Shown here: in pieces, positions 1-50,505 of the stretch | Layout: each line of letters opens with the position of its first letter | Numbering within the stretch: the first letter of the stretch is position 1 | Source of the DNA: Escherichia phage tuinn | Sequence record: MN850606.1 | Reading direction: 5' to 3' (one strand) | DNA: 50,505 nucleotides | Made by a program: the position numbers and the translations under genes | Notes under the pieces: model-generated | What the model was told of the DNA's origin: nothing | The model's input: only the letters and a program-made list of their open reading frames with translations | Database searches by the model: none

Positions 1-332
1 GCGGGAAGTATGAGCCAGCCGGAATTGTCCATAAAGGTGAATTTGTCATGACGAAGGAGGCGACGCAGCGTATCGGGGTAGGAAACTTGTACCGCATGAT
101 GCGAGGCTATGCTAACGGCGGCGTTGTTGGTAGTTCCGGCTATACTGGCGGTGGCGCTGTAACTGGTGGAGCACCTCAATTTAACATCGGCGGGATTGAT
201 GTTAGCATCACTAACGGAAACGATCCGAAGGGCATCGAAACTGGTGTTAAGATGATCTTTACTGATATGATTAAACGTTCCTGTATGCAGGGCGGCGAGG
301 TTTACGAATTTGTTATGAGCAAGCGAGGTTGA
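1..332 (+). CDS. tape measure protein, C-terminal segment (continues in frame from 48174..50505 across the window end)
   Basis: Frame open from position 1; codon phase matches the ORF leaving the window at 50505; Gly-rich C-terminus typical of lambda H-like tape measure proteins. Confidence 0.8.
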   Translation, partial: GKYEPAGIVHKGEFVMTKEATQRIGVGNLYRMMRGYANGGVVGSSGYTGGGAVTGGAPQFNIGGIDVSITNGNDPKGIETGVKMIFTDMIKRSCMQGGEVYEFVMSKRG

Positions 333-334
333 TA

Positions 335-685
335 ATGAAGCTGGATCAGTTTAAGTGGTGTACGCAGGTTCAGAATGGTGGCGGGGCCATGACGTCATCG
401 AATAACGATCGAGAGATTGCATTCGGTAACGGATACACACAGGTAGCATCTGGAGGTTTTAACACAATCCGGCGAGAGTTCAGCATTGTTTACGCTGGGC
501 TTGATTACAGAGATGTTGTCAAGTTCCTGAATGAGCACAGGCTAAAACCTTTCTTGTGGATCATGCCAGATGGAAGCCCTGGATTGTTTAGGGTGAAAAG
601 CGGTAGCGTCGGCCTTACTCCATTGTCGCCAACCGTTCAGGAAGTAAAAGCCACTTTTACGGAACAATTTACATCAATGCAGTAA
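335..685 (+). CDS. minor tail protein, lambda gpM-like
   Basis: ATG 335 with GAGG upstream; FGNGY and FLW motifs; position directly after tape measure. Confidence 0.7.
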   Translation: MKLDQFKWCTQVQNGGGAMTSSNNDREIAFGNGYTQVASGGFNTIRREFSIVYAGLDYRDVVKFLNEHRLKPFLWIMPDGSPGLFRVKSGSVGLTPLSPTVQEVKATFTEQFTSMQ

Positions 686-688
686 TTT

Positions 689-713
689 AAAGCCGCCTTT
701 GTGCGGCTTTTTT
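689..713 (+). terminator. rho-independent terminator after gpM-like gene
   Basis: Hairpin AAGCCGC-CTTTGT-GCGGCTT followed by T-run. Confidence 0.55.
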
Positions 714-747
714 CTTGATGTTACAATGAGCAAAAAGGAGGTAGAAA

Positions 748-1509
748 ATGGCTAATAAAGAATCAGGTAGAGTTGAATTTGAGAACTGCCTACAAAGTTT
801 GTACCCAGGCGAAATTATAACGCTTGTAGAGATTGACGGGACGAAGTTCGGAGCAAATATTTACCGATTTCACAATGAGAACATCTCTTATACTGCCGAA
901 GAATTAATGCAAGCGCAGCAAACCGGAATATTGCCGCCGAAAGATATTATTTTTCAGGGTGAGGTTTACGGAGCGCGGCCTTTCGGTGTGAGCGGTATTA
1001 ACTTCACAAGTAACGGCAGGGCAGATAAGCCTCAGCTTATAGTGTCAAACCTTGACAGCAGGGTGAGCGCCATGATCAGAAATTACAATGGCATGATGCA
1101 AGCAAAGGTGACTTTCTGGATAACGGCAAAGGAATTTATCGGAGAAGGCGGAGCAATCAAAGATGGCGCTTACAGAAAATTGGTTTATTACATTGAGCGC
1201 CCAAGCCAGTACAATAGAGAGATAGCGAAATTTGATCTAACATCGCCTTACGATATGGATGGACTGATGATCCCGCCGCGCATCACTCAAAGCGTTTGCT
1301 ATTGGGCGCAAAGGGGATGGTACAGGAGCGGAAAGGGTTGCTCTTATAACGGATCGGCAATGTTCGATAAAGACAATAAGCCAGTAACAGATCCATCACA
1401 AGACTATTGCGCCGGAACTGTAACGGCTTGCAAATTGAGGTTCGGTCAGCAAAACGAATTGGATTTCGGCGGTTGCGCGGTTGCTTCACTGCTACGGAGG
1501 AATCAATAA
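748..1509 (+). CDS. minor tail protein, lambda gpL-like
   Basis: AAGGAGG RBS; Cys-rich C-terminal region as in lambda L; synteny. Confidence 0.75.
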   Translation: MANKESGRVEFENCLQSLYPGEIITLVEIDGTKFGANIYRFHNENISYTAEELMQAQQTGILPPKDIIFQGEVYGARPFGVSGINFTSNGRADKPQLIVSNLDSRVSAMIRNYNGMMQAKVTFWITAKEFIGEGGAIKDGAYRKLVYYIERPSQYNREIAKFDLTSPYDMDGLMIPPRITQSVCYWAQRGWYRSGKGCSYNGSAMFDKDNKPVTDPSQDYCAGTVTACKLRFGQQNELDFGGCAVASLLRRNQ

Positions 1510-2240
1510 TGATTAGTGCAAAAATTAAACTTGAAATAATGCAGCACGTTAAAGAGGAATACCCTAAAGAGGCTTGCGGCGTCATAACTCAAAAGTCACG
1601 GGTACAGAAATATCACCGCATAACCAACGTGCATGACGATCCAGAAAATCATTTTGAAATGGACGCCGTAGAATACGCTGAATCGCTCGACAAAGGCGAA
1701 TTAATCGCGGTGGTGCATTCCCATTGCGGGGATGGTGCTAGCACGATACCGAGCGCGCACGACTCATGTATGTGCGATGAAATGGGTGTGTCGTGGATTA
1801 TAGTGTCATGGCCCGAAGGTGATATGAGAATTGTCGAGCCGCAGGAGAGGCCGCTTATCGGTCGCCCGTGGTCGCTGGGGTCGTTCGATTGCTGGGGTCT
1901 TATCATGGCATGGCATAAACAGCACGGAGTAGTATTGAATGACTTCCGAAAGCCTTACGAGTGGTGGAAGTCAGAATATGGTGAAAATCTTTACCAGGAT
2001 AATTATTTGAAAGAGGGATTTGTTGAAACTAACGATCCTCCAAAACCTGGTGATATGGTGATTATGCAGCTATCATCGCCAGTCTGGAATCATGCGGGGA
2101 TTTATTTGGGTAACAATCAGCTATTACATCATGCGTTTGGAAAGCTATCTCGCATTGACTTGTATTCTGGATGGTATCAGGAGCACACTGTAAAAATTTG
2201 CCGACATAAGGATCTGAAATATGACATTGAAAGTAATTAA
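1509..2240 (+). CDS. tail tip assembly protein, lambda gpK-like (JAB/MPN + NlpC/P60)
   Basis: JAMM motif HSHCGDGASTIPSAHD; C-terminal Cys/His NlpC-P60-like region; ATG 1509 overlaps gpL stop. Confidence 0.8.
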   Translation: MISAKIKLEIMQHVKEEYPKEACGVITQKSRVQKYHRITNVHDDPENHFEMDAVEYAESLDKGELIAVVHSHCGDGASTIPSAHDSCMCDEMGVSWIIVSWPEGDMRIVEPQERPLIGRPWSLGSFDCWGLIMAWHKQHGVVLNDFRKPYEWWKSEYGENLYQDNYLKEGFVETNDPPKPGDMVIMQLSSPVWNHAGIYLGNNQLLHHAFGKLSRIDLYSGWYQEHTVKICRHKDLKYDIESN

Positions 2241-2817
2241 GCTATCTGGTTCCCTGGGGCGTAGATTTGGCGTCTTTCACAAAATGGCGGTTGACTCATA
2301 CCCCGAAGCAATACGCGCGCTATCTTCCCAGGTTGAAGGGTTCAAAGACTACATGCAAAGCGAAGTAGGATCGCGCATGAAGTATGCTGTATTCGTTGAC
2401 GGTAAAAACGTTGGTCAGCATGATGAAAAATCATGGAAGTGCGCGCGAGAGGTTAGAATAATTCCCGTTCCAACTGGTTCTAAGTCCGGCGGCCTGTTCA
2501 ATGTTGTTTTTGGCGCTGTAATTATGGCTACTGCGTTCATTACTGGTGGTGCAAGCCTTGCGGCTATGGGCGCTTTTGCATCTTCCGCATTTATGATGGG
2601 TGGTGCTATCGCGCTGGGGGGTGTCATGCAAATGATTTCGCCGCAGCAGGGCGGAATGAAACTGCAAAGCCAATCAGCAGAAAACAGGCCTTCTTACGCT
2701 TTCGGCGGTGCAGTAAATACCACGGCGGCAGGTTATCCGGTTCCTTTGCCATATGGATATAGGACGGTAGGCGGCGCGATCTGGTCGGCTGGAAGCTACG
2801 CAGAAGATAAAGCATAA
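2221..2817 (+). CDS. tail assembly protein, lambda gpI-like
   Basis: Gly/Ala-rich hydrophobic C-terminus; position between K-like and J-like genes. Confidence 0.65.
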   Translation: MTLKVIKLSGSLGRRFGVFHKMAVDSYPEAIRALSSQVEGFKDYMQSEVGSRMKYAVFVDGKNVGQHDEKSWKCAREVRIIPVPTGSKSGGLFNVVFGAVIMATAFITGGASLAAMGAFASSAFMMGGAIALGGVMQMISPQQGGMKLQSQSAENRPSYAFGGAVNTTAAGYPVPLPYGYRTVGGAIWSAGSYAEDKA

Positions 2818-2823
2818 AAAAAT

Positions 2824-2846
2824 ACCCGCCTTGCGCGGGTTTTTTT
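2824..2846 (+). terminator. rho-independent terminator
   Basis: Hairpin ACCCGC-CTTG-CGCGGGT plus T7; a TATAAT (2854..2859) follows. Confidence 0.6.
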
Positions 2847-2895
2847 GTGCCTTTATAATGTGCAAACCAAGAAACAGCACAAAAGGTTAAAAGTC

Positions 2896-5800
2896 ATGGC
2901 TAAATATATGATAAGCGGCAGTAAGGGAGGCGGTCAAAAGCCCTACGTGCCAAAAGAGATGGAAGATAACCTGATCTCGATAAACAAGATTAAAGTTTTG
3001 CTGGCTGTATCTGATGGCGAGTGCGATCCAGATTTTACGTTGCGTGATCTTTATCTTGATGATGTTCCGGTTATTGCCAGCGATGGCACTGTTAACTACG
3101 AGGGAGTTACGGCTGAATATCGACCAGGCACGCAGACGCAAGATTACATCCAGGGTTTTACTGACACATCAAGTGAGGTTACAGTTGCCAGAGATATTAC
3201 CGGAGACAATCCTTATGTTATTTCTGTTACAAATAAAAATCTATCTGCGGTAAGAATAAAGATCCTGATGCCAGTAGGCATTAAAACAGAGGATAACGGC
3301 GATCTTGTTGGCGTAAGGGTTGAGTATGCCGTAGATATGGCTGTTGATGGCGGTTCTTATAGCGAGGTTATGAGAGATGTAATTGACGGCAAGACAAGAT
3401 CAGGATACGACCGCAGCAGAAGGATTGATCTTCCTAAGTTTGATGAGCGCGTTTTAATCCGAGTAAAGCGACTGACTCCAGACAGCACATCTTCAAAGGT
3501 GACTGATAAAATCAAGCTGCAAAGTTACGCTGAGGTTGTTGATGCAAAATTCCGCTATCCTCTGACTGGACTTGTATTCGTAGAATTTGACAGCGAATTG
3601 TTTCCTACGCAAATCCCTAACATTTCTATAAAAAAGAAATGGAAGATTATTAATGTGCCAAGCAACTATGATCCAATATCAAGAGAATATCACGGGTCAT
3701 GGGATGGGACTTTTAAAAAAGCGTGGTCAAATAATCCTGCTTGGGTTCTTTATGATCTGGTGACAAATCAGCGTTATGGGCTTGATCAGCGAGAGTTAGG
3801 AATACAGATCGACAAGTGGAGCTTATACGAGGCGGGCGTTTACTGCGATCAGAAAGTTCCAGACGGTAAAGGCGGCACTGAGCCTCGCTACCTATGCGAT
3901 GTGGTGATTCAGAATCAAGTTGAGGCTTATCAGCTAATCCGTGACATTTGCTCAATCTTTCGCGGAATGAGTTTTTGGAATGGTGAGAGCTTATCAATCG
4001 TGATTGATAAGCCGCGCGATCCATCATACGTGTTTACTAATGAAAACGTCATCAACGGTGATTTTCAGTACACAAACGCAAGCGAAAAAAGCATGTACAC
4101 GCAGTGTAACGTGACGTTTGACGACGAACAAAACATGTATCAGCAGGACGTAGAGGGGGTTTTTGATACTGAGGCGGCATTACGATTTGGATACAACCCA
4201 ACAAGCATTACAGCGATCGGGTGTACGCGCAGGAGCGAAGCGAATCGTCGCGGTCGTTGGGTTTTGAAAACAAACCTTAGAAGCACTACTGTAAACTTTG
4301 CTACCGGACTAGAGGGGATGATTCCATCAATAGGTGATGTTATTGCTATCGCTGATAATTTTCAGAGTAGCAACCTAACGTTAAACCTATCGGGCCGAGT
4401 AATGGAAGTTTCAGGGCTGCAGGTTTTCGTTCCGTTTAAGGTTGATGCTCGCCCTGGTGATTTTATTATCATCAACAAGCCGGACGGCAAGCCAGTTAAG
4501 CGCACGATCTCAAAGGTTAGCGCAGACGGAAAAACCATTGAGTTAAATATTGGATTTGGTTTTGATGTTAAGCCTGATACTGTTTTTGCGATTGACCGTA
4601 CTGATCTTGCGTTGCAGCAATACGTTGTGACAACCATCAGCAAGGGTGATGACGAAAACGAGTTTACCTATTCAATCACGGCTGTAGAGTACGATCCGAA
4701 CAAATACGACGAGATTGATTATGGAGTAAACATTGATGACAGACCGACTTCAATTGTTCAGCCTGACGTGATGGCAGCGCCTGAGAACGTTAAGATCTCA
4801 TCTTATTCTCGCGTCGTGCAGGGTGTTAGCGTTGAGACTATGGTTGTTTCATGGGATAAGGTTCCTTACGCATCGCTTTATGAAATGCAGTGGCGAAAAG
4901 GTGATGGTAACTGGCTGAATACGCCGCAGACCGCTAACAAAGAGATAGAGGTAGAAGGGATTTACTCTGGCAACTACCAAGTAAGGGTGAGATCCGTTTC
5001 TGCAAGCGGTAACGCTTCCCCGTGGTCAAAGATTGCAACCGCCACTCTGACAGGTAAAGTTGGCGAGCCAGGAGCGCCGATTAATCTTACGGCTTCTGAT
5101 AATGAAGTTTTTGGCATTCGTGTCAAATGGGGTATGCCGGAAGGATCAGGCGATACGGCTTACATTGAGCTTCACCAATCGCCAGACGGAACGGTTGAAA
5201 ACTCAAGTCTGCTTACGCTGATTCCATATCCTCAATATGAGTATTGGCATAGCACGTTACCAGCGGGGCAAGTTGTATGGTATAGAATCCGCAGCGTTGA
5301 CAGAATAGGCAACGTTTCAAGCTGGACTGACTTTGTTCGCGGCATGGCGTCAGATGACGTTGAATCTGTTTTGGGCGACATTCTGGACAAGATTTTTGAT
5401 ACAGAAGCTGGTCAAGAAATCAAAGAGAACGCCATAGACAGTGCCAATAAAATCAAAGACCAGGCGCAATCAATCATACAGAACGCGTTGGCAAATGATG
5501 CAGATGTGAAGTGGACGCGAGTGCAAAACGGAAAGCGCAAGGCTGAATATGGTCATGCTCTTGAGCTTATCGCCAATGAAACAGAAGCGCGCGTAACTCA
5601 AATCGAAGAGTTAAGGGCTTCAATTGATGGCGAGATAACATCAAGCATCAAGACAGTGCAGGAGGCAATTGCCACTGAATCAGAGACGCGAGCGACTCAA
5701 ATTCAGCAGCTTGATTCTAAATTCACAAAAGAAATCGACGGCGTGCGCAAGGATACTTCTGCAAGCATTAGCGATGTAAGGCAGACAATCACTAACGAGT

Positions 5801-6474
5801 CAGAAGCGCGCGCTCAGGCCGTTCAGCAGCTTGACGCTAAGTTCACGAAAGAGATAAACGACCTTGACGGAGTTATCAAAACAGAAGTCGAGGCTAACAT
5901 CTCAGAAGTGAAACAGGCGATCGCCAATGAGACAGAGGCAAGGGTTCAGGCTGACCAGGCATTAACAGCACGATTTGGCGACGTTGAATCTGCATTGGTT
6001 GAAAAGTTGGATTCTTGGGCGAGCGTTGATTCAGTTGGCGCTAAATACGCTATGAAACTTGGCCTTACTTACAAAGGCCAGCAATACAGCGCAGGAATGG
6101 TGATGCAGCTTTCGCAGGGTTCATCCGGCCTTATCTCGCAAATTTTGTTTGATGCTAACAGGTTCGCCATTATGACTAGCTCTACTGGAGGGACTTTTAC
6201 TTTGCCTTTCGTGGTTGAGAATAATCAGGTTTTCATTAATAGTCTTTTGGTGAAGAACGGTTCAATCACTAATGCGATGATTGGTAATGTGATTCAGTCA
6301 AACAACTTTGTTCAAAACCAGCAAGGATGGAGGCTTGATAAAAACGGAATCTTTGAGAATTACGGATCAACGCCAGGAGAAGGAGCTACTAAATTCACCA
6401 ATGAGGGATTGAAGGTAAAAGATGCAAACGGAGTATTGAGGGTTGAAGTCGGAAGGATTACCGGAAGCTGGTAA
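2896..6474 (+). CDS. central tail fibre / host specificity protein, lambda gpJ-like
   Basis: 1190-aa ORF; N-terminus aligns by eye with lambda J; central FN3-like region; four tandem coiled-coil repeats; start 2896 chosen over TTG 2845. Confidence 0.85.
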   Translation: MAKYMISGSKGGGQKPYVPKEMEDNLISINKIKVLLAVSDGECDPDFTLRDLYLDDVPVIASDGTVNYEGVTAEYRPGTQTQDYIQGFTDTSSEVTVARDITGDNPYVISVTNKNLSAVRIKILMPVGIKTEDNGDLVGVRVEYAVDMAVDGGSYSEVMRDVIDGKTRSGYDRSRRIDLPKFDERVLIRVKRLTPDSTSSKVTDKIKLQSYAEVVDAKFRYPLTGLVFVEFDSELFPTQIPNISIKKKWKIINVPSNYDPISREYHGSWDGTFKKAWSNNPAWVLYDLVTNQRYGLDQRELGIQIDKWSLYEAGVYCDQKVPDGKGGTEPRYLCDVVIQNQVEAYQLIRDICSIFRGMSFWNGESLSIVIDKPRDPSYVFTNENVINGDFQYTNASEKSMYTQCNVTFDDEQNMYQQDVEGVFDTEAALRFGYNPTSITAIGCTRRSEANRRGRWVLKTNLRSTTVNFATGLEGMIPSIGDVIAIADNFQSSNLTLNLSGRVMEVSGLQVFVPFKVDARPGDFIIINKPDGKPVKRTISKVSADGKTIELNIGFGFDVKPDTVFAIDRTDLALQQYVVTTISKGDDENEFTYSITAVEYDPNKYDEIDYGVNIDDRPTSIVQPDVMAAPENVKISSYSRVVQGVSVETMVVSWDKVPYASLYEMQWRKGDGNWLNTPQTANKEIEVEGIYSGNYQVRVRSVSASGNASPWSKIATATLTGKVGEPGAPINLTASDNEVFGIRVKWGMPEGSGDTAYIELHQSPDGTVENSSLLTLIPYPQYEYWHSTLPAGQVVWYRIRSVDRIGNVSSWTDFVRGMASDDVESVLGDILDKIFDTEAGQEIKENAIDSANKIKDQAQSIIQNALANDADVKWTRVQNGKRKAEYGHALELIANETEARVTQIEELRASIDGEITSSIKTVQEAIATESETRATQIQQLDSKFTKEIDGVRKDTSASISDVRQTITNESEARAQAVQQLDAKFTKEINDLDGVIKTEVEANISEVKQAIANETEARVQADQALTARFGDVESALVEKLDSWASVDSVGAKYAMKLGLTYKGQQYSAGMVMQLSQGSSGLISQILFDANRFAIMTSSTGGTFTLPFVVENNQVFINSLLVKNGSITNAMIGNVIQSNNFVQNQQGWRLDKNGIFENYGSTPGEGATKFTNEGLKVKDANGVLRVEVGRITGSW
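5569..5985 (+). repeat. four tandem ~84-bp (28-aa) repeats inside gpJ-like gene
   Basis: Protein repeats IANETEARVTQI.., IATESETRATQI.., ITNESEARAQAV.., IANETEARVQAD.. Confidence 0.6.
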
Positions 6475-6500
6475 AAAAGGGGGCATAGCCCCCTTTAATT
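6473..6500. terminator. bidirectional terminator between convergent genes
   Basis: GGGGG-CATAG-CCCCC hairpin flanked by A-run and T-run. Confidence 0.6.
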
Positions 6501-7115
6501 TTAATCATAGTGTGATGCATTTATAACCAAAACAGATGAAGCGGTGTAAATACCAACAGGTCCAGGAGTTTGTGCAACCTGCCTAGAAAAAGAGTAGATC
6601 CCGTTACCATACGCGGCAGCTTGAGACTCAAAAATCATGAATCCACCTAAAGCCGGATTAGGAACAGAGTTTAATGCTGTCAGTGATGGCATTATGGCGC
6701 AAGGATAGCCCATGTTAACATCAAATGCGATCCCGCTTACGCCTACTTGCTTTGCATCTAGCGGCCTCATTTTTCCATGATAAACCATTTCACCATGAGC
6801 ATTATAAAACGCTATGCCGTGACTACCTGGGGGAGTCACCATATTACTAAAAGCATAAACAATAACCTCACCCTGATTATCAGATCTATCAAGTCTTATT
6901 GCGTGCCTTCCACCATTGTTAAATTGCGTGAATGATATGTATGATTTAGCGGTCAATCTAACAAAGAAAAAACATACCCTATCAACAGGAATTGACGAAG
7001 TAAAAACGGTTCCGGTATTAGCAGATATTACGGCCCGATCAATTAGATTAACTGGAGTGAAATCTGGACTTAACCATAACGATCCGTCTGATTTTTTTAT
7101 ACTCATCCCGTACAT
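6501..7115 (-). CDS. hypothetical protein (convergent accessory gene after gpJ)
   Basis: ORF with GGGGGTGA RBS before ATG 7115; no recognisable motif. Confidence 0.4.
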   Translation of the reverse strand: MYGMSIKKSDGSLWLSPDFTPVNLIDRAVISANTGTVFTSSIPVDRVCFFFVRLTAKSYISFTQFNNGGRHAIRLDRSDNQGEVIVYAFSNMVTPPGSHGIAFYNAHGEMVYHGKMRPLDAKQVGVSGIAFDVNMGYPCAIMPSLTALNSVPNPALGGFMIFESQAAAYGNGIYSFSRQVAQTPGPVGIYTASSVLVINASHYD

Positions 7116-7117
7116 TA

Positions 7118-7396
7118 TCACCCCCAAAAAGTATATATATATCTTGAATCAGATCCAGAAAGCCCACTCCATGTAACGGTGTCGCCACTTACCCCTAAGT
7201 TTGGTGCGCCAGGGTCGCCACCACGCCAGGAATTCATGCCAACATATATTGCTTTCAATGATTTACCTGGCGGCCTGTTTTGGTAAGTCTTGCTACCTGA
7301 TGGATGAGTGAATTTATCAAGGAAGAAAACAGGCGTTAAAAGTCCTGTAACTTCCCTTCCTCGATCGTCATATATTGCATAACCATATTGCGCCAT
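7118..7396 (-). CDS. hypothetical protein
   Basis: ORF tightly coupled to the next gene; Gly/Ser-rich. Confidence 0.4.
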   Translation of the reverse strand: MAQYGYAIYDDRGREVTGLLTPVFFLDKFTHPSGSKTYQNRPPGKSLKAIYVGMNSWRGGDPGAPNLGVSGDTVTWSGLSGSDSRYIYTFWG

Positions 7397-7665
7397 TAAT
7401 TACACCTCAAATCAATAAATTTACTTTCATTTTGCCAACGGTTGATAAATTTAACTTCTTTATTGTCAACGCTCAACCTGTATTGCTTTTGGCTGAATCT
7501 GTTTTCGCGGACTGCATTAATTTTGACTTCATGGAATCCGTTAACAGGGAATGTTTTAACGTTAAATTTTGCCGTGCAATCGATCTCCTTGAAGTTGCCA
7601 GTAGGCGACGCTGCGCATCCTGTCAGAGCGGCTACAGTGGCGATAACTGCGATTAACTTTTTCAT
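7396..7665 (-). CDS. small lipoprotein, candidate Cor/Llp-like superinfection exclusion protein
   Basis: Signal peptide with lipobox LTGC; AAGGAG RBS; position after tail fibre genes as for cor in lambdoid phages. Confidence 0.55.
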   Translation of the reverse strand: MKKLIAVIATVAALTGCAASPTGNFKEIDCTAKFNVKTFPVNGFHEVKINAVRENRFSQKQYRLSVDNKEVKFINRWQNESKFIDLRCN

Positions 7666-7721
7666 CTTCAATACTCCTTAGTTGTTGTTGAATGCAACTA
7701 TACACGATCTTGGGCATCGCG

Positions 7722-7741
7722 TTTAGCAAAAAGTGCTATTT
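7722..7741 (-). promoter_or_regulatory. conserved motif copy, upstream of lipoprotein gene
   Basis: TTTAGCAAAAAGTGCTATTT on + strand; TATAGT on minus strand at 7697..7702. Confidence 0.6.
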
Positions 7742-8000
7742 GTTATTTTTTGTTTTCCGGTGTTATCGAATTTAAGACGGCGTAAATTTAGCGCAAAATT
7801 TAGACAACATAAGATCAATAAACAATCAATAAAATAGATATATACATATAAAATCAATAGTTTATTTATTTATGTATGTATATTTGTTTTTTCTTGTTAT
7901 CTGCGTTTCTTGTGGTTTTGGTTGTTTGTGGTGATTTTTCTTTCTGAGTATCTGTATGTGCCATCATTCATGTGTATGTATATAATCCGGCGTATCTGAG
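7741..8000 (+). repeat. non-coding regulatory region, copy A of a duplicated element
   Basis: Shares TTTTCCGGTGT, TTATTTATTTAT, GT-rich tract and GTATGTATATAATCCGGCG with 28436..28665. Confidence 0.55.
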
Positions 8001-8108
8001 AGAGCATGGGAACAAGAAAAATAACACACATTAATCATTAACTTATGAGTCAAATCTGTTTTCTTGCCATCTGAGAACGTTTAGAAAACAGAAAAAACAA
8101 AACAGCTA

Positions 8109-8136
8109 TTGACTAAATCAACCAAATGGCTACAAT
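8109..8136 (+). promoter_or_regulatory. sigma70-like promoter of recombination operon
   Basis: TTGACT, 16-nt spacer, TACAAT. Confidence 0.55.
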
Positions 8137-8166
8137 GCACGCATAAAGCAACAAGGAGCATTAAAG

Positions 8167-9222
8167 ATGAGTGATTTTAACGCCTACACTAGCGAAGAAA
8201 TGAGCAACGAGCTTTATCATGATCCTAACGCGTGGACGGCTGAATATGTCAGCGGTTCCAGCCTAGCGGAGATTTACAGCACTTGCCCGGCGTACTGGAA
8301 GTACAAGCCGCGCCAGGAAACTAAAGCACTTGTTTTCGGTACGCAGTCGCATACCAACTTTGAAAGCAAGGAGCTATTCGAAAAAACATATCGCCGCGCA
8401 CCGTCGCAGGATGATTTTAAAGATCTGATCACTAGTCAAACGGCGTTAGCATCAAAGCTGAAATCTTTTGGCCTGAAAGGTACAACGGGCAAACAATACC
8501 CTGAATTACTGGAAATGCTGTACAAGTGCGGCGAGGATCTCAATGTGTGGTGGCTTATCGAAATGATGGCAGAATGCCAGGCCGCAGCGGACGGAGTGCA
8601 GTTAATAGACGCTAAAGATTATGATGCCTGTGTAGCGATGCGGCGCGTACTTGAGGCCATACCGGAGCATAACGCTTGCATGAACAGCCCAACCGCGCAG
8701 CGTGAAATGTCAATATTTGGGATCATCAACGGCGTAAAAGTAAAAGTGCGTCTTGATCACGTTGACGTAAACAAGGATGTAAAGGCAACAATCATTAACG
8801 GTTACGACGAAGAAGGCAGGCCGATTTATGAAGAAGTCACCTATCCAGAAGCGGTGATTATCACTGACTACAAAACAACGGTTAGCGCAAATCCGGTTGA
8901 CTTCCAGCGCCTGGCTTACAATCACGGCTATTATCTTAAAATGGCTTTGCAACATGACTTATTCAAAAAGGCTTATCCAGACGAGGAAAGGCCAGTAATT
9001 GTAAGATTGCTTGCGCAGGAGAAGAAAGAGCCTTACTTGCCGCTTGCTTTCCGCATGAATATTGAGCAATTGAAGATCGGGCGCATCCAGTACATGAGCG
9101 TGATCAACAAGTTCAACGTTTGCCAGCAGTTAGACGAATGGCCTTCGTATGCAAACGGGCAACCGGAAATTGATCTTGATACTCCTGATTGGGTTCGTGC
9201 TCAATTCAGGCATTATCTTTGA
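8167..9222 (+). CDS. PD-(D/E)XK family recombination exonuclease
   Basis: RLDHVDV ... ITDYKT nuclease-like motifs; sits upstream of Erf and SSB. Confidence 0.55.
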   Translation: MSDFNAYTSEEMSNELYHDPNAWTAEYVSGSSLAEIYSTCPAYWKYKPRQETKALVFGTQSHTNFESKELFEKTYRRAPSQDDFKDLITSQTALASKLKSFGLKGTTGKQYPELLEMLYKCGEDLNVWWLIEMMAECQAAADGVQLIDAKDYDACVAMRRVLEAIPEHNACMNSPTAQREMSIFGIINGVKVKVRLDHVDVNKDVKATIINGYDEEGRPIYEEVTYPEAVIITDYKTTVSANPVDFQRLAYNHGYYLKMALQHDLFKKAYPDEERPVIVRLLAQEKKEPYLPLAFRMNIEQLKIGRIQYMSVINKFNVCQQLDEWPSYANGQPEIDLDTPDWVRAQFRHYL

Positions 9223-9297
9223 TAAACTAAACAAATAGCTAAACTTTTATAATGGTTGGTGATATAATTCGCCAACCAGATAACGGGAGAATGAGAA

Positions 9298-9555
9298 ATG
9301 ACAGACAAAGACAATGCCACATTATTGCATTTAGAACGATTCATTGATCGAGTAACCATTGCAATGAAAGAATTTATTAAGCCGATGAACATTAAAGAGT
9401 CGGAAGAAATGAAGACTTACATCAAGGACGTGGTTGCATCCATTGACAACGTTATCCTTGTTGCAACGATGAGCAAGGGAAACAAAGAGCGCGAGAGGTT
9501 GGTTGCTGAATCAACAGAAGAATTTATTAAAATGCTTGAAAGCGAGAAGGAATAA
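9298..9555 (+). CDS. hypothetical protein
   Basis: ORF between exonuclease and Erf; upstream AAATAGC + TATAAT + hairpin (9234..9277). Confidence 0.4.
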   Translation: MTDKDNATLLHLERFIDRVTIAMKEFIKPMNIKESEEMKTYIKDVVASIDNVILVATMSKGNKERERLVAESTEEFIKMLESEKE

Positions 9556-10212
<657 letters not shown>

Positions 10213-10216
10213 TAAA

Positions 10217-10258
10217 CGGGGCGCTTGCGCCCCTTTTGTCATAGGAGAAAACAAAATG
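10217..10258 (+). promoter_or_regulatory. GC hairpin + RBS cassette upstream of ssb (near-identical copy at 45080..45123)
   Basis: GGGGCGCTTGCGCCCC then GTCATAGGAGAAAACAAAATG. Confidence 0.55.
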
Positions 10259-10708
10259 CACGTTATTACAGGTGAGATTCGAAAAGAGCCAAAAGTAAAG
10301 CAAATGCCTAACGGCAGCACGCTATATGTTATTGAGCTTTCCGAACGATACAAAGACCGAGAAGGAAATTGGCAGTATACAAACTATGTGTTTTTCTTTA
10401 ACGCGAAAACAGACGGCCTGAATGGTTGGTATGCTGAGGCGTTCCAGGTGGGCAAGGTTATTTCTGTTTCCTGCGATACCTTGCGAGTTGAAACGCGAGA
10501 ATACAACGGAAAGATTTACAGTACCGTGCAGCCTGGCGGATTTGCAAACTTGCTATTTAGCCAGAGAGGTGAAAGCCAGCAACAATATCAGCAGCGAACG
10601 CAAGGAGGATGGGGGCAACCACAACAGCAACAGCAACAAAATACTCAACAGCAGCCGCAGCAAAGCAATCAGCCTCCGATTGACTTTGACGACGATATAC
10701 CATTCTGA
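10256..10708 (+). CDS. ssb: single-stranded DNA-binding protein
   Basis: OB-fold-like N-terminus, Gln/Gly-rich linker, acidic tail DFDDDIPF. Confidence 0.85.
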   Translation: MHVITGEIRKEPKVKQMPNGSTLYVIELSERYKDREGNWQYTNYVFFFNAKTDGLNGWYAEAFQVGKVISVSCDTLRVETREYNGKIYSTVQPGGFANLLFSQRGESQQQYQQRTQGGWGQPQQQQQQNTQQQPQQSNQPPIDFDDDIPF

Positions 10709-10717
10709 TAACAAAAA

Positions 10718-10742
10718 GCCCCGCATATGCGGGGCATTTTTT
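10718..10742. terminator. bidirectional terminator
   Basis: GCCCCGC-ATAT-GCGGGGC hairpin with A-run and T-run. Confidence 0.65.
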
Positions 10743-11478
10743 AGTCTAACGTGGTTGGTTTGTTTACCAGTGCCGCTACAACCGCTTTTAGCTCGTCAAT
10801 TTCTTTTCTCATCTCATCGTTTTCCGCTTTCAGTTTCTTAACGTGGTGAATCAGTGGAACAGTGAGGCGGTCATACATAACGCCTTCCGCCACCATGCCA
10901 TTACTTGAAGCAATGGCAGGATCTTCTCCTTCTTGCAGCGGTCGCCAGTGAACGTACTCCGGCGCAATTTGTCCAACCTATTCCGCGATTAGCCCGTACC
11001 ATCCCCAATCTTTACGGTCGCTTTCACAAGTTGACCGATACCAAACAGGACGCATTTCAAGCATCAGATCCGCATATTCATCAATAACCGATTCTACGCT
11101 GCTCTTATAACGAGAAGAGGAAGTGGAGCGTAAAACTTGCGACACTCCAGCATTTGGATCAAGCCATAAGTTTGCTGATTGAGCGGTTGTGTTAATATTA
11201 AATAAATAAAATGCATCGTTACCAGTTAGGGGGTAAAAACTCCCACTATACCTTCCGCTATCCAACTCGGATGATAGATCAGTTTGTTTTAGATACGGTT
11301 TCAACTTATTGTCAACATCAGCAGTTGATGCTTTTCCTGCAACATCCTGTTTTAGTGTCGAAACGTCATTTTTCAGCTTCGTTATATCACCAGGAATAGT
11401 AGCAACATCCTGTTTTAGTGTTGAAACGTCATTTTTCAGCTTCGTTATATCACTAGGTATAACAGTGACTGTAGCCAT
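10741..11478 (-). CDS. tail fibre protein with C-terminal intramolecular chaperone (peptidase S74-like) domain, interrupted by in-frame TAG at 10978..10980
   Basis: Called ORF ends ..DWGWYGLIAE*; same frame continues VGQIAPEYV..LKAENDEMRKEIDELKAVVAALV to TAA at 10741, matching the S74 chaperone consensus. Confidence 0.6.
11344..11469 (-). repeat. tandem 63-bp repeat (2 units) inside tail fibre gene
   Basis: Units start 11344 and 11407; encode duplicated peptide I-P-x-DITKLKNDVSTLKQDVA. Confidence 0.7.
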
Positions 11479-11490
11479 TTTCCTAACTCC

Positions 11491-11769
11491 TTAAGCCCAT
11501 TCTCTAATAGGCTGATCTAACTCAACCACGTATCCATTAAAAATTACGGCATCAAACTTATCATCAATGATTCGCACATTAACGAAATAGCCGTCGTTCT
11601 TTCGCGCAATCTCCTCGCCATCGTCAGATCGTGCAATTACTGTATAAGTATTGCCGATTACATCGAGCAGGATTGCATCCTGAATGGATTCGTTATCATC
11701 CCAATTAATTTTTCCTAAAAAGGCCGAAAACTCGGCCTTGTCTGAAAATTTTAATGTTAAATCACGCAT
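11491..11769 (-). CDS. hypothetical protein between tail fibre genes
   Basis: ATG 11769 overlaps upstream stop; no motif. Confidence 0.4.
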   Translation of the reverse strand: MRDLTLKFSDKAEFSAFLGKINWDDNESIQDAILLDVIGNTYTVIARSDDGEEIARKNDGYFVNVRIIDDKFDAVIFNGYVVELDQPIREWA

Positions 11770-13745
11770 TAAACAATTTCCCCCAATTGATGATCTGTTA
11801 GTGCCTTGTGCCATATACGGAAGTTTCTAACGTGCCCGAAAAGATGACGTTCTCCAGTAGTTGTTTGTCCGCCAATCCTTATAGTAGCCGTTGATACTAT
11901 ATATCTCCATTCCGTTTTTGTTTCGCTTGATATTCTGGCATTACTTACACAACAAGTATTGTAATCACTCTTTACTCTCATTCCTATGATCATCTTTTTT
12001 AGTTTCGCATTCTCGTTAACCCTTCTGTTTGATTTACCTATATCGCAATAAGGGAATCCATCATTATCGCCCTTGGCAGATCCGAAAGCAAGAATAATTG
12101 CCGCACCAGATTGATGACCTCCAGTATCAAAAACACGAGGCGCAGCATTTGGCGTCATACTCCAGTTTTTATTAGCTTCCACAAGTAATGTAAACGGCAA
12201 ATTGTAAAGGTTGTTTTTTATTGGTAATGTAACCATATCGCTTGCCCGTGTTACTGGAGTCTCTTCTGTAATAATAAAGGATGAAGCGCACGCCCCACCT
12301 TCAACTTGAGGTGTCGCAATATAAATATAATCATCCGCGCCAGTGCCCACTCCTTTTGCTGGGGCATAATGAACCATTCCACCTATCATATTTTCTGTAT
12401 CAAGTGCCTTAATTGTCGCCTCAAAAAAGATCCATTTGCTTGCTTCATCTTTAACAGCCCTTGCAGTAATACGATTTGCAGCGACGCCAGTTTTTTCAAT
12501 TGATAAATCTGTCAGATTTACGTAAGCATCACCCAAAAATGCATAAGCAGATCCATCGTAGTTTTCAAATCGTAATCGGCATCTTAAATTTGGAGTCCCA
12601 CTTTGCGCCCTGCATGATATGGTTACATACTTTTCATTTCCTGTTACATCAAAACCTCTACTGCCGGAAACGGTTACTATGTTAATCGATGAAGTTTGCC
12701 CTACCATTTCTGGTTTTAATGTAAATTTTGCGTACTGGAATCCGAAATTATCCACACCTGATCTATCTAAGATCATATTTGGTGACTTGTTCCATTTTGA
12801 AGGATTGACGCTATTTATAAGAAGGTTTGCTCTTTGCCCCTCAATGAGCAGACCATCCTTTTCAAATCTAGGTTCATCAATAGCAGCATTAGTAAGCACC
12901 CCAGACTTATTAATGTAAGTAGCGGTTGATGCGCGTTTAAACTTAACAATCTTGTCACCTGGCATCGTGATCTCATCGTCACCTATAACAATCTTTTTAT
13001 ATGACGGAGAGAATCCGGTGATCATATCCAGGGAATCATTAAACGGTATCCACACGTCCGGCAACGGTTGCAATAAATCTTTGTAAGGTTCTGCGGCCTG
13101 CTTTGCGTATTCCTCCGCTTGATCTCGCGCACTTTCAGCTCCTGCCTTTGCAGTGTTCGCAGCGTCACGCGCGGATTCAGCACCAGACTTTGCTGCTTCA
13201 GCGCCAGTCTTTGCAGTGTTTGCAGCGTCGCGCGCGGATTCAGCGGCAGCCTTTGCAGTGTCAGCACCTTTCTTGCTATTCTCTGCATTTGTTGCGCTTT
13301 TCTTTGCGTTATTCTCGCTAGTTTTAGCTGCCTTCTGGCTTGCTGCGGCTGCGTCAGCATTTGTCTTTACGTCTTCCTGGATCTTCTGTAGCTTATCCCA
13401 ATCAAAATCCTTGATGATCTCAATAAATCCAGCAAACTCCGATTCCTTCCCCTGGTAATAACGCAACGTTTCCGCTACGTCTTGCGCAAGACCGTCAACA
13501 GTTAACGAGTCATGAAGCAAGATCAGGTAATTTGTCTTCTGTACTACCGCGCCGCCAGTAGTAATTGCGCGAATGCTTGTATCGCTAATCACTTCTGTAA
13601 TCACAGCAGCTTGCAAAGGTTGAGCAAGAAAGAAAATAGTTGCACCTGGGCGAATCAAGGTTAATTGCTCACGCCATTTTGTACCGTAACCAGTTACATA
13701 ACCTTGCGCGTCCATAGACGCTTGGCCTTGTCTGTAAATCGCCAT
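11769..13745 (-). CDS. side tail fibre protein (lambda Stf-like N-terminus, Ala-rich repeats, C-terminal receptor-binding domain)
   Basis: AGGAGG RBS before ATG 13745; Ala/Ser/Lys-rich repeats; C-terminal domain, possibly jellyroll-type. Confidence 0.75.
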   Translation of the reverse strand: MAIYRQGQASMDAQGYVTGYGTKWREQLTLIRPGATIFFLAQPLQAAVITEVISDTSIRAITTGGAVVQKTNYLILLHDSLTVDGLAQDVAETLRYYQGKESEFAGFIEIIKDFDWDKLQKIQEDVKTNADAAAASQKAAKTSENNAKKSATNAENSKKGADTAKAAAESARDAANTAKTGAEAAKSGAESARDAANTAKAGAESARDQAEEYAKQAAEPYKDLLQPLPDVWIPFNDSLDMITGFSPSYKKIVIGDDEITMPGDKIVKFKRASTATYINKSGVLTNAAIDEPRFEKDGLLIEGQRANLLINSVNPSKWNKSPNMILDRSGVDNFGFQYAKFTLKPEMVGQTSSINIVTVSGSRGFDVTGNEKYVTISCRAQSGTPNLRCRLRFENYDGSAYAFLGDAYVNLTDLSIEKTGVAANRITARAVKDEASKWIFFEATIKALDTENMIGGMVHYAPAKGVGTGADDYIYIATPQVEGGACASSFIITEETPVTRASDMVTLPIKNNLYNLPFTLLVEANKNWSMTPNAAPRVFDTGGHQSGAAIILAFGSAKGDNDGFPYCDIGKSNRRVNENAKLKKMIIGMRVKSDYNTCCVSNARISSETKTEWRYIVSTATIRIGGQTTTGERHLFGHVRNFRIWHKALTDHQLGEIV

Positions 13746-13760
13746 TTGTAAAATCCTCCT

Positions 13761-13779
13761 AAATAGCACTTTTTGCTAA
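13761..13779 (+). promoter_or_regulatory. conserved motif copy (fused to RBS of tail fibre gene on opposite strand)
   Basis: AAATAGCACTTTTTGCTAA. Confidence 0.6.
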
Positions 13780-13809
13780 TGACAATGCAGATAATAGCAT
13801 TTTCAAGTG

Positions 13810-13835
13810 CAAAAAAAAACCCCGCATAAGCGGGG
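13810..13835 (-). terminator. rho-independent terminator after primase gene
   Basis: CCCCGC-ATAA-GCGGGG with U-run on minus strand. Confidence 0.6.
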
Positions 13836-13851
13836 TAATACTAGCGGAGTT

Positions 13852-14781
13852 TTATAGCAGTGATTCAGGCTTGTAGAGTTTTCTTTCTACGCCCTGTTTA
13901 AAATTATCGTTAACAGGCATCATTATGTCAAGCCCTCTTTCCTCTGCCGCGATTATCACATCACGATCATCTTTCCGGCAGACTACGCGCATTCTTCTTT
14001 CTCCTTTATATCTATGCGCAACCATTTCAAGATTTGAAGGAGTAAAACAGGCCCACACCTCTTGACCAGTTGATAAATGAACATGCTGAGAATCAACCCA
14101 ATCAAGGCACAAATAGATCGTCTTATCTGTACTACCTGTTTTAACAACAGATCCGCGCGTGTAGTCGCGAGCTAAAAACCAATCCTTTCCATCCTCATCA
14201 ATGAAAAGCACGTTACACATTTCATCATCCAGCCCGTCATCATGCACCAGGTGACAAGGTAGCGCGTGAATGTATCGACCATCCTTGACGCCGCAATCAT
14301 AATGACAATCTTCCGGCGGATATATCCCCTCATAAACGCTTAAAGGTGTGCGATCGAATTTTAATGTTTTTTCCATCACTTTTTCGCAACATTCATGACT
14401 TGCCTGTTTCCCGAACGAGTAACCAGAAGAACGCGAAGCGCGTTTGTTTGCTCTGATCCTGTAATCTTGTGGCACTTTTCCGAGGAAGCGGCCCAAAATG
14501 TTGATGGCCTCGCTGTAAGGTTCGCCAGTTAATTTCATTAACCAACCGATCCCCGTGTCGTTGCCGCACACGTTGCAGATCGCGCCTCCGTCGCCCTCTT
14601 CATTTAGCTTATCAGTCCATCTAAAACGATCCTTACCGCCGCAGTGTGGGCAAGGTTGATGCTTTTTGTTGAAAACATCGCTATGCAGCCCGCAAATGCT
14701 TTGTAGTGCTTCACGCCATAACCCCTTCATATATGGCAAAACATCTTCTTTCTGATAGGTCATAAAGTTTTCAGTATTCAT
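13852..14781 (-). CDS. DNA primase with zinc-ribbon
   Basis: CPHCGG..CNVCG zinc-binding motif; start 14781 with GAGG RBS. Confidence 0.65.
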   Translation of the reverse strand: MNTENFMTYQKEDVLPYMKGLWREALQSICGLHSDVFNKKHQPCPHCGGKDRFRWTDKLNEEGDGGAICNVCGNDTGIGWLMKLTGEPYSEAINILGRFLGKVPQDYRIRANKRASRSSGYSFGKQASHECCEKVMEKTLKFDRTPLSVYEGIYPPEDCHYDCGVKDGRYIHALPCHLVHDDGLDDEMCNVLFIDEDGKDWFLARDYTRGSVVKTGSTDKTIYLCLDWVDSQHVHLSTGQEVWACFTPSNLEMVAHRYKGERRMRVVCRKDDRDVIIAAEERGLDIMMPVNDNFKQGVERKLYKPESLL

Positions 14782-14793
14782 GGCAAACCTCAA

Positions 14794-14829
14794 TAAAAAA
14801 GCCCAGCAAATATTATCATTTCGCTGGGC
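14794..14829 (-). terminator. rho-independent terminator after HTH gene
   Basis: GCCCAGC..GCTGGGC hairpin with U-run on minus strand. Confidence 0.55.
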
Positions 14830-14836
14830 CTTATCA

Positions 14837-15313
14837 TTAGCTATTCGTGCTGTTATCACCTTTGTAGAATCTTCCGCCTGGTTCGTAGTCTGAATTTTTG
14901 ACTACGCGCAACATTTCGTATTTGTCGCAACGGGTAGTAAGAGGCTTGCCGTTAGAATCAAACCGCAGATCTGGACGACAAAACGAGGCGCGGTATCCTT
15001 TGCATCCATTATATTTGTAGTCGTTATGCACCTTTTGTGCTCCAGCGGCTGAAATCATACCACGCTTTCGCCATTGGTTAACGACTTGCTGAGATACGCG
15101 CAGACGTCGAGCCATAGCAGGAACACCGCCGTAATACTCGATCAGAATGTCAAGGCGAGATTTCAGGCTTGCTTTTACCTCATCTCGCAGGATAAGAAAT
15201 CCGGTTCGGTGTTTTCGTGGTTTTTTGTCTTTACCTCGTCGCGTTCCGTTGTTACCGTTAATAGTGCGCTTGTCGATCTCACCCGTAGATACTGCAATTC
15301 GTGCATCTTTCAT
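14837..15313 (-). CDS. helix-turn-helix DNA-binding protein, candidate transcription regulator
   Basis: HTH-like ARRLRVSQQVVNQWRKRG; basic N-terminus; GAGGTG RBS. Confidence 0.5.
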   Translation of the reverse strand: MKDARIAVSTGEIDKRTINGNNGTRRGKDKKPRKHRTGFLILRDEVKASLKSRLDILIEYYGGVPAMARRLRVSQQVVNQWRKRGMISAAGAQKVHNDYKYNGCKGYRASFCRPDLRFDSNGKPLTTRCDKYEMLRVVKNSDYEPGGRFYKGDNSTNS

Positions 15314-15324
15314 CTAGTCACCTC

Positions 15325-15344
15325 ATAGCATTTTTTGTTAAAAC
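15325..15344 (+). promoter_or_regulatory. conserved motif copy upstream of helicase gene
   Basis: ATAGCATTTTTTGTTAAAAC; TATTAT at 15363..15368. Confidence 0.6.
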
Positions 15345-15400
15345 AGTTTATTGTAATGAGTCTATTATATACTCCAAATGGCATTTTTTAAAGGTTTAAG

Positions 15401-17398
15401 ATGATTCCAAATATCGAAAAACAAATATCAGCATTAGGCGAGGCAGTAATAAAAAGCATCCAAGAGCGATTCACGGTTGGCAATATAGTGCCTTATCCTT
15501 ATCAGTGCGTTGCGTATGCAGAGATCGCAAAGCGCATGAAAAACTATGAGCATCCTTTCTTTGTTAAGGCTTCTGTATCGGCTGGCAAAACATTGATGTT
15601 TGCGATGGTTGCGGCGCAATGCCGCAAAATGGGATTGAAAATGATGGTCCTTGCTCGCCAGGCTGAAATTGTTGATCAGGATTCGGAGGAGATCAGCAAT
15701 CTTGGCGTGCCAAACTCAATCTATTGCGCCGGACTGAAAACAAAAAGCGCATACTTTCCGATCGTAGTCGGTTCTGAGGGCACTGTAGTAAACGGATTGT
15801 TTAAGTCGTTAGGTGATTATGTTCCGCACGTTATCGGTATTGATGAATGTCACCAGGTGGATTGGGAGGATCTCGCGGACGCGATAGAAAATAATGAATC
15901 TTACCAGCAGATGACCACTAAGAAGGATTTGCCAGTACTGATTGGAGAAGAACAGCAATTTGATTCCAATGGCGATCCAATGTTCGGAACAGGGCGCACA
16001 CAGTACACCGTAATAATCATGGAAATGATGCGCAGGTGTCGCGAGGCATACGGGCACGAATTGCGAATATTCGGCATGACTGGATCTGAGTTTCGCGGCG
16101 TGGTTCCAATACTGGTTGAAGATAAGAACAAAAAGGGATTCTGGCGTGAGCAAGTAACTAACATAGACACAAACTACTTAATCAAATTCGGTTCGGTAGT
16201 GCCAACAAATTTCGGCGACGTCGGCGACCTGGGTTATGACCTTTCAGAGTTCGAGGCCAGTAGCGAGGACGGCGTTTCAGACTTTGACGCTAAAACATTG
16301 CGCAAGATGGAAGAAAAGATCCATCAAGACGCAACAATGACACAGAAAATCATGGCTAAAGTCCATGAGATATGCAAAGACAGGAACGGAGTTTTAGTTA
16401 CATGCGCAGGGGAAAGGCACTGCAAGGAGGCCGCCGCCGCACTGCCGCCAGGCGTTGAATACAGGATCATAACTGGCAAGACTGGAGATAATCAGCGTAA
16501 AGAGTGGCTGAGGGAGGCATACGAGGGAAAAGTAAAATACATCTTCCAGGTACAGGCGCTTACCACTGGCGTTAACGTTCCGTTTTTGGATACTTCGGTA
16601 ATACTGAGAAAGATAGGATCTCTAACATTGCTCATCCAGCTTTTGGGGCGCGGTATGCGACTGCTTAAGCAATGGCACATTGAGCAGGGATTCAAGAAAA
16701 AAGATCATCTTGTATTGGATTTTGCAGGTACTATGGATGAGTTAGGTGATTTGTATTTCGATCCAATCCTTGAGCAAGCGCAACTCCAAAAGAGATTTAC
16801 AAACGGGAAAGAGCCTAAGACTTGTCCGATATGTGGAACGCTAAACAGCTTTTACGCTCGCCGATGTATGCACGTAGACGATAACGGGAAACGATGCGAG
16901 CATTTTTGGACTTACAGAATTTGCGAGGACCAGGTAGATCCGAGAACAAAAAAGATAATCAAGCGCGGTTGCGGAACAAAAAACGACGTAGTGGCGAGAG
17001 TTTGCCGTTGTTGCGATATTTCTCTTGTCGATCCTAACGAGAAGTTAAGCGGTAAGCACTACACCAAAAACGATTGGTGCAACGTTAAATATTTCCGCGT
17101 TGATATGACGAAAAACCAGAAAGGAATTGTTTTTTGCTATGAGCTTGAGGCCAACGGCGACACGTTCAAGGCATACGAAAGATTTTTCCCTGAGTCAGAA
17201 AGCAACATTTGCCGGACGATATGGAGAAAAATAGCATTGCAGCACATACCGGATCGCAAGATTGCTGGTATGGTGGCGAGCTATAGAAATGCGCGTAAAA
17301 TAATGTCATACGCTCATCACATCATGCCGCCTGTACGCGTAACGCATCGCAAAAACGGCAAAGGTGAGGATAACATTGCAAAACGGGAGTTTGTTTAA
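15401..17398 (+). CDS. superfamily-2 DNA helicase with C-terminal zinc fingers
   Basis: Walker A SAGKT, Walker B IDECHQ, several CxxC pairs. Confidence 0.75.
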   Translation: MIPNIEKQISALGEAVIKSIQERFTVGNIVPYPYQCVAYAEIAKRMKNYEHPFFVKASVSAGKTLMFAMVAAQCRKMGLKMMVLARQAEIVDQDSEEISNLGVPNSIYCAGLKTKSAYFPIVVGSEGTVVNGLFKSLGDYVPHVIGIDECHQVDWEDLADAIENNESYQQMTTKKDLPVLIGEEQQFDSNGDPMFGTGRTQYTVIIMEMMRRCREAYGHELRIFGMTGSEFRGVVPILVEDKNKKGFWREQVTNIDTNYLIKFGSVVPTNFGDVGDLGYDLSEFEASSEDGVSDFDAKTLRKMEEKIHQDATMTQKIMAKVHEICKDRNGVLVTCAGERHCKEAAAALPPGVEYRIITGKTGDNQRKEWLREAYEGKVKYIFQVQALTTGVNVPFLDTSVILRKIGSLTLLIQLLGRGMRLLKQWHIEQGFKKKDHLVLDFAGTMDELGDLYFDPILEQAQLQKRFTNGKEPKTCPICGTLNSFYARRCMHVDDNGKRCEHFWTYRICEDQVDPRTKKIIKRGCGTKNDVVARVCRCCDISLVDPNEKLSGKHYTKNDWCNVKYFRVDMTKNQKGIVFCYELEANGDTFKAYERFFPESESNICRTIWRKIALQHIPDRKIAGMVASYRNARKIMSYAHHIMPPVRVTHRKNGKGEDNIAKREFV

Positions 17399-17817
17399 TG
17401 GCTATAACTGATAAAGGAGATTATCTTGAGTTTTACGAAAGAGATCCAACCGACACTAGAAAGGAAGTTAATCACCAGATAGATAGCTTTCAGTGGTTGA
17501 CTTATGCTCATCCTTACTTGCTGGCGTGGCATACGGTAAACGAGAATGAGAAGTCGAAAGTAACGGCGATGATTGATCAGCAGTCCGGCTTGGTTAAGGG
17601 GGTAAGCGATTTCATCATCCTGATTGGTTCAAACGGAAAATACCCCTTTGCAGCGATTGAGATCAAACGAGTTAATAAATCAGGCAAGGGGAAAGCATCA
17701 CCAGTCAGCGATGAACAAAAGGCTTTTTTGCGTCGCGTTCGCAGTTTAGGAGGATTCGCTGCGGTCGCCTACGGATTTAATCAGTTTAAGTTAGCTATTG
17801 AATACATGCTTAAATAG
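17398..17817 (+). CDS. VRR-NUC domain nuclease
   Basis: D...EIK-type motif (DFIIL..AIEIKRV). Confidence 0.6.
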   Translation: MAITDKGDYLEFYERDPTDTRKEVNHQIDSFQWLTYAHPYLLAWHTVNENEKSKVTAMIDQQSGLVKGVSDFIILIGSNGKYPFAAIEIKRVNKSGKGKASPVSDEQKAFLRRVRSLGGFAAVAYGFNQFKLAIEYMLK

Positions 17818-17833
17818 CACTTTTTGTTAAAAC
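17812..17833 (+). promoter_or_regulatory. conserved motif copy upstream of dam
   Basis: AAATAGCACTTTTTGTTAAAAC incl. TAG stop of upstream gene; hairpin and ATAATT follow. Confidence 0.6.
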
Positions 17834-17896
17834 TGGCGCGATGGATTGCGCCATAATTCAATAACACGAGATAGCTTTTAATAGCGGAGAAATGAA

Positions 17897-18622
17897 ATGG
17901 CTAAAGATATTTTAGATAAAGACACCCATGACGCATTCGTTAGCTTTGAGCAGTTGGAGAGAGAAACATTTATAGGGAATGCCCTTGCAACTGGAGGCCA
18001 TTACCAGGCAGTAAAGCCAAATCAATATTATAAGGTAAGCGGCAACCGATACGCTGGAAGCACTACGCCGGACGTTGTGCGCGATATGTGGAGCACGCCT
18101 CAAGAGATCGTGGAGTGGATGGAATTAGAATTTGGTGAATACGATCTCGACGCGGCAGCAAGCCATGAAAACGCAGTTTGCGAGAAGTTCTATAGCAAGG
18201 AAACAAACTGCTTAAAGCGTTGGTGGGGTAGCAACAAGCACGTATGGCTTAACCCGCCGTACAGCAACCCAACTCCATTTATCAAGAAAGCAATTGAGCA
18301 AATGGAGCACAACAACCAAATTGATGTTTTGTTGCCATCCGACAACTCTACAGCATGGTTTTATGAGGCGCAGAAAAACGCGGCTGAAATCATCTGGATC
18401 ACTGGCGAGGTTTACGAAGAGGGGGGAGTGGAATATTCCCGCACCGGAAGAATCGCCTTTGTGTCTGGATTGACTGGCGAGCCTGTACAGGGCAACAATA
18501 AGGGAAGCGTGATTTTTGTCATGCGCAAACTTAAAGAAGGCGAGGAGCAGAAAACGCGATACGTTAAGATCAGCGATATTTGCCCCTCTGTAACCGAACG
18601 CCGCGCGCGCAAACGGAGCTAA
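17897..18622 (+). CDS. dam: DNA N6-adenine methyltransferase (phage Dam type)
   Basis: NPPYS catalytic motif, DLDAAAS region. Confidence 0.75.
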   Translation: MAKDILDKDTHDAFVSFEQLERETFIGNALATGGHYQAVKPNQYYKVSGNRYAGSTTPDVVRDMWSTPQEIVEWMELEFGEYDLDAAASHENAVCEKFYSKETNCLKRWWGSNKHVWLNPPYSNPTPFIKKAIEQMEHNNQIDVLLPSDNSTAWFYEAQKNAAEIIWITGEVYEEGGVEYSRTGRIAFVSGLTGEPVQGNNKGSVIFVMRKLKEGEEQKTRYVKISDICPSVTERRARKRS

Positions 18623-18626
18623 CACG

Positions 18627-18884
18627 ATGAAAAAAGAGAGAAGCGTTTATTTAAATGAAACTGGCGAGTGGTTGTTATTTCGCGCTATGGTGTGCGATGC
18701 ACTTGATAAAAACCCTAACGTGAAAAAGATGATTGATTGCGATCCGTGGGAATTTTCAAGCGCATTAGATATGAGCTTTGATGAGACAAGGAAACTCCCT
18801 CTTGAAAAATGGCACGAACAAATCAGAAATGATATGCAAGAGTTTGTAGATTCGTGGAATTTTCAGAACGGAATGATCCACTAA
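18627..18884 (+). CDS. hypothetical protein
   Basis: ORF with RBS; no motif. Confidence 0.4.
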   Translation: MKKERSVYLNETGEWLLFRAMVCDALDKNPNVKKMIDCDPWEFSSALDMSFDETRKLPLEKWHEQIRNDMQEFVDSWNFQNGMIH

Positions 18885-18903
18885 TAGCACTTTTTGTTAA
18901 AAC
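18883..18903 (+). promoter_or_regulatory. conserved motif copy
   Basis: AATAGCACTTTTTGTTAAAAC, hairpin, ATAATT, CATCGAAACGAAC box (18933..18945). Confidence 0.6.
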
Positions 18904-18953
18904 GCCCGGCATTTTGTCGGGCATAATTATTTCATCGAAACGAACGTGAGGAA

Positions 18954-19139
18954 ATGAAAATGGTAGTATATAGCAAGAAAGCATTTGACCAGGCGCAACA
19001 AGCCGCACGCGAGGCGGTAAAAGGTGGAACGAAAAACAATATGCAGCTTGATTGGGGCGCTGCAATGATTCTACTTCGCGTTGCATATGGTCACTACCCA
19101 TTAGAATTTGCGGAGGCATATTATAAGCATGAAGGTTGA
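18954..19139 (+). CDS. hypothetical protein
   Basis: Short ORF after promoter-like cassette. Confidence 0.35.
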   Translation: MKMVVYSKKAFDQAQQAAREAVKGGTKNNMQLDWGAAMILLRVAYGHYPLEFAEAYYKHEG

Positions 19140-19371
19140 GCAAGGTAGAGAGGCGGTATGGAATCACGCTAAAGAATGCGGAATAGCCGACGATATAAAG
19201 AAGATCGCGCAATACTTTGATATTGCAGATGTGAGCATAATTAGCGGAGATAAGATGACTTTCCTCAAGGAAAGGCCGCGAAAAATGGTAAGAGTTCCAG
19301 CAGTTCCAACAAAAATTGATTTCAAAGAGGCAATGGCTAAAATCCGAGAGCCTCGCAAATATTATAAATGA
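19129..19371 (+). CDS. hypothetical protein
   Basis: ORF with GGAGG upstream of ATG 19129. Confidence 0.35.
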   Translation: MKVEQGREAVWNHAKECGIADDIKKIAQYFDIADVSIISGDKMTFLKERPRKMVRVPAVPTKIDFKEAMAKIREPRKYYK

Positions 19372-19465
19372 GGATAGTTATCATGTGGCGCTTGTTTGTT
19401 CTACCGTTACCCGTTATCATCGCTGTTACAGTTATGTACCATATAGTGATGAGATAGGTAGCAGA

Positions 19466-20581
19466 ATGAAAAATGTAAAAATTACAGATGAGCAATTCAA
19501 GATCGAACGGGCGGCGGGTAAGACATATAAACAGATCGCTCAAGAGTACGGAATGAATGTGAGAAGCGTCGAGCGTCGCGCGGCGCGACTTGCAAAGCAA
19601 GGCCAAGTATCCACAATTGGAGCGCCTGGTTTTGGCGTTCATGGTGAGTCAGTAATGACTGACAAAGAAGGCAACATAATCCTAAAGTGGACTAAAACCA
19701 GCAAGGATAAAGAGCAATTAGAAGCATTAATGCGCGCAGCAATGGAGGCATTTAGCGAGGAAGTGCCGCGATTAGATCCGGTTCCATTACAGGAGCGCGA
19801 CTATAACGAAACGCTTTCCTTGTATCCGATCTTTGACATGCACTTAGGCGCTATGGCCCATAAGCACGAATGCGGCGAAAATTGGGATACTGCCACGGCA
19901 GAGCGCGTTATGAATAACTTTATCGACTATGCTTTAATGTGCGCACCGGATAGCGAAAAGGCTGTCATCCTGATTGGTGGCGATATGCTGCATAGCGACG
20001 GCCTGGAGGCGGTTACACCTGCAAGCGGTCACGTACTGGATCAAGATAGTCGATATGCAAAATTGGTTTACGTTGCCATCCGTGCAATGCGACGCGCAAT
20101 CAATAAAATGTTGTTAAAGCATAAACATGTTGAAGTCCAGATCGTAGAGGGCAATCATGACCAATCAGGAATGATTTGGCTGCGCGCAGCAATGGCGGCA
20201 GCATATGAAAACGAGCCGCGCGTTTACGTTGATGTTTCACCTCGCGTTGTGCACCACACGCAATACGGAAAAACTTTCCTTGCGTACCATCACGGGCACA
20301 CAGTGCGTAAACCGGAGACTTTGCTAATGATGTGCGCGTCAGATTGGCGGGAGGACTTCGGAAACTCAAAAACGATGTATGCGCACGTAGGGCACTGGCA
20401 TCACCAGACCGTAACGGAAACGTCGCTTGGCATCGTTGAGGTGCATAGCACCCTGGCGGCAAAAGACGCATACGCCGCGCGAGGTGGCTGGAGATCTCGA
20501 CGCCGTGCGGCGGTTATTATTTACGACAAAGAGCATGGAGAGGTGGGGCGATTTGTTCACTATCCAGAAATGATGAATTGA
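19466..20581 (+). CDS. calcineurin-like metallophosphoesterase
   Basis: Motifs FDMH, GDMLHSDG, GNHD, HHGH, GHWHH; first ATG in frame is 19466. Confidence 0.65.
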   Translation: MKNVKITDEQFKIERAAGKTYKQIAQEYGMNVRSVERRAARLAKQGQVSTIGAPGFGVHGESVMTDKEGNIILKWTKTSKDKEQLEALMRAAMEAFSEEVPRLDPVPLQERDYNETLSLYPIFDMHLGAMAHKHECGENWDTATAERVMNNFIDYALMCAPDSEKAVILIGGDMLHSDGLEAVTPASGHVLDQDSRYAKLVYVAIRAMRRAINKMLLKHKHVEVQIVEGNHDQSGMIWLRAAMAAAYENEPRVYVDVSPRVVHHTQYGKTFLAYHHGHTVRKPETLLMMCASDWREDFGNSKTMYAHVGHWHHQTVTETSLGIVEVHSTLAAKDAYAARGGWRSRRRAAVIIYDKEHGEVGRFVHYPEMMN

Positions 20582-20627
20582 TGAATTTTTATTTAAATCA
20601 ATGACAAATTAAATCAAAAACTTGCAA

Positions 20628-20656
20628 GGGGGCGGCGTTTGTCGCCTCTTTTTTTT
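20628..20656 (+). terminator. rho-independent terminator
   Basis: GC hairpin followed by T8. Confidence 0.5.
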
Positions 20657-20726
20657 GTTTAATTTTTTACCATGTACGTTTATCATGCGGTCAATATATT
20701 GACTTTAATTAATATGGAGAATAAAA

Positions 20727-20942
20727 ATGAAAGATTTTATTAACGCAGCTACCGCTGGATCTGGCGGTTCATCTATCGCAAGCGCCGCTACAGGGCAGTT
20801 AACCATTGCTATTGCCAGCTTTGTTTTAATGGCTGCATTCGGTGCATGGGGCGCTTACCTTCGCTGGCGTGATAGTAAAAAATTCCACGAAGCGATCGAA
20901 AAAGGTGATATTCAAAAAGCTATTGAAATCAGGGGCAAGTAA
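20727..20942 (+). CDS. holin (candidate pinholin)
   Basis: 71-aa protein, hydrophobic core, charged C-terminus; immediately upstream of lysozyme. Confidence 0.55.
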
Positions 20943-21433
20943 TGAGCATAAAGAACAGGGTAGCGGCTGCGGCCTTTGGCGTTGCGGTTGCCTTGACTTC
21001 TCCACTTCTTGAAGAGATCGAAGGGGTAAGATACAAGCCATACAAAGATATTGCTGGAGTATGGACGGTTTGCGCAGGAATCACCGGACCAGATGTTATC
21101 CTGGGGAAAACGTACACTAAAAAAGAGTGTGATGCTTTGTTGGCTAAACATATCCAGGTTGCTAAAAAAGAAGTTGACAAGCAAGTTAAGGTTGACATTC
21201 CTGATAGTATGCGTGCAGCAATGTACTCATTCACTTACAATGCAGGTGTGGGAGCTTTCAGAAATTCAACAATGCTGAAACTCATAAACCAGGGGAAATT
21301 AAACGAGGCTTGCGATCAGCTTTATCGTTGGACTTATTACCATAACCCAAAAACAGGAAAGCGCGAGAAGTCTAAAGGCTTACTTAACAGGCGCAAGGTC
21401 GAATACAAATATTGCACAATGGATCTGAAATGA
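20942..21433 (+). CDS. endolysin, T4-type lysozyme with probable N-terminal SAR segment
   Basis: Catalytic region [26 protein letters not shown]; N-terminal Ala/Gly-rich hydrophobic stretch. Confidence 0.75.
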
Positions 21434-21825
21434 TGAAGAATTTTTTACTTACACCAATCGCAATGGCGGTGATCTTGTCTGGATGTTCAAGCGTTACGCC
21501 ACTGACCGGATTAATCGGCAGTAAGCCGGAAATCACAGCACAGGCTGGATCGGAGAACGTGAAGCAGACAGTTGGCATTACAGCAAAGCAGGACGCCAGC
21601 ACAAAACAGGAAACCACAATAAAGGAATCTGCGGTTGACAAGGTGGACACGTCCAGCAAGAAGGATTTCACAACATCAACCATTCAGGCCAATACCATCA
21701 AGGCAGACAAAATTCATGTCGTGCAGGGTAATAACGGTAGATGGTACGATCCAGTAATCATATGCGTGGTTGTGTTAATTGTGCTGATTTGTCTTTACTG
21801 GAGAGAAAAGAAAAAGGAGGCTTAA
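21430..21825 (+). CDS. unimolecular spanin
   Basis: Lipobox ILSGC at N-terminus plus C-terminal transmembrane segment; ATGA overlap with endolysin. Confidence 0.6.
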
Positions 21826-21840
21826 TGCCTCCTTTATTTT
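21813..21840. terminator. bidirectional terminator
   Basis: AGGAGGC-TTAAT-GCCTCCT hairpin plus T-run. Confidence 0.6.
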
Positions 21841-22064
21841 TATGCGTCGGGCCACATATGAGTTTCGTTTGTTGGCTTGTTCGATTCGTCGTACTGCCTT
21901 ACTTCAATGCTGCAAGTGTCGCCGTACATTTCTGCAATCTTGCGCTCATTTTCAACCGCCGATTGCTCACTCCAGCCTGAATCCTTATCGTAAACTGTCG
22001 GGATTTCAGAAGAAGATCCATTTGCATGATTGTATACGCGAACTACTAAAAACTTGCTGGACAT
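21840..22064 (-). CDS. hypothetical protein
   Basis: ATG 22064 with AAGGA RBS; downstream of promoter-like cassette. Confidence 0.4.
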   Translation of the reverse strand: MSSKFLVVRVYNHANGSSSEIPTVYDKDSGWSEQSAVENERKIAEMYGDTCSIEVRQYDESNKPTNETHMWPDA

Positions 22065-22126
22065 AATTTTTCCTTTTTGGTTGGTTCGTTTCGATGAAAC
22101 AAATATACCCGACACAAGGTCGGGAG

Positions 22127-22146
22127 TTTTAACAAAAAATGCTATT
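22127..22146 (-). promoter_or_regulatory. conserved motif copy
   Basis: TTTTAACAAAAAATGCTATT on +; hairpin, TATATT and CATCGAAACGAAC box follow on minus strand. Confidence 0.6.
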
Positions 22147-22336
22147 CCATACGCTTTACTGTAACCAATAACACACCATCATCATTGCATAAAACGTGTT
22201 CATTGGTGCTAAAAGCGCGCATATCTGAATAAAGCAGCGTAAGTAACGCATGAATAAGATCCTCATGTGATATTGAATTTACGGCGCAGTGCTTCAAGAT
22301 CTTGTCTATTAGCTTTCGCCTGGAACAATTCATCAT
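22142..22336 (-). CDS. hypothetical protein (start uncertain)
   Basis: ORF whose TAG stop lies in the motif; overlaps upstream gene. Confidence 0.3.
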   Translation of the reverse strand: MMNCSRRKLIDKILKHCAVNSISHEDLIHALLTLLYSDMRAFSTNEHVLCNDDGVLLVTVKRME

Positions 22337-22658
22337 CGCCCATCTCCCCTATTCTAGCCATATCCCTGATCCAGTCGTTGCGCATACCATCCAGGCTATA
22401 CAATTCGAATCCGAAAGGCCGCTTTGACGATCCTTTGGACCAGTATTTTCCGCAGACTCCATCTATATAACCAGCCGTCATCATTCTTGCGCAAAATTCC
22501 TTAGATGCAAGGCTGGCGAACATTCTCGGCGTAAGTCCGGCGGCCCGTGCGAGCCGCTCACATTCTCTATGCTGATAGATAAATTTGGCTATGTGCTGCC
22601 TGTTAAACCAATCGTATGACTCACACCATTTATACAGATCAAGCAAAAACATAATCAT
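22263..22658 (-). CDS. hypothetical protein
   Basis: 131-aa ORF overlapping stop of upstream gene. Confidence 0.4.
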   Translation of the reverse strand: MIMFLLDLYKWCESYDWFNRQHIAKFIYQHRECERLARAAGLTPRMFASLASKEFCARMMTAGYIDGVCGKYWSKGSSKRPFGFELYSLDGMRNDWIRDMARIGEMGDDELFQAKANRQDLEALRRKFNIT

Positions 22659-24235
22659 CCCAGCAGTATTGGATTGACAAAAATAACACCATTAATCACA
22701 CAAACATAATTTCTTTCTTCCAGCATTGGCAGTAAGTGCCCTTCTATCCTTTTCATTACGCCAGCCTGACCAACGAAAGGTTTTACCTTTCTCGCTGATT
22801 CGTACAGGGCGCGGATATTCAGAATCCCTTTATTAGCCTTGCCGTGCCTCGTGATCAATTCAATCAATTTACCCATCTCAGCATCATCACCAGCATAACC
22901 AGAAGCATTTGCGGCGCTAATGTATGTTTTGCTCAATTCCTGAAACATGATCAACGCCTCTTGCATTGTTTCCACGTCGATCTCTTTCGACTTCTGCGGG
23001 TATCCGGCAGGATTAAACCAGTTACGGATAACATGCAGGACGGAAGCAAGCCTGATCACCTGTTTATCCATTTTACCCAGCGCACCGCGTAACATTGTAT
23101 GAGAATACTTTCCTCCGTCTGCAAGATGCGGTTCCATATCCTGGCGAGCAATGTTGAGCACTCGCATAGCTGAACGGCTTATTTTCAGCGATATATTTGA
23201 TTCGCTCATGATGTTATGCACCAATTGATAATATTGGGCTTTCAATTCAGAATCCACCGCCTCATAGGTAGAATCACCATTTTCATCAATGAATGAGCGA
23301 CGGCCTAAGAATGATTCCTCTCGGACCAACAAAAAACGCTCACTAACACCGATGCCTCGCGATCCAGCGTCCATGATTCCGCTTATCGTTTCATCCTGGG
23401 CTATGACGCTCATACATCCAAGCGCGCGAAAACTCATATTATTGTCAGCATTAGCACGGGCAATTGATACGTGACCATTATCCCACGCCTTAAGCACTAA
23501 CTCACTGTTAGTCTTCCTTTCGCTATTTGCATAGGTCAAGCCTAACAGACTGTTAATACTTGTTGCTTCATCAGATATTACGGCAAAGTTACCTTGCTTG
23601 TTGTTGATTTTCGCCAAGCCTTCTGGAGTTGTATCTGAAACAGGAAAAGTTATATCACACATTTTTTCCAGCTTTTCCTCCAGATCCTCTTTTTCCTGGT
23701 ATAGAGATTCCATATCAGCGCCGGATCTTTCGCTTTTCATCTCCTTTGCAAGACCTGCCAGCTTTGCCTGTATTTTCTTTCTTTCCTTGCGGCGTTGCTC
23801 GTTGATCTTCTCAACTTCCGCAATCATCGGAGCAATAGCCATGCTGTTGATCGCAGATTTACCAGTTGACGGCGGCTGGCTTGTAACGACGTAAAGCGCA
23901 GTCGGCTGATCGGTTCCGTGATAGTCAACCGTAAAGCGTCCAAGCATAGCGGCAGAAATGCAGCCGATAAAGTGCATGTAAGCAGATGATTCAGGGAATT
24001 GAACGGATCGCGCAATGCTGCGTGATAACTTGCCGACAACATCAATATCATTACCAAGAGAAATAACGGGGTAGCGATCGTGACCGCTATTCACATCCTT
24101 TACGTCGCCCCAAAAGCTGGACGACTGGCGATAGCCGTTAGCCTGAATTGATACGCGAACTGGCGAAAGGTTCTGGCTTTCAGCCATAGCGATTATTTGT
24201 TGTGGAGTTAATTTGTTCGTTTCTAATGAAAACAT
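22655..24235 (-). CDS. P-loop NTPase of unknown function
   Basis: Deviant Walker A SQPPSTGKS, Walker B-like AVISDEAT, charged coiled-coil insert; AGGAG RBS; family not identifiable by eye. Confidence 0.55.
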   Translation of the reverse strand: MFSLETNKLTPQQIIAMAESQNLSPVRVSIQANGYRQSSSFWGDVKDVNSGHDRYPVISLGNDIDVVGKLSRSIARSVQFPESSAYMHFIGCISAAMLGRFTVDYHGTDQPTALYVVTSQPPSTGKSAINSMAIAPMIAEVEKINEQRRKERKKIQAKLAGLAKEMKSERSGADMESLYQEKEDLEEKLEKMCDITFPVSDTTPEGLAKINNKQGNFAVISDEATSINSLLGLTYANSERKTNSELVLKAWDNGHVSIARANADNNMSFRALGCMSVIAQDETISGIMDAGSRGIGVSERFLLVREESFLGRRSFIDENGDSTYEAVDSELKAQYYQLVHNIMSESNISLKISRSAMRVLNIARQDMEPHLADGGKYSHTMLRGALGKMDKQVIRLASVLHVIRNWFNPAGYPQKSKEIDVETMQEALIMFQELSKTYISAANASGYAGDDAEMGKLIELITRHGKANKGILNIRALYESARKVKPFVGQAGVMKRIEGHLLPMLEERNYVCVINGVIFVNPILLG

Positions 24236-24288
24236 TCGTTAGCTTCTCCTTTGTGGGCCGTAAATTTTAACGGCCCAATACTACCCCG

Positions 24289-24309
24289 TTTTGTCAAAAA
24301 GTGCTATTT
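24289..24309 (-). promoter_or_regulatory. conserved motif copy upstream of P-loop gene
   Basis: TTTTGTCAAAAAGTGCTATTT on +; hairpin GGGCCGTTAAAATTTACGGCCC follows. Confidence 0.6.
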
Positions 24310-24525
24310 GATCCGCTCTATTGCAACCAGAAGTCGATCAGGCTGGCGGTCGCTGTAGCATTCTCCTGTAATCCCATCCTTAAACGTAAAGTAAAGCGCT
24401 TTATGATATGAAAAACCAATCAGCCAACCTACCGCCGTTTTTTTGATGGGCCTGACTATATCGCCAGGCTTGAAAGTCTTTGTGGTAGAATGCGTTACTT
24501 TGTAACGGTTTTCACTGTTTATCAC
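24304..24525 (-). CDS. hypothetical protein
   Basis: 73-aa ORF coupled to upstream gene. Confidence 0.35.
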   Translation of the reverse strand: MINSENRYKVTHSTTKTFKPGDIVRPIKKTAVGWLIGFSYHKALYFTFKDGITGECYSDRQPDRLLVAIERIK

Positions 24526-24908
24526 AGATATTTGCCCTCAAACAGATAACAGCCGCCAGCAGAGAATCCGACCTCTTCACGGTACAGGTTCCAGCGGTCG
24601 CCGCACTCATCAAAAACATAACCCGCAACGCTTCCAAGCGGTCGCCCTTTCTCGATCTGGTATCGCTTGCCCTGCTTAAAGTGCTTTTTGCACGGCATGT
24701 TATGATCTACAAACGTGCAAAGAACGGTCTTTGTGTTAATGGCGCGGTAATCATCTCGGTTTGCTGGAAGCCAACGGCTACCCTTAACAAGCGTCTTAAC
24801 CTGGAACTCTTCCACCTCGATCACATCATTACTTCCTGCAATCTTCTGATAAACCGTTTTAAAACGGCCTTTCATCAATACGTTGGTTTCATTACAGATA
24901 ACATTCAT
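24522..24908 (-). CDS. hypothetical protein
   Basis: 128-aa ORF, AAGGAG RBS. Confidence 0.4.
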   Translation of the reverse strand: MNVICNETNVLMKGRFKTVYQKIAGSNDVIEVEEFQVKTLVKGSRWLPANRDDYRAINTKTVLCTFVDHNMPCKKHFKQGKRYQIEKGRPLGSVAGYVFDECGDRWNLYREEVGFSAGGCYLFEGKYL

Positions 24909-24962
24909 GATTAGATCTCCTTTGTTTGTTCGATGTGATTATGCCAGGTTTTTACACCTGGC

Positions 24963-24984
24963 TTTTAACAAAAAGTGCTATTTT
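24963..24984 (-). promoter_or_regulatory. conserved motif copy
   Basis: TTTTAACAAAAAGTGCTATTTT incl. stop of methylase gene; hairpin and ATAATC follow. Confidence 0.6.
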
Positions 24985-25688
24985 GAGTTTGACTCAAAGA
25001 CTGCGCGAGCAAAGCCGCGCGGAGTGAGGGAGCGGATCATCTTTGTGCGCGATGACTTGCCGCCAGTTTTGGCCCAGCCTGGATTATCTTTGTCTTCCTC
25101 TTTCGGCAGGATTAAAGCGCGTGGAGGAATAACAAAGCCGTTGCCAGTCCAGAGGCACGTTTTCTTAAAATAGCGATCACGCGCCGGAATAATATCAGGG
25201 AAGTCGGGATGTTTATCATCTTCCGGCAGATAGCCAGCGTAATCGCACGGATGGAACGTATAATCAGGCTTACGCCATAACGTTGACAACTTGCCAACCG
25301 GATTTTCGATCATGTAAGGAACACCGAAATAATCAGCTATATCAGCCGCGATTCTGCAAGTGTCGGCGGCCTCATCCTGGAACGATGGATTCTCAAGGCG
25401 TTTTTTGGCCCAATGGCGAGATCCGCTATTTGCAAGGTCGGTGCACGGCGGAAATGCCATAATAAAATCAGGATTGCCCCACTCATTATTGATTGCCTTA
25501 ACATAAAAAGCATCGTCAATCCAGACGTTAACGTATTCGATATTCTCATGCTGTATGCGCACTGACTGGTAATCACCGTGATCGCCACCGTCAGCATTAA
25601 AGCAAATGCACTTATAGCCATTATCAGCCCAATCTTTAACGGCTTTACCAGATCCATCAAATAGGGAGAATATTAAACCTTTATACAT
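24978..25688 (-). CDS. compact DNA (cytosine-5) methyltransferase
   Basis: Motif I FSLFDGSG, motif IV FPPC, motif VI ENPVG, C-terminal RSLTPRGFARAVF; only ~236 aa. Confidence 0.65.
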   Translation of the reverse strand: MYKGLIFSLFDGSGKAVKDWADNGYKCICFNADGGDHGDYQSVRIQHENIEYVNVWIDDAFYVKAINNEWGNPDFIMAFPPCTDLANSGSRHWAKKRLENPSFQDEAADTCRIAADIADYFGVPYMIENPVGKLSTLWRKPDYTFHPCDYAGYLPEDDKHPDFPDIIPARDRYFKKTCLWTGNGFVIPPRALILPKEEDKDNPGWAKTGGKSSRTKMIRSLTPRGFARAVFESNSK

Positions 25689-25698
25689 CGTCATTACC

Positions 25699-25923
25699 TC
25701 AAAACGGAAAACATCGCGGACAACCAGGATCGAAATCGCATCCACAATCATTAACAATCATAGTGGGATCTGCAAATATTGCGCTTGATTCAAGATCCAT
25801 ATCCATATCACCTAAAGCCTCATCAAGAGTCTTAATTTTATATGCCACTTCAAGCGCCGCCTCTTTATTTAGTCCGGCATCTTCTGCCATTTGAAGGCGC
25901 TCAAAAAATCCGTCTTGACTCAT
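25699..25923 (-). CDS. small acidic Cys-cluster protein
   Basis: 74 aa, ~16 acidic vs 5 basic residues; C-terminal CGCDFDPGCPRC. Confidence 0.45.
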   Translation of the reverse strand: MSQDGFFERLQMAEDAGLNKEAALEVAYKIKTLDEALGDMDMDLESSAIFADPTMIVNDCGCDFDPGCPRCFPF

Positions 25924-26036
25924 CGCATAATCCCCTTAATAACAGCTAAGATAATAGCCAGGCCAGCAGCAGTAACCAAAAAGCCAACCGCGCAAATAAT
26001 CGAATAAAAAAAGAAATCAATAGCCTTATCTATCAT
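25920..26036 (-). CDS. 38-aa single-pass membrane peptide
   Basis: GAGGTGG RBS; hydrophobic core; ATGA-type overlap with next gene; below track size cut-off. Confidence 0.35.
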   Translation of the reverse strand: MIDKAIDFFFYSIICAVGFLVTAAGLAIILAVIKGIMR

Positions 26037-26078
26037 TTTCCACCTCATTTAAAAGGCGGCAAAACGCCGCCATATTAA

Positions 26079-26306
26079 TTAAAGAGCACGCCAACTTTGA
26101 ATATAGAAAGCGTTTTCTTCCAGTAATTCTTTTACCTGATCTTTATTGTATTTGCGCACCTTACCGCCTGGATGGATACCAATAAGATAGCCGCCTTTGC
26201 CCTCGGTGATAGTGATTTGGCTAATTCCGCAAGACTTATCAAGTTTTACAGCCACGCGGTGATGAGCGTCAATAGTTGCCATAATGTTTAAAACTTTTGC
26301 TTTCAT
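26079..26306 (-). CDS. hypothetical protein
   Basis: 75-aa ORF followed by hairpin. Confidence 0.4.
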   Translation of the reverse strand: MKAKVLNIMATIDAHHRVAVKLDKSCGISQITITEGKGGYLIGIHPGGKVRKYNKDQVKELLEENAFYIQSWRAL

Positions 26307-26414
26307 TTAAATATCCTCAATTGAAATATGAATGGCGTCGTGCTCTTTTTCCGTCGCCGCCGTAATGGTCATTTGCAACCGCCACCATCCAGGCATTTTT
26401 GAAAATAAATAGCC

Positions 26415-26627
26415 TCATTTCTTATTTTTCATCTTAAATTTATGGCCTGGAACACCAGCACCAATATATCCATCGTTGTATTCCATTAAATAAAGGTGAA
26501 GACCATTATCTGAAATTACATGAGGATCTTCTTTGAGATTTCCCATTAGCGGGTATTCTTTTCCGCGCGTAAATCTCCAAGTTGAGTTATAAGTTTCTAC
26601 GCATTTAAGTTTTAATTGCTTTGCCAT
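26415..26627 (-). CDS. hypothetical protein
   Basis: 70-aa ORF coupled to upstream gene. Confidence 0.4.
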   Translation of the reverse strand: MAKQLKLKCVETYNSTWRFTRGKEYPLMGNLKEDPHVISDNGLHLYLMEYNDGYIGAGVPGHKFKMKNKK

Positions 26628-26824
26628 TAGATGATCTCCATGTATGTTTCAAAGCCATTTAACTTGAACAGGCCGTTTTCACATTTGCGAACGTTCCAAG
26701 TTAGCCCTGAGTGGTACGCCTCCATATCATCAAGGTCAATGGTGATTTCAGCACCTTTCTTAAACAAACCTTTTTCGTGAGACTTGTCGCGCTTAACAAC
26801 TTTAACATCAACCTGATTTTCCAT
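26627..26824 (-). CDS. hypothetical protein
   Basis: 65-aa ORF downstream of motif and TATAGT. Confidence 0.4.
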   Translation of the reverse strand: MENQVDVKVVKRDKSHEKGLFKKGAEITIDLDDMEAYHSGLTWNVRKCENGLFKLNGFETYMEII

Positions 26825-26878
26825 CTTTAAATCCTCGTTTGTTGTCGATGCGCTTACTATACCAATCAGCAGCGCATA

Positions 26879-26901
26879 TTTTTTAACAAAAAGTGCTATT
26901 T
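26879..26901 (-). promoter_or_regulatory. conserved motif copy
   Basis: TTTTTTAACAAAAAGTGCTATTT; TATAGT on minus strand at 26856..26861. Confidence 0.6.
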
Positions 26902-27163
26902 AGTCCAGTAATTCGATTTCACGCTCTCCAGTTAACGGATCCACAAGCCAGAATCCGAGCGGTTCGCCGTGAACACCGCCATAGAATCCAAGAGCCGTCA
27001 GATCTTCACCTTTAACGAATACCAGGTTTCCGCTACGGCTTACGTGAGACACGTTAACGATAACCGGAAATGTGCGAGCCTTAAATGCAGGCCGCAGGGC
27101 GTAACACCCGTTATTGAGCAAACGTGCTTTGCGCTTAACTGGAATAGGTGCATTAATTTTCAT
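26900..27163 (-). CDS. hypothetical protein
   Basis: 87-aa ORF with AAGGAG RBS. Confidence 0.4.
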   Translation of the reverse strand: MKINAPIPVKRKARLLNNGCYALRPAFKARTFPVIVNVSHVSRSGNLVFVKGEDLTALGFYGGVHGEPLGFWLVDPLTGEREIELLD

Positions 27164-27175
27164 GGTTATTACTCC

Positions 27176-27388
27176 TTATCGTAAAGATTTAAAGACGTAT
27201 AGTTTATTGCGGTAACTATATATCCGCATTGTTATTTCTCGCAGCGCAATATATTCCTTCCTGTTTTCCGGCAGACTGGCGAGCAACAACAGGCAGTATT
27301 TATAAGCGCGGTCAAGATTCCTTTCCGTGCCCCTGCAATATCCCTTATTGCGCCTGGAGCGGTACAGCCATAACAATTTCTTGAACAT
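27176..27388 (-). CDS. hypothetical basic protein (start inferred)
   Basis: ATG 27388 one nt after upstream stop; fills an otherwise non-coding gap. Confidence 0.3.
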   Translation of the reverse strand: MFKKLLWLYRSRRNKGYCRGTERNLDRAYKYCLLLLASLPENRKEYIALREITMRIYSYRNKLYVFKSLR

Positions 27389-27389
27389 T

Positions 27390-27599
27390 TCAGATACGCC
27401 CATACAGATCGCAAACTTCGTTGATAAAACAGCGTTGAGACTCTTTATCCTGCTTCTCAAACATCGCACGGCACTCATAGCGGTGATTATGCACGATGAC
27501 AACAACCATATTTTCAGGTGCTGACGGGTGACGCGCTGACGCGTCGCAGATTAAAACATCCATACCCATCTCATGTGCTTTCTTGATCACATCCAACAT
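27390..27599 (-). CDS. hypothetical protein
   Basis: ORF, start taken at ATG 27599. Confidence 0.35.
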   Translation of the reverse strand: MLDVIKKAHEMGMDVLICDASARHPSAPENMVVVIVHNHRYECRAMFEKQDKESQRCFINEVCDLYGRI

Positions 27600-27853
27600 T
27601 TTTTCTTCTCCTGCAATAAGCAAACATCATTGATAAAATCAGCACGGCCCTTAATGTTGCTGATGTGGAACGTCTTTTCAGCGTACAGGCCATCACCTTC
27701 AATCACGATCATTACGCGAGTCGGTTTATTCACTGGCGCACACGAAAAGAGTGGTCGCGCCGGAAGAAATTTAGTGGTCACATCCAGGTTAGCCCTGGCG
27801 GCCCTGCAAAACGCCTCCGCCAGATCCAAATCATTTTCGGTAATCACCGCCAT
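27587..27853 (-). CDS. hypothetical protein
   Basis: 88-aa ORF. Confidence 0.4.
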   Translation of the reverse strand: MAVITENDLDLAEAFCRAARANLDVTTKFLPARPLFSCAPVNKPTRVMIVIEGDGLYAEKTFHISNIKGRADFINDVCLLQEKKKCWM

Positions 27854-28125
27854 TACTTCTTGATCTCCTTACTGATAAATTTCAGCACCTGGCGCAAGAA
27901 AACTTCGTTGTTGATAGTCGCTGGCAATTCTTCTTTCACTTCTTGCGGCAGATAGATATTGCCGTGCCAGGTCAAGCAATCGTAGTTGATACGATAAGAG
28001 CAAAGCCACTCGCAATCGTTATCTGCTTCCCAAATGCAGAGTTGCAGAACATCGCCAAAATCTTCAACAGTCAGATCCAGACCGTGACGCTTAGCGAAAT
28101 TGAAAGTGGTTTTGCTGATGTTCAT
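27853..28125 (-). CDS. hypothetical early protein
   Basis: First gene of minus-strand early block; AGGAG RBS. Confidence 0.45.
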   Translation of the reverse strand: MNISKTTFNFAKRHGLDLTVEDFGDVLQLCIWEADNDCEWLCSYRINYDCLTWHGNIYLPQEVKEELPATINNEVFLRQVLKFISKEIKK

Positions 28126-28185
28126 TTACTATCTCCTGAGCGGTTCGTTTCGATGTGTGTAATGTACCCGATCAGGTGGCATGAG

Positions 28186-28206
28186 TTTTAACAAAAAGTG
28201 CTATTT
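28186..28206 (-). promoter_or_regulatory. conserved motif copy, candidate promoter of minus-strand early block
   Basis: TTTTAACAAAAAGTGCTATTT; TACATT and CATCGAAACGAAC box follow on minus strand. Confidence 0.6.
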
Positions 28207-28435
28207 GACGGTTATCGCCAGGATTGCGATCGAAATAATCAAAAGTAATCATTCGTAATCAAATCACGTCAAAATGATGATTGCCTTTGCAAATTTGATG
28301 AGAAAAGTAATCACGTTTAATCATTGGTTGCAGGGGAGATAGTGAAACCTTCCCCTCTTGCCTCACTTTTCCGCCTGGCTGTCAGTGGTTGTTGTCTTTT
28401 GTTCACCCCTGTTACCGATTTCAGGCGGCGTGTTT

Positions 28436-28665
28436 CCGCGCGGTTTTCCGGTGTAGCGAAAACGAAAAAAACAAAAAAATCCCTCTATAATACATTGAAA
28501 ATAAAGATTATTTATTTATATATATCTATAATGTTTTCTTTTTGTTCTCACTGTTACAGTGCTTTTTGTTGGTTATGGTGTGGTTGTGTGTGGGTATATA
28601 TGGATAGTTGCGCGCGCGGCGGATTGCATATGTATATATACTTTTTCCGGCGGATTGCGTTAACA
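28436..28665 (+). repeat. non-coding regulatory region, copy B of duplicated element
   Basis: Shared segments with 7741..8000; A-tracts, two TATAAT boxes, GCGCGCGCG and ATATGTATATATA tracts, CGGCGGATTGC twice. Confidence 0.55.
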
Positions 28666-28759
28666 GCGTGAACATAAAAATAACAGCAGCGAAATCAATA
28701 ACTTGCGCATGATTTTGTAGTTTTTCGATATTGGTAACGTTTTGAATACAACAAAAACA

Positions 28760-28787
28760 TTGACACGCACCAAATAGCTTTTATAAT
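28760..28787 (+). promoter_or_regulatory. near-consensus sigma70 promoter of plus-strand early block
   Basis: TTGACA, 16-nt spacer, TATAAT. Confidence 0.65.
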
Positions 28788-28818
28788 GCGCCAACAGTCA
28801 ACAACTGGAGGAAAGGAA

Positions 28819-29280
28819 ATGGAACAGAAGACCACTAAGGACTATTGCGATTGGCTTCGCGAGCTTGGTCGCCGCCTGGCTAGTGGCGATATTGAAGAGT
28901 ATAAAATGTCACTAATTGACCTGGCCGGAATGTTAAGCGGTGACGACTGCTACAAGATCACGCGCAGTTCATCCTACAGCCGGACCATTATCAACCGCGT
29001 TCCAGAAGTAAGGGCCGCAGGTCGGGTAAGCATCAAGGTAGAGGAAACGGAAGATGATAAATTTTACGTTTTCCGCATGGTCCGCGAATCGAAAAGGAAA
29101 ATCATCACACCCGAAGAATTGCCAGCCATCAAGGCAAGGGCGATCAAAAAGTTTGCCGATCGCATACTGGCAGCAATCCCGAATATCGTTGACCTGGAAG
29201 GGGATAAACTGGCTGGGGCTTGCGAGGGCGTAAGCCGCTACCAGGATATGATCCGCGAAATCATCAAAGAGGAAGAGTAA
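28819..29280 (+). CDS. hypothetical early protein
   Basis: GGAGGAAAGG RBS before ATG 28819. Confidence 0.45.
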   Translation: MEQKTTKDYCDWLRELGRRLASGDIEEYKMSLIDLAGMLSGDDCYKITRSSSYSRTIINRVPEVRAAGRVSIKVEETEDDKFYVFRMVRESKRKIITPEELPAIKARAIKKFADRILAAIPNIVDLEGDKLAGACEGVSRYQDMIREIIKEEE

Positions 29281-29552
29281 TGAAAAAGGCATTAATCAGC
29301 GTTTTGGCGGCAATGGCATTCCTGACCGGATGCAAAGAAGATGGCGCGCATGTTGGCAATGTGCAGATGGCTAACCCTGGCGATGACTACAGCGTAAGGG
29401 AGCTATTCACCGCTGACGGTTGCACCGTTTACCGATTCTATGACGATCGCACTGTTTACTTCACCAACTGTAAGGGCACGACTAGCTGGGAAGTGTCGAA
29501 AAGCAATGGCAAAGGCACGAAGACAGAACATATGACCGTCGAGACAAAATAG
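29280..29552 (+). CDS. small Cys-containing lipoprotein (second candidate exclusion lipoprotein)
   Basis: Signal peptide with lipobox LTGC; three further Cys. Confidence 0.5.
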   Translation: MKKALISVLAAMAFLTGCKEDGAHVGNVQMANPGDDYSVRELFTADGCTVYRFYDDRTVYFTNCKGTTSWEVSKSNGKGTKTEHMTVETK

Positions 29553-29568
29553 CACTTTTTGTTAAAAC
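29547..29568 (+). promoter_or_regulatory. conserved motif copy
   Basis: AAATAGCACTTTTTGTTAAAAC incl. TAG stop. Confidence 0.6.
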
Positions 29569-29646
29569 TCGAAAACGATAACCAGGCATAATAAATCACA
29601 TAGGGCGGCACGGCGTCGCCCACAAAACCAATCAGGAGAAAGCACC

Positions 29647-30540
29647 ATGTTAAAACTTGCTGACATTAAATTCCCGATCACCTTCGAATCTCGCGGCATT
29701 GGTCATTACATTTTTACTGATGAAAAAACATGCCATAAAGTTGATCTTCATAGCTACAAGCGTGCGCCATCAGACATGGAGATTGAACACTTTATTGATG
29801 CGCACAATACGCAGTACAACGCACTTAAAGACTATGGCTATGCAATGCCAGGCTACACATGTTTGCACTACAAGCCATATAAGGGCCAAGTTTTACCAGT
29901 GCGCTCACCGGAACGCGCAGAGATTCCGATGGTTCATATGAAAACCTGCGACTACAAAAAGCTGTGGTGCTTAAGTCTGGACAATATCAAGTATCCTATC
30001 ACGTTCCGCACGACTGGTAAGTCAACGATTCGCTACACATCGCGCGACAATGGCGTTTATAGCGATGGTACGAAACCAGGGTTGAAAGTTGATTTCTTTG
30101 TCAACGGTCACAATAGATACAATCCGCACAACGAAGAGGATAAAGTGTACTACGTGGAAGACATTACAAAACACTTATTTGGAGAAACTCCATTCGGCGG
30201 CGGTAAGACGTCAATTCAAAAAATCATTGGCGATGAGATCCACAAAGCGGCTGCCGAAATGAAAGCGCCTGGAGGCTGGCGTATTGACAAGAGCGCATTT
30301 GCAAATCAAGAAATCGTAACGCAGGGCGCAATTGAAGATATGCCAGTTGCAGCCACTCTAAAAGGAGTCCGGCTTGATGACGGCACCTGGTATGAAGTAA
30401 CGGCTACACCAAAGACGATCGAGATTCATGATGACGTTGTTATCCTTCTGCTTCACTACGGCGTCTATAAAAACCGGACGATTGCAGGTGAGATCAGCAT
30501 TAAGCGCGGAACGATGGTTAAGTGGAAGGTGAAGATTTGA
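29647..30540 (+). CDS. hypothetical protein with internal duplication
   Basis: Two related halves (LADIKFPITFESRG.. / LDNIKYPITFRTTG..). Confidence 0.45.
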   Translation: MLKLADIKFPITFESRGIGHYIFTDEKTCHKVDLHSYKRAPSDMEIEHFIDAHNTQYNALKDYGYAMPGYTCLHYKPYKGQVLPVRSPERAEIPMVHMKTCDYKKLWCLSLDNIKYPITFRTTGKSTIRYTSRDNGVYSDGTKPGLKVDFFVNGHNRYNPHNEEDKVYYVEDITKHLFGETPFGGGKTSIQKIIGDEIHKAAAEMKAPGGWRIDKSAFANQEIVTQGAIEDMPVAATLKGVRLDDGTWYEVTATPKTIEIHDDVVILLLHYGVYKNRTIAGEISIKRGTMVKWKVKI

Positions 30541-30616
30541 GTTTGCTCACTGCGGCGCACGTCGCCGCATGGATCGGATTGTTTTCCTACCTGTTTAGCT
30601 TTTATTGAGGTGAGAG

Positions 30617-30769
30617 ATGGCTACCTGGATTTTGCTGATTCTTATGATTGATGGCGGCGTTGACCATATCGAAATGAATAGCCAGCAATCTTGCATTGAG
30701 GCACGAGAGCAGATCAAGAACAACAACAGGTTTTATGCGTACACTCACACGCTATGTATTAAGAAATAG
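30617..30769 (+). CDS. 50-aa small protein with hydrophobic N-terminus
   Basis: GAGGTGAGAG RBS; stop TAG lies in motif; below track cut-off. Confidence 0.3.
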   Translation: MATWILLILMIDGGVDHIEMNSQQSCIEAREQIKNNNRFYAYTHTLCIKK

Positions 30770-30785
30770 CACTTTTTGTTAAAAC
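30764..30785 (+). promoter_or_regulatory. conserved motif copy
   Basis: Motif followed by TATAAT at 30803..30808. Confidence 0.6.
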
Positions 30786-30838
30786 TCAAATGTGGGGCCA
30801 GGTATAATGGCCTCACTTTCAACGAAGGAGATAAAACG

Positions 30839-31060
30839 ATGTACATTAAAAAGAAGATGAAATGCGTTTCCGTTAACTATGCTTGCTCTGGCATGTTCAA
30901 GCCTGGCGAAATCTATACGGCGCAAAAACTGAAAACATCAACCGGATCTTTTTACGTGAGCAATAGTAAGGGGCATCGCATGTTCCTGAACGGCGGCGAA
31001 GGCACTAAGGTTATGGCACACGCTATGGTAATGGCTGAATTTGAGGAAGTGAAACAATGA
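30839..31060 (+). CDS. hypothetical protein, paralog A of tandem pair
   Basis: AAGGAG RBS; shares PGxxY..FLNGxxGT..AEFEEVK pattern with next gene. Confidence 0.45.
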   Translation: MYIKKKMKCVSVNYACSGMFKPGEIYTAQKLKTSTGSFYVSNSKGHRMFLNGGEGTKVMAHAMVMAEFEEVKQ

Positions 31061-31302
31061 TCATTGAAAACAATTTTCTTTGCGTTAAGAGCAATAGACC
31101 ATTCTTCACGCCTGGCAAGGTGTACCAGGGCAAGAAGGACACAAGAGATGGTCACTCTTATCATGTTCACTGCAACAACGGATACAAGTTTTACCTTAAC
31201 GGCGAGAATGGAACTGAGATCGTTGCGTTTGAAAACGTAGTTGCCGAGTTTGAGCAGATTACAGACGCGGAATTTGAGGAAGTGAAAGATGAAAACAAAT
31301 AA
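31057..31302 (+). CDS. hypothetical protein, paralog B of tandem pair
   Basis: Overlapping start; paralogous to 30839..31060. Confidence 0.45.
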   Translation: MIIENNFLCVKSNRPFFTPGKVYQGKKDTRDGHSYHVHCNNGYKFYLNGENGTEIVAFENVVAEFEQITDAEFEEVKDENK

Positions 31303-31486
31303 GCGCGTCAAGCACAGGTTTACTGATAACCACGGCGACGCGATTGATGTATACAAGTTTGGCGATCGAGTTTTTATTGATGGCACGTTTGAAGGTGGGC
31401 GTAGGCCGGATTTTAGGTCGATACTTACCGTTGACCAAGTGCGCAAGCTGGCAGATAAGTTAAATGATCTGGCAGATGAAATATAA
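31289..31486 (+). CDS. hypothetical protein
   Basis: 65-aa ORF. Confidence 0.35.
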   Translation: MKTNKRVKHRFTDNHGDAIDVYKFGDRVFIDGTFEGGRRPDFRSILTVDQVRKLADKLNDLADEI

Positions 31487-31521
31487 TACAAGCAAATCCA
31501 TTTTAATTGATAGGTTTTATA

Positions 31522-32065
31522 ATGAAAAAAATACACTTTCGAACTATGGGGCAAGAAGTACGAATTAATCACCAGCAAGCGGATTGTTATCGTTGACCTA
31601 GACGGCACACTATCTGACGGATCGCATCGTTTGCATTTGCTGCCAACTGAAAACTTGCACCTTACGGAGTTGTGGAGCGAATTTAACAGGGCCGCCGCCG
31701 GAGATTCACCGATTAAAAGCACGATCGCGGTTATTAACGGTTTGTGGGTGTCGGGATTTGCCATCGTCATCTTGACCGGACGCAGCGACGAAGTGCGCTA
31801 TGAAACATGCAAATGGTTGAATGAGAACGGCGTGAAGTTTGACGAAATCATCATGCGCCGCCAGGAGGACAACCGAAAGGATACGGTTATTAAAGAAGAA
31901 GCCTTGCGCGCTATTGGCCTGGACAATATTGTTTGCGCCTTTGACGATTCTCCGAACGTTGTTAAGCACTTCCGCAGCCTGGGGATCACAACCTATCAGG
32001 TCACGGAATATGACAAGCCGCACGCTCACCTGCAATCTCACGGCGTGGAGGAGTTGCAGAAATGA
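31522..32065 (+). CDS. HAD-superfamily phosphatase (polynucleotide 3'-phosphatase-like); ATG at 31522 is out of frame because of an A7 tract
   Basis: HAD motifs VIVDLDGTLSDG, ILTGRSD, FDDSPN in frame entered at 31526; removing one A from 31525..31531 gives ATG-initiated MKKYTFELWGKKYEL.. Confidence 0.55.
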
Positions 32066-32271
32066 TCCTGAATGTAGCATATGCTAACCCTCGCGGCTGC
32101 AATATATACGGCTTTAAGGTTGGCGCGATGGTCAACGCCAGGATAAACGAAAAAGGCGTATTAGTTGTCAAGTCTCCTAAAACTGGCGTGGATATGCGCA
32201 TCAAGGAGAACGGCGGAAGATTGTTTATCAGGTCAATGTCTGGTCAAACGCTCGCAACGTTCACCAAATAG
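32062..32271 (+). CDS. hypothetical protein
   Basis: 69-aa ORF, ATGA overlap with upstream gene. Confidence 0.35.
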   Translation: MILNVAYANPRGCNIYGFKVGAMVNARINEKGVLVVKSPKTGVDMRIKENGGRLFIRSMSGQTLATFTK

Positions 32272-32288
32272 CACGAATTGCAAAAAAC
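32266..32288 (+). promoter_or_regulatory. conserved motif copy (variant)
   Basis: AAATAGCACGAATTGCAAAAAAC; TATAGT at 32307..32312. Confidence 0.55.
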
Positions 32289-32343
32289 AGATCATCGGGC
32301 TTGCTGTATAGTAAGCCCATCAACAACAAACGAGGATTAAATC

Positions 32344-32607
32344 ATGGCTAACAAGATCGAGTTTTTTAAAGCTGTAGACATTATCGACGGCGCGCCTAGC
32401 TTCTTTGCTATCCATTCTATTGACGGCAAGGATATTGGGTACAACGTTATCCGTCGAGATGGAATATCAAAAATTAGTGACCTGGTAGGCCATATTGTGT
32501 CAAACGGGAAATGCGCATGGCCCGATTCGCCACGAGAGCCGCGCCGCCGCGACATGGTAGAGCCTGTTCTGCTTTACACTCTGGTAGTAGAGGGAGAAAA
32601 TAAATGA
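32344..32607 (+). CDS. hypothetical protein
   Basis: 87-aa ORF. Confidence 0.4.
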   Translation: MANKIEFFKAVDIIDGAPSFFAIHSIDGKDIGYNVIRRDGISKISDLVGHIVSNGKCAWPDSPREPRRRDMVEPVLLYTLVVEGENK

Positions 32608-32789
32608 TTTTGTTACTTGCTTTTTTGGTTGTTTTTCTTTACATTTCAGGCTTATTCACGTTCCGCGCGTTTGTGAAATATTCTGGCGCGACAGACAAGG
32701 ACGATAAAATCGTTCTCGCTTTCTGGTTTGTTTGGGTGTGGTTAGCAATTTACGAGATCATCAGAGACAAACAGAAATTTGAGTGGTGA
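32604..32789 (+). CDS. small membrane protein (two predicted TM segments)
   Basis: Hydrophobic stretches LLLAFLVVFLYISGLF and LAFWFVWVWLAIY. Confidence 0.4.
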   Translation: MILLLAFLVVFLYISGLFTFRAFVKYSGATDKDDKIVLAFWFVWVWLAIYEIIRDKQKFEW

Positions 32790-32848
32790 TTCTTGCTATG
32801 GCGCATTCATGCAGTGCGCCATGTTGAGAAAACCTAAAGGGGGAGACG

Positions 32849-32998
32849 ATGCGTAACTTTGAAAAAATCATTACCAAAAAGAAGCGTCGCGGGTACGATG
32901 AGCATGTGGAGCTTGTGAAAAAGCAACGCAAGAAGCGCAACGAAGACAAGAAGCGCGGGAAAAAATTTAATGCGATTTTTCGCTATGGAGATCATTAA
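32849..32998 (+). CDS. 49-aa highly basic small protein
   Basis: AAAGGGGGAG RBS; Lys/Arg-rich; stop abuts next gene; below track cut-off. Confidence 0.3.
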   Translation: MRNFEKIITKKKRRGYDEHVELVKKQRKKRNEDKKRGKKFNAIFRYGDH

Positions 32999-33000
32999 TC

Positions 33001-33591
33001 ATGAAACGAGACATTATCATCCTTAATGGGCCGCCAGGTTGCGGGAAGGACACTATTGCAGCTTACCTAACGGGCCATCGTTACCCAGCGGTTAAGGCGT
33101 CATTCAAACAGCCGATGTTCGATATTGCGTTTTCCATGCTTGGCCCGACTCGATATGATGAGTTTATTGACCTGTACAACGACCGAGAGCAAAAAGAAAA
33201 GCCTCAAGTTATCTTAGGCGGCAAGTCACCTCGACAATTCATGATCTGGATTAGCGAGGATGTAATGAAGCCAGTCTTTGGGGAGCAGTATTTCGGGCGT
33301 CGAATGGTTGAAGAGATTAACGAGATGTACCGAGATTTGGCGGTTGTGATCAGTGATGGCGGATTCCCCGAAGAAGTCAAGCCGCTTGTTAAGGCAGGGA
33401 ATGAGGTGCATATTTGCCGATTGCATCGCGACGGCTTCACGTTTGCTGGCGATTCGAGAGACTACATTGACCTGAGCGGTTATCACTATCGAATCCATCA
33501 CTATGACTTCCACTTGCAGGACGGCAAGCCGGAACTGGCTGTAAACGAGATCGTCAATGCTGTCAAATGGAAGCACACAAAGATTAAATAG
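33001..33591 (+). CDS. P-loop kinase (dNMP kinase-like or polynucleotide kinase-like)
   Basis: Walker A LNGPPGCGKDT. Confidence 0.5.
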   Translation: MKRDIIILNGPPGCGKDTIAAYLTGHRYPAVKASFKQPMFDIAFSMLGPTRYDEFIDLYNDREQKEKPQVILGGKSPRQFMIWISEDVMKPVFGEQYFGRRMVEEINEMYRDLAVVISDGGFPEEVKPLVKAGNEVHICRLHRDGFTFAGDSRDYIDLSGYHYRIHHYDFHLQDGKPELAVNEIVNAVKWKHTKIK

Positions 33592-33606
33592 CACGAATTG
33601 CTAAAC
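33586..33606 (+). promoter_or_regulatory. conserved motif copy (variant)
   Basis: AAATAGCACGAATTGCTAAAC; TATAAT at 33626..33631. Confidence 0.55.
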
Positions 33607-33661
33607 GCGGGGCGCAATGCCTCGCTATAATGCAAACACCAATCAACGAGAGGAAACAATC

Positions 33662-34180
33662 ATGGTGGAGTTAAACGACATTCGCGTTGGAACAAAATTT
33701 CGCGTAACCTGGGCAGATAAATATTGTGGCGTTAGCAAGGGCCAGGTTGTTGCGGTGGATAGTATTTATCGTGGTGTTAGTGGTGACTTTTGCCGTCCGC
33801 GCATCAATAATGGCTATATCATTACTCGCCGTATTGGCTTTGATAATTATTGCGTAGTGGCGACTCAAGGAGTTTTGATTGAGCTTAAGAGAATCAGCGA
33901 TCATCTCGGTCGTCATGTTAAGGCAATGAAAACACCATTTCAGAGAGCGAGATACGATGCGCGACGTATGCGCCGACTTGCGCGAAATGCGATCAAGTTC
34001 AAAAAGCCTGGCGATGATTTTTACGGCATGTATAAGGGATTGCGCGCAATGCTGGGAAATAACAATAACGCAACGAATCCTAAGCCACCTTTTGATTTTC
34101 ATTCCGCAATGATTGCGGTATTATCAATGCTACTTTTTCTTTATAGCATGAGGGCGCTACTATGGTTTTTAACGCATTGA
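33662..34180 (+). CDS. hypothetical protein with C-terminal TM segment
   Basis: ORF from ATG 33662; hydrophobic C-terminus. Confidence 0.4.
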   Translation: MVELNDIRVGTKFRVTWADKYCGVSKGQVVAVDSIYRGVSGDFCRPRINNGYIITRRIGFDNYCVVATQGVLIELKRISDHLGRHVKAMKTPFQRARYDARRMRRLARNAIKFKKPGDDFYGMYKGLRAMLGNNNNATNPKPPFDFHSAMIAVLSMLLFLYSMRALLWFLTH

Positions 34181-34410
34181 AACGACTGTTTAAGCCGGAA
34201 TACCGGATCGTGTTTTGCCGAGACTGTTCTACTTATCATGTGCAGCGACGCAGCTTAGGCGGCAATTGGCACTATGTTACAGACGACTTTTTCGGCATCA
34301 TTGCCACTGAATTTAAGTATTACAGCGATGCTTATATTTACGTCAAGAAGCGCCACCGCTTACGCAAGTGTCGTTTTTCCGTGCTGATTCACGTTAATGA
34401 TTGTTACTGA
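34162..34410 (+). CDS. hypothetical protein
   Basis: 82-aa ORF. Confidence 0.35.
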   Translation: MVFNALKRLFKPEYRIVFCRDCSTYHVQRRSLGGNWHYVTDDFFGIIATEFKYYSDAYIYVKKRHRLRKCRFSVLIHVNDCY

Positions 34411-34417
34411 GGTGAAA

Positions 34418-34600
34418 ATGAAAACTGGTATTATTATTCTTTTCCTGATTCTTTTCGGCAGTCATTTAACCATTAACTATGAGGGCATTATGGCCTTTTG
34501 GGGCAACTTGATGATGTTTGCTGCTGGTTCAATTGCTGGCTACTCTGACGGGAAAAAGGATGGTGTGCGCAAGATGCTTATGGGGCTTAAACAAAAATAA
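34418..34600 (+). CDS. small membrane protein
   Basis: GAGGTG RBS; hydrophobic N-terminal half. Confidence 0.4.
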   Translation: MKTGIIILFLILFGSHLTINYEGIMAFWGNLMMFAAGSIAGYSDGKKDGVRKMLMGLKQK

Positions 34601-34611
34601 GGGGATATGAA

Positions 34612-34902
34612 ATGGCAAACAAAACTTACCGCAAACTACTGGTTAACGCTTTTGAAAACATCGCGCAGTGTAACAAGTGGAACGACTCTAAACACTCGCC
34701 AATCACAATGAAGCGCGCCGGATTCAAAAATGCTCGTTCATGGGCGCGAGCTTTCGCAGCTTGCTATATGCCGGATGTCGGACTAGGGGTGATGAACGAT
34801 TTTTTGATCAACATGATAGAGGAAGCGGCGCGAGAGGATCGACCGCTGACACAGCGAGATTTTGACGGCTTCGCGCGCGATGAGCTTTACTATCTGAGCT
34901 AA
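34612..34902 (+). CDS. hypothetical protein
   Basis: 96-aa ORF. Confidence 0.4.
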   Translation: MANKTYRKLLVNAFENIAQCNKWNDSKHSPITMKRAGFKNARSWARAFAACYMPDVGLGVMNDFLINMIEEAAREDRPLTQRDFDGFARDELYYLS

Positions 34903-34921
34903 TAGCACTTTTTGTTAAAAC
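34901..34921 (+). promoter_or_regulatory. conserved motif copy
   Basis: AATAGCACTTTTTGTTAAAAC incl. TAA stop; hairpin with TAAAGT follows. Confidence 0.6.
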
Positions 34922-34977
34922 TTCCGCAAGGGCATTTGGTAAAGTGCCCTTATTGAAGCGAAACAGAGGAAAGCGCA

Positions 34978-35190
34978 ATGAAAATCAAAATCACCAAAAT
35001 CGACACTATCAACGGCGACGGATCAATCACTCTTGAGCAATGTGGCTTGGTTGTTGGTGATGTGCTGGAAGTTGACGGACATTTCAGCGACGGATCTTAT
35101 TGTGTTATTGCGCCGCGCAACAGCGAGTTTATCAAGGCTGGCGACAATATTAGTGTTAACCATGACGAATGCGAGGTAGTAGAAGAATGA
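34978..35190 (+). CDS. hypothetical protein
   Basis: 70-aa ORF. Confidence 0.4.
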   Translation: MKIKITKIDTINGDGSITLEQCGLVVGDVLEVDGHFSDGSYCVIAPRNSEFIKAGDNISVNHDECEVVEE

Positions 35191-35420
35191 TCACGATTAA
35201 CCTTTCAGAGAAGCAAGCATATCAAGTGATGCGCTACATTTCTGGCTTTGGTATGGAAGGCGCTATGGGTGAAGTTGCGGATCAGATTTGCCGTCAACTT
35301 ACACCAGCACCAACGCGAGCGGCAGAAACTGCCGCATGGCGCAACGAGGCTGGATACATCCAGAAAGCTATTGAAGACTGGAAGCGCATAAACGAGACTA
35401 TGGAGGAATCAGGTTTATGA
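35187..35420 (+). CDS. hypothetical protein
   Basis: ATGA overlap; GAGG RBS. Confidence 0.4.
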   Translation: MITINLSEKQAYQVMRYISGFGMEGAMGEVADQICRQLTPAPTRAAETAAWRNEAGYIQKAIEDWKRINETMEESGL

Positions 35421-35731
35421 TTTATATTCACTACTACCAAATCGGAACTAACGAGAACAAGAAAGAGCATCGTTTCATCCATGATGATTTGGACAAGGCA
35501 AAGGCACAGCAACAGGTTTTAGGCGGTGTCATTCAGGCTTTTGAGCCTGTAGAAGATATTGAGTACCGCGAGCATTTAAAAGATGTTGTTATTGATGAGA
35601 TCTCTTGCTTGATTGATGATATGACAAATCACGGCCCTGGTTCCCCGTGGGAAGATGCAGGATCTGTAACGTGGGATAAGGCCAAAGTTAAGACGCTAAA
35701 CAACTTTCGAGAGATTCTCGACGGTTTTTAA
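35417..35731 (+). CDS. hypothetical protein
   Basis: 104-aa ORF, coupled start. Confidence 0.4.
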   Translation: MIYIHYYQIGTNENKKEHRFIHDDLDKAKAQQQVLGGVIQAFEPVEDIEYREHLKDVVIDEISCLIDDMTNHGPGSPWEDAGSVTWDKAKVKTLNNFREILDGF

Positions 35732-35926
35732 TTAAAAACGCATAGCCGTTAGAGCGCCTAAATCGCATTCTAACGAGCTATTTTTCTGGTAAGGTGATTT
35801 GGATGAGTACAAACAACCCTCGCAATGGTGCAAAGAGAAGCAGGAGGAAGCACTTGAGCGCGGAGATGTAGAAGAAGCTATGAACTATTTCAAACTTGCG
35901 GAAGAATGGAAGGGGAGAGGATACTG

Positions 35927-36157
35927 ATGTTCGGCATGAACGAGGCGCAATTCAACGCAGCTAAACGCCAGGCTAAAAAGTGCGGCGAGGCAATGAAAGC
36001 GGATGTGGAAAAGCGCGGGAAGTATGTTGATGAAGTAATGAAGGGCATCATTGCAGAACACTACCAGCCAATCGCGCCAATGTTGACGATCACTCAATTC
36101 ATTTGGCTATGTGGTTACTTGCGCGGACGTTGGGGGAACGCTTTCGACAGGGAATGA
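35927..36157 (+). CDS. hypothetical protein
   Basis: GGGGAGAGG RBS before ATG 35927. Confidence 0.4.
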   Translation: MFGMNEAQFNAAKRQAKKCGEAMKADVEKRGKYVDEVMKGIIAEHYQPIAPMLTITQFIWLCGYLRGRWGNAFDRE

Positions 36158-36186
36158 TTGACAACTCTTTCCTGATTGGTTAGCAT
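36158..36186 (+). promoter_or_regulatory. sigma70-like promoter
   Basis: TTGACA, 17-nt spacer, TAGCAT; palindrome GTGACGCGATAGTCAC at 36223..36238. Confidence 0.5.
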
Positions 36187-36318
36187 GGCGTCGTTTACAT
36201 AAGAGCGGCTTTGTCCGAACGCGTGACGCGATAGTCACACAACAACGGCGATATGCAGGAGGTTTTTGCAATGCAAAATAATCCGTAAGACGTATCGCCT
36301 TTTTAATGGAGATCCAAA

Positions 36319-36552
36319 ATGATTAAATACAAATTAACCGTTTCTTTCCGTGATACCGTTATTCATCCTTTCTACAATAGCTTTGTTAACAGCTTTACAG
36401 TAGAAGCGACAAATGATCAGCTTGGCGGTGACGAAACTTGCATTTCTATCGGCAATGTTGCTTATCCGATTCACAACATTACCAGCATTAAGCGTGAGGT
36501 TGTCGCTGATGAATTACAAAGTGAAGATGACGATCCGGCGAATGGGGCGTAA
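36319..36552 (+). CDS. hypothetical protein
   Basis: GGAG RBS; 77-aa ORF. Confidence 0.4.
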   Translation: MIKYKLTVSFRDTVIHPFYNSFVNSFTVEATNDQLGGDETCISIGNVAYPIHNITSIKREVVADELQSEDDDPANGA

Positions 36553-36694
36553 CTGCCAATCATGCAAACAGGAATATGAATGCGTAGTTGATGCTCTTGA
36601 TGAACTGGAAGCAGTAGCAAAAGCAAAAGAGCAATCGGGCGCTAATCCTGAAACACATCAATTTTCAATTAACCTTGTGAGGGCTTTACAATGA
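36524..36694 (+). CDS. small Cys-containing protein (start uncertain)
   Basis: CxxC..C; overlaps upstream ORF. Confidence 0.3.
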   Translation, partial: KMTIRRMGRNCQSCKQEYECVVDALDELEAVAKAKEQSGANPETHQFSINLVRALQ

Positions 36695-36915
36695 TCGCAT
36701 TATCTTTCTGCATTGGTTTTATCATGGCTATCATTATCTTTTCCGTTGTCATGCGCTTTGCTTATAAGTTCGTGATTAATAAAGGTTGGTACGCTTCTGC
36801 AATCTGGAGCGAAAAACAAAAGAAATGGCTTGTCCGTGGTCAATACCTGATGATCGGCAGCAAGATTCTAAATTCCATTCGAGCCAAAGATGGAAAAGTA
36901 AAATATACAGCTTAA
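36691..36915 (+). CDS. small membrane protein
   Basis: Hydrophobic N-terminal segment. Confidence 0.4.
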   Translation: MIALSFCIGFIMAIIIFSVVMRFAYKFVINKGWYASAIWSEKQKKWLVRGQYLMIGSKILNSIRAKDGKVKYTA

Positions 36916-36920
36916 AAATT

Positions 36921-36944
36921 ACCCGCCGCACGGCGGGTTTTTTA
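36921..36944 (+). terminator. rho-independent terminator at end of early block
   Basis: ACCCGCCG-CA-CGGCGGGT plus T6. Confidence 0.65.
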
Positions 36945-36956
36945 TTGCCCGTTGTC

Positions 36957-36965
36957 TGGTATAAT
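36957..36965 (+). promoter_or_regulatory. extended -10 promoter of late operon
   Basis: TGGTATAAT (TGn + TATAAT) about 30 nt upstream of terminase small subunit. Confidence 0.45.
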
Positions 36966-36993
36966 CAGGCATCTAACCAAAGGAGGATTAACA

Positions 36994-37521
36994 ATGGCTA
37001 AAAACGTTGAGCCTGCTGTAAAGGCATTAAATTTCAAAGAGTTATATAATAAAACTTATGGCGATATTGTCACGCTAAACAACCGCCACAAGTACACGCC
37101 GGAACAGGTTTTTGATATGGCGATCCGCTATTTCACTTGGGCCGAAGAGAATCACATCCAGGCGGCTGAAACTGCTTCCTTTCAGGGTGACGTGTACGAG
37201 AGCAGAGTTTACAAGCCTCGCGTTTTCACGGTTAACGGATTCAGCTTGTATCTCGGCGTGACTGAGGCTGCTGTAAGCAAATGGCGTAAAGAGCCTGGAT
37301 TCTGCGATGTGATGGAGTTTGTTGATAAAGTAATTTACGAGCAAAAATTCCAGCTTGCGGCAAATAACATGATTAATGCTGGATTTATCGGTAAAGAGAT
37401 CGGCGTAGAGAAGCCAGCAACAGTGAGCGTTGAAGCTAGCGCGGCAGCTAATGCAAGCATTGACGCAGTAACTGCCGATGAGGTGAAAGAGGCTGTTATT
37501 GATATTCTGGAGCAACTTTAA
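36994..37521 (+). CDS. terminase small subunit
   Basis: AGGAGG RBS; position directly upstream of large terminase. Confidence 0.6.
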   Translation: MAKNVEPAVKALNFKELYNKTYGDIVTLNNRHKYTPEQVFDMAIRYFTWAEENHIQAAETASFQGDVYESRVYKPRVFTVNGFSLYLGVTEAAVSKWRKEPGFCDVMEFVDKVIYEQKFQLAANNMINAGFIGKEIGVEKPATVSVEASAAANASIDAVTADEVKEAVIDILEQL

Positions 37522-39089
37522 TGATCATATGGGAAGATTTGACGGCGGCGCAAAAGCGAGCCATTAAAGAAATCAGTGAGCATTCATTCGAAAAGATGAT
37601 CAGAATCTGGTTTCAGTTATTGCAGGGGCAAAAATTCCAGAGCAACTGGCATTTTAGCTTATTGTGCAGTGAGGTAGAGAAGATCATCAATGGAGAGTCG
37701 CAGAATGTGATTTTCAACATTACGCCAGGTAGCGGTAAGACTGAGATTTTCTCGATCCACATGTCACCCTACGCGTCATTGAAAAGTCGGAAGGTGAGAA
37801 ACCTTAACCTTTCGTTTAGTGATGGACTTGTCCAGCAAAACAGCAACAGGATAAAGGAGATTATCGGTTCTCCTGAGTGGCAAGAGCTATGGCCAGGAAA
37901 ACTGGCAAAGGCGAGCGCAAAAGATCTCATAGTTACGGATGGCGGCAAGGTTAAATTGCAAGTTAACTCACGTTCTATTGGCGGACAGGTAACAGGTTTG
38001 CGTGGCGGCTATATGGACGATGGTTTTACTGGTATGCTGGTTCTGGACGATCCAGACAAGCCGGATGATATGCTTTCTAAGGTCAAGCGTGAGGCTATCC
38101 ACATGCGGTTAAAAAACACAGTGCGATCGCGCCGAATGAAAGACACTACGCCGATTGTTATGGTGCAACAGCGACTACACGTTAATGATTCCACCTGGTT
38201 TATGCTTAATGGCGGGATGGGTGGTATTGAGTTTAAAGTTGTGAGTATTCCGGCGCTGGTTACGAAAGAATACCGCGAAACGCTTCCTGATTGGTTGAAG
38301 CCTGAATTTGATCGTGATGTGTTGTCAAGTAAGCCAGTGATGATAGATGGCGTTGCTCATTATTCATTTTGGCCTGCGAAGGAAAGCGCGGAGGAATTGC
38401 TTGCATTGCGCAATGCAGATCCTTATACGTTCGCCAGTCAGTACCAACAGCAACCCATCGCGCTTGGCGGCAACGTGTTTAAAACAGAGTGGTTCCAGTA
38501 TTACGGCAGCGGAGAAAAATGCGCACTTCCTAAACCGGATCGCTTTGAATACACATTTATTACTGGTGATACCGCGCAGAAGGCCGGAGAGCTTAACGAC
38601 TATTCAGTTTTTTGTTATTGGGGGATGTATAAGAATCGCGTTTACTTCATTGATGGCATTCGCGGAAAGTGGGAAGCGCCGGATCTTGAATTAAATTTTA
38701 TTGCCTTCGTTAATCAGTGCTGGAAGCGCAATAAGGAGTGTGGCAGCTTGCGACGTATCCACATTGAGGATAAGGCCAGCGGCACGGGTTTGATTCAGGG
38801 GGCCAAAAAGAAGATCCCGATTGATATAAATCCCGTTCAGCGAAGCAATGACAAGGTAACGCGAGCAATGGACGCCGCGCCAGTAATGAGGGCCGGACGT
38901 GTGGCACTGCCAGAAAGTCATCCCATGTTACCTGAGATACTGGCAGAGGTTGCAGCGTTCACTTTTGACGATTCTCATCCCCATGATGATATTGTCGATA
39001 ATATAGTTGATGCTGTTAACGTCGAAATGAACTTGGCTGATGATCCGGTAGCAAGGATGAAAAAGCTGGCTGGTCTACGCAATAAATAG
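37521..39089 (+). CDS. terminase large subunit
   Basis: ATPase motifs (TPGSGKT, LVLDDPD) and C-terminal nuclease-like region; synteny with portal. Confidence 0.75.
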   Translation: MIIWEDLTAAQKRAIKEISEHSFEKMIRIWFQLLQGQKFQSNWHFSLLCSEVEKIINGESQNVIFNITPGSGKTEIFSIHMSPYASLKSRKVRNLNLSFSDGLVQQNSNRIKEIIGSPEWQELWPGKLAKASAKDLIVTDGGKVKLQVNSRSIGGQVTGLRGGYMDDGFTGMLVLDDPDKPDDMLSKVKREAIHMRLKNTVRSRRMKDTTPIVMVQQRLHVNDSTWFMLNGGMGGIEFKVVSIPALVTKEYRETLPDWLKPEFDRDVLSSKPVMIDGVAHYSFWPAKESAEELLALRNADPYTFASQYQQQPIALGGNVFKTEWFQYYGSGEKCALPKPDRFEYTFITGDTAQKAGELNDYSVFCYWGMYKNRVYFIDGIRGKWEAPDLELNFIAFVNQCWKRNKECGSLRRIHIEDKASGTGLIQGAKKKIPIDINPVQRSNDKVTRAMDAAPVMRAGRVALPESHPMLPEILAEVAAFTFDDSHPHDDIVDNIVDAVNVEMNLADDPVARMKKLAGLRNK

Positions 39090-39106
39090 CACTAATTGCT
39101 AAAAAG
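39084..39106 (+). promoter_or_regulatory. conserved motif copy (variant) between terminase and portal
   Basis: AAATAGCACTAATTGCTAAAAAG then TATAAT (39110..39115). Confidence 0.55.
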
Positions 39107-39118
39107 TTATATAATCAA

Positions 39119-39142
39119 GGCTGGATTTTTCCAGCCTTTTTT
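39119..39142 (+). terminator. hairpin + T-run inside late operon
   Basis: GGCTGG-ATTTTT-CCAGCC plus T6. Confidence 0.55.
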
Positions 39143-39159
39143 ATTATGGAGATTTGACG

Positions 39160-40452
39160 ATGAGCGAAAAAACAAGGCTAGTTAAGGCCGATGGATACAA
39201 CGAGATTTTCAAGGGTAGTAAGGGCAATGGGCGTGTAGAGTTGCCTTTCTTTATGCAAGGGTTCGAATACACCACGCACGCTGATTTTTACATTCGCGAC
39301 GGCCTAGCAAAACGAATTATCGACGTTGTTCCAGAAGAAATGGTGACGCCTGGATTTAATATTGATGGCGTGGAAGATGAGGAGAGTTTTAGATCTTTGT
39401 GGGATGAGAAGCGACTAAACGATAAAATCATTGATGCGCTTTGCTGGTCGCGTCTTTTTGGTGGCGCTGCAATCGTGGCAATCGTTCAGGATGGTAGGTC
39501 GTTAAAGTCACCTGTAGCGCCTGGTGCAATCCTTGAAGATGTTCGCGTTTACGATCGCTTTCAGGTTAGGGTAGAAAAGCGCGAAACTAATCCACGCAAG
39601 GTAAGATATGGTGAGCCATTAATTTACACCATTTCACCTGGTGCCGACTTGCCAGAATACCAGGTTCACTATTCGCGAGTCTGTATTATCGACGGTGAGC
39701 GGCTACCAAATCAGCGGCGTCAATCAAATGATGGGTGGGGTGAGTCGATCCTGAATAAGAGACTTGTTGAGGCTATTTGTGATTATAACTACTGCGAAAA
39801 CTTAGCAACTCAATTGTTGCGACGTAAGCAACAGGCGGTATGGAAAGTTAAAGGTCTTGCTGATCTTTGTGATGATGATGATGGTGTTAGTGCCGCACGT
39901 TTGCGACTTGCTCAAGTTGATGATGAGGGTGGCGTAGGCCGTGCGATCGGCATTGATGCGGAAGATGAGGAATATGATGTTTTAAATTCTGATATTTCTG
40001 CCGTCGATTCGTTCTTGGAAAAGAAGATGGATCGCATTGTATCTCTTTCCGGCATCCATGAAATCATCCTCAAAAACAAGAACGTTGGCGGTGTTAGCGC
40101 GAGCCAAAACACGGCGCTTGAAACCTTCTACAAGCTGATCGACCGAAAGCGAAAGGAAGAATACAAACCAATCCTTGAATTTCTGATCCCGTTCCTTATT
40201 CAAGAGGAAGAATGGAGCATTCAGTTTGCGCCGTTAAGCGTTCCAAGCGAAAAGGACCAGGCCGAAATCTTGAACAAGAACATTGATTCTTTGAGTAAGG
40301 CTATTGACGGTCAATTCATGGATGCAGAAGAGGCGCGCGACACATTGCGAGCCATTGCGCCTAACGTTAAACTAAAAGACGGCAATGACATTAAATTACC
40401 TGAGCAAGACGTAGAGCCGGAGCCAGGAACAACAGAGGGTAGCAATCAATGA
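39160..40452 (+). CDS. portal protein
   Basis: ~430-aa protein after terminase; GGAG RBS before ATG 39160. Confidence 0.7.
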   Translation: MSEKTRLVKADGYNEIFKGSKGNGRVELPFFMQGFEYTTHADFYIRDGLAKRIIDVVPEEMVTPGFNIDGVEDEESFRSLWDEKRLNDKIIDALCWSRLFGGAAIVAIVQDGRSLKSPVAPGAILEDVRVYDRFQVRVEKRETNPRKVRYGEPLIYTISPGADLPEYQVHYSRVCIIDGERLPNQRRQSNDGWGESILNKRLVEAICDYNYCENLATQLLRRKQQAVWKVKGLADLCDDDDGVSAARLRLAQVDDEGGVGRAIGIDAEDEEYDVLNSDISAVDSFLEKKMDRIVSLSGIHEIILKNKNVGGVSASQNTALETFYKLIDRKRKEEYKPILEFLIPFLIQEEEWSIQFAPLSVPSEKDQAEILNKNIDSLSKAIDGQFMDAEEARDTLRAIAPNVKLKDGNDIKLPEQDVEPEPGTTEGSNQ

Positions 40453-41204
40453 TAGTGAAAGGCGTCGTTAAACAATGGCGCTTTCCTGAAGCAAGCGAGC
40501 GGCAATTGCGCCGCTCAATTCAGGAGGCGATAAGGGATCTTGTTGTGCTGATGCGCAGCAAAACAAAGGAAATGAAATTTGACGCGGACACCGAAGAAAT
40601 CAACGCCGCAGAGGATGAGATTAGTAGCTTCGCGTTAAAGCTAATAGCTGGCATCGCCGCATCACTTCCGGCTATCGGTCTTGCTGTTTATAAATTCAAC
40701 GCGAAGCAATTTATTAACGTAGCCAAATCAACGGGAGGCAAGTCAAATTCAGCCGTTATCATCCTTATGGCTATTGGGGCCAATGCGAATGAGAGTTGGT
40801 ATAGGACGCTATACGGTCAATGGCATGACATGACGATCGCATCTCTTCAAAAGCTATTTGGAAACATCGTGTCTGACTGGTCAACCAATATTAGATTGGC
40901 AAACTTTCGCGGAATGAGAGATAGCCAGGTTAATGAATTGGCTGGTAAGAGGTTCGCAGTGTATAGCTCTTGGGGTAAGACAAGGGCGGAAAACATCATA
41001 GGCGCTTGGAATAGTAGACTCATGCGCCAGCGTCTTTATGATTCAAAAGTAACTCATTATTTTTGGCATGGTATGCTTGATGACAGAGAGCGATTGCAGC
41101 ATGTACAATGGGAAGGTAAGCGCATTGCGCTAGATTCTGAACATGATTTTCCTGGTGAGCCTTTCGGTTGTCGTTGTTGGGCCATACCAGATTGGAACAG
41201 TTAA
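40449..41204 (+). CDS. head morphogenesis / minor capsid protein
   Basis: Coupled to portal; position and size. Confidence 0.55.
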   Translation: MIVKGVVKQWRFPEASERQLRRSIQEAIRDLVVLMRSKTKEMKFDADTEEINAAEDEISSFALKLIAGIAASLPAIGLAVYKFNAKQFINVAKSTGGKSNSAVIILMAIGANANESWYRTLYGQWHDMTIASLQKLFGNIVSDWSTNIRLANFRGMRDSQVNELAGKRFAVYSSWGKTRAENIIGAWNSRLMRQRLYDSKVTHYFWHGMLDDRERLQHVQWEGKRIALDSEHDFPGEPFGCRCWAIPDWNS

Positions 41205-41214
41205 GAGGTATTAA

Positions 41215-42330
41215 ATGAAGGCAAAACAAAGATTTGATAGCGCCAAAGTAAAGGCGCACTTTGATGATAACGGGTTTTTAGTTGATCGCCCTATCGTGGC
41301 GCGAATTGGTTTACAAGTCTATCAGACTCCTTTCGGTGAGCGCCGAGAATTTCGCCCTGCGTCAGAAGTATTCAAGGCCGACTCGCTCGCCACCTTTGCA
41401 GGGAAGCCGGTCACGGTTGGTCACGTCACGGTAACGCCAGAAAACGCCGAAAAGGTTGTAGTTGGTTCTTGTGCTGGCGCTGGTGTGCCGAACGGGATCG
41501 GCGTAGAGGTTCCGTTAAGCATTTACTCAAAACGAGCAATCGAAAGCGCAAAGAAGCGAGACACGGCGGAAATTTCAGTTGGTTATACATCGGTTGATAT
41601 TGATAAACCAGGCTGGGGCAATAATAAAACTGGTGAGTACGTTTTCGATGAGGACGTTAGCGAAGACTGGAAACCTGATTCTCCTGATTGGGTTAAGTTT
41701 GATGCAATCCAGACTGAAATCAAGGTAAACCACATCGCGTTAGTTTTCCGAGGTCGAGCTGGCATTGCAAAATTAAACCTTGATAGCCAGCAAGATTTTC
41801 CGTATAGTGACGACGTTATTAACAACAAAGAGGATCAAATCATGACTGTAAAAATTAAACTGGATGGCGCTGTAGAGTTTGACGTGCCGAAAGCGGTTGC
41901 GGATCACATTGAATCACTGAAAGCTGATACCAAAGCGCAGAAAGAAAAGGCTGACAGCCTGGAAGCTGAGCGAGACGCACTGCAAACCAAAGTAGATGGC
42001 ATTCAGGATCAGATTGATGCCGCAGTCAAGAAGGCCAAAGAAGATGCCGAGCAATATGCTCAATTAGTTGCAGACGCTAAAGAGTTAGGCATCAAGTGCG
42101 ACGGCCTGGATGCGAAAGCAATCAAGGTTGCATACATCAAGGAAGTTATGGGCAATGACGTTTCTGATAAAACTGATGCCTATATCGAAACAGCTTTCGA
42201 CATCGCCAAAAACTCTGATAAAATGGCGGCGCAGCGTAAGAGCATTAAAGGTGACTCTTTCGCGAATGAAAAGCAGGATGACGCAGGTTCTAAGCTGAAT
42301 CCTAACGCTCGTTTTGAGAAACTGAAATAA
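41215..42330 (+). CDS. capsid scaffolding / prohead protease-like protein
   Basis: Globular N-terminal half plus coiled-coil acidic C-terminal half. Confidence 0.5.
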   Translation: MKAKQRFDSAKVKAHFDDNGFLVDRPIVARIGLQVYQTPFGERREFRPASEVFKADSLATFAGKPVTVGHVTVTPENAEKVVVGSCAGAGVPNGIGVEVPLSIYSKRAIESAKKRDTAEISVGYTSVDIDKPGWGNNKTGEYVFDEDVSEDWKPDSPDWVKFDAIQTEIKVNHIALVFRGRAGIAKLNLDSQQDFPYSDDVINNKEDQIMTVKIKLDGAVEFDVPKAVADHIESLKADTKAQKEKADSLEAERDALQTKVDGIQDQIDAAVKKAKEDAEQYAQLVADAKELGIKCDGLDAKAIKVAYIKEVMGNDVSDKTDAYIETAFDIAKNSDKMAAQRKSIKGDSFANEKQDDAGSKLNPNARFEKLK

Positions 42331-42342
42331 GGAGTAATTAAA

Positions 42343-42852
42343 ATGGCTAAAATTGGAGCAAGTTATTTTGACACTATGGCGCGTGCGCTTCCTGGTCAGG
42401 TATCCGATACTTCGGCATATAACATCGACGGCGCTTGTGTTCTTGACAAGGAAGACGGCATCCCAATCCTGGTTGGCGTGGCTGTTAAGCTAAAAGGCGT
42501 TGACTCAATGGGTAATAAGCTGATCGACGCTATTTCTGGTAGTGGTGATGTTCCTTATGGCGTTGGCATCCGTTCGCACTTTCAAACTACGGCTGATAAT
42601 GGACGAATGGTTTATGAGGCTGGCGGCGGAATCAACGTTATGACAGAGGGCCGCGTTTGGATGGTTGGCGATGATACCGACAAGAGCAAAAAACCATCGT
42701 ATCGTGAGCCTGTAAAAATTGATGAAAACACTGGCAAGGTGAAAAGTGCTGGCACTATCAATACCAACTGGATTTACACGGGAGATAAAACCACATTTGG
42801 AACTGGCGATGATGTGTTGACTTTGTTTGAAGTTCAGGTCTTCCCAAGCTAA
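42343..42852 (+). CDS. head structural / decoration protein
   Basis: AAGGAG RBS, own downstream terminator. Confidence 0.45.
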   Translation: MAKIGASYFDTMARALPGQVSDTSAYNIDGACVLDKEDGIPILVGVAVKLKGVDSMGNKLIDAISGSGDVPYGVGIRSHFQTTADNGRMVYEAGGGINVMTEGRVWMVGDDTDKSKKPSYREPVKIDENTGKVKSAGTINTNWIYTGDKTTFGTGDDVLTLFEVQVFPS

Positions 42853-42857
42853 AATTA

Positions 42858-42882
42858 AGGCGCTCGCTTGAGCGCCTTTTTT
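42858..42882 (+). terminator. rho-independent terminator
   Basis: AGGCGCTC-GCTT-GAGCGCCT plus T6. Confidence 0.65.
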
Positions 42883-42902
42883 ATTATGTAAGGAGAAATG
42901 AA

Positions 42903-43685
42903 ATGGCTAAAGATTATTCATCTGTTATGGGTCTTTCTTGCCCTGGTTGTTTGGTTGATTCTACTCGCTACAATATTGATGGAACTGGCGTTTGCGGATC
43001 TGAGTCGATAATTGCTGGCAAAGTTGTTTTCTTCAAAGAGAGAGTGGAAGGTTATAACATATTTGTTGATCATAAAGAGTATGATGCTGTGGTTGCTGGT
43101 GTTGCTATAAGGAGCAATATCACGACAACGGTTAACGAGGAAGACGGATACTCTGACTATAAGGAAGGAGATTCTATCAATATTTTAACAAGAGGGGTTG
43201 TATGGTGCTTAACTCAAACGATTGAGTCTGCGCCTGAACATGGCGATCTTGTTTATGTTAACAATGATGGTTTTGTAGCAAAAAGTGATGGCGATGAAAT
43301 CGTCGATGGCTGGATTTTTACTGGTGACTTCTACAAGTTTGATGAAACAATGAACATAGTCGGAGTCAGAATAACGCCGCTTCATCATAGAAAATACCTT
43401 CTTACTGGTGCGATCATTGAGGCCGAAAATGGCTACATAGAGGGAACAGAGACGATTAATAACGTTCAATTAAAGGTAACGGTTGTTCCTACTTGGGCTG
43501 ATGACAAAACGGGTCAGTGGACAATTACAAACGAGCAAGATCCAAAGGTTGCCAGCGTTAGCCGTACAGGTCTTGTTGTTCCTACTGGTGTAGGAGGCAG
43601 AGTTAACGTCAACTGGACTGCTAATGATGGTTCTGGAGTTGCTGACCAGTTTGATATTGTATTTAAGAAAACCGCTGGCGCATAA
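42903..43685 (+). CDS. head structural protein with C-terminal Ig-like domain
   Basis: N-terminal half related to 42343..42852 product; beta-rich C-terminus. Confidence 0.45.
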   Translation: MAKDYSSVMGLSCPGCLVDSTRYNIDGTGVCGSESIIAGKVVFFKERVEGYNIFVDHKEYDAVVAGVAIRSNITTTVNEEDGYSDYKEGDSINILTRGVVWCLTQTIESAPEHGDLVYVNNDGFVAKSDGDEIVDGWIFTGDFYKFDETMNIVGVRITPLHHRKYLLTGAIIEAENGYIEGTETINNVQLKVTVVPTWADDKTGQWTITNEQDPKVASVSRTGLVVPTGVGGRVNVNWTANDGSGVADQFDIVFKKTAGA

Positions 43686-43711
43686 CTGATAGCATAAAAA
43701 AACATTGCACG

Positions 43712-43730
43712 TTTAACAAAAAGTGCTATC
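43712..43730 (-). promoter_or_regulatory. conserved motif copy, inverted relative to late operon
   Basis: TTTAACAAAAAGTGCTATC on +. Confidence 0.6.
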
Positions 43731-43733
43731 ATC

Positions 43734-43760
43734 TAGGCCGTTACATTTAACGGCCTTTTT
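43734..43760 (+). terminator. rho-independent terminator
   Basis: AGGCCGTTA-CATT-TAACGGCCT plus T6. Confidence 0.65.
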
Positions 43761-43775
43761 TATGGAGGAAGCAAA

Positions 43776-44747
43776 ATGGCTAAAAAATACGATGAATTAG
43801 ATGCTACCATTGTAGCAAATCATTTACAGGTTCAGGGCGTTAAGGGTGATGCTTCTGATATGGGTATTTGGACCGCTCAAGAGCTACACAAGATCCGCTC
43901 TACCGCATACGAGAAAGAGTATCCGGCAGGTTCCGCACTTCGCGTATTCCCTGTAACAAACGAGCTTTCTGATACTGATAAGACTTTTGAGTATCAGACT
44001 TTTGATAAGGTTGGCTACGCGAAAATTATCGCCGACTACACCGACGATCTGCCGACCGTGGACGCGCTGATGACTTCTGAATTTGGCAAGGTGTTCCGCC
44101 TGGGTAACGCTTTTCTGATCTCCATTGATGAGATTAAAGCAGGTCAGCGAACTGGCAAGAGCCTGTCAACTCGCAAGGCTAACGCTGCGCAAAATGCGCA
44201 TGATCAGTTGATTAACTTCCTGGTGTTCAAAGGTTCCAAGCCTCATAAGATCGTTTCCGTTTTCGATCACCCTAACCTTACGAAAATTGTTTCTAAAGGA
44301 TGGATGAGCCATGATGGAAACACCAAGTCCCCTGATGTGGCAAGCGATGAACTGGAGGCTGCAATCGAGACTATCGAGGAAGTAACCAAAGGTCAGCACC
44401 GCGCGACTAACATCCTGATCCCGCCGTCCATGCGTAAAGTCTTGACGGTTCGAATGGAAAATACCACTGAAAGTTATCTTGAATACTTCCAGAAGCAAAA
44501 CGGCGGCATCACTATCGACTCTATCGCAGAGCTTGAGGATATTGACGGCAAAGGTACGAAAGGTTGCTTGGTTTACGAAAAAGATCCAATGAACATGAGC
44601 ATTGAGATTCCAGAAGCGTTTAACATGCTTCCGGCGCAGCCAAAAGACCTTCATTTCAAGGTTCCTTGCACTTCCAAGTGTACTGGCCTTACTATTTACC
44701 GTCCGTTTACGATGGTGCTTATTACTGGCTTGAAAAAGTCAGCTTAA
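43776..44747 (+). CDS. major capsid protein
   Basis: GGAGG RBS; 323 aa; strong terminators on both sides. Confidence 0.65.
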   Translation: MAKKYDELDATIVANHLQVQGVKGDASDMGIWTAQELHKIRSTAYEKEYPAGSALRVFPVTNELSDTDKTFEYQTFDKVGYAKIIADYTDDLPTVDALMTSEFGKVFRLGNAFLISIDEIKAGQRTGKSLSTRKANAAQNAHDQLINFLVFKGSKPHKIVSVFDHPNLTKIVSKGWMSHDGNTKSPDVASDELEAAIETIEEVTKGQHRATNILIPPSMRKVLTVRMENTTESYLEYFQKQNGGITIDSIAELEDIDGKGTKGCLVYEKDPMNMSIEIPEAFNMLPAQPKDLHFKVPCTSKCTGLTIYRPFTMVLITGLKKSA

Positions 44748-44758
44748 TTAGATAACAT

Positions 44759-44789
44759 GGGGAGCCTTAATGGTTCCCCCTTTTTTTTT
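44759..44789 (+). terminator. rho-independent terminator after capsid gene
   Basis: GGGGAGCC-TTAAT-GGTTCCCC plus T9. Confidence 0.7.
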
Positions 44790-44807
44790 ATTTACGGAGT
44801 ACACAAA

Positions 44808-45074
44808 ATGAGCAAAACTTTAAAACTTAAAGTAACTGGCGTTTGCATGATTATTATGGACGGTAAGCGTTATCACCCTGGTGATGAGATTGAAATTGAA
44901 TCTGATCGCATTAATGATTCCGCAATTGAATACCTGATCGCTCGCGGCGATGTGGAAGTTAAAGACAATTCCGAAATTAACGAGCAAATCAAGGAGAAAG
45001 CGGAGAAGAAGCGCAAAAAAGATCCTACCGAGGGCAAGAGCCGCAAAGAGCTAGAGGATGGCGGCGAATATTAA
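44808..45074 (+). CDS. hypothetical small head-associated protein
   Basis: ATG 44808 (GGAG RBS); Lys/Glu-rich C-terminus. Confidence 0.4.
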
Positions 45075-45079
45075 TAATT

Positions 45080-45123
45080 GGGGCGCTTATGCGCCCCTTG
45101 TCATATCTGGAGAAAACAAAATG
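45080..45123 (+). promoter_or_regulatory. GC hairpin + RBS cassette (second copy of element at 10217..10258)
   Basis: GGGGCGCTTATGCGCCCC then GTCATATCTGGAGAAAACAAAATG. Confidence 0.55.
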
Positions 45124-45540
45124 GTAGATGAATTTTACACAGACGCTGAAATCGTTCAGCAAATCGTAAAGCTGGCCCCACCAATGCAACAGGTTGATCC
45201 CGATTTAATTGTGGCATGGATTGAGCTTGCTAAAGAGTTTGTTTGCAAAAAACGGTTTAAAAACTCATACCCGAAAGCGGTTGCGCTTTACACTCTTCAC
45301 CTTATGACCTTAGACGGGGCAATGAAACAGGAAGGTGAAAGCGTAGAAAGCTATTCCCGCCGCGTTGCATCGTTCACTCTGACTGGTGAGTTTAGTCAGA
45401 CGTTTGATCGAATTTCTTCCGATACAAGCGGAAAGCAGATCCGACAAACGCCGTGGGGCAAAATGTACGAAGTGTTAAACCGTAAGCACGGTGGCGGCTT
45501 TGGCCTTGTAACTGGATTGCGCCGGAGATGTTGCCGATGA
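45121..45540 (+). CDS. head-tail connector / adaptor protein
   Basis: Position between capsid and tail genes. Confidence 0.45.
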
Positions 45541-45911
45541 ACTACAATGAGATTGCAAGAATGGCTACTGCTGGGATTAACTTTTTCAGCGACGCTAACG
45601 GTATGTTTAAGTGCATCACGCAGCAGGGAGGGGTTGAGATTATCGGCGGAGAGGAAGTTACCAAGCCTGAGATTTCAGTGATGATAAAGGGGCTTGTTAG
45701 ATCTCCGAGGACTAGAGAGGTTGACGGTGAAACGATCCGAGTAACCGACAAGTTGGGGGTATTCACCAATGAAACTGAGATCAAAAATGGTTATCAGATT
45801 GAAATTGATGGCGATCGTTATGTTGTCGTTGAAGCAAGACCAGTCAGACAGACTAACATCACGGCAGCTTATCGTCCGATATTAAGGAGGATTGCAGTGC
45901 ATGGCGGATAA
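45537..45911 (+). CDS. head-tail joining protein
   Basis: ATGA overlap; synteny. Confidence 0.45.
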
Positions 45912-46344
45912 TTATAAGATCAGGGAATTTCACGGTGATATAAGCAGGTGGATTGATTCAGTAAGCAGCGGCCTTGTTGATTGCGTTGAAATGTTCGCGA
46001 CAAACGTCCACGAGGATCTTGTAAAGCGTTCGCCAGTTGATACGGGCCGATATAAAGCTAACTGGCAGGTAACAGCAAACAAGCCGCCGCTATATGCTCT
46101 CAATCAATACGATCGCGATGGTAGTAAAACCATTGCAGAAGGCAAGCGAGCAATATATGCAATCATGCTGGGCGGTGGCGCGGTGCGGTCAATCTATTTT
46201 TCAAACATGCTTATTTACGCCAATGCGCTTGAATACGGGCATTCAAAACAAGCGCCGTCCGGCGTGCTGGGAATCGTGGCGGTAAAGCTGCGATCCTATA
46301 TGACTAAGGCAATAAAGGATTCGAGGGCAAAAAATGCACTATGA
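45901..46344 (+). CDS. tail component (HK97 gp10-like)
   Basis: AAGGAGG RBS; DTGRYKANW motif region. Confidence 0.45.
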   Translation: MADNYKIREFHGDISRWIDSVSSGLVDCVEMFATNVHEDLVKRSPVDTGRYKANWQVTANKPPLYALNQYDRDGSKTIAEGKRAIYAIMLGGGAVRSIYFSNMLIYANALEYGHSKQAPSGVLGIVAVKLRSYMTKAIKDSRAKNAL

Positions 46345-46735
46345 TTTAATGTTAGCGGCAAGAAAGGCGCTGGCGGCGGAATATGAATCACGATTCAAGA
46401 TCGCCTATGAAAACGTTGATTTTGTTCCGCCTGGTGATGGTTCGATGTGGTTAAAATTTGACTACATGGAAGCCGACACAGATCGCATATCTCTTGATAG
46501 AAAATGCGTTTCTTATATCGGATTGGTTCAGGTTGGAATTGTTATGCCTCCTGGCGGCGGCACTGATAAAGCGCGTTTGCTGGCTAAAGAGATTGCGAGA
46601 TTTTTCTATGATGGTAGAATGTTTGAAACTGGCTATATTAGCGATGGGGCAAAGGTCCACACATTACTAAAAAGTGAAACAGGTTGGTTCTTACCGATCC
46701 GTTTCAGTGTTAGGCTTGACACAAAGGAGGAATAA
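46334..46735 (+). CDS. tail completion / terminator protein
   Basis: Position immediately upstream of major tail protein. Confidence 0.45.
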   Translation: MHYDLMLAARKALAAEYESRFKIAYENVDFVPPGDGSMWLKFDYMEADTDRISLDRKCVSYIGLVQVGIVMPPGGGTDKARLLAKEIARFFYDGRMFETGYISDGAKVHTLLKSETGWFLPIRFSVRLDTKEE

Positions 46736-46737
46736 TC

Positions 46738-47400
46738 ATGCACTTGCCTAATGGTTCTCAAATTTTCATCGGCGTTAATATGGGTGAGCCAATTAGCGCG
46801 ACTCAAATCAGCAATGCTGATAATCCTGTTTTTACAACCGAAAACACTCAAAGCATCAAAAAAGGCGCTTATGTTCTTATTGAAACATCTTCTTGGGGCA
46901 AACTTGTTAGTCGAGTGCTTCGAGTTAAGGAAGTATCAGATAATGCAAGTGTTACTCTTGAGGGTGTTAGCACTAAAGATACAAACGTATTTCCAGAAGG
47001 ACAGAACACAGCAACTTTCCGAGAAGTGAAATCTTGGGTAGAGGTTCCTTGCGTACAGGATCTTGCGCAGGACGGCGGCGAGCAACAGTATTACACTTAT
47101 CAGTGTTTGGCTGATGACCATGAGCAGCAGTTGCCGACCTACAAGAGCGCGGTTTCTCTTACCTACACTTTCGCTCATGAATATGATAACCCGATTTATC
47201 CGATCTTGCGCGAGGCTGAGGAATCCGGCGACGTAACCGCTTTGCGTATGTACGTGCCGAAAGCTAAAGAGATGCGTTGCTGGGCTGGCGTATTGTCTTT
47301 TAATGACATTCCGCAAACAACTATGAACGAAATGGAAACTGTTTCCCTTTCTGTATCTATGAAAGGCCGATTCACGTTCTTACCTTCCGACGTTAAGTAA
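46738..47400 (+). CDS. major tail protein
   Basis: AAGGAGG RBS; 220 aa; followed by strong terminator and then the G/GT chaperone. Confidence 0.65.
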   Translation: MHLPNGSQIFIGVNMGEPISATQISNADNPVFTTENTQSIKKGAYVLIETSSWGKLVSRVLRVKEVSDNASVTLEGVSTKDTNVFPEGQNTATFREVKSWVEVPCVQDLAQDGGEQQYYTYQCLADDHEQQLPTYKSAVSLTYTFAHEYDNPIYPILREAEESGDVTALRMYVPKAKEMRCWAGVLSFNDIPQTTMNEMETVSLSVSMKGRFTFLPSDVK

Positions 47401-47405
47401 AACAA

Positions 47406-47426
47406 GGGGCGTTGCGCCCCTTTTTT
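47406..47426 (+). terminator. rho-independent terminator after major tail gene
   Basis: GGGGCG-TTG-CGCCCC plus T6. Confidence 0.75.
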
Positions 47427-47466
47427 CATTCCTGTAAAATCAATCTATCAAATAAATTAATTCCAC

Positions 47467-47485
47467 TTTTAACAAAAAGTGCTAT
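47467..47485 (-). promoter_or_regulatory. conserved motif copy fused to RBS of tail chaperone gene (inverted)
   Basis: TTTTAACAAAAAGTGCTAT followed by AAGGAG and ATG 47500. Confidence 0.6.
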
Positions 47486-47499
47486 AAGGAGATCTTAAG

Positions 47500-47817
47500 A
47501 TGGCAAAGATGAAACTAACGTTAGGCCCACTGCCTGATTTTAAGCTGCCTGTTTCTTTCGTGCTTCCAAATGGTGATGAGCAAGTTATTGTTTTTACCGT
47601 GCGCCACAAGAAGGCAAGCGAAATTCACGAACGATACACGGCAGAAAAGCCGATGAGCGACGTAGAAATGATCACCTTCCTTGCTTCCGGTTGGGATCTG
47701 GAAGATGAATTTAACGAGGAAAACGTTGCTAAATTGCTGGATTATTACCCGTCTGCGTCATTATCGCTGACTGGTCATTATATGAAAGCACTTGCGGGGC
47801 AGCGGGTAAAAAACTAA
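47500..47817 (+). CDS. tail assembly chaperone (lambda gpG-like)
   Basis: Position between major tail and tape measure; ends at slippery site. Confidence 0.7.
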   Translation: MAKMKLTLGPLPDFKLPVSFVLPNGDEQVIVFTVRHKKASEIHERYTAEKPMSDVEMITFLASGWDLEDEFNEENVAKLLDYYPSASLSLTGHYMKALAGQRVKN

Positions 47818-48134
47818 AGCGGGCGGTTTACCTGTTTTACCTCAAGCCGCCAACTGACGCACAATTAGAGGCCGTCGGCCTATCCCGTTCAGACTACGAA
47901 GGGGAGGAGCCGCCGGAGGTAATTTTTGATGAATCAATGTTTCAATCTTGGGATCTGTTTTGCGCTATGCAGACGCAATGGAGATCGACTAGCGGCAGTG
48001 TGTATGGGTTCGACTATAACGTTTTGCCTATGCTTTTTGACATTTACAAGATTGAGGATCGGGAGATGGCGCTAAATGATTTGCGCATCATGGAACAAAA
48101 GGCGCTAGAAATGATTCATTCAAACAAAACATAA
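47500..48134 (+). CDS. tail assembly chaperone fusion (gpGT-like) via programmed -1 frameshift at 47808..47814
   Basis: Heptamer A_AAA_AAC just before stop of G; -1 frame open, without stop, through ORF 47937..48134. Confidence 0.65.
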
Positions 48135-48154
48135 GCGCCGCGAGGCGCTTTTTT
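48134..48154 (+). terminator. hairpin + T-run before tape measure gene
   Basis: AGCGCC-GCGA-GGCGCT plus T6. Confidence 0.5.
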
Positions 48155-48173
48155 AATATCTGGAGGTTTTAAA

Positions 48174-50505
48174 ATGGCTGAAAAATACGCTGGCCTAACG
48201 CTAGGCGTTGACGTGTCGCAGGTCAACAATGCTGTTAAATCATTGCAGCAATTCAAGAAGGCAAACGACGACGCAAAAAAAAGCGTTAATGAATTTGTTG
48301 ATTCTGAGGTTGTGGCCCGACAGCAAGCAAAACAGCTTGCCGAAGAACTGGCGCGCCAGAAAGCAGAATTTAAGAAAATCCAGGAGTCAATTGATCCCAC
48401 TGCATCAAAGATGGATAAGCTGCGAAAGGCAGCGACACAGCTTGATGCGCTATGGAAAAAGGGCGTTGTTCCTGATCAGACTTTTTTTGAGCTTGGGGCA
48501 ATTCTTGAGACGCAGCAAAACAAGCTGATCGCAACCAAAAAAGCGATGACAGAGGAAGGCCGCGCGGCGCTTGAGGAATCAAAGAACAAGGCGCGTGCAG
48601 CGGAAGAGGCTAAAAAATTCGTCCAGGCTTTGCGTGAGCAGGAAGAAGCAGCAGGAAAAAGCAAGTCTGAATTGCTGGAAATGAAAGCGGCACAGCTTGG
48701 AGTTAGCCAGGAGGCAGCACCTTACATCGCAAGGCTGAAAGAGCAGGAAAAGCAGATCCAGAAACTTGGGATTTCTACAGGCCAATACAAACAAGCAATG
48801 GCGCAATTGCCAATGCAGATCACAGACGTGGTGACTTCACTTGCTTCTGGTATGCCAGTTTGGTTGGTCGCAGTCCAGCAGGGTGGACAGATCAAGGATT
48901 CTTTTGGTGGTGCATCCAATGCTTTAAAAGCGTTGCTATCTTTCCTGAATCCGGTAAACGTGGCGTTTGGCTTGCTTTCCGGCACGCTGGCAATTGCTGC
49001 ATATAATGCCTACAAAGCACAGACAGAGCTTGAGGCAATTAAAAAAACCGTTCAGGAAACAACTGGCTTGAGTGGTGAGTTTGCCGAAAAGATTGCTATA
49101 GGAATCCAGGAGCTTTCCGACAAGACAGGCGAAAGCGCCGAAGATCTGGCAAAGGCTTACATAACAACGAAAGACGGCGCGAGCGAGGCGATTAAAAAAC
49201 TGGTTGACGTTGGAATGACTTATGATGACGCAAAAAAGAAAGTCAACGAGTACAAGGGCGCGTCTAGCTTTGTCAGCTTGAATAACGAAATTGCAAACCA
49301 CAAAAACAAAGTCCTTGAGTTGGGCGAGTCGTGGTATGAAGTTTTGAAAGCTAAGCGTGATTACGCTTCCCCGTCCGGCGGCCTGTTAGGTAAAGAGCTT
49401 GGCTATGTTAATCCTATGCTTAAGTTTGCACTTAACACTTATGAAGACATTGGAAAGGTCGTAAAAGATGCGAATAAGGACATGGCGGAACGAGCGGAGC
49501 GAATCGACAAAGAAAACCTGGCCTTAAACAGAGTGCGCGCAGCACAGGAGGCTTTAAACAAAGCCATTGAGGATCAGAAAAATGTGGCGCGTTCGGCTGA
49601 TGAAGAACTGAAAAAGCGCGCGGCTGAAAACGTGGAGTTTAGGCGCAAAGAGCTTGAGGAAATCAAGAAGCAGGAGCAGAAAAAGAAAGAGGCTAAAGGG
49701 GGAATAGTTCGCGGCCCTACTGAGCAGCTTGATAAAGAGTTGTACGTTTTAAAGGCGCAACTGGAAACTCTTAAAGAGCATCGCACTGTTAACGATGTTA
49801 TTTCTCGCCAGCGTAAATCTTTATGGAGCATCGAAAAGCAGATCGAGATCCTGGAGAATGCGCAGAGCAAGCGTAAATTGACCGGAGCGGAACAGGCGCT
49901 ACTAAACGAGCAAAAGGCCGTTCTTGAAATGGCAAGACAAAAAGCTGAGCTAGGGGATCAGATTGTTTTGCAGGAGCGCAAAAACAAGCTGGAGCAAGAT
50001 AGTCTTAAGTTTATCCGTGAAACTGAGGCTGCTATTGATGCGATTGGCCTTAAGCAACTTGGATACACTGAAAAGCAGATCGAGCGTGAGCTAGAGTTAC
50101 GCAAGCTGCGCACCGACTACGAGGCGCAAGGCGGAAGCGTTAGCGACGAAGTTTTTCAGCAAATGGAGACGAAACTTAAGCTGTATTACCAGGCACAAGA
50201 CGAGGCGCAAGGCAACTGGTTAGCCGGAGCAAAGAACGCATGGGAGCTATTCGCGGAAGATGCAAACAATGCCTATGGCAATGTTCAGCAGATCGCAAGC
50301 GAGGCGTTAAACGGCCTTACAAACCAATTAGCGAATTTTATCGCTACTGGCAAGGCAAACTTTAAAGACTTCTCGACGGCTATCATCAAAATGATTATCC
50401 AGATGATCACGAAAATGGTCGTCTTTAATGCGTTATCTGGCCTGATGGGTGGTCAAACCTGGACGATGGGGAGCTTGCTTAAGAATATTGGCGGATTTGC
50501 TGGCG
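48174..50505 (+). CDS. tape measure protein, N-terminal segment (runs off window end, continues at 1..332)
   Basis: GGAGG RBS; long coiled-coil ORF with no stop in window; phase matches 1..332. Confidence 0.8.
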   Translation, partial: MAEKYAGLTLGVDVSQVNNAVKSLQQFKKANDDAKKSVNEFVDSEVVARQQAKQLAEELARQKAEFKKIQESIDPTASKMDKLRKAATQLDALWKKGVVPDQTFFELGAILETQQNKLIATKKAMTEEGRAALEESKNKARAAEEAKKFVQALREQEEAAGKSKSELLEMKAAQLGVSQEAAPYIARLKEQEKQIQKLGISTGQYKQAMAQLPMQITDVVTSLASGMPVWLVAVQQGGQIKDSFGGASNALKALLSFLNPVNVAFGLLSGTLAIAAYNAYKAQTELEAIKKTVQETTGLSGEFAEKIAIGIQELSDKTGESAEDLAKAYITTKDGASEAIKKLVDVGMTYDDAKKKVNEYKGASSFVSLNNEIANHKNKVLELGESWYEVLKAKRDYASPSGGLLGKELGYVNPMLKFALNTYEDIGKVVKDANKDMAERAERIDKENLALNRVRAAQEALNKAIEDQKNVARSADEELKKRAAENVEFRRKELEEIKKQEQKKKEAKGGIVRGPTEQLDKELYVLKAQLETLKEHRTVNDVISRQRKSLWSIEKQIEILENAQSKRKLTGAEQALLNEQKAVLEMARQKAELGDQIVLQERKNKLEQDSLKFIRETEAAIDAIGLKQLGYTEKQIERELELRKLRTDYEAQGGSVSDEVFQQMETKLKLYYQAQDEAQGNWLAGAKNAWELFAEDANNAYGNVQQIASEALNGLTNQLANFIATGKANFKDFSTAIIKMIIQMITKMVVFNALSGLMGGQTWTMGSLLKNIGGFAG

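What the first reader, a model, noticed from the sequence alone, without database searches (positions are those of the whole stretch)
7396..7665. Two small lipoproteins as candidate receptor-blocking superinfection exclusion factors
Lipobox LTGC proteins at 7396..7665 (minus, after the tail fibre genes, own motif promoter) and 29280..29552 (plus, early block, Cys-rich). The first mirrors the position of cor in lambdoid phages and the second the early expression of T5 llp; both of those block the FhuA receptor. Either or both could inactivate the receptor after infection. Function is inferred from position and signal peptide only.
Basis: inference. Interest (0 to 1): 0.45.

Follow-up and report, generated by a model that had tools for sequence, protein, structure and literature searches.

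The report
Phage receptor-blocking lipoprotein plus unrelated lipoprotein
Both small lipoprotein genes are real: the one beside the tail-tip genes is very probably this T1-like phage's blocker of its BtuB receptor (a kind already described), while the early one belongs to an uncharacterised phage family that does not follow receptor choice.

Summary
The window is a T1-like coliphage (Drexlerviridae, Warwickvirus), 99.9% identical to phage orkinos over window 6000-9500. Both ORFs exist as described, each with a clean lipobox (LTG|C).

**ORF1 (7396-7665, minus strand).** It heads a compact three-gene operon convergent with the J-like tail-tip gene, at the known hypervariable receptor-specificity locus. 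The cassette is 98-99% identical to that of FritzSarasin (Bas04), whose tested receptor is BtuB. FhuA-using relatives carry T1-type Cor instead. With signal peptides removed, ORF1's wider family aligns to Cor (hhalign 88%, E 3e-6) and weakly to T5 Llp, sharing their two-cysteine pattern. It fails the curated Cor threshold. It is most likely a Cor/Llp-like outer-membrane lipoprotein that inactivates BtuB, not FhuA. This is inferred and untested, and a 2026 paper already noted it.

**ORF2 (29280-29552, plus strand).** It is a DUF4884 lipoprotein, second gene behind a perfect sigma-70 consensus promoter. Near-identical alleles occur in phages with different receptors (BtuB versus FhuA). Relatives sit in small-ORF blocks of other, unidentified phage-like contigs. 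It is therefore not a cognate receptor blocker, and its function is unknown.

The finding is ordinary overall. ORF2 is the only open question.

The parts
7396..7665 (-). ORF1: 89-aa Cor/Llp-like outer-membrane lipoprotein (signal peptide 1-16, lipobox LTG|C17, conserved C30 and C88). Predicted BtuB-blocking superinfection exclusion factor.
7697..7738 (-). Promoter-like element for the ORF1 operon: family motif TAGCACTTTTTGCTAAA (7738->7722), a 19-nt spacer, and the -10-like TATAGT (7702->7697). The SD AGGAG lies at 7674-7678.
   Evidence: Not called by the canonical sigma-70 scan.
7118..7396 (-). 92-aa protein (phrog_557, annotated 'outer membrane protein'). Its start overlaps the ORF1 stop by 1 nt. 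Accessory or receptor-binding component of the BtuB-type receptor-specificity cassette.
   Evidence: 98% to FritzSarasin bas04_0024
6501..7115 (-). 204-aa protein (phrog_425, annotated 'membrane associated protein'). Candidate BtuB receptor-binding protein and last gene of the operon.
   Evidence: 99% to FritzSarasin bas04_0023
6476..6496 (.). GC-rich hairpin AAAGGGGGCATAGCCCCCTTT between the convergent J gene and the cassette. Likely a bidirectional terminator.
2896..6474 (+). J-like central tail fibre / tail-tip gene, convergent with the cassette.
29280..29552 (+). ORF2: 90-aa DUF4884 lipoprotein (lipobox LTG|C18, conserved C48 and C64). Function unknown. Not linked to receptor specificity.
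28819..29280 (+). DUF7174 gene, translationally coupled to ORF2 (TAATG overlap). First gene of the two-gene unit.
28760..28787 (+). Perfect sigma-70 consensus promoter TTGACA-16-TATAAT upstream of the DUF7174-ORF2 pair. Identical in FritzSarasin and SLUR29; PeterMerian has TTGACA and a TATAAT-like hexamer in a divergent flanking sequence.
29550..29566 (+). Family motif TAGCACTTTTTGTTAAA whose TAG is the ORF2 stop codon. It serves the next gene (29647-30540), not ORF2.

Best explanation
ORF1 is the superinfection-exclusion (receptor-blocking) lipoprotein of the receptor-specificity cassette of a BtuB-dependent T1-like phage.

Proposed mechanism for ORF1:
- It is exported, lipidated at C17 and sorted to the inner leaflet of the outer membrane (+2 residue Ala).
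- Its small disulfide-bonded domain (C30-C88) binds the periplasmic face or plug of the TonB-dependent transporter BtuB.
- By analogy with T5 Llp on FhuA and Rtp45 on LptD, this changes the extracellular loops so that the phage's own receptor-binding protein, and other BtuB-dependent phages, can no longer bind.
- The effect is to protect the infected cell from superinfection and the progeny from being lost on cell debris.
- It is co-transcribed with the two genes (92 aa, 204 aa) that specify BtuB recognition.

What is shown: gene, lipobox, operon structure, near-identity to the cassette of experimentally BtuB-dependent phages, and remote similarity to Cor/Llp. What is inferred: outer-membrane location, the disulfide, BtuB binding and exclusion.

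ORF2 is a separate matter. It is a DUF4884 lipoprotein, probably expressed very early from a consensus host promoter. Its allele does not follow receptor type, so it is not the cognate receptor blocker. Most likely it acts on some conserved periplasmic or envelope component, and its function is unknown.
For: - The window is a Warwickvirus. Its 6000-9500 region is 99.9% identical to phage orkinos.
- The cassette is arranged as J(+) followed by 204 aa(-), 92 aa(-) and ORF1(-), with 1-3 nt gene junctions and a motif promoter upstream of ORF1.
- The same arrangement occurs in FritzSarasin and KarlJaspers. Both have BtuB as the experimentally determined terminal receptor (BASEL S5 table).
- Protein identities to FritzSarasin are 99/98/99%, to KarlJaspers 55/71/64%, and to the FhuA-type cassettes of T1 and PeterMerian only 24-32%.
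- Phage Arnold is 97% identical to G3B1, which has a 100% identical ORF1. Arnold requires btuB by TraDIS and by deletion.
- FhuA-dependent relatives (PeterMerian, JakobBernoulli, T1) carry T1-type Cor at this position instead.
- The literature places superinfection exclusion lipoproteins at this locus: Cor for FhuA, and Rtp45 for LptD with a cryo-EM structure.
- PMC13164509 already reports Cor-like proteins in BtuB-using Tempevirinae.
- On mature domains only, the ORF1 wide family against Cor gives hhalign 88%, E 3.2e-6, with both Cys aligned. A reversed control gives 0.1%, and T5 Llp gives 58%, E 9.8e-5.
- The three-Cys pattern is invariant and matches the Llp C11-C58 disulfide.
- For ORF2: the alleles are decoupled from receptor type, there is a consensus promoter, and relatives lie in small-ORF blocks of other phage-like contigs.
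Against: - No experiment on this protein or any close homologue was found.
- The PHROG Cor hit (E 8e-8) vanishes when the signal peptide is removed.
- BLASTP against T1 Cor aligns only the signal peptide plus a few residues.
- The NCBIfam Cor model scores 19.2 bits against a cut-off of 31.
- The narrow ORF1 family against Cor gives only 5% hhalign probability.
- ORF1 is co-transcribed with presumed late structural genes, unlike T1 cor and T5 llp, which have their own transcription units. Its timing is unknown.
Confidence: 0.7

Rival explanations
1. ORF2 is an early-expressed, Llp-like blocker of this phage's own receptor.
For: It is a lipoprotein with a clean lipobox. It is the second gene behind a perfect sigma-70 promoter, which fits early expression like T5 llp.
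Against: - The window (BtuB-type cassette) and SLUR29 (FhuA-type cassette) share a 98.9% identical ORF2.
- FritzSarasin (BtuB) and PeterMerian (FhuA) share a 97.7% identical homologue, which is only 46-49% identical to the window's.
- Homologues occur in Rtp (predicted LptD) and in phages of Serratia, Pantoea, Pseudomonas and Xanthomonas.
- There is no similarity to Cor or Llp beyond the signal peptide.
Confidence: 0.06
2. ORF2 (DUF4884) is a receptor-independent envelope factor. It would be either a post-adsorption exclusion protein that blocks DNA passage through the periplasm or inner membrane (as Ltp of TP-J34 or HK97 gp15 do), or a modulator of a conserved envelope machine.
For: - Periplasm-facing lipoprotein.
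- Consensus early-type promoter conserved in relatives.
- The allele follows the phage backbone rather than the receptor module.
- A strongly conserved core, LFTVDGCTVYRFYDDRTVYFTNCKG, is shared across its homologues, which come from phage-like contigs of unknown host.
- Warwickviruses of this type also need the inner-membrane protein SdaC.
Against: There is no functional data at all. The structure model has low confidence (pLDDT 65) and its fold matches are generic beta-sheets. No conserved neighbour gives a hint.
Confidence: 0.3
3. ORF1 is not an exclusion factor but an assembly or accessory factor for the receptor-binding proteins it is co-transcribed with.
For: [quoted passage not shown]
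Against: A lipoprotein signal peptide sends it out of the cytoplasm, where tails are assembled. The lipobox and the Cys pair are invariant. It also shows remote similarity to Cor/Llp and positional equivalence to Cor and Rtp45.
Confidence: 0.1
4. ORF1 blocks FhuA, as classical Cor does.
For: PHROG 1119 'Cor' is the best family hit for the full-length protein. One GenBank record, phage Kalemo, annotates the homologue as Cor.
Against: Phages carrying this allele use BtuB, while FhuA users carry a different allele. ORF1 is below the curated Cor cut-off.
Confidence: 0.04

Closest known systems
Cor lipoproteins of T1, phi80, N15, HK022 and the mEp phages (PHROG 1119; NCBIfam NF047972)
   Same: - A small (75-90 aa) lipoprotein with a near-identical signal peptide.
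- The same C-x-A-x-Y motif after the lipobox and a Cys near the C-terminus.
- The same genomic position beside the J-like gene, next to homologues of the two T1 genes gp31 (phrog_425) and gp32 (phrog_557).
- Profile-profile similarity of the mature domain (88%, E 3e-6).
   Different: - Only about 32% global identity, most of it in the signal peptide.
- Below the curated Cor threshold (19.2 vs 31 bits).
- 14 residues longer.
- Associated with BtuB-dependent rather than FhuA-dependent phages.
- All three cassette genes lie on one strand as an operon headed by the lipoprotein. In T1 and PeterMerian, cor is alone on the opposite strand.
T5 Llp (lytic conversion lipoprotein; FhuA-Llp crystal structure PDB 8A60, PMC9586334)
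   Same: - A small outer-membrane lipoprotein encoded next to the receptor-binding protein gene.
- An N-proximal and a C-terminal Cys that form a disulfide in Llp (C11-C58).
- Weak profile similarity (58%, E 1e-4).
- The proposed mechanism of jamming a TonB-dependent transporter from the periplasmic side is the most likely model for ORF1.
   Different: - The receptor differs (BtuB vs FhuA).
- llp has its own early promoter.
Rtp45 of phage Rtp (LptD-blocking exclusion lipoprotein; cryo-EM PDB 9RPS, PMC12685063)
   Same: It occupies the same locus downstream of the J-like gene in a related small siphovirus. It has the same logic of a periplasmic lipoprotein that alters the extracellular loops of the phage's own receptor.
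   Different: It is a different protein family, about 6 kDa, with a different receptor that is not a TonB-dependent transporter.
Receptor-blocking lipoprotein of BtuB-dependent T5-like phages (BF23 type)
   Same: The predicted target, BtuB, and the predicted role are the same.
   Different: tblastn with ORF1 returned no T5-like phage, so there is no detectable close relationship. This was not compared directly.
Pfam PF16225 (DUF4884), for ORF2
   Same: ORF2 passes the gathering threshold. It shares the conserved core and the lipoprotein signal.
   Different: The window allele lacks the second Cys pair (SCGKxC) that most members have. The family has no known function.

Membership tests
Cor superinfection exclusion lipoproteins (PHROG 1119 / NCBIfam NF047972) | Lipoprotein signal peptide with lipobox; small size (about 75-90 aa) | tested here: met
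   MKKLIAVIATVAALTG|C, 89 aa. The lipobox Cys is invariant in 19 homologues.
Cor superinfection exclusion lipoproteins (PHROG 1119 / NCBIfam NF047972) | Sequence match above the curated family threshold | tested here: not met
   NF047972 scores 19.2 bits against a cut-off of 31. The PHROG 1119 hit (E 8.4e-8 for the full-length protein) is lost when the signal peptide is removed.
Cor superinfection exclusion lipoproteins (PHROG 1119 / NCBIfam NF047972) | Homology of the mature domain, including the two conserved Cys | tested here: inconclusive
   hhalign on mature domains gives 5% for the narrow family and 88% (E 3.2e-6, both Cys aligned) for the wide family. The reversed control gives 0.1%.
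Cor superinfection exclusion lipoproteins (PHROG 1119 / NCBIfam NF047972) | Encoded beside the J-like tail-tip gene with gp31/gp32-like genes | tested here: met
   The strand arrangement differs from T1.
Cor superinfection exclusion lipoproteins (PHROG 1119 / NCBIfam NF047972) | Excludes FhuA-dependent phages | not testable with these tools
   Carriers of this allele use BtuB, so FhuA exclusion is not expected.
T5 Llp-type receptor-blocking lipoprotein | Llp fold or detectable sequence similarity | tested here: inconclusive
   [not shown]
T5 Llp-type receptor-blocking lipoprotein | Binds the periplasmic face of the phage's own receptor and abolishes adsorption | not testable with these tools
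   This needs expression and adsorption assays or a structure of the complex.
Cognate receptor blocker (either kind), applied to ORF2 | The allele co-varies with the receptor-specificity module or receptor used | tested here: not met
   ORF2 is 98.9% identical between BtuB-type and FhuA-type phages. It is 97.7% identical between FritzSarasin (BtuB) and PeterMerian (FhuA).
Cognate receptor blocker (either kind), applied to ORF1 | The allele co-varies with the receptor-specificity module or receptor used | tested here: met
   The ORF1 type occurs with BtuB users (FritzSarasin, KarlJaspers, Arnold/G3B1). The T1-Cor type occurs with FhuA users.
Pfam DUF4884 (PF16225), ORF2 | Score at or above the gathering threshold | tested here: met
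   31.8 bits against 30, E 1.2e-7. 22 of 23 homologues carry PF16225.
Spanin (Rz1 / u-spanin lipoproteins) | Located in the lysis cassette; a C-terminal TMD (u-spanin) or embedded in or adjacent to an i-spanin gene | tested here: not met
   The lysis cassette at 20727-21825 has its own u-spanin with a lipobox and a C-terminal TMD. ORF1 and ORF2 lie elsewhere and lack a TMD.

The most novel reading that the evidence does not exclude
ORF2 would represent a widespread, uncharacterised class of early phage lipoproteins (DUF4884). These would act on a conserved periplasmic or outer-membrane component of Gram-negative hosts, independently of the adsorption receptor. Examples would be a receptor-independent block to DNA entry or a host-envelope takeover factor.

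This rests on four observations:
- The consensus promoter.
- The very strongly conserved core across its homologues.
- Translational coupling to varied upstream genes.
- Decoupling from the receptor module.

All four are compatible with this reading, and nothing is known about the family.
Probability: 0.3. Interest if true: 0.55.

Novelty: already known. Interest (0 to 1): 0.2.

Why it matters
Identifying ORF1 as the BtuB-type counterpart of Cor/Llp has three practical uses:
- It helps predict cross-exclusion when phages are combined in cocktails.
- It helps annotate roughly 90 phage records in which the gene is mostly labelled 'hypothetical protein'.
- It gives a candidate small protein that jams the vitamin B12 transporter from the periplasm.

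The principle, however, is already established for FhuA (Llp, Cor) and LptD (Rtp45). Its extension to BtuB-using Tempevirinae has already been proposed in print.

The useful negative result is that a lipobox plus early position is not enough to call a receptor blocker. ORF2 is independent of receptor choice. Its family (DUF4884) is an open, testable question in phage early biology.

Tried and rejected
- **PHROG 'Cor' hit taken at face value.** Rejected as sufficient evidence, because the mature domain alone gives no hit and BLASTP against T1 Cor aligns only the signal peptide.
- **Sequence search of the PDB.** It gave nothing for ORF1. For ORF2 it gave only repeat-summed noise against WD40 proteins.
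- **Word-indexed homologue searches.** They reached only close Drexlerviridae relatives of ORF1. The exhaustive profile search was needed to widen the family.
- **PADLOC and NCBIfam.** They gave nothing informative for ORF2 or its DUF7174 partner.
- **Spanin hypothesis for either ORF.** Rejected, because a complete holin / SAR-endolysin / u-spanin cassette lies elsewhere.
- **FhuA as the receptor.** Rejected on the BASEL receptor table and the Arnold TraDIS data.
- **Canonical sigma-70 scan upstream of ORF1.** It found nothing. The motif-type promoter has non-canonical spacing.
- **Wietzorrek 2006 (PMC1367250).** The paper could not be read.

Full report
**What the window is.** Window 6000-9500 is 99.9% identical to Escherichia phage orkinos (Drexlerviridae; Tempevirinae; Warwickvirus). 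It is at least 99% identical to some twenty other T1-like coliphages. All conclusions below therefore apply to a well-sampled, published group of virulent siphoviruses.

**The observation.** Both ORFs are present as described.
- ORF1 runs 7665->7396 on the minus strand and encodes 89 aa. It has AGGAG 8 nt upstream of its ATG and an N-terminus MKKLIAVIATVAALTG|C.
- ORF2 runs 29280-29552 on the plus strand and encodes 90 aa, starting MKKALISVLAAMAFLTG|C. Its ATG overlaps the stop of the preceding gene.
- A strict six-frame scan for signal peptide plus lipobox returns only these two ORFs.
- The phage's third lipoprotein is the u-spanin of a complete holin / SAR-endolysin / u-spanin cassette at 20727-21825. 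That removes the spanin explanation for ORF1 and ORF2.
- Both are conserved genes, with 91 and 119 phage records respectively.

**The promoter motif.**
- TAGCACTTTTTGYTAAA occurs 18 times against 0.5 expected.
- It always points toward the next gene.
- It is followed 19-20 nt later by a -10-like hexamer.
- One copy sits directly upstream of ORF1 (7722-7738, with TATAGT at 7697-7702).
- The copy near ORF2 (29550-29566) is downstream of it.

**ORF1 anatomy and context.** ORF1 is the first gene of a tightly packed minus-strand operon.
- The order is ORF1, then a 92-aa gene (7396-7118, 1-nt overlap), then a 204-aa gene (7115-6501).
- The operon is convergent with the J-like tail-tip gene (2896-6474). 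A GC-rich hairpin at 6476-6496 lies between them.
- The two downstream proteins fall in the same PHROGs as T1 gp32 and gp31 (phrog_557, E 4e-20; phrog_425, E 1e-49).
- They are only 24-31% identical to T1 gp32 and gp31.
- In T1 and in the FhuA-dependent Warwickvirus PeterMerian, the gp32/gp31 homologues lie on the J strand, and cor stands alone on the opposite strand.
- In the window, in FritzSarasin and in KarlJaspers, all three genes are on the opposite strand.

**Which receptor.** The literature identifies this position as the hypervariable receptor-specificity locus of small siphoviruses. [quoted passage not shown]
- The BASEL S5 table gives BtuB as the experimentally determined terminal receptor of FritzSarasin (Bas04) and KarlJaspers (Bas06).
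- The same table gives FhuA for PeterMerian (Bas05) and JakobBernoulli (Bas07).
- The window's three cassette proteins are 99/98/99% identical to FritzSarasin's and 55/71/64% identical to KarlJaspers'.
- PeterMerian and JakobBernoulli carry T1-type Cor cassettes.
- Independently, phage Arnold is 97% identical to G3B1, whose ORF1 is 100% identical to the window's. Arnold loses infectivity on a btuB deletion and also needs SdaC (bioRxiv 10.1101/2025.12.01.691526).
- The phage in the window therefore almost certainly uses BtuB, and the ORF1 allele tracks BtuB use.

**Is ORF1 a Cor?** The full-length protein hits PHROG 1119 'Cor superinfection exclusion protein' (E 8.4e-8). That score is largely due to a nearly identical signal peptide.
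- The mature domain alone gives no hit.
- BLASTP against T1 Cor aligns residues 1-34 only.
- The curated NCBIfam Cor model scores 19.2 bits against a cut-off of 31.

An exhaustive profile search found 31 representatives, all but one 82-108 aa (one is a 725-aa protein matching in nine stretches). They share three invariant cysteines: the lipobox Cys, a (V/I)DCxAxY motif, and a Cys 1-3 residues from the end of the conserved core. This is the same pattern as T1 Cor, and as T5 Llp, whose C11-C58 disulfide is documented (PMC9586334).

I then removed the signal peptides and ran profile-profile comparisons:
- The 48-sequence family against six bona fide Cor proteins gives 88% probability, E 3.2e-6, over 55 columns with both Cys aligned.
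- A reversed-Cor control gives 0.1%.
- Against mature T5 Llp the family gives 58%, E 9.8e-5. The Llp sequence was verified as 100% identical to T5 records.
- No member of the wide family scores above 13.4 bits with a Cor mature-domain HMM, so the link is not an artefact of true Cor proteins in the query.
- The narrow family alone gives only 5%.

Structure did not help. The AF2 model (mature part pLDDT about 85) is a small SH3-like barrel with no significant PDB match and no Llp match. The crystal form of Llp is a receptor-bound conformation that differs from its own AF2 model, so this negative result is weak.

I conclude that ORF1 belongs to a distinct branch of a loose Cor/Llp-like superfamily, not to Cor proper.

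**Mechanism for ORF1.** Most of this is inferred.
- The protein is exported and lipidated, and sorted to the outer membrane (+2 Ala).
- Its disulfide-stabilised domain binds the periplasmic side of BtuB.
- This allosterically closes the extracellular binding site, as shown for Llp-FhuA and, by steric means, for Rtp45-LptD.
- PMC13164509 already reports Cor-like proteins in BtuB-using Tempevirinae and suggests that the Cor/Llp mechanism extends to other outer-membrane proteins.
- This is therefore a known prediction. I found no experimental test of it.

**ORF2.** It is a DUF4884 lipoprotein (31.8 bits against a gathering score of 30; phrog_6360, unknown function).
- It is translationally coupled to a DUF7174 gene, which really starts at 28819 (orkinos annotation).
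- The pair sits behind a perfect TTGACA-16-TATAAT promoter at 28760-28787. The promoter is identical in FritzSarasin and SLUR29, and PeterMerian keeps a recognisable version.
- Early expression by unmodified host RNA polymerase is therefore plausible.

The receptor-blocking idea fails a direct test:
- The window (BtuB-type cassette) and SLUR29 (FhuA-type cassette) share a 98.9% identical ORF2.
- FritzSarasin (BtuB) and PeterMerian (FhuA) share a 97.7% identical homologue.
- The two allele groups are only 46-49% identical to each other.
- Phages with identical ORF1 carry at least three different ORF2 alleles.
- Homologues also occur in Rtp (predicted LptD) and in phages of Serratia, Pantoea, Pseudomonas and Xanthomonas.
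- In metagenomic phage contigs they sit in blocks of small unidirectional ORFs next to varied genes such as Lar, HNH, the queuosine pathway and DNA polymerase. They always overlap the upstream gene by 4 nt.
- The core LFTVDGCTVYRFYDDRTVYFTNCKG is very strongly conserved.
- No paper assigns a function to the family, and the structure model is too weak to use.

My best guess, with low confidence, is a receptor-independent action on a conserved envelope component.

**Verdict.** ORF1 is an already described kind of element in an already sequenced phage group. ORF2 is a member of a known family of unknown function and is the only part with some residual novelty.

Noticed in passing
window, 18 sites, e.g. 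7722-7738(-), 17815-17831(+), 18885-18901(+), 24964-24980(-), 29550-29566(+), 34903-34919(+), 47468-47484(-): The intergenic motif TAGCACTTTTTGYTAAA occurs 18 times against 0.5 expected, always oriented toward the next gene. A -10-like hexamer follows 19-20 nt later. A short GC-rich inverted repeat often lies in between, and the motif's TAG is often the stop codon of the upstream gene. The TTGYTA-to--10 spacing of 21-22 nt is too long for a canonical sigma-70 promoter. It is probably a family-specific promoter type.
   Followed up: partly
window 28204-28760: An AT-rich stretch of about 560 bp with no convincing gene lies between divergent gene blocks. It contains scattered short repeats (TAATCA-type repeats at 28233-28328; CGGCGGATTGC twice at 28617 and 28648; TCTATAAT twice). 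It ends in a perfect sigma-70 consensus promoter. It may be a regulatory, origin or packaging region.
   Followed up: partly
window 20727-21825: A complete T1-type lysis cassette: a 71-aa holin, a SAR-type endolysin (20942-21433) and a unimolecular spanin (about 21430-21825) with lipobox LSG|C and a C-terminal transmembrane segment. The spanin is the third lipoprotein of the phage.
   Followed up: partly
window 29647-30540: The 297-aa gene after ORF2 (phrog_7116, with an internal duplication suggested by two matched stretches) is present in FritzSarasin but replaced by small ORFs in orkinos. The window is therefore a mosaic relative to its best match at the tail locus.
   Followed up: no
L016 5001-5291, L018 5001-5234, L020 5001-5243, and the P0021 contig: DUF4884 homologues in unrelated phage contigs always start 4 nt before the stop of a different upstream gene (ATGA-type overlap). 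This suggests obligatory translational coupling regardless of the partner gene.
   Followed up: no
L015 4001-4267 (Proteus phage 3H10_20, Grimontviridae) and Cronobacter phage vB_CsaP_009: Distant ORF1 homologues (30% identity) lie among tRNA genes and small ORFs of 90-kb phages, far from the annotated neighbours shown. They look like orphan Cor/Llp-like lipoproteins whose receptor is unknown.
   Followed up: no
search results: Several records labelled 'Campylobacter phage' (MG0656xx, host Campylobacter jejuni) match these coliphage loci (52-87% identity in the rows shown). They are probably E. coli phage contaminants or mislabelled records.
   Followed up: no

What the first reader, a model, noticed from the sequence alone, without database searches (positions are those of the whole stretch)
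7741..8000. Duplicated ~230-260-bp non-coding region (copy at 28436..28665) with alternating purine-pyrimidine tracts
The two largest intergenic regions share blocks in the same order and orientation: TTTTCCGGTGT; TTATTTATTTAT with TATAAT-like boxes; a GT-rich tract (TGTGGTTTTGGTTGTTTGTGGTG / TGGTGTGGTTGTGTGTGGG); GTATGTATATA..CCGGCG. Copy B also has GCGCGCGCG next to ATATGTATATATA (Z-DNA-prone), CGGCGGATTGC twice, and GTAATCA repeats at 28243..28314. Each sits between divergent transcription units. This looks like a duplicated control region: promoter cluster, origin of replication, or host-factor binding site. About 300 nt downstream of the TATAAT boxes could also give an untranslated leader or small RNA.
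Basis: seen in the sequence. Interest (0 to 1): 0.6.

Follow-up and report, generated by a model that had tools for sequence, protein, structure and literature searches.

The report
Paired AT-rich repeat elements, T1-like phages
This T1-like phage genome carries two related ~370-bp non-coding elements, conserved across the whole phage family and containing the two most easily melted DNA stretches in the genome; they are most likely the family's still-unmapped replication origins, but this is inferred, not shown.

Summary
The duplication is real and larger than reported. Window 7736-8102 (A) and 28387-28762 (B) are collinear paralogs (local alignment z = 15-30 against shuffles).

The window is a complete Drexlerviridae (T1-like) coliphage genome. 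The same A/B pair is present in all six genomes tested: this phage, T1, TLS, Stevie, Rtp and a Klebsiella phage.

Each element has the same layout:
- oppositely oriented arrays of TGTT(C/A)NC repeats, phased every 9-10 bp;
- a central AT-rich core, flanked by those arrays;
- a consensus sigma-70 early promoter directly after the right end.

In all six genomes the A and B cores are the two least stable duplex segments of the whole genome.

Several readings were tested and not supported:
- no conserved internal promoter;
- no conserved RNA structure and no Rfam match;
- no DnaA boxes or GATC clusters;
- only weak Z-DNA potential.

The repeats resemble the TGTTCACC iterons of satellite phage P4, and the phage primase is homologous to the P4 alpha primase domain. 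No P4-type origin-binding domain was found. The phage does encode an MCM-like AAA+ helicase that ends in a winged helix, which is a candidate binder.

Best reading (about 0.4): a pair of iteron-plus-unwinding-element replication origins. Main rival (about 0.3): an upstream architectural or regulatory region for the early promoters. I found no published description of the pair, and two papers state that no origin has been found in T1-like phages.

The parts
7723..7739 (-). Copy of the family-wide 21-nt repeat (ATAGCACnnnTTGnTAA), pointing at the leftward cor-like lipoprotein gene. It flanks element A but is not part of the A/B duplication.
   Evidence: 18 copies in the window against 0.12 expected. 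Described for TLS/T1 with function unknown (PMC11447400).
7736..8102 (+). Element A: the full shared ~370-bp non-coding element.
   Evidence: nhmmer family profile positions 2-380, E = 4e-77. Paralogous to B.
7740..7768 (+). A block 1: three TGTT repeats phased about 10 bp apart (TTGTTATTTTTTGTTTTCCGGTGTTATCG).
   Evidence: Profile alignment. Spacing statistics.
7824..7918 (+). A blocks 3-4: AT-rich core (TTATTTATTTATGTATGTATAT) followed by phased TTGTT repeats. This is the best-conserved block and the dyad centre (about 7884). I propose it as the DNA unwinding element.
   Evidence: 7824-7883 is the least stable 60-bp duplex in the genome: dG -57.7, against a genome mean of -81.9 (sd 5.0). The reverse-strand self-hit of the profile places the dyad.
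7910..7968 (+). A block 5: GT-rich tract, variable in length between copies.
   Evidence: Alignment.
7969..7998 (+). A block 6: alternating purine-pyrimidine run (CATGTGTATGTATATA) followed by CCGGCG.
   Evidence: Second-longest alternating run in the genome. Conserved block.
8008..8029 (+). A block 7: phased AACA repeats (GGGAACAAGAAAAATAACACAC), in inverted orientation relative to block 1.
8030..8102 (+). A blocks 8-9: a partly conserved IHF-consensus-like site and an A-rich, UP-element-like tract just upstream of the promoter.
   Evidence: IHF consensus is strict in 11/41 copies and relaxed in 30/41.
8109..8136 (+). Sigma-70 promoter (TTGACT-16-TACAAT) of the exonuclease VIII / Erf / SSB operon. 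It abuts element A.
   Evidence: Conserved at the same position in 41/43 related loci. Equivalent to TLS promoter P51.
28188..28204 (-). Copy of the 21-nt repeat, pointing at the leftward early genes. It flanks region B.
28210..28386 (+). Spacer specific to B, with GTAATCA repeats and a GGGGAG...CTCCCC hairpin; absent from A. In T1 and TLS, record position 1 (the pac-proximal end) falls in the equivalent stretch.
28387..28762 (+). Element B: the full shared ~375-bp non-coding element.
   Evidence: nhmmer profile positions 4-380, E = 7e-81.
28388..28418 (+). B block 1: phased TGTT repeats, including TGTTCACC (28400) and TGTTACC (28410).
28483..28575 (+). B blocks 3-4: AT-rich core (TTATTTATTTATATATATCTATAAT) plus phased TTGTT repeats. 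I propose it as the unwinding element.
   Evidence: 28483-28542 is the second least stable 60-bp duplex in the genome, dG -58.5.
28609..28655 (+). B block 6: GCGCGCGCG, a 17-nt alternating run (TGCATATGTATATATAC) and CCGGCG, with CGGCGGATTGC on both sides.
28659..28686 (+). B block 7: phased GTTAACA / GTGAACA / ATAACA repeats, inverted relative to block 1.
28760..28787 (+). Perfect-consensus sigma-70 promoter (TTGACA-16-TATAAT) of the rightward early operon. Its first gene (DUF7174) starts at 28819.
   Evidence: Equivalent to TLS promoter P01.
22655..24235 (-). DUF3987 helicase: AAA+ core with MCM-like fold neighbours and a C-terminal winged helix (residues about 450-520). It is a candidate trans-acting binder and helicase for the elements; this link is inferred only.
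13852..14859 (-). Primase homologous to the N-terminal primase domain of P4 alpha.
   Evidence: BLASTP E = 6e-15 to alpha residues 20-263. Zn_Ribbon_Prim.

Best explanation
A and B are two paralogous copies of a cis-acting nucleoprotein assembly site, and most likely they are the replication origins of T1-like phages.

Proposed mechanism:
1. After infection, host RNA polymerase fires the consensus sigma-70 early promoters that abut each element.
2. A phage protein binds the TGTT(C/A)NC repeats. The candidate is the MCM-like AAA+ helicase with its C-terminal winged helix. The repeats lie on one face of the helix (9-10 bp period), in two oppositely oriented arrays.
3. The AT-rich core between the arrays, which is the least stable duplex in the genome, melts. 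Negative supercoiling behind the outward-firing promoters may help, and perhaps an IHF-type bend.
4. Helicase is loaded in both directions, and the P4-alpha-type primase primes synthesis.
5. Concatemers for headful packaging are then made by the RecE/Erf system encoded just downstream of A.

What is shown: the paralogy, the family-wide conservation, the phased inverted repeat arrays, the extreme duplex instability, the position next to early promoters, and the absence of promoters, RNA structure and coding in the element.

What is inferred: every step involving protein binding, melting and initiation.
For: - Real, collinear duplication: z = 15-30.
- Both copies are present and significantly similar in 12 of 14 genomes, plus Rtp (z = 31) and a Klebsiella phage (z = 33).
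- In all six complete genomes the two least stable 60-bp and 150-bp duplex windows are the A and B cores. They lie about 4.8 sd from the genome mean and are clearly separated from rank 3.
- Same-orientation TGTT/AACA pairs peak at 9-10 bp (125 against about 4 expected) and at 19-20 bp (57 against about 4). There are about 15 motifs per element, against about 7 expected.
- The arrays are inverted around the core: the profile hits the element's own reverse strand. The arms do not co-vary as base pairs (12.9 against 11.8), so the symmetry is a repeated site rather than a stem.
- The layout matches P4 ori/crr read directly from the P4 record: TGTTCACC-type iterons at 9-11 bp spacing, in both orientations, next to A/T-rich DNA, in two distant cis regions. 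The 7-mer TGTTCAC is enriched in the elements, e.g. TLS 4 against 0.06 expected.
- The phage primase is homologous to the P4 alpha primase domain (E = 6e-15).
- The phage encodes an AAA+ helicase with MCM-like fold neighbours and a C-terminal winged helix.
- No origin is known for this family: TLS paper PMC11447400 and SU57 paper PMC7718038.
- Rival readings failed: internal promoters, RNA, oriC-type features.
Against: - There is no experimental datum on initiation, binding or melting; everything is architecture.
- Each element is fused in a fixed orientation to an early promoter. Two of the only three sigma-70 promoters reported in TLS are these. This fits a transcriptional role equally well.
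- The exact P4-type 7-mer is missing from 15 of 41 copies, and copy A in this window has only degenerate versions.
- No P4-type origin-binding domain was found.
- With six genomes, neither candidate DNA-binding protein visibly tracks the repeat variant.
- The elements are not adjacent to the replication genes.
- GC skew is uninformative because it follows gene orientation.
- Flanking by divergent transcription is not universal.
Confidence: 0.4

Rival explanations
1. Upstream architectural or regulatory region of the early promoters. The phased A/T tracts and TGTT repeats would form curved or wrapped DNA, with or without IHF, Fis, H-NS or a phage regulator. This would boost host RNA polymerase recruitment to the two main early promoters, or later shut them off. 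The AT-rich core would be a by-product of that design.
For: - The element always sits in one orientation, with its A-rich right end (block 9) directly against the -35 of a consensus sigma-70 promoter. That promoter is conserved in 41/43 loci.
- In TLS, two of only three sigma-70 promoters are these.
- A partly conserved IHF-like site lies about 100 bp upstream of the promoter.
- Helical phasing is typical of bent upstream activating DNA.
Against: - The best-conserved and least stable part lies 230-300 bp upstream of the promoter. That is far beyond UP-element or usual activator range.
- The quasi-palindromic arrangement around the core has no obvious role for a one-directional promoter.
- The third early promoter (regulator-primase) has no such element: only 88 bp of intergenic DNA there.
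- The IHF consensus is strict in only 11/41 copies.
Confidence: 0.3
2. Module-boundary recombination sites. Conserved non-coding 'linker' DNA with GT-rich, Chi-like tracts would promote homologous exchange of gene modules between co-infecting T1-like phages, or recombination-dependent replication and concatemer formation.
For: - Mosaic breakpoints fall inside B. Several phages match window 28126-28572 at about 85% and then lose similarity.
- A relative whose A copy is 96% identical has a B copy only 62% identical.
- Rtp and the Klebsiella phage show high A/B similarity, which suggests gene conversion.
- GT-rich tracts with GTGGTG(G) are present.
- A sits directly upstream of the recE/erf operon.
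Against: - No exact Chi site (GCTGGTGG) was seen.
- The GT-rich tract is the least conserved block.
- Recombination linkers would not need phased inverted repeat arrays or extreme duplex instability.
- Mosaicism at early-gene regions is common and could simply be a consequence of the element's position.
Confidence: 0.1
3. Packaging (pac) recognition region, duplicated.
For: T1 and TLS records start (pac-proximal end) inside the region-B equivalent. The TLS authors place pac there.
Against: Position 1 of T1 and TLS maps to the B-specific spacer, 120-220 bp to the left of the shared element, and A has no such spacer. A second pac in mid-genome would conflict with the single pac fragment reported for TLS.
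Confidence: 0.05
4. A non-coding RNA or a long 5' leader transcribed from the TATAAT-like boxes.
For: Single-sequence folding of A on the + strand is below shuffles (z = -3.05). Window A has a private promoter-like site at 7958-7986.
Against: - No Rfam family.
- 0 consensus pairs over 20 diverse copies.
- z-scores are inconsistent: B+ -0.62, A- -1.66.
- No conserved promoter on either strand.
- The palindromic DNA explains the one good z-score.
Confidence: 0.04

Closest known systems
Satellite phage P4 ori and crr (type 1 iterons TGTTCACC bound by the alpha primase-helicase)
   Same: - Two distant cis regions in one small genome.
- Short repeats with the core TGTTCAC, spaced 9-11 bp, in both orientations, next to A/T-rich DNA.
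- The phage primase is homologous to the alpha primase domain.
   Different: - The exact iteron is absent from many copies and degenerate in window A.
- No alpha-type helicase or origin-binding domain.
- The elements are quasi-palindromic around a much longer AT-rich core and are fused to early promoters.
- P4 crr is two 120-bp direct repeats.
Bacillus phage SPP1 oriL / oriR (own knowledge: two distant origins, each with repeated boxes bound by G38P next to an AT-rich region, in a pac-type siphovirus)
   Same: Pac-packaging siphovirus with two paralogous, distant, repeat-plus-AT-rich sites.
   Different: No sequence or protein homology was tested. SPP1 oriL lies inside the initiator gene, whereas these elements are intergenic and promoter-linked.
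Herpes simplex virus oriS / oriL (own knowledge: AT-centred palindromes with inverted initiator sites, between divergent promoters, in several copies)
   Same: Inverted binding-site arrays around an AT-rich centre, located in promoter regions, in multiple paralogous copies.
   Different: Unrelated virus, unrelated proteins and different site sequence. This is an analogy of design only.
The 21-nt direct repeats of TLS/T1-like phages (aaATAGCACnnnTTGnTAAAA)
   Same: A copy flanks the left side of both A and B. This is also a family-wide non-coding motif whose function is unresolved.
   Different: It is a separate, much shorter motif present 18 times in the genome. It is not what makes A and B similar: z = 30 after excluding it.
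E. coli oriC-type (DnaA-dependent) origins
   Same: Oppositely oriented arrays of phased short sites and an AT-rich unwinding region.
   Different: No DnaA boxes, and GATC is depleted rather than clustered.

Membership tests
Iteron-plus-DUE replication origin (phage/plasmid type) | Several short repeats of one motif, phased with the DNA helix | tested here: met
   TGTT/AACA same-orientation spacing peaks at 9-10 and 19-20 bp (125 and 57 pairs against about 4 expected each). About 15 motifs per element.
Iteron-plus-DUE replication origin (phage/plasmid type) | Adjacent AT-rich region of unusually low duplex stability | tested here: met
   The A and B cores are the two least stable segments genome-wide in six genomes.
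Iteron-plus-DUE replication origin (phage/plasmid type) | A cognate initiator protein that binds the repeats | not testable with these tools
   Candidates only: an AAA+ helicase with a C-terminal winged helix and a Cro-like HTH protein. The six-genome co-variation check was inconclusive.
Iteron-plus-DUE replication origin (phage/plasmid type) | Replication actually initiates there | not testable with these tools
   Needs marker-frequency analysis, 2D gels or an origin-trap plasmid.
P4 ori/crr system | Type 1 iteron TGTTCACC | tested here: inconclusive
   The core 7-mer TGTTCAC is enriched (window 2 against 0.04; TLS 4 against 0.06; Stevie 3 against 0.09). It is present in 26/41 copies and absent in 15/41. 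The full 8-mer occurs once in the window (28400).
P4 ori/crr system | Alpha protein with helicase and a C-terminal origin-binding domain | tested here: not met
oriC-type DnaA-dependent origin | DnaA boxes (TTWTNCACA) and clustered GATC | tested here: not met
   0 DnaA boxes in the elements of five genomes. GATC is 0-1 per element pair, against 5-6 per kb genome-wide.
Sigma-70 promoter cluster | -35/-10 pairs conserved inside the element | tested here: not met
   The weight-matrix scan of 41 copies found no conserved site on either strand. Only the known promoters just outside the element scored.
Structured non-coding RNA | Rfam match or conserved, covarying secondary structure | tested here: not met
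   0 Rfam hits. 0 consensus pairs. No arm covariation.
pac site | Coincides with the packaging start | tested here: not met
   Position 1 of T1 and TLS maps to the B-specific spacer, outside the shared element and absent from A. This is indirect, taken from record coordinates.
Z-DNA-forming tract | Long alternating purine-pyrimidine run, preferably CG/TG type | tested here: inconclusive
   The two longest runs in the genome are at block 6 of B (17 nt) and A (16 nt), but they are short and TA-rich. Runs of 12 nt or more are not enriched (10 against about 12 in shuffles).
Drexlerviridae 21-nt repeat | Match to ATAGCACnnnTTGnTAA, intergenic | tested here: met
   7723-7739 and 28188-28204, both on the - strand. 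They flank the duplicated element and are not part of it.

The most novel reading that the evidence does not exclude
These elements are the long-sought replication origins of T1 and all Drexlerviridae. This would be a dual-origin system in which P4-like phased iterons, arranged as inverted arrays around the genome's weakest duplex, are recognised by a stand-alone MCM-like AAA+ helicase through its C-terminal winged helix, with a separate P4-alpha-type primase. In effect it would be a 'split alpha' replication module coupled to the early promoters.
Probability: 0.35. Interest if true: 0.7.

Novelty: new variant of a known kind. Interest (0 to 1): 0.55.

Why it matters
T1 is one of the original Delbruck T phages, and T1-like phages are common laboratory and fermentation contaminants as well as phage-therapy candidates. 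Even so, their replication origin has never been located; two genome papers say so explicitly. A conserved pair of elements with origin-like design gives a concrete, cheaply testable candidate. If confirmed, it would complete the replication map of a classical phage. It would also supply origin cassettes for engineering and for conditional replicons, and it would link T1-type replication to the P4/MCM-like helicase world. If the elements instead prove to be early-promoter enhancers, they would define how a phage with no RNA polymerase of its own, and only about three sigma-70 promoters, takes over host transcription. Either way, annotators should stop calling spurious ORFs in these regions.

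Tried and rejected
1. Low-complexity artefact: rejected by dinucleotide and block shuffles.
2. The shared 21-nt repeat as the cause of the similarity: rejected, because z = 30 after excluding it.
3. Base-paired arms (RNA stem or cruciform): my impression that the block-1 and block-7 variants co-vary within a copy did not survive testing (within-copy 12.9, cross-copy 11.8).
4. Structured RNA: no Rfam hit, 0 alifold pairs, inconsistent z-scores.
5. Internal sigma-70 promoters: none conserved.
6. Coding: no ORF of 50 aa or more in A. The 115-aa TTG ORF 28324-28671 in B has no counterpart in A, and I treat it as spurious.
7. The Cro-like 'transcriptional regulator' as a P4-alpha-type origin-binding domain: it is Cro/YdaS-like.
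8. Homology of the DUF3987 helicase to the P4 alpha helicase or OBD: none.
9. Relatives of the element in plasmids or E. coli chromosomes: none.
10. GC skew as an origin marker: it follows gene orientation only.
11. DnaA boxes and GATC clusters: absent.
12. Concerted evolution as a general rule: A copies mostly group with A and B with B, with paralog identity of 52-64%. Rtp and the Klebsiella phage are exceptions.
13. Co-variation of repeat type with the helicase winged helix or the regulator HTH: uninformative with six genomes.
14. Literature: searches on T1 origin, replication and transcriptomes found nothing relevant. The Rtp genome paper is not held, so an earlier passing mention cannot be excluded.

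Full report
**What the window is.** Region A and its flanks are 99.8% identical to Escherichia phage orkinos and close to swan01, tinuso and others. The gene order matches T1, TLS and Rtp: terminase, head, tail, cor-like lipoprotein, exonuclease VIII/Erf/SSB, tail fibre, primase, Cro-like regulator, helicase, Dam, lysis, DUF3987 helicase, small early genes. The window is therefore a complete, circularly permuted Drexlerviridae genome.

**The observation.**
- For the two whole intergenic regions, with the shared 21-nt motif removed, it scores 65 against 12.7 +/- 1.7 (z = 30).
- A harsher shuffle that keeps local composition still gives z = 10.6.
- The homology is longer than reported. A profile built from several copies matches 7736-8102 and 28387-28762 end to end.

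**What surrounds the elements.**
- On the left of each element lies one copy of the genome-wide 21-nt repeat ATAGCACnnnTTGnTAA. It occurs 18 times, against 0.12 expected, and here it points at the leftward genes. The repeat has been described for TLS and T1, with its function listed as an open question (PMC11447400). It is separate from the duplication.
- On the right, each element runs straight into a strong sigma-70 promoter: A, TTGACT-16-TACAAT at 8109-8136; B, a perfect TTGACA-16-TATAAT at 28760-28787. The A promoter is conserved at the same distance from exonuclease VIII in 41 of 43 related loci.
- In TLS the authors found only three intergenic sigma-70 promoters. Two of them (P01 523-549 and P51 29110-29137) abut the B and A elements that I map at 117-524 and 28745-29099. 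The third drives the regulator-primase operon.
- Region B has an extra 177-bp spacer (28210-28386) that holds the GTAATCA repeats. Position 1 of the T1 and TLS records, which is the pac-proximal end, falls in the equivalent spacer and not in the shared element.

**The pair is family-wide.**
- I collected 43 loci upstream of exonuclease VIII homologs, about 20 loci next to the gene on the left of B, and whole genomes of T1, TLS, Stevie, Rtp and a Klebsiella phage.
- A and B are significantly similar within 12 of 14 genomes, and also in Rtp (z = 31, including a perfect 40-mer) and the Klebsiella phage (z = 33). The two failures are contigs in which B wraps around the contig end.
- A 380-position nhmmer profile hits both copies end to end in most genomes.
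- A copies mostly group with A copies and B with B. Paralog identity is 52-64%, so the duplication is old.
- B is more mosaic than A. A relative whose A copy is 96% identical has a B copy only 62% identical, and several phages lose similarity to the window partway through B.
- No relative of the element exists in 72,556 plasmids or 5,426 E. coli genomes.

**Anatomy.** From left to right:
1. Three TGTT repeats, about 10 bp apart.
2. CCGGCGTAAAT.
3. AACAAAAAGAACAAA plus a TATAAT-like string.
4. The best-conserved block, AGtTTAtTTATtTATATATATcTATtTGTTTTTT, running into more phased TTGTT repeats.
5. A GT-rich tract of variable length.
6. A (TA/TG)n run followed by CCGGCG.
7. Phased GTGAACA / GGAACA / AACA repeats, i.e. 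block 1 inverted.
8. A partly conserved IHF-consensus-like site.
9. An A-rich tract against the promoter's -35.

Three properties stand out:
- The repeats are phased. Same-orientation TGTT or AACA pairs sit 9-10 bp apart (125 pairs, about 4 expected) and 19-20 bp apart (57, about 4 expected). There are about 15 motifs per element, against about 7 expected.
- The element is a large imperfect palindrome. The profile matches the element's own reverse strand, with the dyad at about 7884 in A.
- The arms do not co-vary as pairing partners: within-copy complementarity is 12.9 and cross-copy is 11.8. The symmetry is therefore the same site in two orientations, not a stem.

**Physical property.** I computed nearest-neighbour duplex stability for six genomes from three subfamilies and two host genera. 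In every one, the two least stable 60-bp and 150-bp windows of the whole genome are the cores of A and B. In the window the values are -57.7 and -58.5 kcal/mol, against a genome mean of -81.9 (sd 5.0); the third-ranked site is at -64.6.

**Readings that failed.**
- Promoter cluster: no conserved sigma-70 promoter on either strand in 41 distinct copies. The TATAAT-like strings have no -35 partner. Window A has one private promoter-like site (7958-7986) that is not conserved.
- RNA: no Rfam family and no consensus structure at all in 20 diverse copies. The folding z-scores are -3.05, -1.66, -0.62 and -2.05 for A+, A-, B+ and B-, which is what a DNA palindrome would give.
- oriC-type origin: no DnaA boxes, and GATC is depleted rather than clustered.
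- Z-DNA: the two longest alternating purine-pyrimidine runs in the genome are at block 6 of B (17 nt) and A (16 nt). They are short and TA-rich, and such runs are not enriched overall. The GCGCGCGCG run is specific to this lineage.
- GC skew: it follows gene orientation and says nothing about origins.

**Comparison with P4.** I remembered that P4 ori and crr carry TGTTCACC iterons, and I checked this against the P4 record.
- P4 has 6 type 1 repeats at ori and 10 at crr. They are TGTTCACC with variants, spaced 9-11 bp, in both orientations, beside A/T-rich DNA, in two regions about 4.7 kb apart.
- The 7-mer TGTTCAC is enriched in the Drexlerviridae elements: window 2 against 0.04 expected, TLS 4 against 0.06, Stevie 3 against 0.09. 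However, 15 of 41 copies have none, and window A has only degenerate forms. The general site is TGTT(C/A)NC.
- T1 and Rtp favour GTTAC/TGTTAC variants.
- The window primase is homologous to the primase domain of P4 alpha (E = 6e-15). Nothing in the window matches the alpha helicase or its origin-binding domain by BLAST or hhalign.

The resemblance is therefore one of design, plus one shared enzyme domain. It is not membership of the P4 system.

**Candidate binders.**
- The DUF3987 'DNA helicase' (22655-24235, - strand) gives a confident model (pLDDT 88.9). Its nearest solved folds are MCM helicases: 46 hits at E <= 1e-3, though TM is only about 0.35.
- The other candidate is the Cro/YdaS-like HTH protein next to the primase.
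- With only six genomes, neither protein's recognition region tracks the repeat variant in an interpretable way.

**Interpretation.** The data fit a nucleoprotein assembly site in which phased sites in two inverted arrays flank the weakest duplex in the genome. That is the standard design of a bidirectional origin. P4 ori/crr shows it in sequence here; SPP1 oriL/oriR and herpesvirus oriS/oriL show it by my own knowledge of those systems. No origin has been found in T1-like phages. I therefore rank 'paired replication origins' first, at about 0.4.

The strongest rival, at about 0.3, is that the element is the extended upstream region of the two main early promoters, because it is always fused to them in one orientation. 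The two readings are not exclusive. Blocks 8-9 probably do serve the promoter, and outward transcription would help melt the core.

Lesser rivals are recombination or mosaic-junction sites (about 0.1), pac (about 0.05) and RNA (about 0.04).

**Novelty.** I found no description of this pair. GenBank records leave the regions unannotated or fill them with hypothetical ORFs; one record marks a 34-bp 'repeat_region'. The TLS re-annotation discusses only the 21-nt repeats and states that no origin-like repeats were found. The T1 and Rtp genome papers are not in the library, so a passing mention cannot be excluded.

Noticed in passing
window 43713-43729 and 47469-47485 (- strand): Two copies of the 21-nt repeat lie in the late structural region in the orientation opposite to the flanking + strand genes. 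The TLS paper says the repeats follow the direction of transcription. At 47469-47485 the inverted repeat directly precedes the ribosome-binding site of the gene starting at 47500.
   Followed up: no
window 28210-28386; T1 (L004) 48675-48836 plus 1-220; TLS (L005) 49708-49902 plus 1-116: The B-specific spacer carries GTAATCA/GATTAC-type short repeats in this phage and in T1, and other tandem repeats in TLS. It contains position 1 of the T1 and TLS records, so it is a candidate for the pac recognition region.
   Followed up: partly
window 22655-24235 (- strand): The DUF3987 'DNA helicase' of T1-like phages models as an AAA+ ATPase with MCM-like fold neighbours and a C-terminal winged helix. The primase matches only the N-terminal half of longer primase-helicase families (phrog_510, profile positions 6-316 of 667).
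   Followed up: partly
window 7736-8102 and 28387-28762, and equivalents in T1, TLS, Stevie: GATC is strongly depleted in the elements (0-1 site per pair of elements) although these Dam-encoding phages carry 5-6 GATC per kb elsewhere.
   Followed up: no
window 11339-11461 and 13134-13259: Tandem 63-bp repeats (95% and 84% identical) lie inside the long - strand ORFs at 10978-11478 and 11769-13769, in the tail-fibre region. A roughly 100-130-bp periodic repeat lies at 5569-5944 in the large tail protein gene.
   Followed up: no
window 26808-26862 and 32306-32360: A 55-nt inverted repeat (80%) covers the leader, ribosome-binding site and first codons of genes on opposite strands either side of region B. 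This suggests a duplicated translation-initiation region (I4).
   Followed up: no
window 28324-28671 (+), and records such as OR896819 and OR912983: Several GenBank records annotate 2-5 'hypothetical proteins' across regions A and B. The 115-aa TTG ORF in B has no counterpart in A, and the regions behave as non-coding DNA, so these calls are probably spurious.
   Followed up: partly
L066 (164.7-kb contig), L069 (120.9-kb contig), L078-L091 (30-36-kb contigs): Homologs (45-66% identity) of the small gene to the left of B (27853-28125) also occur in much larger viral contigs and in a set of about 35-kb elements. In many of those loci the gene lies at the very end of the contig.
   Followed up: no

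Follow-up and report, generated by a model that had tools for sequence, protein, structure and literature searches.

The third gene of the lateral-fibre cassette of this phage is interrupted by an in-frame TAG (10978..10980, minus strand), which is probably a real and recent nonsense mutation, private to this genome (GAG>TAG, E167*), that knocks out an accessory fibre component whose loss is tolerated. The same gene is broken, by other lesions, in many of the related phages, and the best reading of this pattern, by analogy with the stf gene of lambda, is that cultured phages repeatedly lose a fibre component which they can do without.

The window, by which we mean the whole stretch of DNA that was analysed (50,505 nucleotides), holds an entire phage genome of 50.5 kb, in circularly permuted form, that belongs to the genus Warwickvirus (Drexlerviridae, Tempevirinae), a group of T1-like phages of E. 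coli. Its first half is 99.4% identical to the genomes of phages Tuinin, MartyMcPhage and ExeQuayColi, and the phage collection that was searched contains no record identical to it. The tape-measure gene spans the two ends of the window (1-332 and 48174-50505), which indicates that the permutation was opened inside a gene.

The interrupted frame and its private stop codon

On the minus strand, positions 10741..11478 form a single frame of 245 codons, which is broken by the TAG. From the ATG at 11478, 166 sense codons (the truncated ORF, 10981..11478, minus strand) encode the coiled coil at the N-terminus, the short tip that follows it and 47 residues at the start of a chaperone domain. The TAG is followed by 78 further sense codons that are left untranslated (10744..10977, minus strand), corresponding to the remainder of the chaperone domain including its long C-terminal helix, and then by the original TAA (10741..10743, minus strand), which has the same end position in the intact relatives. 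The sequence-only reading of this DNA had pointed out the TAG and the open continuation of the frame; its coordinates are borne out and the two peptide strings that it quoted are exact. It had placed the lesion inside a tail fibre gene, which turns out to be incorrect: the frame is a stand-alone ORF of 245 codons, located downstream of the real tail-fibre gene of about 2 kb.

The probability that a stretch of 78 codons remains open by chance is approximately (61/64)^78 = 2.4%. The frame that follows the TAG is a coding remnant rather than a product of chance, since the joined protein of 245 residues aligns end to end with public full-length homologues (best E = 4e-152, 97% identity, 100% coverage). 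In the alignment of 30 alleles described below, every residue encoded by these 78 codons, with the exception of the glutamine of E170Q, is found in relatives. Translation restart after the TAG was considered and rejected: the first in-frame start occurs at about codon 195 (ORF 10741..10896) and would give only the last 51 residues of the protein.

The gene was retrieved from the genomes of 29 relatives, and these copies were aligned together with that of the window (30 alleles in all). The codon that is TAG here is GAG or GAA, coding for glutamate, in all 29 relatives and also in three environmental copies (two metagenome contigs and one IMG/VR contig, of which the two complete ones are intact and the third is partial). 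None of the homologues ends at this position, so that the comparison of homologues which the sequence-only reading had suggested gave the outcome that it anticipated. Glu167 is at least 90% conserved in a set of 51 homologues that extends down to about 20% identity. The earlier proposal that the stop occupies the Gln/Glu position of an IAQEV motif was right about the motif, but the residue that is replaced is a glutamate (the second Glu of 'IAEEV') and not a glutamine.

Exactly two bases of the 738-nt gene are private, in the sense that they are absent from all 29 relatives. The first is the G>T change at 10980 that turns GAG into TAG. The second is a G>C change at 10971, 9 nt downstream of the TAG, which turns GAA into CAA and gives the substitution E170Q (10969..10971, minus strand). 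A query of 110 nt around the site returned 40 records, none of which is identical to the window, while 16 differ from it by exactly these two bases. A scan of bacterial genome contigs found no copy of the allele, and an exact search for the truncated protein of 166 residues found no entry in the public collection.

It could be imagined that the TAG is meant to be read, either because readthrough is programmed, so that two products are made, or because the codon is reassigned in an alternative code. The one observation in favour of this idea is that the frame downstream of the TAG is open and conserved. However, the stop is found in none of the 29 relatives or the three environmental copies, and the family simply has a glutamate at this position; the window contains no tRNA genes, and therefore no suppressor tRNA; and a genome-wide, ORF-by-ORF comparison with Tuinin revealed no other annotated gene split by an in-frame stop. 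We consider that readthrough or an altered code is excluded for these three reasons, the probability that we would still assign to it being negligible. Among the four explanations that the sequence-only reading had put forward, designed readthrough must therefore be abandoned, the stop being private to this genome, while a chaperone truncated by a real nonsense mutation is the one that fits best.

An error of sequencing, assembly or consensus, in which case the true codon would be GAG and the deposited sequence would have a false base at 10980, and maybe a second one at 10971, deserves more attention. The two private substitutions are just 9 nt apart, and clustered private variants can mark a locally poor consensus; moreover, the window has a second pair of private lesions near 31.5 kb, separated by 40 nt, one of which is an additional A in a homopolymer (A7). 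On the other hand, errors of the substitution type are rare in a finished consensus, and the differences between the window and Tuinin are ordinary and symmetric (266 transitions, 89 GC>TA changes and 75 in the reverse direction), and thus give no indication of general damage or of hypermutation. Furthermore, substitution-type stops in this same gene have been deposited by five independent laboratories, so that a true lesion is to be expected here. We think that an error is unlikely, and that the TAG is probably genuine. An excess of GC>TA changes, which came out of a scan of private variants over 10 kb against five relatives, was discarded because the 18 'private' sites of that scan include variants that are shared outside the panel.

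The two lesions near 31.5 kb are the following. At 31484..31486 (plus strand), a private G>T change creates a TAA from a GAA codon in a hypothetical ORF of 73 residues; the stop comes eight codons early, and 65 residues are left here. Then, 40 nt further downstream, a run of seven A (31525..31531, within 31522-31531, plus strand) directly follows the ATG of a polynucleotide kinase/phosphatase gene; the run of Tuinin is shorter by one A. Owing to the additional A, the ATG is out of frame with the body of the gene: reading from it ends after 24 codons, and the body has its first in-frame start past the DxDGT motif. This variant of the A run is either a second knockout of an accessory gene or a homopolymer sequencing error. 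Both variants are absent from 60 of 60 related records. They could mean that the sequenced stock had several lesions in accessory genes, or that the consensus is locally imperfect, and they slightly raise the chance that the quality of the consensus is imperfect.

The chaperone domain and the fibre cassette

The protein is organised as an N-terminal region that resembles a trimeric coiled coil, a short tip which is poorly modelled, and, from residue 120, a C-terminal intramolecular chaperone of the self-cleaving type. The Pfam family Peptidase_S74 (PF13884) matches the joined protein over residues 120-176 with a score slightly below its curated cut-off (21.8 versus 22.0 bits; E = 2.4e-4), and precomputed PF13884 matches are present on many homologues. 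The truncated ORF taken alone gives no match to PF13884. The match thus spans the stop and is obtained with the joined halves only, in agreement with the earlier claim that the TAG splits an intramolecular chaperone domain of the S74 type. The profile of the family matches the ICA domain of MyRF (7DC3) and the distal fibre of phage S16 (6F45). A search of the PDB with the single sequence returned coiled-coil matches only (P22 gp26 and Lpp) and missed the chaperone domain.

An AlphaFold model was made for a protein that is 97% identical to the joined protein (P0001). The pLDDT of this model averages about 90 for residues 130-240 and drops to about 78 for residues 121-130, and its best match according to Foldseek is 7DC3 (E = 2.7e-5, probability 1.0), followed by 3GW6 and 3GUD. 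The N-terminal part is modelled as two helices (residues 9-47 and 52-65). The stop falls within the helix 165-171; what is lost past it is the rest of this helix, the strands 176-180 and 195-200 and the long helix 206-238, a region modelled with a pLDDT of about 90. The TAG takes away 78 of the approximately 125 residues of the domain, that is about two thirds, and the domain is not complete in one frame here. The long C-terminal helix that is lost (206-238) should form the core of the trimer.

Ser120 and Lys125 are invariant in the 51 homologues. In pb1 of T5, the residues at the cleavage site are arranged as Thr1263/Ser1264...Lys1269 (PMC4690869). Based on the invariant residues and on this likeness, self-cleavage is predicted to occur at the bond between T119 and S120, the site extending from Ser120 (11119..11121) to Lys125 (11104..11106), that is over 11104..11121 on the minus strand. 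The proteins known to have an intramolecular chaperone (IMC or ICA) of the Peptidase_S74 family, such as the endosialidase of K1F (3GW6), the protein of GA-1 (3GUD), pb1 of the L-shaped fibre of T5 and MyRF (7DC3), have the same Thr/Ser...Lys(+5) motif and the 'GLIAEEV' motif; the predicted fold has its best matches among them (7DC3, 3GW6 and 3GUD), and the domain is likewise located at the C-terminus, after a trimeric coiled coil and a tip. There are two differences, however. The domain is carried here by a small stand-alone protein (224-245 residues, with a predicted mature part of 119 residues) instead of being at the end of a fibre or spike of 1000 residues, and a stop codon truncates that of the window, unlike the known ones, at residue 167, while its self-cleavage is a prediction.

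With PHROG profiles, the protein aligns over its whole length with approximately the final 240 positions of long tail-fibre families. Because these profiles place the entire protein at the end of long fibres, we read the gene product as a putative mini-fibre, or distal fibre piece, that would fold with the help of its own chaperone and then cut this chaperone off; judging from the family, the mature part would be 119 residues long.

The coiled coil contains two tandem copies of a 63-bp repeat (11326..11451, minus strand; 51/63 nt identical) encoding DITKLKNDVSTLKQDVA... The number of copies differs between relatives, whose genes have 675, 696 or 738 nt and code for forms of 224, 231 and 245 residues, respectively. 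The existence of these forms shows that the coiled coil is naturally polymorphic in length.

The interrupted gene is the last of the three genes of the lateral-fibre cassette, which is on the minus strand. The first gene (11769..13745, minus strand, with its ATG at 13745) encodes the large lateral tail fibre, is intact, and its product of 658 residues matches phrog_1419 ('tail protein', E = 2.6e-234) and is 99% identical over its full length to that of MartyMcPhage. Between the two, an ORF of 92 residues (11491..11769, minus strand), which is assigned to phrog_1361, is also intact, according to the profile match and to the comparison with relatives. The strong hairpin of a bidirectional intrinsic terminator, GCCCCGCATATGCGGGGC (10718..10735, both strands), is found between the mini-fibre gene and the convergent gene ssb. 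Since this terminator sits 6 nt past the original TAA, the transcription unit still runs to the ancestral end of the gene.

The same three genes occur in a prophage of E. coli (GCA_001647315.1, contig LRHQ01000038.1, positions 1-2947), where the cassette is at the end of the prophage and adjoins dinI, an integrase and a dus gene. It consists of a fibre of at least 659 residues, which runs off the end of the contig, followed by a protein of 89 residues and an S74 protein of 227 residues. The presence of the cassette in this prophage shows that it is common to temperate prophages and to virulent T1-like phages. Clusters of homologues have 650 and 2,928 member sequences.

Independent lesions of the gene in related phages

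The mini-fibre gene is broken in 12 of the 29 relatives, which makes 13 of 30 genomes (43%) when the window is counted, and these alleles result from at least 12 independent events, or about 7 solid ones if it is considered that some of the homopolymer frameshifts in relatives may be sequencing errors. Some of the lesions are substitutions: Phunderstruck has G159* (GGA>TGA), JLBYU01 has E219* (GAA>TAA), and EC195 and JLBYU07 have TAC>TAA at the same Tyr175 codon in two different haplotypes. Others are deletions of 1 nt (brachmannus, ityhuna and SECphi27), an insertion of 2 nt (JLBYU10), or, in KMB46, a gene that is 13 nt short of the 738-nt form and loses its frame near codon 26. A run of five C in the sequence coding for 'FYPL' (11229..11233, minus strand), which is in frame in the window, has six C in orkinos, JLBYU19 and AV105, and this causes a frameshift. 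All three stop codons are represented among the lesions of the gene.

The haplotype of AV105 differs from that of orkinos and JLBYU19, which suggests recurrence at the C run, either of mutation (a hotspot) or of sequencing errors. SECphi27 (LT961732.1) is a widely used laboratory phage; the deletion is located 15 codons before the end of its gene, so that the C-terminal residues are replaced, and the RefSeq copy of this gene is still labelled 'chaperone of endosialidase'.

The lesions concern this gene specifically. In each of the 25 relatives that have an annotation, the fibre gene of 2 kb is listed at its full length (1953-1995 nt), and the 92-codon ORF is annotated with 279 nt in 24 of them, the last one being KMB46, where 324 nt are annotated from an upstream start. 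When the 10-kb context was compared in the window, EC195, brachmannus and Phunderstruck, the mini-fibre gene was the sole broken one among 10-11 neighbours.

The frequency of lesions raises the question of whether the gene is simply decaying in nature, under relaxed selection, in which case the TAG would be unrelated to culture. The proportion of sequenced genomes that have a lesion (43%) is in line with this idea, as is the fact that, based on the annotations of the records, there is no clear link between broken alleles and K-12 hosts (about 7/16 for K-12-type hosts versus about 5/17 for the others). However, the dN/dS ratio of the intact alleles is 0.13-0.33. Each broken allele has a single lesion in a frame which is otherwise perfect, and nearly all lesions are singletons, whereas a long-standing decay would have produced shared or multiple lesions. 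The three environmental copies that were found point in the same direction: the two complete metagenomic ones are intact, and the partial contig has GAG/GAA at the site. The presence of a single lesion per broken allele implies that the lesions are recent, and together with the dN/dS values and the occurrence of the cassette in E. coli prophages it suggests that the mini-fibre gene is functional in nature. A decaying pseudogene is, to our mind, quite improbable.

Another possibility is that the amber codon is real but suppressed during propagation, supE (glnV44) strains such as DH5alpha, C600 or K514 being able to insert glutamine: a useful share of the protein would then be full length, with Gln167, and the gene would work. 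The stop is indeed TAG, the codon that supE reads, and some of the relatives were propagated on strains of this genotype, DH5alpha for JK16 and K514 for BEBK14. The product would have E167Q beside the existing E170Q. On the contrary, the TAA and TGA codons and the frameshifts of the relatives are beyond rescue by supE, and the fact that relatives break the gene in these ways indicates that suppression is not needed and that loss of function is tolerated. There are no tRNA genes in the window, and the conservation of Glu167 (at least 90%) suggests that a glutamine at this position may not be functional. We regard suppression as rather unlikely, and a plain loss of function, which we still favour, as probable.

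A proposed loss of a dispensable fibre component in culture

In the mechanism that we propose, the intact mini-fibre would trimerise via its C-terminal intramolecular chaperone domain, which would fold the upstream coiled coil and the tip. The protein would then cut itself between T119 and S120, and the chaperone would be released, leaving a mature fibre piece of 119 residues. When translation stops at codon 167, the product should fail to fold or to trimerise, because it lacks the end of the helix 165-171 together with both of the following strands and the long helix at the C-terminus, and the phage would presumably be deprived of this fibre component. The loss would be tolerated if the lateral fibres are accessory and the infection of laboratory hosts proceeds via the central tail tip. 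Isolation and plaque purification probably favour such a loss, or at least allow it to become fixed easily. Positive selection or easy fixation during isolation is suggested by the rate of independent single lesions, which is very high. The knockouts may have been selected on rough laboratory strains, although the annotations of the records show no clear link between broken alleles and K-12 hosts, as noted above.

This proposal is consistent with what has been described for the family. The lateral fibres of Drexlerviridae are thought to bind the O-antigen and to be dispensable on K-12 (PMC8594841), and a related fibre of Drexlerviridae is made of a coiled coil, a T5-like tip and an IMC (PMC11990801). 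The lateral fibre loci of the Drexlerviridae of the BASEL collection, as exemplified by Gp36 of JakobBernoulli, belong to the same family and occupy the same locus, with the same plan (coiled coil, T5-like tip and IMC) and the same presumed role, the recognition of the O-antigen or glycan that serves as primary receptor, which is not required on K-12 (PMC8594841, PMC11990801). However, the Warwickvirus protein is much shorter than JakobBernoulli Gp36, and it is encoded by a third gene, after that of a fibre of 658 residues and an ORF of 92 residues.

A parallel can be drawn with lambda. Laboratory lambda lost its side fibres by a frameshift, and lambda without fibres outcompetes lambda with fibres in plaque-like growth (PMC2762979). 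The frameshift in stf of lambda PaPa, compared to Ur-lambda, is likewise the knockout in culture of an accessory side fibre, the central tail tip being sufficient. The two situations differ in that lambda has a single historical frameshift in a large fibre gene, while in Warwickviruses there are at least 12 independent lesions, which affect the small third gene only, the large one being always intact.

The publications on BASEL mention one truncation of an IMC, in AidaStucki, and do not describe a recurrent pattern. In the literature that we searched, recurrent, gene-specific knockouts in cultured Warwickviruses are an undescribed pattern. It may be, and we put this forward tentatively, as a proposal that could well turn out to be wrong, that the mini-fibre gene is a 'domestication locus' of Warwickviruses: the intact mini-fibre would be a disadvantage during isolation and growth in plaques, knockouts would sweep in a few passages, and the large fibre would be kept. 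The disadvantage of having an intact mini-fibre might come from over-adsorption, from steric hindrance of the central tip, or from the triggering of a response of the host.

Taken individually, the lesion described here is an ordinary one. The appropriate annotation is that of a disrupted (pseudo)gene, and not that of two ORFs or of a candidate for readthrough. It is important to note, however, that the prediction of host range, the cocktails used in phage therapy and the catalogues of receptor-binding proteins rest on the genomes deposited for cultured phages. If, within a single genus, 40% of the genomes have recently lost a fibre component by knockout, then these genomes and the corresponding stocks misrepresent the wild virus, and if the gene is truly a domestication locus, a sizeable share of the deposited genomes misreport the receptor-binding apparatus of wild phages. 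Nearly isogenic phages with intact and broken alleles exist, and they offer a simple system to understand why an accessory piece is lost while the main fibre is kept.

Regarding the distribution of the lesions along the gene, five nonsense events arose independently, and four of them (G159*, E167* and Y175* twice) fall in codons 159-178 (10945-11004 in the window), which include the motif GWYGLIAEEVGEIAPEYVHW and are the most conserved of the domain. In a simulation, four or more of five nonsense events fell within 17 codons with p of about 0.01, or about 0.03 when only the G>T and C>A paths were allowed, which is a weak result since the comparison is post hoc. The clustering of nonsense mutations at codons 159-175 might mean that one truncated product is preferred, a weaker addition to the proposal above. 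The same codons (159-178) are rich in codons that are one G>T step away from a stop, and they also contain two private missense changes, E170Q in the window and W178C in MartyMcPhage.

What the first reader, a model, noticed from the sequence alone, without database searches (positions are those of the whole stretch)
14837..15313. HTH protein with motif-fused RBS and private terminator: candidate regulator of the motif promoters
A 158-aa HTH protein sits alone between the primase and helicase operons, has the inverted motif at its own RBS, and is followed by a dedicated terminator (14794..14829). That is the arrangement expected for an autoregulated transcription factor, making it the first candidate for the protein that reads the genome-wide motif.
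Basis: inference. Interest (0 to 1): 0.45.

Follow-up and report, generated by a model that had tools for sequence, protein, structure and literature searches.

The report
Cro-like gene flanked by host-type marbox promoters
The small DNA-binding protein gene is real and sits in its own promoter-terminator unit, but the repeated motif next to it looks exactly like the binding site of the host's MarA/SoxS/Rob stress activators, so the host, not this protein, is the likelier reader of the motif.

Summary
The window is a T1-like coliphage (Drexlerviridae, Warwickvirus). All the reported features are present: the 158-aa ORF (14837-15313, minus strand), a motif copy abutting its Shine-Dalgarno, and a strong intrinsic terminator. 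All are conserved in the relatives examined. The protein has a Cro-type HTH core, an invariant disordered basic N-terminal arm and a small C-terminal module. GenBank already annotates it as "putative transcriptional regulator" (TLS gp57 orthologue).

The motif is the published but unexplained 21-nt repeat of T1-like phages. I find that it matches the enterobacterial marbox consensus (GCAnnWWnTGnnAAA) exactly. It lies in class II geometry: forward orientation, centre about -42, 18 nt to a -10, no -35. That is the geometry of E. coli micF.

The copy at the RBS belongs to the divergent helicase promoter. A second copy overlaps the regulator's stop codon and, with a -10 inside the terminator loop, forms the primase promoter.

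The motif is invariant across the family, while the protein's recognition helix varies freely. The motif's conserved asymmetry also does not fit a homodimer. Host MarA/SoxS/Rob/RamA are therefore the better candidate readers. Nothing has been tested experimentally.

The parts
14837..15313 (-). CDS of the 158-aa Cro-like HTH protein (TLS gp57 orthologue; PHROG 2856). aa 1-30 form an invariant but disordered basic arm, the HTH is helices 64-71 and 75-84, and aa 105-150 form a conserved C-terminal module.
15319..15324 (-). Shine-Dalgarno GAGGTG of the regulator, with no gap between it and the marbox
15325..15344 (+). Marbox-type motif ATAGCATTTTTTGTTAAAAC. It is forward-oriented toward the helicase gene and lies in the 5' leader of the regulator transcript on the other strand.
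   Evidence: (25.9 bits)
15363..15369 (.). Shared -10 block: TATTAT (15363-15368, +) for the helicase promoter and TATAAT (15369->15364, -) for the regulator promoter. The two promoters should be mutually exclusive.
15387..15392 (-). -35-like TTTAAA of the regulator's sigma70-type promoter, with a 17-nt spacer
   Evidence: TLS P57 equivalent
15401..17398 (+). Helicase gene driven by the marbox promoter
14834..14853 (-). Second marbox copy ACAGCACGAATAGCTAATGA, overlapping the regulator's last codons and stop codon (S T N S *). It is the upstream element of the primase promoter.
   Evidence: 21.0 bits; TLS DR10
14794..14829 (-). Intrinsic terminator of the regulator transcript (stem GCCCAGC/GCTGGGC, then U6)
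   Evidence: -23.5 kcal/mol, z -3.5; TLS T57
14810..14817 (-). -10-like GATAAT/TAATAT in the terminator loop, 16-18 nt after the second marbox. The predicted start lies in the 3' arm, so primase transcripts would lack the terminator hairpin.
13852..14781 (-). DNA primase gene; its ATG at 14781 lies 13 nt after the U-run

Best explanation
The ORF encodes the conserved Cro-like HTH protein of T1-like phages. It forms a one-gene early unit. A sigma70-type promoter (P_reg) gives a roughly 44-nt leader, and an intrinsic terminator ends the message.

The 'genome-wide motif' is a class II marbox, the 20-bp asymmetric site bound by the host's monomeric two-HTH activators MarA, SoxS, Rob and (in Klebsiella and Salmonella) RamA.

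The copy at the RBS belongs to the divergent helicase promoter. A second copy over the stop codon belongs to the primase promoter, whose -10 lies in the terminator loop.

Most likely sequence of events:
1. Host RNA polymerase alone fires P_reg.
2. Host MarA-family protein plus RNA polymerase occupy the marbox promoters.
3. The -10 hexamers of P_hel and P_reg are the same 7 bp read on opposite strands, and the marbox lies at about +14 to +33 of the P_reg transcript. Occupation of P_hel therefore shuts P_reg by promoter competition, possibly with a roadblock. This limits regulator synthesis whoever binds the marbox.
4. The terminator keeps P_reg transcripts out of primase, while P_pri transcripts start inside its 3' arm and escape termination.

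The protein itself is probably an early regulator, but not the primary reader of the motif. If it acts on these promoters, it does so through its invariant N-terminal arm and C-terminal module or through protein contacts, not through base-specific readout by helix 3.

Shown here: the sequence features, their conservation, the consensus match and the geometry. Inferred: all binding, all transcription start sites and the timing.
For: Motif identity:
- The independent published MarA consensus GCAnnWWnTGnnAAA matches 17 sites exactly in the window, against 1.57 expected. All 17 are motif copies.
- A weight matrix built only from phage copies picks out the marRAB marbox (ATGCCACGTTTTGCTAAATC, 17.1 bits; next best -1.6) as the single top hit in its region. 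It does the same for the micF marbox (ACAGCACTGAATGTCAAAAC, 16.2 bits, p about 2e-6).
- It also finds the top gene-strand hits at zwf and fumC (p < 1e-4) and nothing in a control region.
- A 15-mer bound in vivo in Salmonella (ypeC, GCATTTTTTGCTAAA) is contained in TLS repeat DR18 (gaatagcattttttgctaaaa). It differs by one base from the window's 15328-15342 copy (GCATTTTTTGTTAAA).

Geometry:
- 373 of 406 unique motif contexts across the family carry a -10-like hexamer 17-19 nt after the 20-mer, mode 18.
- micF has the same 18-nt gap, and its annotated start lies 7 nt after TAGAAT, putting the site centre near -42.
- Published class II sites are forward-oriented, overlap the -35, and sit at about -41 for micF.
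- The phage promoters match TTGACA at only 2-3 of 6 positions. Class II promoters in Salmonella average 1.9 and never exceed 3.

Arrangement:
- 80 of 80 loci have TATAAT or a one- or two-mismatch variant 20-22 nt upstream of the inverted motif, followed by SD and ATG.
- 67 of 80 have a motif over the stop codon, followed by a hairpin with a -10 at a gap of about 18.
- The TLS authors independently predicted P57, T57, DR10 and DR11 at the same places.

Against the protein as reader:
- Helix 3 is variable while the motif is invariant, even in homologues at 40-45% identity.
- The motif carries conserved asymmetric positions.
- No AraC-family protein is encoded. The only other HTH hit, sub-threshold, sits on a 421-aa Metallophos nuclease-like ORF.

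Hosts: MarA, SoxS and Rob homologues occur in many enteric bacteria and share one site. Rob has the highest affinity.
Against: - No binding, start-site or expression data exist for any T1-like phage in the library I could search.
- A Keio screen with TLS-like phage LL5 recovered only receptor/LPS genes, secB and ppiB, not rob, marA or soxS. The three paralogues may be redundant, but Rob is the only abundant one in unstressed cells.
- Rob is largely aggregated and inactive under standard growth conditions, yet these phages grow very well in plain broth.
- The phage motif is more constrained than the marbox consensus: A3 is 95% and T11 98% conserved.
- Four strong copies have no proper -10 and are not explained by class II activation: 13763, 39086, 43710 and 47466. 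Two of them abut the SD of late genes.
- The motif-plus-TATAAT pattern is confined to this phage family in IMG/VR. Motif and regulator therefore always co-occur, and co-occurrence cannot separate the hypotheses.
Confidence: 0.55

Rival explanations
1. The Cro-like protein binds the motif, for instance as a dimer on the pseudo-dyad TAGCA-N5-TG(C/T)TA. It activates the promoters from about -42, as lambda CI does at PRM or C-proteins do, and represses its own promoter from the leader copy. The resemblance to the marbox would be secondary, for example a back-up use of host factors.
For: - It is the only small dedicated HTH protein in the genome.
- It is driven by one of only about three sigma70-type intergenic promoters and is bracketed by two motif copies in all lineages.
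- TAGCA / TA(G/A)CA half-sites lie 10 bp apart.
- Single rob, marA or soxS knock-outs did not score in the LL5 screen.
- The N-terminal arm is invariant and could read an invariant site.
Against: - The 15-of-15 match to the marbox consensus plus identical class II geometry is very unlikely if the site evolved for an unrelated protein.
- Most of the dyad is already implicit in the marbox consensus (YnGCA...TGYYA).
- Positions 1, 7, 11, 17 and 18 are >92% conserved and asymmetric.
- Helix 3 is unconserved, while the motif is identical in relatives at 40-45% identity.
- Genome compaction and the needs of the neighbouring promoters are enough to explain the flanking copies.
Confidence: 0.2
2. The protein is a regulator or cofactor that works with, or against, the host activator rather than reading the DNA itself. 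It might free or activate Rob, remodel RNA polymerase so that promoters lacking a -35 are favoured (which would also shut host and early sigma70 promoters, including its own), or compete at marboxes late in infection to switch them off.
For: - The most conserved parts are not the recognition helix. They are the disordered basic arm (D14...R33) and the C-terminal GYRASFCRPDLRFDSNGKP module. That pattern is what one expects if the partner is an invariant host protein.
- Early sigma70-driven expression fits a licensing factor.
- Rob is inactive unless released, yet the phage grows in plain medium.
- How T1-like phages shut off the host is an acknowledged open question.
Against: This is pure inference. 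There is no detectable similarity to AsiA, MotA or any known polymerase- or Rob-binding protein. The C-terminal module has no structural match.
Confidence: 0.12
3. The protein is not a transcription factor for these promoters at all. It is a replication-module DNA-binding protein, such as an origin or primosome organiser, that happens to sit between the helicase and primase genes.
For: - The synteny helicase <- -> HTH -> primase holds in every relative, including the most distant.
- The 'transcriptional regulator' label in databases rests on HTH similarity alone.
- A variable recognition helix would fit lineage-specific origin sequences.
Against: - No iterons or lineage-specific repeats were seen near the gene.
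- A private sigma70 promoter and terminator suggest dosage control typical of regulators.
- The closest folds are Cro proteins.
Confidence: 0.08
4. The motif needs no specific protein. It would act as an UP-element or DNA-bending element for RNA polymerase, or at the RNA level: forward and inverted copies are complementary, and inverted copies lie next to SD sequences.
For: - The TLS authors raised UP-element and 'stoperator' ideas.
- Inverted copies abut the SD of three genes.
- The core has A/T-rich flanks.
Against: - The invariant GCAC and TG blocks are unlike A/T-only UP elements.
- The fixed 18-nt distance to a -10 and the absence of a -35 call for an activator.
- The exact marbox match would remain unexplained.
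Confidence: 0.05

Closest known systems
Class II MarA/SoxS/Rob/RamA-dependent promoters of Enterobacteriaceae (micF type)
   Same: - Same 20-bp asymmetric site (GCAC ... TG ... AAA).
- Same forward orientation and the same 18-nt gap to the -10, with the centre near -42.
- The -35 is lacking in both.
- The phage-derived matrix retrieves the mar and micF marboxes.
   Different: - About 15-20 near-consensus copies are packed into a 50-kb virulent phage genome, where they drive early, replication and accessory genes.
- Many have a hairpin in the spacer or the -10 in a hairpin loop.
- One shares its -10 with a divergent sigma70 promoter.
- Extra conserved positions (A3, T11).
- Binding by host factors is untested.
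TLS gp57 and the '21-nt direct repeats' of T1-like phages (PMC11447400)
   Same: Orthologous gene and the same repeat (aaATAGCACnnnTTGnTAAAA). P57, T57, DR10 and DR11 correspond to the promoter, terminator and two flanking copies found here.
   Different: That paper leaves the repeat's function as an explicit open question (stoperator, enhancer or UP element). It does not mention marboxes, the fixed -10 distance or the relation to gp57.
P22-type Cro proteins (Xfaso-1 Cro 3bd1, N15 Cro, P22 Cro) / YdaS family
   Different: - 158 aa rather than about 60-70.
- An invariant disordered basic N-terminal arm and a conserved C-terminal module with no structural match.
- Pfam scores fall below the gathering cut-offs.
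- A lytic phage with no repressor partner.
- The operator is unknown.
Switches with overlapping divergent promoters controlled by one site (lambda PRM/PR with CI at -42; phi29 p4 at A2b/A2c-A3; LysR-type divergent autoregulation)
   Same: One bound site would activate one promoter while silencing the opposing one. The regulator gene is one of the two transcription units.
   Different: Here the -10 hexamers themselves coincide on opposite strands, and the bound factor is predicted to come from the host. The comparison is an analogy recalled from general knowledge and was not tested.

Membership tests
PHROG 2856 / Drexlerviridae 'transcriptional regulator' (TLS gp57 family) | Full-length sequence match to the family profile | tested here: met
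   E 1.6e-72 over aa 4-144. tblastn finds 849 phage records, 810 of them with >=80% coverage.
PHROG 2856 / Drexlerviridae 'transcriptional regulator' (TLS gp57 family) | Conserved position between the divergent helicase gene and the co-directional primase gene | tested here: met
Cro/YdaS-type HTH (Pfam PF14549 / PF15943) | Score above the Pfam gathering threshold | tested here: not met
   28.7 bits against a 30 cut-off (YdaS_toxin) and 19.9 against 30.2 (P22_Cro). Several homologues do carry precomputed PF15943/PF14549 hits.
Cro/YdaS-type HTH (Pfam PF14549 / PF15943) | All-alpha Cro fold with a helix-turn-helix | tested here: met
Cro/YdaS-type HTH (Pfam PF14549 / PF15943) | Dimer binding to a (pseudo)palindromic operator at its own promoter | not testable with these tools
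   No lineage-specific palindrome was found in the P_reg region. Oligomeric state is unknown.
MarA/SoxS/Rob (AraC/XylS) activators - the protein as a member | Two HTH motifs in one AraC-type domain | tested here: not met
   The regulator has no AraC/HTH_18 hit. Neither do 60 other ORFs.
Class II marbox promoter - the motif as a member | Match to the marbox consensus | tested here: met
   17 exact matches to GCANNWWNTGNNAAA against 1.57 expected. The phage matrix finds the mar and micF marboxes.
Class II marbox promoter - the motif as a member | Forward orientation, overlapping the -35 position, centred about -36 to -55 | tested here: met
   The gap to the -10 is 17-19 nt in 373 of 406 contexts and identical to micF. 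Start sites are predicted, not mapped.
Class II marbox promoter - the motif as a member | No recognisable -35 hexamer | tested here: met
   2-3 of 6 matches at 14 of 15 promoters, compared with <=3 and a mean of 1.9 in Salmonella.
Class II marbox promoter - the motif as a member | [quoted passage not shown] | not testable with these tools
   Needs EMSA, in vitro transcription or a triple mutant. The only indirect data are negative for single knock-outs.
Autoregulated transcription factor | The factor's own binding site lies within its own promoter or leader | tested here: inconclusive
   A motif copy is in the leader in 80 of 80 loci. It is also required there by the helicase promoter, and the protein's binding site is unknown.

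The most novel reading that the evidence does not exclude
An entire family of virulent enterobacterial phages has handed recognition of nearly all its non-consensus promoters to the host's MarA/SoxS/Rob/RamA stress and antibiotic-resistance activators. The Cro-like early protein would be the phage-encoded partner that licenses this. It might release or activate Rob, or dock on the marbox complex through its invariant arm. The result would be an early-to-middle switch coupled to the host's stress state.
Probability: 0.15. Interest if true: 0.85.

Novelty: new variant of a known kind. Interest (0 to 1): 0.6.

Why it matters
The function of the 21-nt repeats of T1-like phages was listed in 2024 as an open question. 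Only three sigma70-type promoters had been found for a 50-kb genome.

Reading the repeats as class II marboxes gives a concrete, cheaply testable answer. It predicts that the early, replication and accessory transcription of a very common family of E. coli, Klebsiella and Salmonella phages is tied to the regulators behind multidrug tolerance (mar/sox/rob/ram).

That would matter in several ways:
- for combining phages with antibiotics
- for phage behaviour in bile-rich gut conditions
- for phage engineering
- for how the annotated 'transcriptional regulator' is interpreted: its database label would then say little about what it actually does

If the prediction fails, the Cro-like protein becomes the prime candidate again. 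The same experiments decide between the two.

Tried and rejected
- **Covariation between helix 3 and the motif.** I compared 27 lineages plus four distant homologues. The motif never changes, so there is no covariation to exploit. The result instead counts against helix-3 readout.
- **Dimer/dyad reading (TAGCA-N5-TGCTA).** This was attractive at first. However, most of the symmetry is implicit in the marbox consensus, and five highly conserved positions are asymmetric.
- **A lineage-specific operator in the P_reg region.** None was found. The spacer types track the conserved leader of the helicase mRNA instead.
- **The shared 9-mer CCAAATRGC.** It occurs in the spacers of the three sigma70-like promoters, but it is weak (5 hits against 1.3 expected) and absent from the TLS equivalents.
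- **Remote homologues outside the family.** A profile search of 1.8 billion representatives found, beyond generic HTH hits, only more T1-like phages. P0105 and P0107 had no relatives in IMG/VR and no closer relative in GenBank phages.
- **A second phage DNA-binding candidate.** The only one is a sub-threshold HTH on a 421-aa Metallophos nuclease-like ORF at 19316-20581.
- **Motif-plus-TATAAT pattern in IMG/VR.** All 53 hits came from contigs of T1-like size or fragments of them, so co-occurrence is uninformative.
- **Fold searches.** They gave no lead for the C-terminal module, and the afdb50 library was unavailable.
- **Literature.** I found no transcriptome, start-site map or regulator study for any Drexlerviridae member, and no paper linking marboxes to phages. 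One search was wasted because 'marbox' matched 'marboxil'.
- **RNA-level idea.** Pairing between forward and inverted copies was considered and set aside as unsupported.

Full report
**What the window is.** The region is 99% identical to E. coli phages ExeQuayColi, ityhuna, tunus and SLUR29. It is collinear with BASEL phage FritzSarasin, classified as Drexlerviridae, Tempevirinae, Warwickvirus. In those records the ORF is already annotated as 'putative transcriptional regulator'.

**The observation.**
- ORF 14837..15313 (-) encodes 158 aa.
- It matches PHROG 2856 at E 1.6e-72. Pfam YdaS_toxin and P22_Cro hit aa 55-90 just below their curated cut-offs.
- The terminator at 14829->14794 folds at -23.5 kcal/mol (z -3.5) and is followed by U6.
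- The motif copy at 15325-15344 (+) touches the SD GAGGTG of the ORF.

**The protein.**
- tblastn finds it in 849 phage records. A search of 5.8 billion proteins gives only 99 clusters, all on contigs of about 50 kb. It is a core gene restricted to T1-like phages.
- In the alignment, the invariant residues lie in three places: a basic N-terminal stretch (D14 R16 N19 G20 N21 N22 R26 D29 R33), helix 44-61, and a C-terminal GYRASFCRPDLRFDSNGKP block. The HTH itself is much less conserved.
- AlphaFold2 gives mean pLDDT 85. aa 1-30 are disordered, the HTH comprises helices 64-71 and 75-84, and a small C-terminal module packs on the core.

**The motif.**
- ATAGCACTTTTTGTTAAAAC occurs 14 times at <=3 mismatches, against 0.01 expected. 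A matrix built from other phages finds 20 strong copies in the window.
- It is the '21-nt direct repeat' aaATAGCACnnnTTGnTAAAA reported for TLS, T1, Rtp and Rogue1. The authors list its function as an open question.
- Across 406 unique contexts from 80 related loci plus the window, 373 carry a -10-like hexamer 17-19 nt downstream, mode 18. The corresponding -35 position matches TTGACA at only 2-3 of 6 bases.
- These are therefore activator-type promoters, with the site centred near -42.

**What the motif resembles.**
- The conserved blocks are A-T-A-G-C-A-C, a variable triplet, then T-T-G-n-T-A-A-A.
- This equals the marbox as defined from MarA ChIP-seq, gcannwwntgnnaaa. That independent consensus matches 17 sites exactly in the window, against 1.57 expected, and all 17 are motif copies.
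- I built a matrix only from phage copies and scanned E. coli K-12 regulatory regions:
  - In the marRAB region the single top hit is ATGCCACGTTTTGCTAAATC (17.1 bits; next best -1.6).
  - In the micF region it is ACAGCACTGAATGTCAAAAC (16.2 bits). That site is followed by 18 nt, then TAGAAT, with the annotated micF start 7 nt later. This is exactly the phage geometry.
  - zwf and fumC give their best hits on the gene strand (p < 1e-4). A control region gives none.
- Published descriptions agree:
  - Class II marboxes are forward-oriented and overlap the -35.
  - RamA sits at about -41 on micF, reading CACT-7X-AAA.
  - Class II promoters never match the -35 at more than three positions.
  - A site bound in vivo in Salmonella (ypeC, GCATTTTTTGCTAAA) is contained in TLS repeat DR18. 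It is one base from the window's 15328-15342 copy.
- Allowing for roughly 200 known E. coli factors, both orientations and a few registers, I estimate from the information content of the consensus that a chance match of this quality with the right geometry has probability of order 1e-3 or less. This figure is not a tool output.

**The local architecture.**
- In 80 of 80 loci the regulator strand reads: -10 (TATAAT in 66, TATCAT in 10, other one- or two-mismatch variants in 4), 20-22 nt, inverted motif, SD, then ATG 10-13 nt after the motif in 76.
- In the window, the -10 of the regulator promoter (TATAAT, 15369->15364) and that of the helicase promoter (TATTAT, 15363-15368) occupy the same bases on opposite strands. 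RNA polymerase should be able to hold only one of them at a time.
- The regulator promoter is one of about three sigma70-type intergenic promoters in the genome. TLS P57 is its counterpart.
- At the 3' end, 67 of 80 loci have a second motif copy overlapping the stop codon. This explains the oddly conserved C-termini STNS* and DSTDC*. It is followed by the terminator hairpin, with a -10-like hexamer about 18 nt after the motif, in the loop or 3' arm.
- In the window that copy is ACAGCACGAATAGCTAATGA (14853->14834; 21 bits), with GATAAT/TAATAT at 14817->14810. Primase transcripts would start inside the 3' arm and so escape the terminator that stops regulator transcripts.
- The 'private terminator' is therefore real, but it is also half of the primase promoter. 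TLS DR10 and T57 are the same pair.

**Who reads the motif.**

Evidence that favours the phage protein:
- It is the only small dedicated HTH protein. The sole other HTH hit is sub-threshold and sits on a 421-aa Metallophos ORF.
- It is expressed from a host-type promoter and is flanked by motif copies.
- A Keio screen with a TLS-like phage did not recover rob, marA or soxS.
- Rob is largely aggregated under standard conditions.

Evidence against it:
- The marbox match itself.
- The conserved asymmetry of the motif: positions 1, 7, 11, 17 and 18.
- Invariance of the motif in every lineage, including homologues at 40-45% identity whose helix 3 is entirely different (KRHRVARW, NGLRMVLW, NPLEYREM). 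Those loci still have the same motif, the same class II spacing and the same copy at the regulator's SD.
- Both flanking copies are needed by the neighbouring promoters in an 88-bp intergenic region, so adjacency carries little weight.

My estimates are about 0.55 that host MarA-family proteins are the primary readers and this protein is not. The remainder is spread over a cofactor or antagonist role, a replication role, and protein-independent functions.

**Limits.**
- No start sites, binding data or transcriptomes exist for this phage family in the searchable literature.
- Motif and regulator are both confined to the family, so co-occurrence cannot discriminate.
- Four strong copies lack a proper -10 (13763, 39086, 43710, 47466), and two of them abut the SD of late genes. 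They remain unexplained.

Noticed in passing
window 17834-17858, 18904-18925, 22100-22125(-), 24250-24287(-), 24935-24961(-), 26845-26879(-), 30786-30815, 32288-32320, 34922-34955: Many motif promoters carry a hairpin between the marbox and the -10, or have the -10 in the hairpin loop. They look like compact terminator-promoter cassettes of the kind that flanks the regulator. Several lack a good U-run, so their role is unclear.
   Followed up: partly
window 13763-13782(+), 47466-47485(-), 43710-43729(-): Motif copies inverted relative to the downstream gene. Two abut the SD of late genes (lateral tail fibre and tape-measure chaperone). One lies about 45 nt upstream of the major capsid gene. 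They have only weak or no -10 at the class II distance, and class II activation does not explain them.
   Followed up: partly
window 39086-39105(+): The best-scoring motif copy in the window (32.5 bits) is followed by a terminator-like hairpin and then the portal gene, with no -10 at the standard gap.
   Followed up: no
window 2874-2893(+): A marbox-like copy (17 bits) lies at the start of the J-like tail tip gene. It is the equivalent of TLS repeat DR8.
   Followed up: no
downstream of most motif promoters, e.g. window 18930-18945, 22085-22100(-), 24915-24930(-): Predicted leaders share a CATCGAAACGAAC / CATCRACAACAAAC element just before the SD. It is also visible in the family-wide consensus. 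It may be a start-site context or a translation enhancer.
   Followed up: no
window 28760-28790(+) and 8109-8140(+); non-coding 7740-8166 and 28205-28785: A perfect sigma70 consensus promoter (TTGACA-16-TATAAT) and a second good one each sit at the end of a long AT-rich non-coding stretch. The two stretches share TTATTTATTTAT(G/A)TATAT repeats. These may be early promoters, or origin or pac-related regions.
   Followed up: no
window 8122-8130, 15374-15382, 28770-28778: CCAAATRGC occurs in the spacer of all three sigma70-like promoters (5 hits in the window against 1.3 expected). It is not conserved in the TLS promoters, so it is probably not an operator.
   Followed up: partly
window 14837-14853(-) and family alignment A1: The conserved C-terminal residues of the regulator (STNS*, and DSTDC* in the TLS group) are imposed by the overlapping DNA motif, not by protein function.
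   Followed up: yes
window 26627-26824(-): A 65-aa ORF matches Pfam PF25180 'phage antiviral trigger protein Gp54' at E 1.7e-38.
   Followed up: no
window 19316-20581(+): An ORF with a sub-threshold N-terminal HTH (aa 66-97) and a weak (E 0.012, sub-threshold) Metallophos phosphoesterase match. One of the 60 scanned ORFs, presumably this one, matches PHROG 704 'DNA repair exonuclease'. It is the only other HTH signal in the genome.
   Followed up: partly
window 11339-11461 and 13134-13259: 63-bp tandem duplications (95% and 84% identical) lie inside the tail-fibre region genes.
   Followed up: no
BFVD hits; P0112 and P0117: Shorter proteins of 77-101 aa carry the HTH plus the FCRPDL module but lack the basic N-terminal arm. 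One comes from Escherichia phage SRT8, which is not in the T1-like hit sets. The C-terminal module may therefore be a wider family hallmark.
   Followed up: no

What the first reader, a model, noticed from the sequence alone, without database searches (positions are those of the whole stretch)
18883..18953. Three-copy promoter/5'UTR cassette with conserved box CATCGAAACGAAC
A subset of motif promoters shares a longer architecture: motif, short GC hairpin (CCCGAC..GTCGGG type), -10-like hexamer, then CATCGAAACGAAC 10-25 nt before the RBS. Copies: 18883..18953 (+), 22066..22146 (-), 28126..28206 (-). The box would lie near +1 or in the 5' UTR, so it may mark co-regulated transcripts, for example through an RNA-binding factor or a processing site.
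Basis: seen in the sequence. Interest (0 to 1): 0.5.

Follow-up and report, generated by a model that had tools for sequence, protein, structure and literature searches.

The report
Start-site box of phage promoter cassettes
The three repeats are the best copies, in this T1-like coliphage, of a compact promoter-plus-terminator cassette, and the conserved box is most likely the transcription start and first dozen transcribed bases, a sequence also found at the same position behind ordinary host-type promoters in unrelated phages.

Summary
CATCGAAACGAAC occurs exactly three times (0 in shuffles), each 5 nt after a -10-like hexamer that lies 18 nt after the motif ATAGCACTTTTTGTTAAAAC. The GC hairpin is present in only two copies.

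The window is a T1-like phage (Warwickvirus, 99.6% to phage orkinos). The motif is the published 21-nt intergenic repeat of T1-like phages, whose function is unknown.

The box does not mark a three-gene regulon. Across 517 unique repeat sites, positions 50-62 have the consensus CATCGAAACGAAA. 41% of sites match within 3 mismatches at exactly that offset, and match quality is graded. By geometry the box spans -1 to +12 of an extended -10 promoter, followed by a 25-31 nt A/C-rich, U-poor leader with no significant predicted structure.

The same box sits 5-6 nt after consensus sigma-70 promoters in the PeSL promoter/terminator cassettes of T4-like phages (Phi1/RB49 group, KP15) and in uncultivated viral contigs. 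T7 A1 matches 10/13 in register.

Best reading: it is the start site and initial transcribed leader of a PeSL-like mobile expression cassette. No transcript 5' ends have been mapped, so this rests on geometry and comparison. An RNA-factor or processing-site role has no support.

The parts
18884..18903 (+). Copy 1: 20-nt direct repeat (DR) ATAGCACTTTTTGTTAAAAC, predicted -50..-31. The stop codon of the upstream ORF (18627-18884) ends at its first base.
   Evidence: matches the published consensus aaATAGCACnnnTTGnTAAAA (PMC11447400)
18904..18922 (+). Copy 1: GC stem-loop GCCCGGC-ATTTT-GTCGGGC followed by ATAATTATTT. It is terminator-like for read-through from the upstream gene and is embedded in the promoter spacer.
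   Evidence: z -3.13. Compensatory CCCGGC/GTCGGG -> CCAGGC/GTCTGG in an ortholog. The homologous T1 hairpin is annotated as a terminator.
18922..18927 (+). Copy 1: -10 hexamer CATAAT, preceded by G at -14
   Evidence: position 37 is G in 86% of 519 sites; hexamer consensus TATAAT at positions 39-44
18933..18945 (+). Copy 1: box CATCGAAACGAAC, predicted -1..+12 (predicted +1 = A18934)
18948..19139 (+). Copy 1: SD GAGGA (18948-18952) and 59-aa gene starting at ATG 18960 (orkinos_45, phrog_2180, unknown function). Predicted 5' UTR is 26 nt.
22126..22145 (-). Copy 2: DR ATAGCATTTTTTGTTAAAAC
22108..22124 (-). Copy 2: stem-loop CCCGAC-CTTGT-GTCGGG followed by TATATTTGTT. It is terminator-like for the helicase-YdbL unit upstream.
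   Evidence: z -2.60. Compensatory CCCGAC/GTCGGG -> CCCGAT/ATCGGG in two orthologs.
22102..22107 (-). Copy 2: -10 hexamer TATATT
22084..22096 (-). Copy 2: box CATCGAAACGAAC (predicted +1 = A22095)
   Evidence: CATCGAAACGAA is unchanged in 4 of 4 orthologs whose flanks fall to about 73% identity
21840..22075 (-). Copy 2: SD AAGGA (22071-22075) and 74-aa gene 21840-22064 (orkinos_51, phrog_27210, unknown function). Predicted 5' UTR is 31 nt.
28185..28204 (-). Copy 3: DR ATAGCACTTTTTGTTAAAAC. This is the first leftward promoter of a divergent region, with no co-directional gene upstream.
   Evidence: homology to Hanrivervirus and Tlsvirus phages begins at the DR
28161..28166 (-). Copy 3: -10 hexamer TACATT. 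The spacer 28167-28184 has no hairpin.
   Evidence: (z +0.78)
28143..28155 (-). Copy 3: box CATCGAAACGAAC (predicted +1 = A28154)
   Evidence: CATCGAAACGA is invariant in 4 orthologs while the spacer, the -10 and the post-box sequence differ
27853..28137 (-). Copy 3: SD AGGAG (28133-28137) and 90-aa gene 27853-28125 (orkinos_64, phrog_6147, unknown function). Homologs occur in T4-like and rV5-like phages. Predicted 5' UTR is 29 nt.
26838..26850 (-). Related weaker box CATCGACAACAAA at the same offset in the DR promoter at 26899 (-)
   Evidence: CATCGACAACAAA and CATCGACAACGAA are among the commonest 13-mers at this offset

Best explanation
The cassette is a compact intergenic expression unit of T1-like phages, of the same kind as the PeSL (promoter-early stem-loop) cassettes of T4-like phages.

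Its parts, in order:
- the stop codon of the upstream gene;
- the 21-nt direct repeat, at -50 to -31;
- where a co-directional gene lies upstream, a variable GC stem-loop that acts as terminator or attenuator, with the T-rich -10/discriminator as its U-tract;
- an extended -10 element;
- 5 nt;
- the box;
- a Shine-Dalgarno sequence, with the start codon at about +26 to +31.

The box CATCGAAACGAAC is the start site (the classic CAT context, A = +1) plus the first dozen transcribed nucleotides. Host sigma-70 RNA polymerase is inferred to initiate there.

The A/C-rich, U-poor sequence is inferred to be selected because it gives efficient initiation and promoter escape and a short unstructured leader ahead of the ribosome-binding site. 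As a conserved patch it may also serve as homology for cassette recombination.

Shown: the geometry, the family-wide consensus, the positional specificity, the conservation in orthologs and the occurrence in other phage families.

Inferred: the actual start site, and which of escape, translation, stability or recombination drives the conservation.
For: - Fixed register. In 517 unique DR sites from the window, T1, TLS, Rtp and IMG/VR contigs, 214 have the box within 3 mismatches at exactly offset 50 and 8 at offset 51. Any other sampled offset gives at most about 0.6% of sites.
- Column consensus. Positions 50-62 read CATCGAAACGAAA, following G at -14 (86%) and a TATAAT-like hexamer at positions 39-44.
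- DR association. Of 99 unique contexts of the exact 12-mer CATCGAAACGAA, 96 have a DR at offset 50/51.
- Anchoring. The predicted 5' UTR varies between 25 and 35 nt while the box-to-(-10) distance does not vary, so the box is anchored to the promoter and not to the RBS.
- Leader composition. Positions 51-63 are A 49%, C 23%, G 17%, T 11%, against 24% T in coding sequence. The leader has no significant predicted structure (z about 0).
- Orthologs. The box is invariant at copies 2 and 3 while neighbouring non-coding bases change.
- Other families. Phi1 PeSLs read TTGACA-17-CATAAT-acacc-CATCGAAACGAGA. KP15 has three such cassettes. Krischvirus-type contigs carry many.
- Positional enrichment in IMG/VR. 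For TATAAT-N(0-14)-CATCGAAACGA, gaps of 5 and 6 give 16 and 23 distinct contexts, against 1-5 for every other gap. Flanks differ between contig groups, although some contexts recur in related contigs.
- T7 A1 reads CATCGAGAGGGAC at -1..+12, a 10/13 match in register.
- PeSL promoters and stem-loops were shown experimentally to be strong sigma-70 promoters and terminators. PeSL crossovers were mapped between the -10 and the SD/ATG (PMC2839356).
- In the window, hairpins are present at 10 of 12 DR promoters that have a co-directional upstream gene and absent from all 3 that start a unit.
Against: - No 5'-end mapping exists for any T1-like phage in the literature I could search, so +1 is predicted from geometry only.
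- The DR replaces a canonical -35. TTGnTA lies 22 bp from the -10, and TTAAAA lies 19 bp from it. Host polymerase may therefore need a phage or host factor, which is untested.
- At copy 1 the box drifts among orthologs (CAACGAAGCAAAC, CATCAAAACGAAC, CCAACGAAAACCAC; T1 has CATAGAAACGAAA), so the exact sequence is not essential there.
- The 517 sites are not phylogenetically independent.
- The T7 resemblance was recalled first and checked afterwards.
- Nothing here separates an effect on transcription from effects on translation, stability or recombination.
Confidence: 0.6

Rival explanations
1. The box has no expression function of its own. It persists because these cassettes spread and homogenise by recombination (PeSL-like modular shuffling, gene conversion), so it is a homology patch or a hitch-hiker.
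For: - PeSL crossovers were mapped between the -10 and the SD/ATG.
- Homology between the window and other genera starts exactly at the DR of copy 3.
- HNH endonuclease genes of T1, TLS and Rtp each carry their own DR cassette.
- The copy-3 gene has homologs in T4-like phages.
Against: - In all three copies a perfect 13-mer is flanked on both sides by divergent bases (TATTT / TGTTT / ACACA before it; GTGAGG / CAACCA / CGCTCA after it). That is not what a conversion tract would leave.
- The same 11-mer sits at gap 5-6 behind promoters with unrelated flanks in unrelated contigs.
- The offset from the -10 is exact.
Confidence: 0.15
2. The box is a DNA operator overlapping +1. It is bound by a phage regulator (for example the Cro/YdaS-like HTH protein at window 14837-15313) to switch a subset of early promoters off or on.
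For: - A site overlapping the start point is a classic repressor position.
- The phage encodes an HTH regulator (phrog_2856; weak Pfam P22_Cro and YdaS hits).
- In copy 2 the T-tract and the box form a dyad, TTTGTTTC-ATC-GAAACGAA.
Against: - The box itself is not palindromic. Its internal repeat (CGAAA twice) has a 5-bp period, which places the two units on opposite faces of the helix.
- The dyad is absent from copies 1 and 3.
- The box also occurs in T4-like phages and in uncultivated contigs. Whether those encode a homolog of this regulator was not checked.
- Matches are graded rather than two-state.
Confidence: 0.1
3. The box acts in the RNA as a specific site for an RNA-binding protein, an sRNA or an endonuclease, which marks a small regulon.
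For: - It would lie at the extreme 5' end of the mRNA.
- It is invariant in the orthologs of copies 2 and 3.
- It contains GAA-AC-GAA-AC-GAG triplets with a 5-nt period, which loosely recalls repeat-binding proteins such as TRAP (from memory, not tested).
Against: - No conserved structure.
- No Rfam family.
- No antisense copy in the window.
- Complementarity to 16S, 23S or 5S rRNA is no better than for shuffled boxes.
- The box is anchored to the -10, not to the RBS.
- It is present at about 40% of DR promoters and in other phage families, so it does not define three genes.
- Non-DR promoters of the same phage also have A/C-rich leaders of similar length.
Confidence: 0.08

Closest known systems
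21-nt intergenic direct repeats of T1-like phages (aaATAGCACnnnTTGnTAAAA; TLS re-annotation, PMC11447400)
   Same: The motif of all three cassettes is this repeat. [quoted passage not shown]
   Different: That paper describes only the repeat and leaves its function open (stoperator, enhancer site or UP element). It does not describe the fixed extended -10, the embedded stem-loops or the CATCGAAACGAA box.
PeSL (promoter-early stem-loop) mobile regulatory cassettes of T4-like phages RB49/Phi1, PST and nt-1 (PMC2839356, PMC4122927)
   Same: - The upstream stop codon lies in an AT-rich stretch.
- The promoter has a GC stem-loop between the upstream element and the -10, or overlapping the -10.
- The SD and ATG are at the 3' end.
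- The cassettes flank small genes of unknown function.
- There are mosaic boundaries at the cassette.
- Phi1 PeSLs carry the same box at the same offset.
   Different: RB49/Phi1 PeSLs have a near-perfect TTGACA -35 at 17 bp. The T1-like cassette has the DR there instead and relies on a TGn extended -10. Promoter, terminator and mini-circle activity were demonstrated for PeSLs and have not been tested for these cassettes.
Early E. coli promoters A1 and A3 of phage T7
   Same: Both start at the A of CAT. A1 reads CATCGAGAGGGAC (10/13 identical to the box, same register). A3 reads CATGAAACGACAG and shares GAAACGA after a 1-nt shift.
   Different: There is a canonical -35, no DR, and the leaders are long. 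The similarity is short, and I recalled it before checking it.
Downstream or initial-transcribed-region effects in strong phage promoters (T5 N25 and its anti-ITS). Cited from memory of Bujard's and Hsu's work, not read here.
   Same: The sequence from +1 to about +20 influences promoter escape and in vivo strength without touching the -35 or -10.
   Different: Those sequences are different, and the effect has not been tested for this box.

Membership tests
T1-like 21-nt intergenic direct repeat | Consensus aaATAGCACnnnTTGnTAAAA | tested here: met
   0, 1 and 0 mismatches to ATAGCACTTTTTGTTAAAAC in copies 1-3; consensus from PMC11447400
T1-like 21-nt intergenic direct repeat | Intergenic, in the direction of transcription, about 76 nt upstream of a start codon | tested here: met
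   76, 81 and 79 nt to ATG 18960, 22064 and 28125
PeSL cassette | Repeated intergenic motif that starts at the stop codon of the upstream gene and ends with the SD and ATG of a small gene | tested here: met
   In copy 1 the upstream stop codon ends at the first base of the DR. Copy 3 has no co-directional upstream gene.
PeSL cassette | Sigma-70 consensus -35 and -10 at about 17 bp | tested here: not met
   The -10 is present (CATAAT / TATATT / TACATT, with G at -14). No -35 lies at 16-18 bp, and the sigma-70 scan does not call these sites. TTGnTA is 22 bp away and TTAAAA 19 bp away.
PeSL cassette | GC-rich stem-loop within or next to the promoter, acting as terminator or attenuator | tested here: inconclusive
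   Present in copies 1 and 2 with compensatory changes in orthologs, and terminator-like by scan; absent in copy 3. 58% of 517 DR sites have a stem-loop against 6% of shuffles. Termination activity cannot be tested here.
PeSL cassette | Demonstrated strong promoter activity and recombination between cassettes (mini-circles) | not testable with these tools
   Only indirect evidence: a homology break at the DR of copy 3.
Intrinsic (rho-independent) terminator | GC-rich stem followed by a T-rich tract | tested here: inconclusive
   The scan calls 18904-18922 + ATAATTATTT and 22124-22108 + TATATTTGTT. The T-tracts are interrupted. Copy 3 has none. The T1 record annotates the homologous hairpin as a terminator.
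Structured cis-regulatory RNA or known RNA family | Match to a curated family, or a structure more stable than shuffles | tested here: not met
   No Rfam match at gathering thresholds. Leaders from +1 give z = +0.07, -0.01 and +0.18.

The most novel reading that the evidence does not exclude
CATCGAAACGA would be a portable start-site/leader module. Phages of several unrelated families would place it 5-6 nt after the -10 of their host-polymerase promoters. It would be a previously undescribed functional promoter element, acting as an initial-transcribed 'escape/leader enhancer' or as the target of a common host factor. It would travel between phage families with PeSL-type cassettes, and may be the preferred crossover point.
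Probability: 0.3. Interest if true: 0.6.

Novelty: new variant of a known kind. Interest (0 to 1): 0.42.

Why it matters
The authors of the 2024 TLS re-annotation list the function of the 21-nt intergenic repeats of T1-like phages as an open question. Placing the repeat at a fixed distance from an extended -10, an embedded terminator hairpin and a conserved start-site box turns that question into a concrete model that can be tested: the repeats are the upstream halves of PeSL-like promoter/terminator cassettes.

The box recurs at the same register behind ordinary sigma-70 promoters in T4-like phages and in uncultivated phages. This suggests a general determinant of strong early phage expression, which would be useful for annotating phage transcription units and for designing promoters. 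It also points to a shared route of module exchange between phage families.

For the finding as originally stated, a three-gene regulon, the result is deflationary.

Tried and rejected
- Rfam scan of the whole window: no match.
- Folding the three leaders from +1: no structure beyond shuffles.
- Complementarity of the box to E. coli 16S, 23S and 5S rRNA: best 10/12 pairs including G-U, which 48 of 300 shuffled boxes also reach on 16S.
- Related downstream genes: Pfam finds nothing, and PHROGs gives three different families of unknown function.
- Link to a DR subtype: the box occurs with the TTT, GAA and TAA variants (40%, 21% and 39% of sites within 2 mismatches), so it is not subtype-specific.
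- Link to the hairpin: the box occurs in all hairpin classes and in sites with no hairpin, so the two features are independent.
- Literature: searches by the sequence strings TTTTTGTTAAAA, ATAGCAC and CATCGAAACGA, and for T1-like or Drexlerviridae transcriptomes or start-site maps, returned only the TLS paper for the repeat and nothing for the box.
- Scan of 596 Gb of bacterial genomes for TATAAT-N5-6-box: 120 or more taxonomically scattered hits, about what chance predicts (roughly 140), so uninformative.
- Naming the uncultivated contigs that carry the box by megablast: three of four had no cultured relative; one was Krischvirus.

Full report
**Identity of the window.** The region is 99.6% identical to Escherichia phage orkinos and about 99% identical to Shigella phage JK16 (Drexlerviridae, Tempevirinae, Warwickvirus), which are T1-like siphoviruses.

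**Checking the observation.**
- CATCGAAACGAAC occurs exactly three times, at 18933-18945 (+), 22084-22096 (-) and 28143-28155 (-). No exact copy appears in 100 dinucleotide-preserving shuffles.
- Each copy follows the same layout: the 20-nt motif ATAGCACTTTTTGTTAAAAC, an 18-nt spacer, a -10-like hexamer (CATAAT, TATATT, TACATT), exactly 5 nt, then the box.
- The GC hairpin is real in copies 1 and 2 (-14.1 kcal/mol each, z -3.1 and -2.6), and both are flagged as terminator-like. It is absent from copy 3 (z +0.78).
- The box ends 2-8 nt before the Shine-Dalgarno sequence and 14-19 nt before the start codons at 18960, 22064 and 28125.
- The downstream genes encode small proteins of 59, 74 and 90 aa. 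They belong to three different PHROG families of unknown function.

**The motif is a known repeat.** It has 14 copies in the window within 3 mismatches, against 0.01 expected. It is the 21-nt intergenic direct repeat of T1-like phages, aaATAGCACnnnTTGnTAAAA. The 2024 TLS re-annotation described 18 intergenic copies about 76 nt upstream of start codons and listed its function as an open question. That paper does not mention a downstream box.

**The box is the consensus of the whole promoter class, not a three-copy special.**
- I collected direct-repeat (DR) sites from the window, T1, TLS, Rtp and about 100 IMG/VR loci, giving 517-519 unique sites.
- Counting from the first base of the repeat, position 37 is G in 86% of sites (the G of an extended -10 TGn). 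Positions 39-44 read TATAAT-like. Positions 50-62 have the consensus C-A-T-C-G-A-A-A-C-G-A-A-A.
- 214 sites (41%) match the box within 3 mismatches at exactly offset 50, and 8 more at offset 51. At sampled control offsets no more than about 0.6% of sites match.
- The number of mismatches runs smoothly: 54, 69, 43, 48, 55, 44, 58 and 48 sites for 0 to 7 mismatches. There is no separate box class.
- Of 99 unique contexts of the exact 12-mer, 96 have a DR at offset 50 or 51.
- Each of the four complete genomes has 3-6 DR promoters within 3 mismatches. In the window, weaker versions lie at 26838-26850 and 24924-24935.

**Where the box sits.**
- The A of CAT is 7 nt after the last base of the -10, so the box spans -1 to +12. 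CAT is the classic start-point context for E. coli promoters (established knowledge; Hawley and McClure).
- The predicted 5' UTR is short, with a median of 25-26 nt, but varies between 25 and 35 nt in box promoters. The box-to-(-10) distance does not vary. The box is therefore tied to the promoter and not to the ribosome-binding site.
- Positions +1 to +13 are A 49%, C 23%, G 17%, T 11%.
- The three leaders fold no better than shuffles, and Rfam has no match.
- Non-DR promoters of the same phage, including a perfect TTGACA-16-TATAAT at 28760-28787, also start A/C-rich leaders of similar length.

**Conservation in orthologs.**
- Copy 2: CATCGAAACGAA is unchanged in four genomes whose flanks drop to about 73% identity. 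The hairpin changes by compensatory substitution, CCCGAC/GTCGGG to CCCGAT/ATCGGG.
- Copy 3: CATCGAAACGA is invariant in four genera-level relatives, while the spacer, the -10 hexamer and the post-box bases differ. Homology begins exactly at the repeat.
- Copy 1: the repeat, hairpin and -10 are conserved as far as T1, but the box drifts (CAACGAAGCAAAC, CATCAAAACGAAC, CCAACGAAAACCAC; T1 has CATAGAAACGAAA).
- Selection therefore acts on the box, but not on every base everywhere.

**The hairpins.**
- 58% of the 517 sites have a perfect GC-rich inverted repeat of at least 5 bp between the repeat and +1, against 6% of shuffles. These lie before the -10 in 75 sites, overlap it in 83 and enclose it in 141.
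- In the window, 10 of 12 DR promoters with a co-directional upstream gene have such a repeat. The three that start a transcription unit (7739, 15325 and copy 3) do not.
- The T1 GenBank record annotates the homologous hairpins as rho-independent terminators.
- The box occurs in every hairpin class, so the two features are independent.

**The decisive comparison.**
- Two exact 12-mers lacking an upstream repeat (of three such exceptions; the third was cut off by a locus end) were in Klebsiella phage KP15, a T4-like Slopekvirus. There, three consecutive small-gene cassettes carry the box 5 nt after a -10, and one has a perfect DR. The record calls two of them putative middle promoters.
- In phage Phi1 (Krischvirus), the intergenic cassettes read TTGACA-17 nt-CATAAT-acacc-CATCGAAACGAGA or CATACCGAAACGAAC, then AGGAG and ATG. 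Two of the four have a GGGG...CCCC stem-loop in the spacer. Phi1 and RB49 are the pair in which PeSL cassettes were defined.
- The PeSL papers describe the same anatomy: an upstream stop codon, an AT-rich region, a sigma-70 promoter, a stem-loop most often between -35 and -10 or overlapping the -10, then the SD and ATG. They show experimentally that the promoters are very strong and the stem-loops terminate. They also show that cassettes recombine, with crossovers mapped between the -10 and the SD or ATG.
- A scan of IMG/VR for TTGACA-N16-18-nATAAT-N5-CATCGAAACGA found 17 loci on contigs of 5 to 173 kb, far above the expectation for 22 specified bases.
- With TATAAT-N(0-14)-CATCGAAACGA, gaps of 5 and 6 gave 16 and 23 distinct contexts, against 1-5 for every other gap. 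Many are followed by an SD and ATG, and their flanks are unrelated between contig groups, although some contexts recur in related contigs.
- T7 promoter A1 reads CATCGAGAGGGAC from -1, a 10/13 match in register. A3 reads CATGAAACGACAG.

**Interpretation.** The cassette is a T1-like version of a PeSL. The direct repeat takes the place of the -35/AT-rich half, and an extended -10 supplies the core promoter. The embedded stem-loop insulates the unit from upstream transcription. The box is the start site plus the initial transcribed leader. That it recurs behind ordinary sigma-70 promoters in other phage families ties it to the host transcription and translation machinery, or to cassette exchange. 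It does not tie it to the repeat or to any T1-specific factor.

**What I cannot separate.** Whether the selected property is initiation and escape, an unstructured U-poor leader for translation or stability, or homology for recombination. I also cannot say whether the repeat needs a phage or host protein.

**Limits.** No transcript 5' ends have been mapped for any T1-like phage in the searchable literature. The sites are phylogenetically related. The T7 similarity was recalled first and then checked. The bacterial-genome scan was at chance level and says nothing.

Noticed in passing
window 47395-47485 (-); T1 (L003) 18760-18850 (-): An orphan DR promoter lies antisense in the tail-gene region and is conserved between the window and T1. 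It reads DR-18 nt-TAGATT-gattt-TACAGGAATGAAA, then the hairpin GGGGCGCAACGCCCC and TTGTTTT. It would produce an RNA of about 35-40 nt ending at a bidirectional terminator, so it is a candidate small antisense RNA. It has no box.
   Followed up: partly
window 43710-43729 (-); T1 15067-15086 (-); TLS 15023-15042 (-): An inverted DR copy sits in the intergenic region just upstream of the major head protein gene. It is conserved across three genera, has a poor -10, and has no gene downstream on its own strand.
   Followed up: no
window 28760-28787 (+): A perfect sigma-70 consensus (TTGACA-16-TATAAT, 12/12) lies divergent from cassette copy 3. It is probably the immediate-early rightward promoter. 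Its leader (AACAGTCAACAACTGGAGGA) is also A/C-rich.
   Followed up: partly
window 29549 (+) and 33588 (+) cassettes; T1 1450, 4864, 47117; TLS 5136, 48919: A second recurrent leader motif, (A)ACCAATCAG(A)GGA, abuts the Shine-Dalgarno sequence at several DR promoters.
   Followed up: no
DR promoters generally, e.g. window 24307 (-), 26899 (-), 34902 (+): In 141 of 517 DR sites a GC-rich inverted repeat encloses the -10 hexamer (for example GGGGTA..TATAGT..TACCCC, or AAGGGCA..TAAAGT..TGCCCTT). No U-tract follows, so these are not obvious terminators. Why the -10 sits in a potential loop is unexplained.
   Followed up: partly
window 28185-28330 (-): Similarity to Hanrivervirus and Tlsvirus phages begins exactly at the DR of copy 3 and is absent upstream of it. 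This is a mosaic boundary at the cassette, as described for PeSLs.
   Followed up: partly
window 21826-22064: There is an annotation conflict. RefSeq JK16 annotates a + strand 'hypothetical protein' (JK16 gp13, window about 21826-21981) and leaves the - strand 74-aa gene unannotated. The - strand gene matches phrog_27210 over its full length (E 2.7e-35), has its own DR promoter, and is the gene annotated in orkinos.
   Followed up: partly
window 22084-22104 (-): In copy 2 the T-tract and the box form a dyad centred on the predicted start, TTTGTTTC-ATC-GAAACGAA. It is predicted as a second hairpin in read-through RNA. A similar dyad occurs in T1 at 41956, but not in copies 1 or 3.
   Followed up: no
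KP15 GU295964 9550-10570 (L142): A T4-like Klebsiella phage carries a perfect T1-type DR and two DR-less or DR-like cassettes with the box, in front of small genes whose homologs are T4-like rather than T1-like. The record labels two of them 'putative middle promoter; discovered using MEME'.
   Followed up: partly
T1 41956 (+), TLS 48195 (-), Rtp 6316 (+) and 21393 (+): The HNH homing-endonuclease genes of T1-like phages are each preceded by their own DR cassette. JK16 has an HNH insertion that the window lacks.
   Followed up: no
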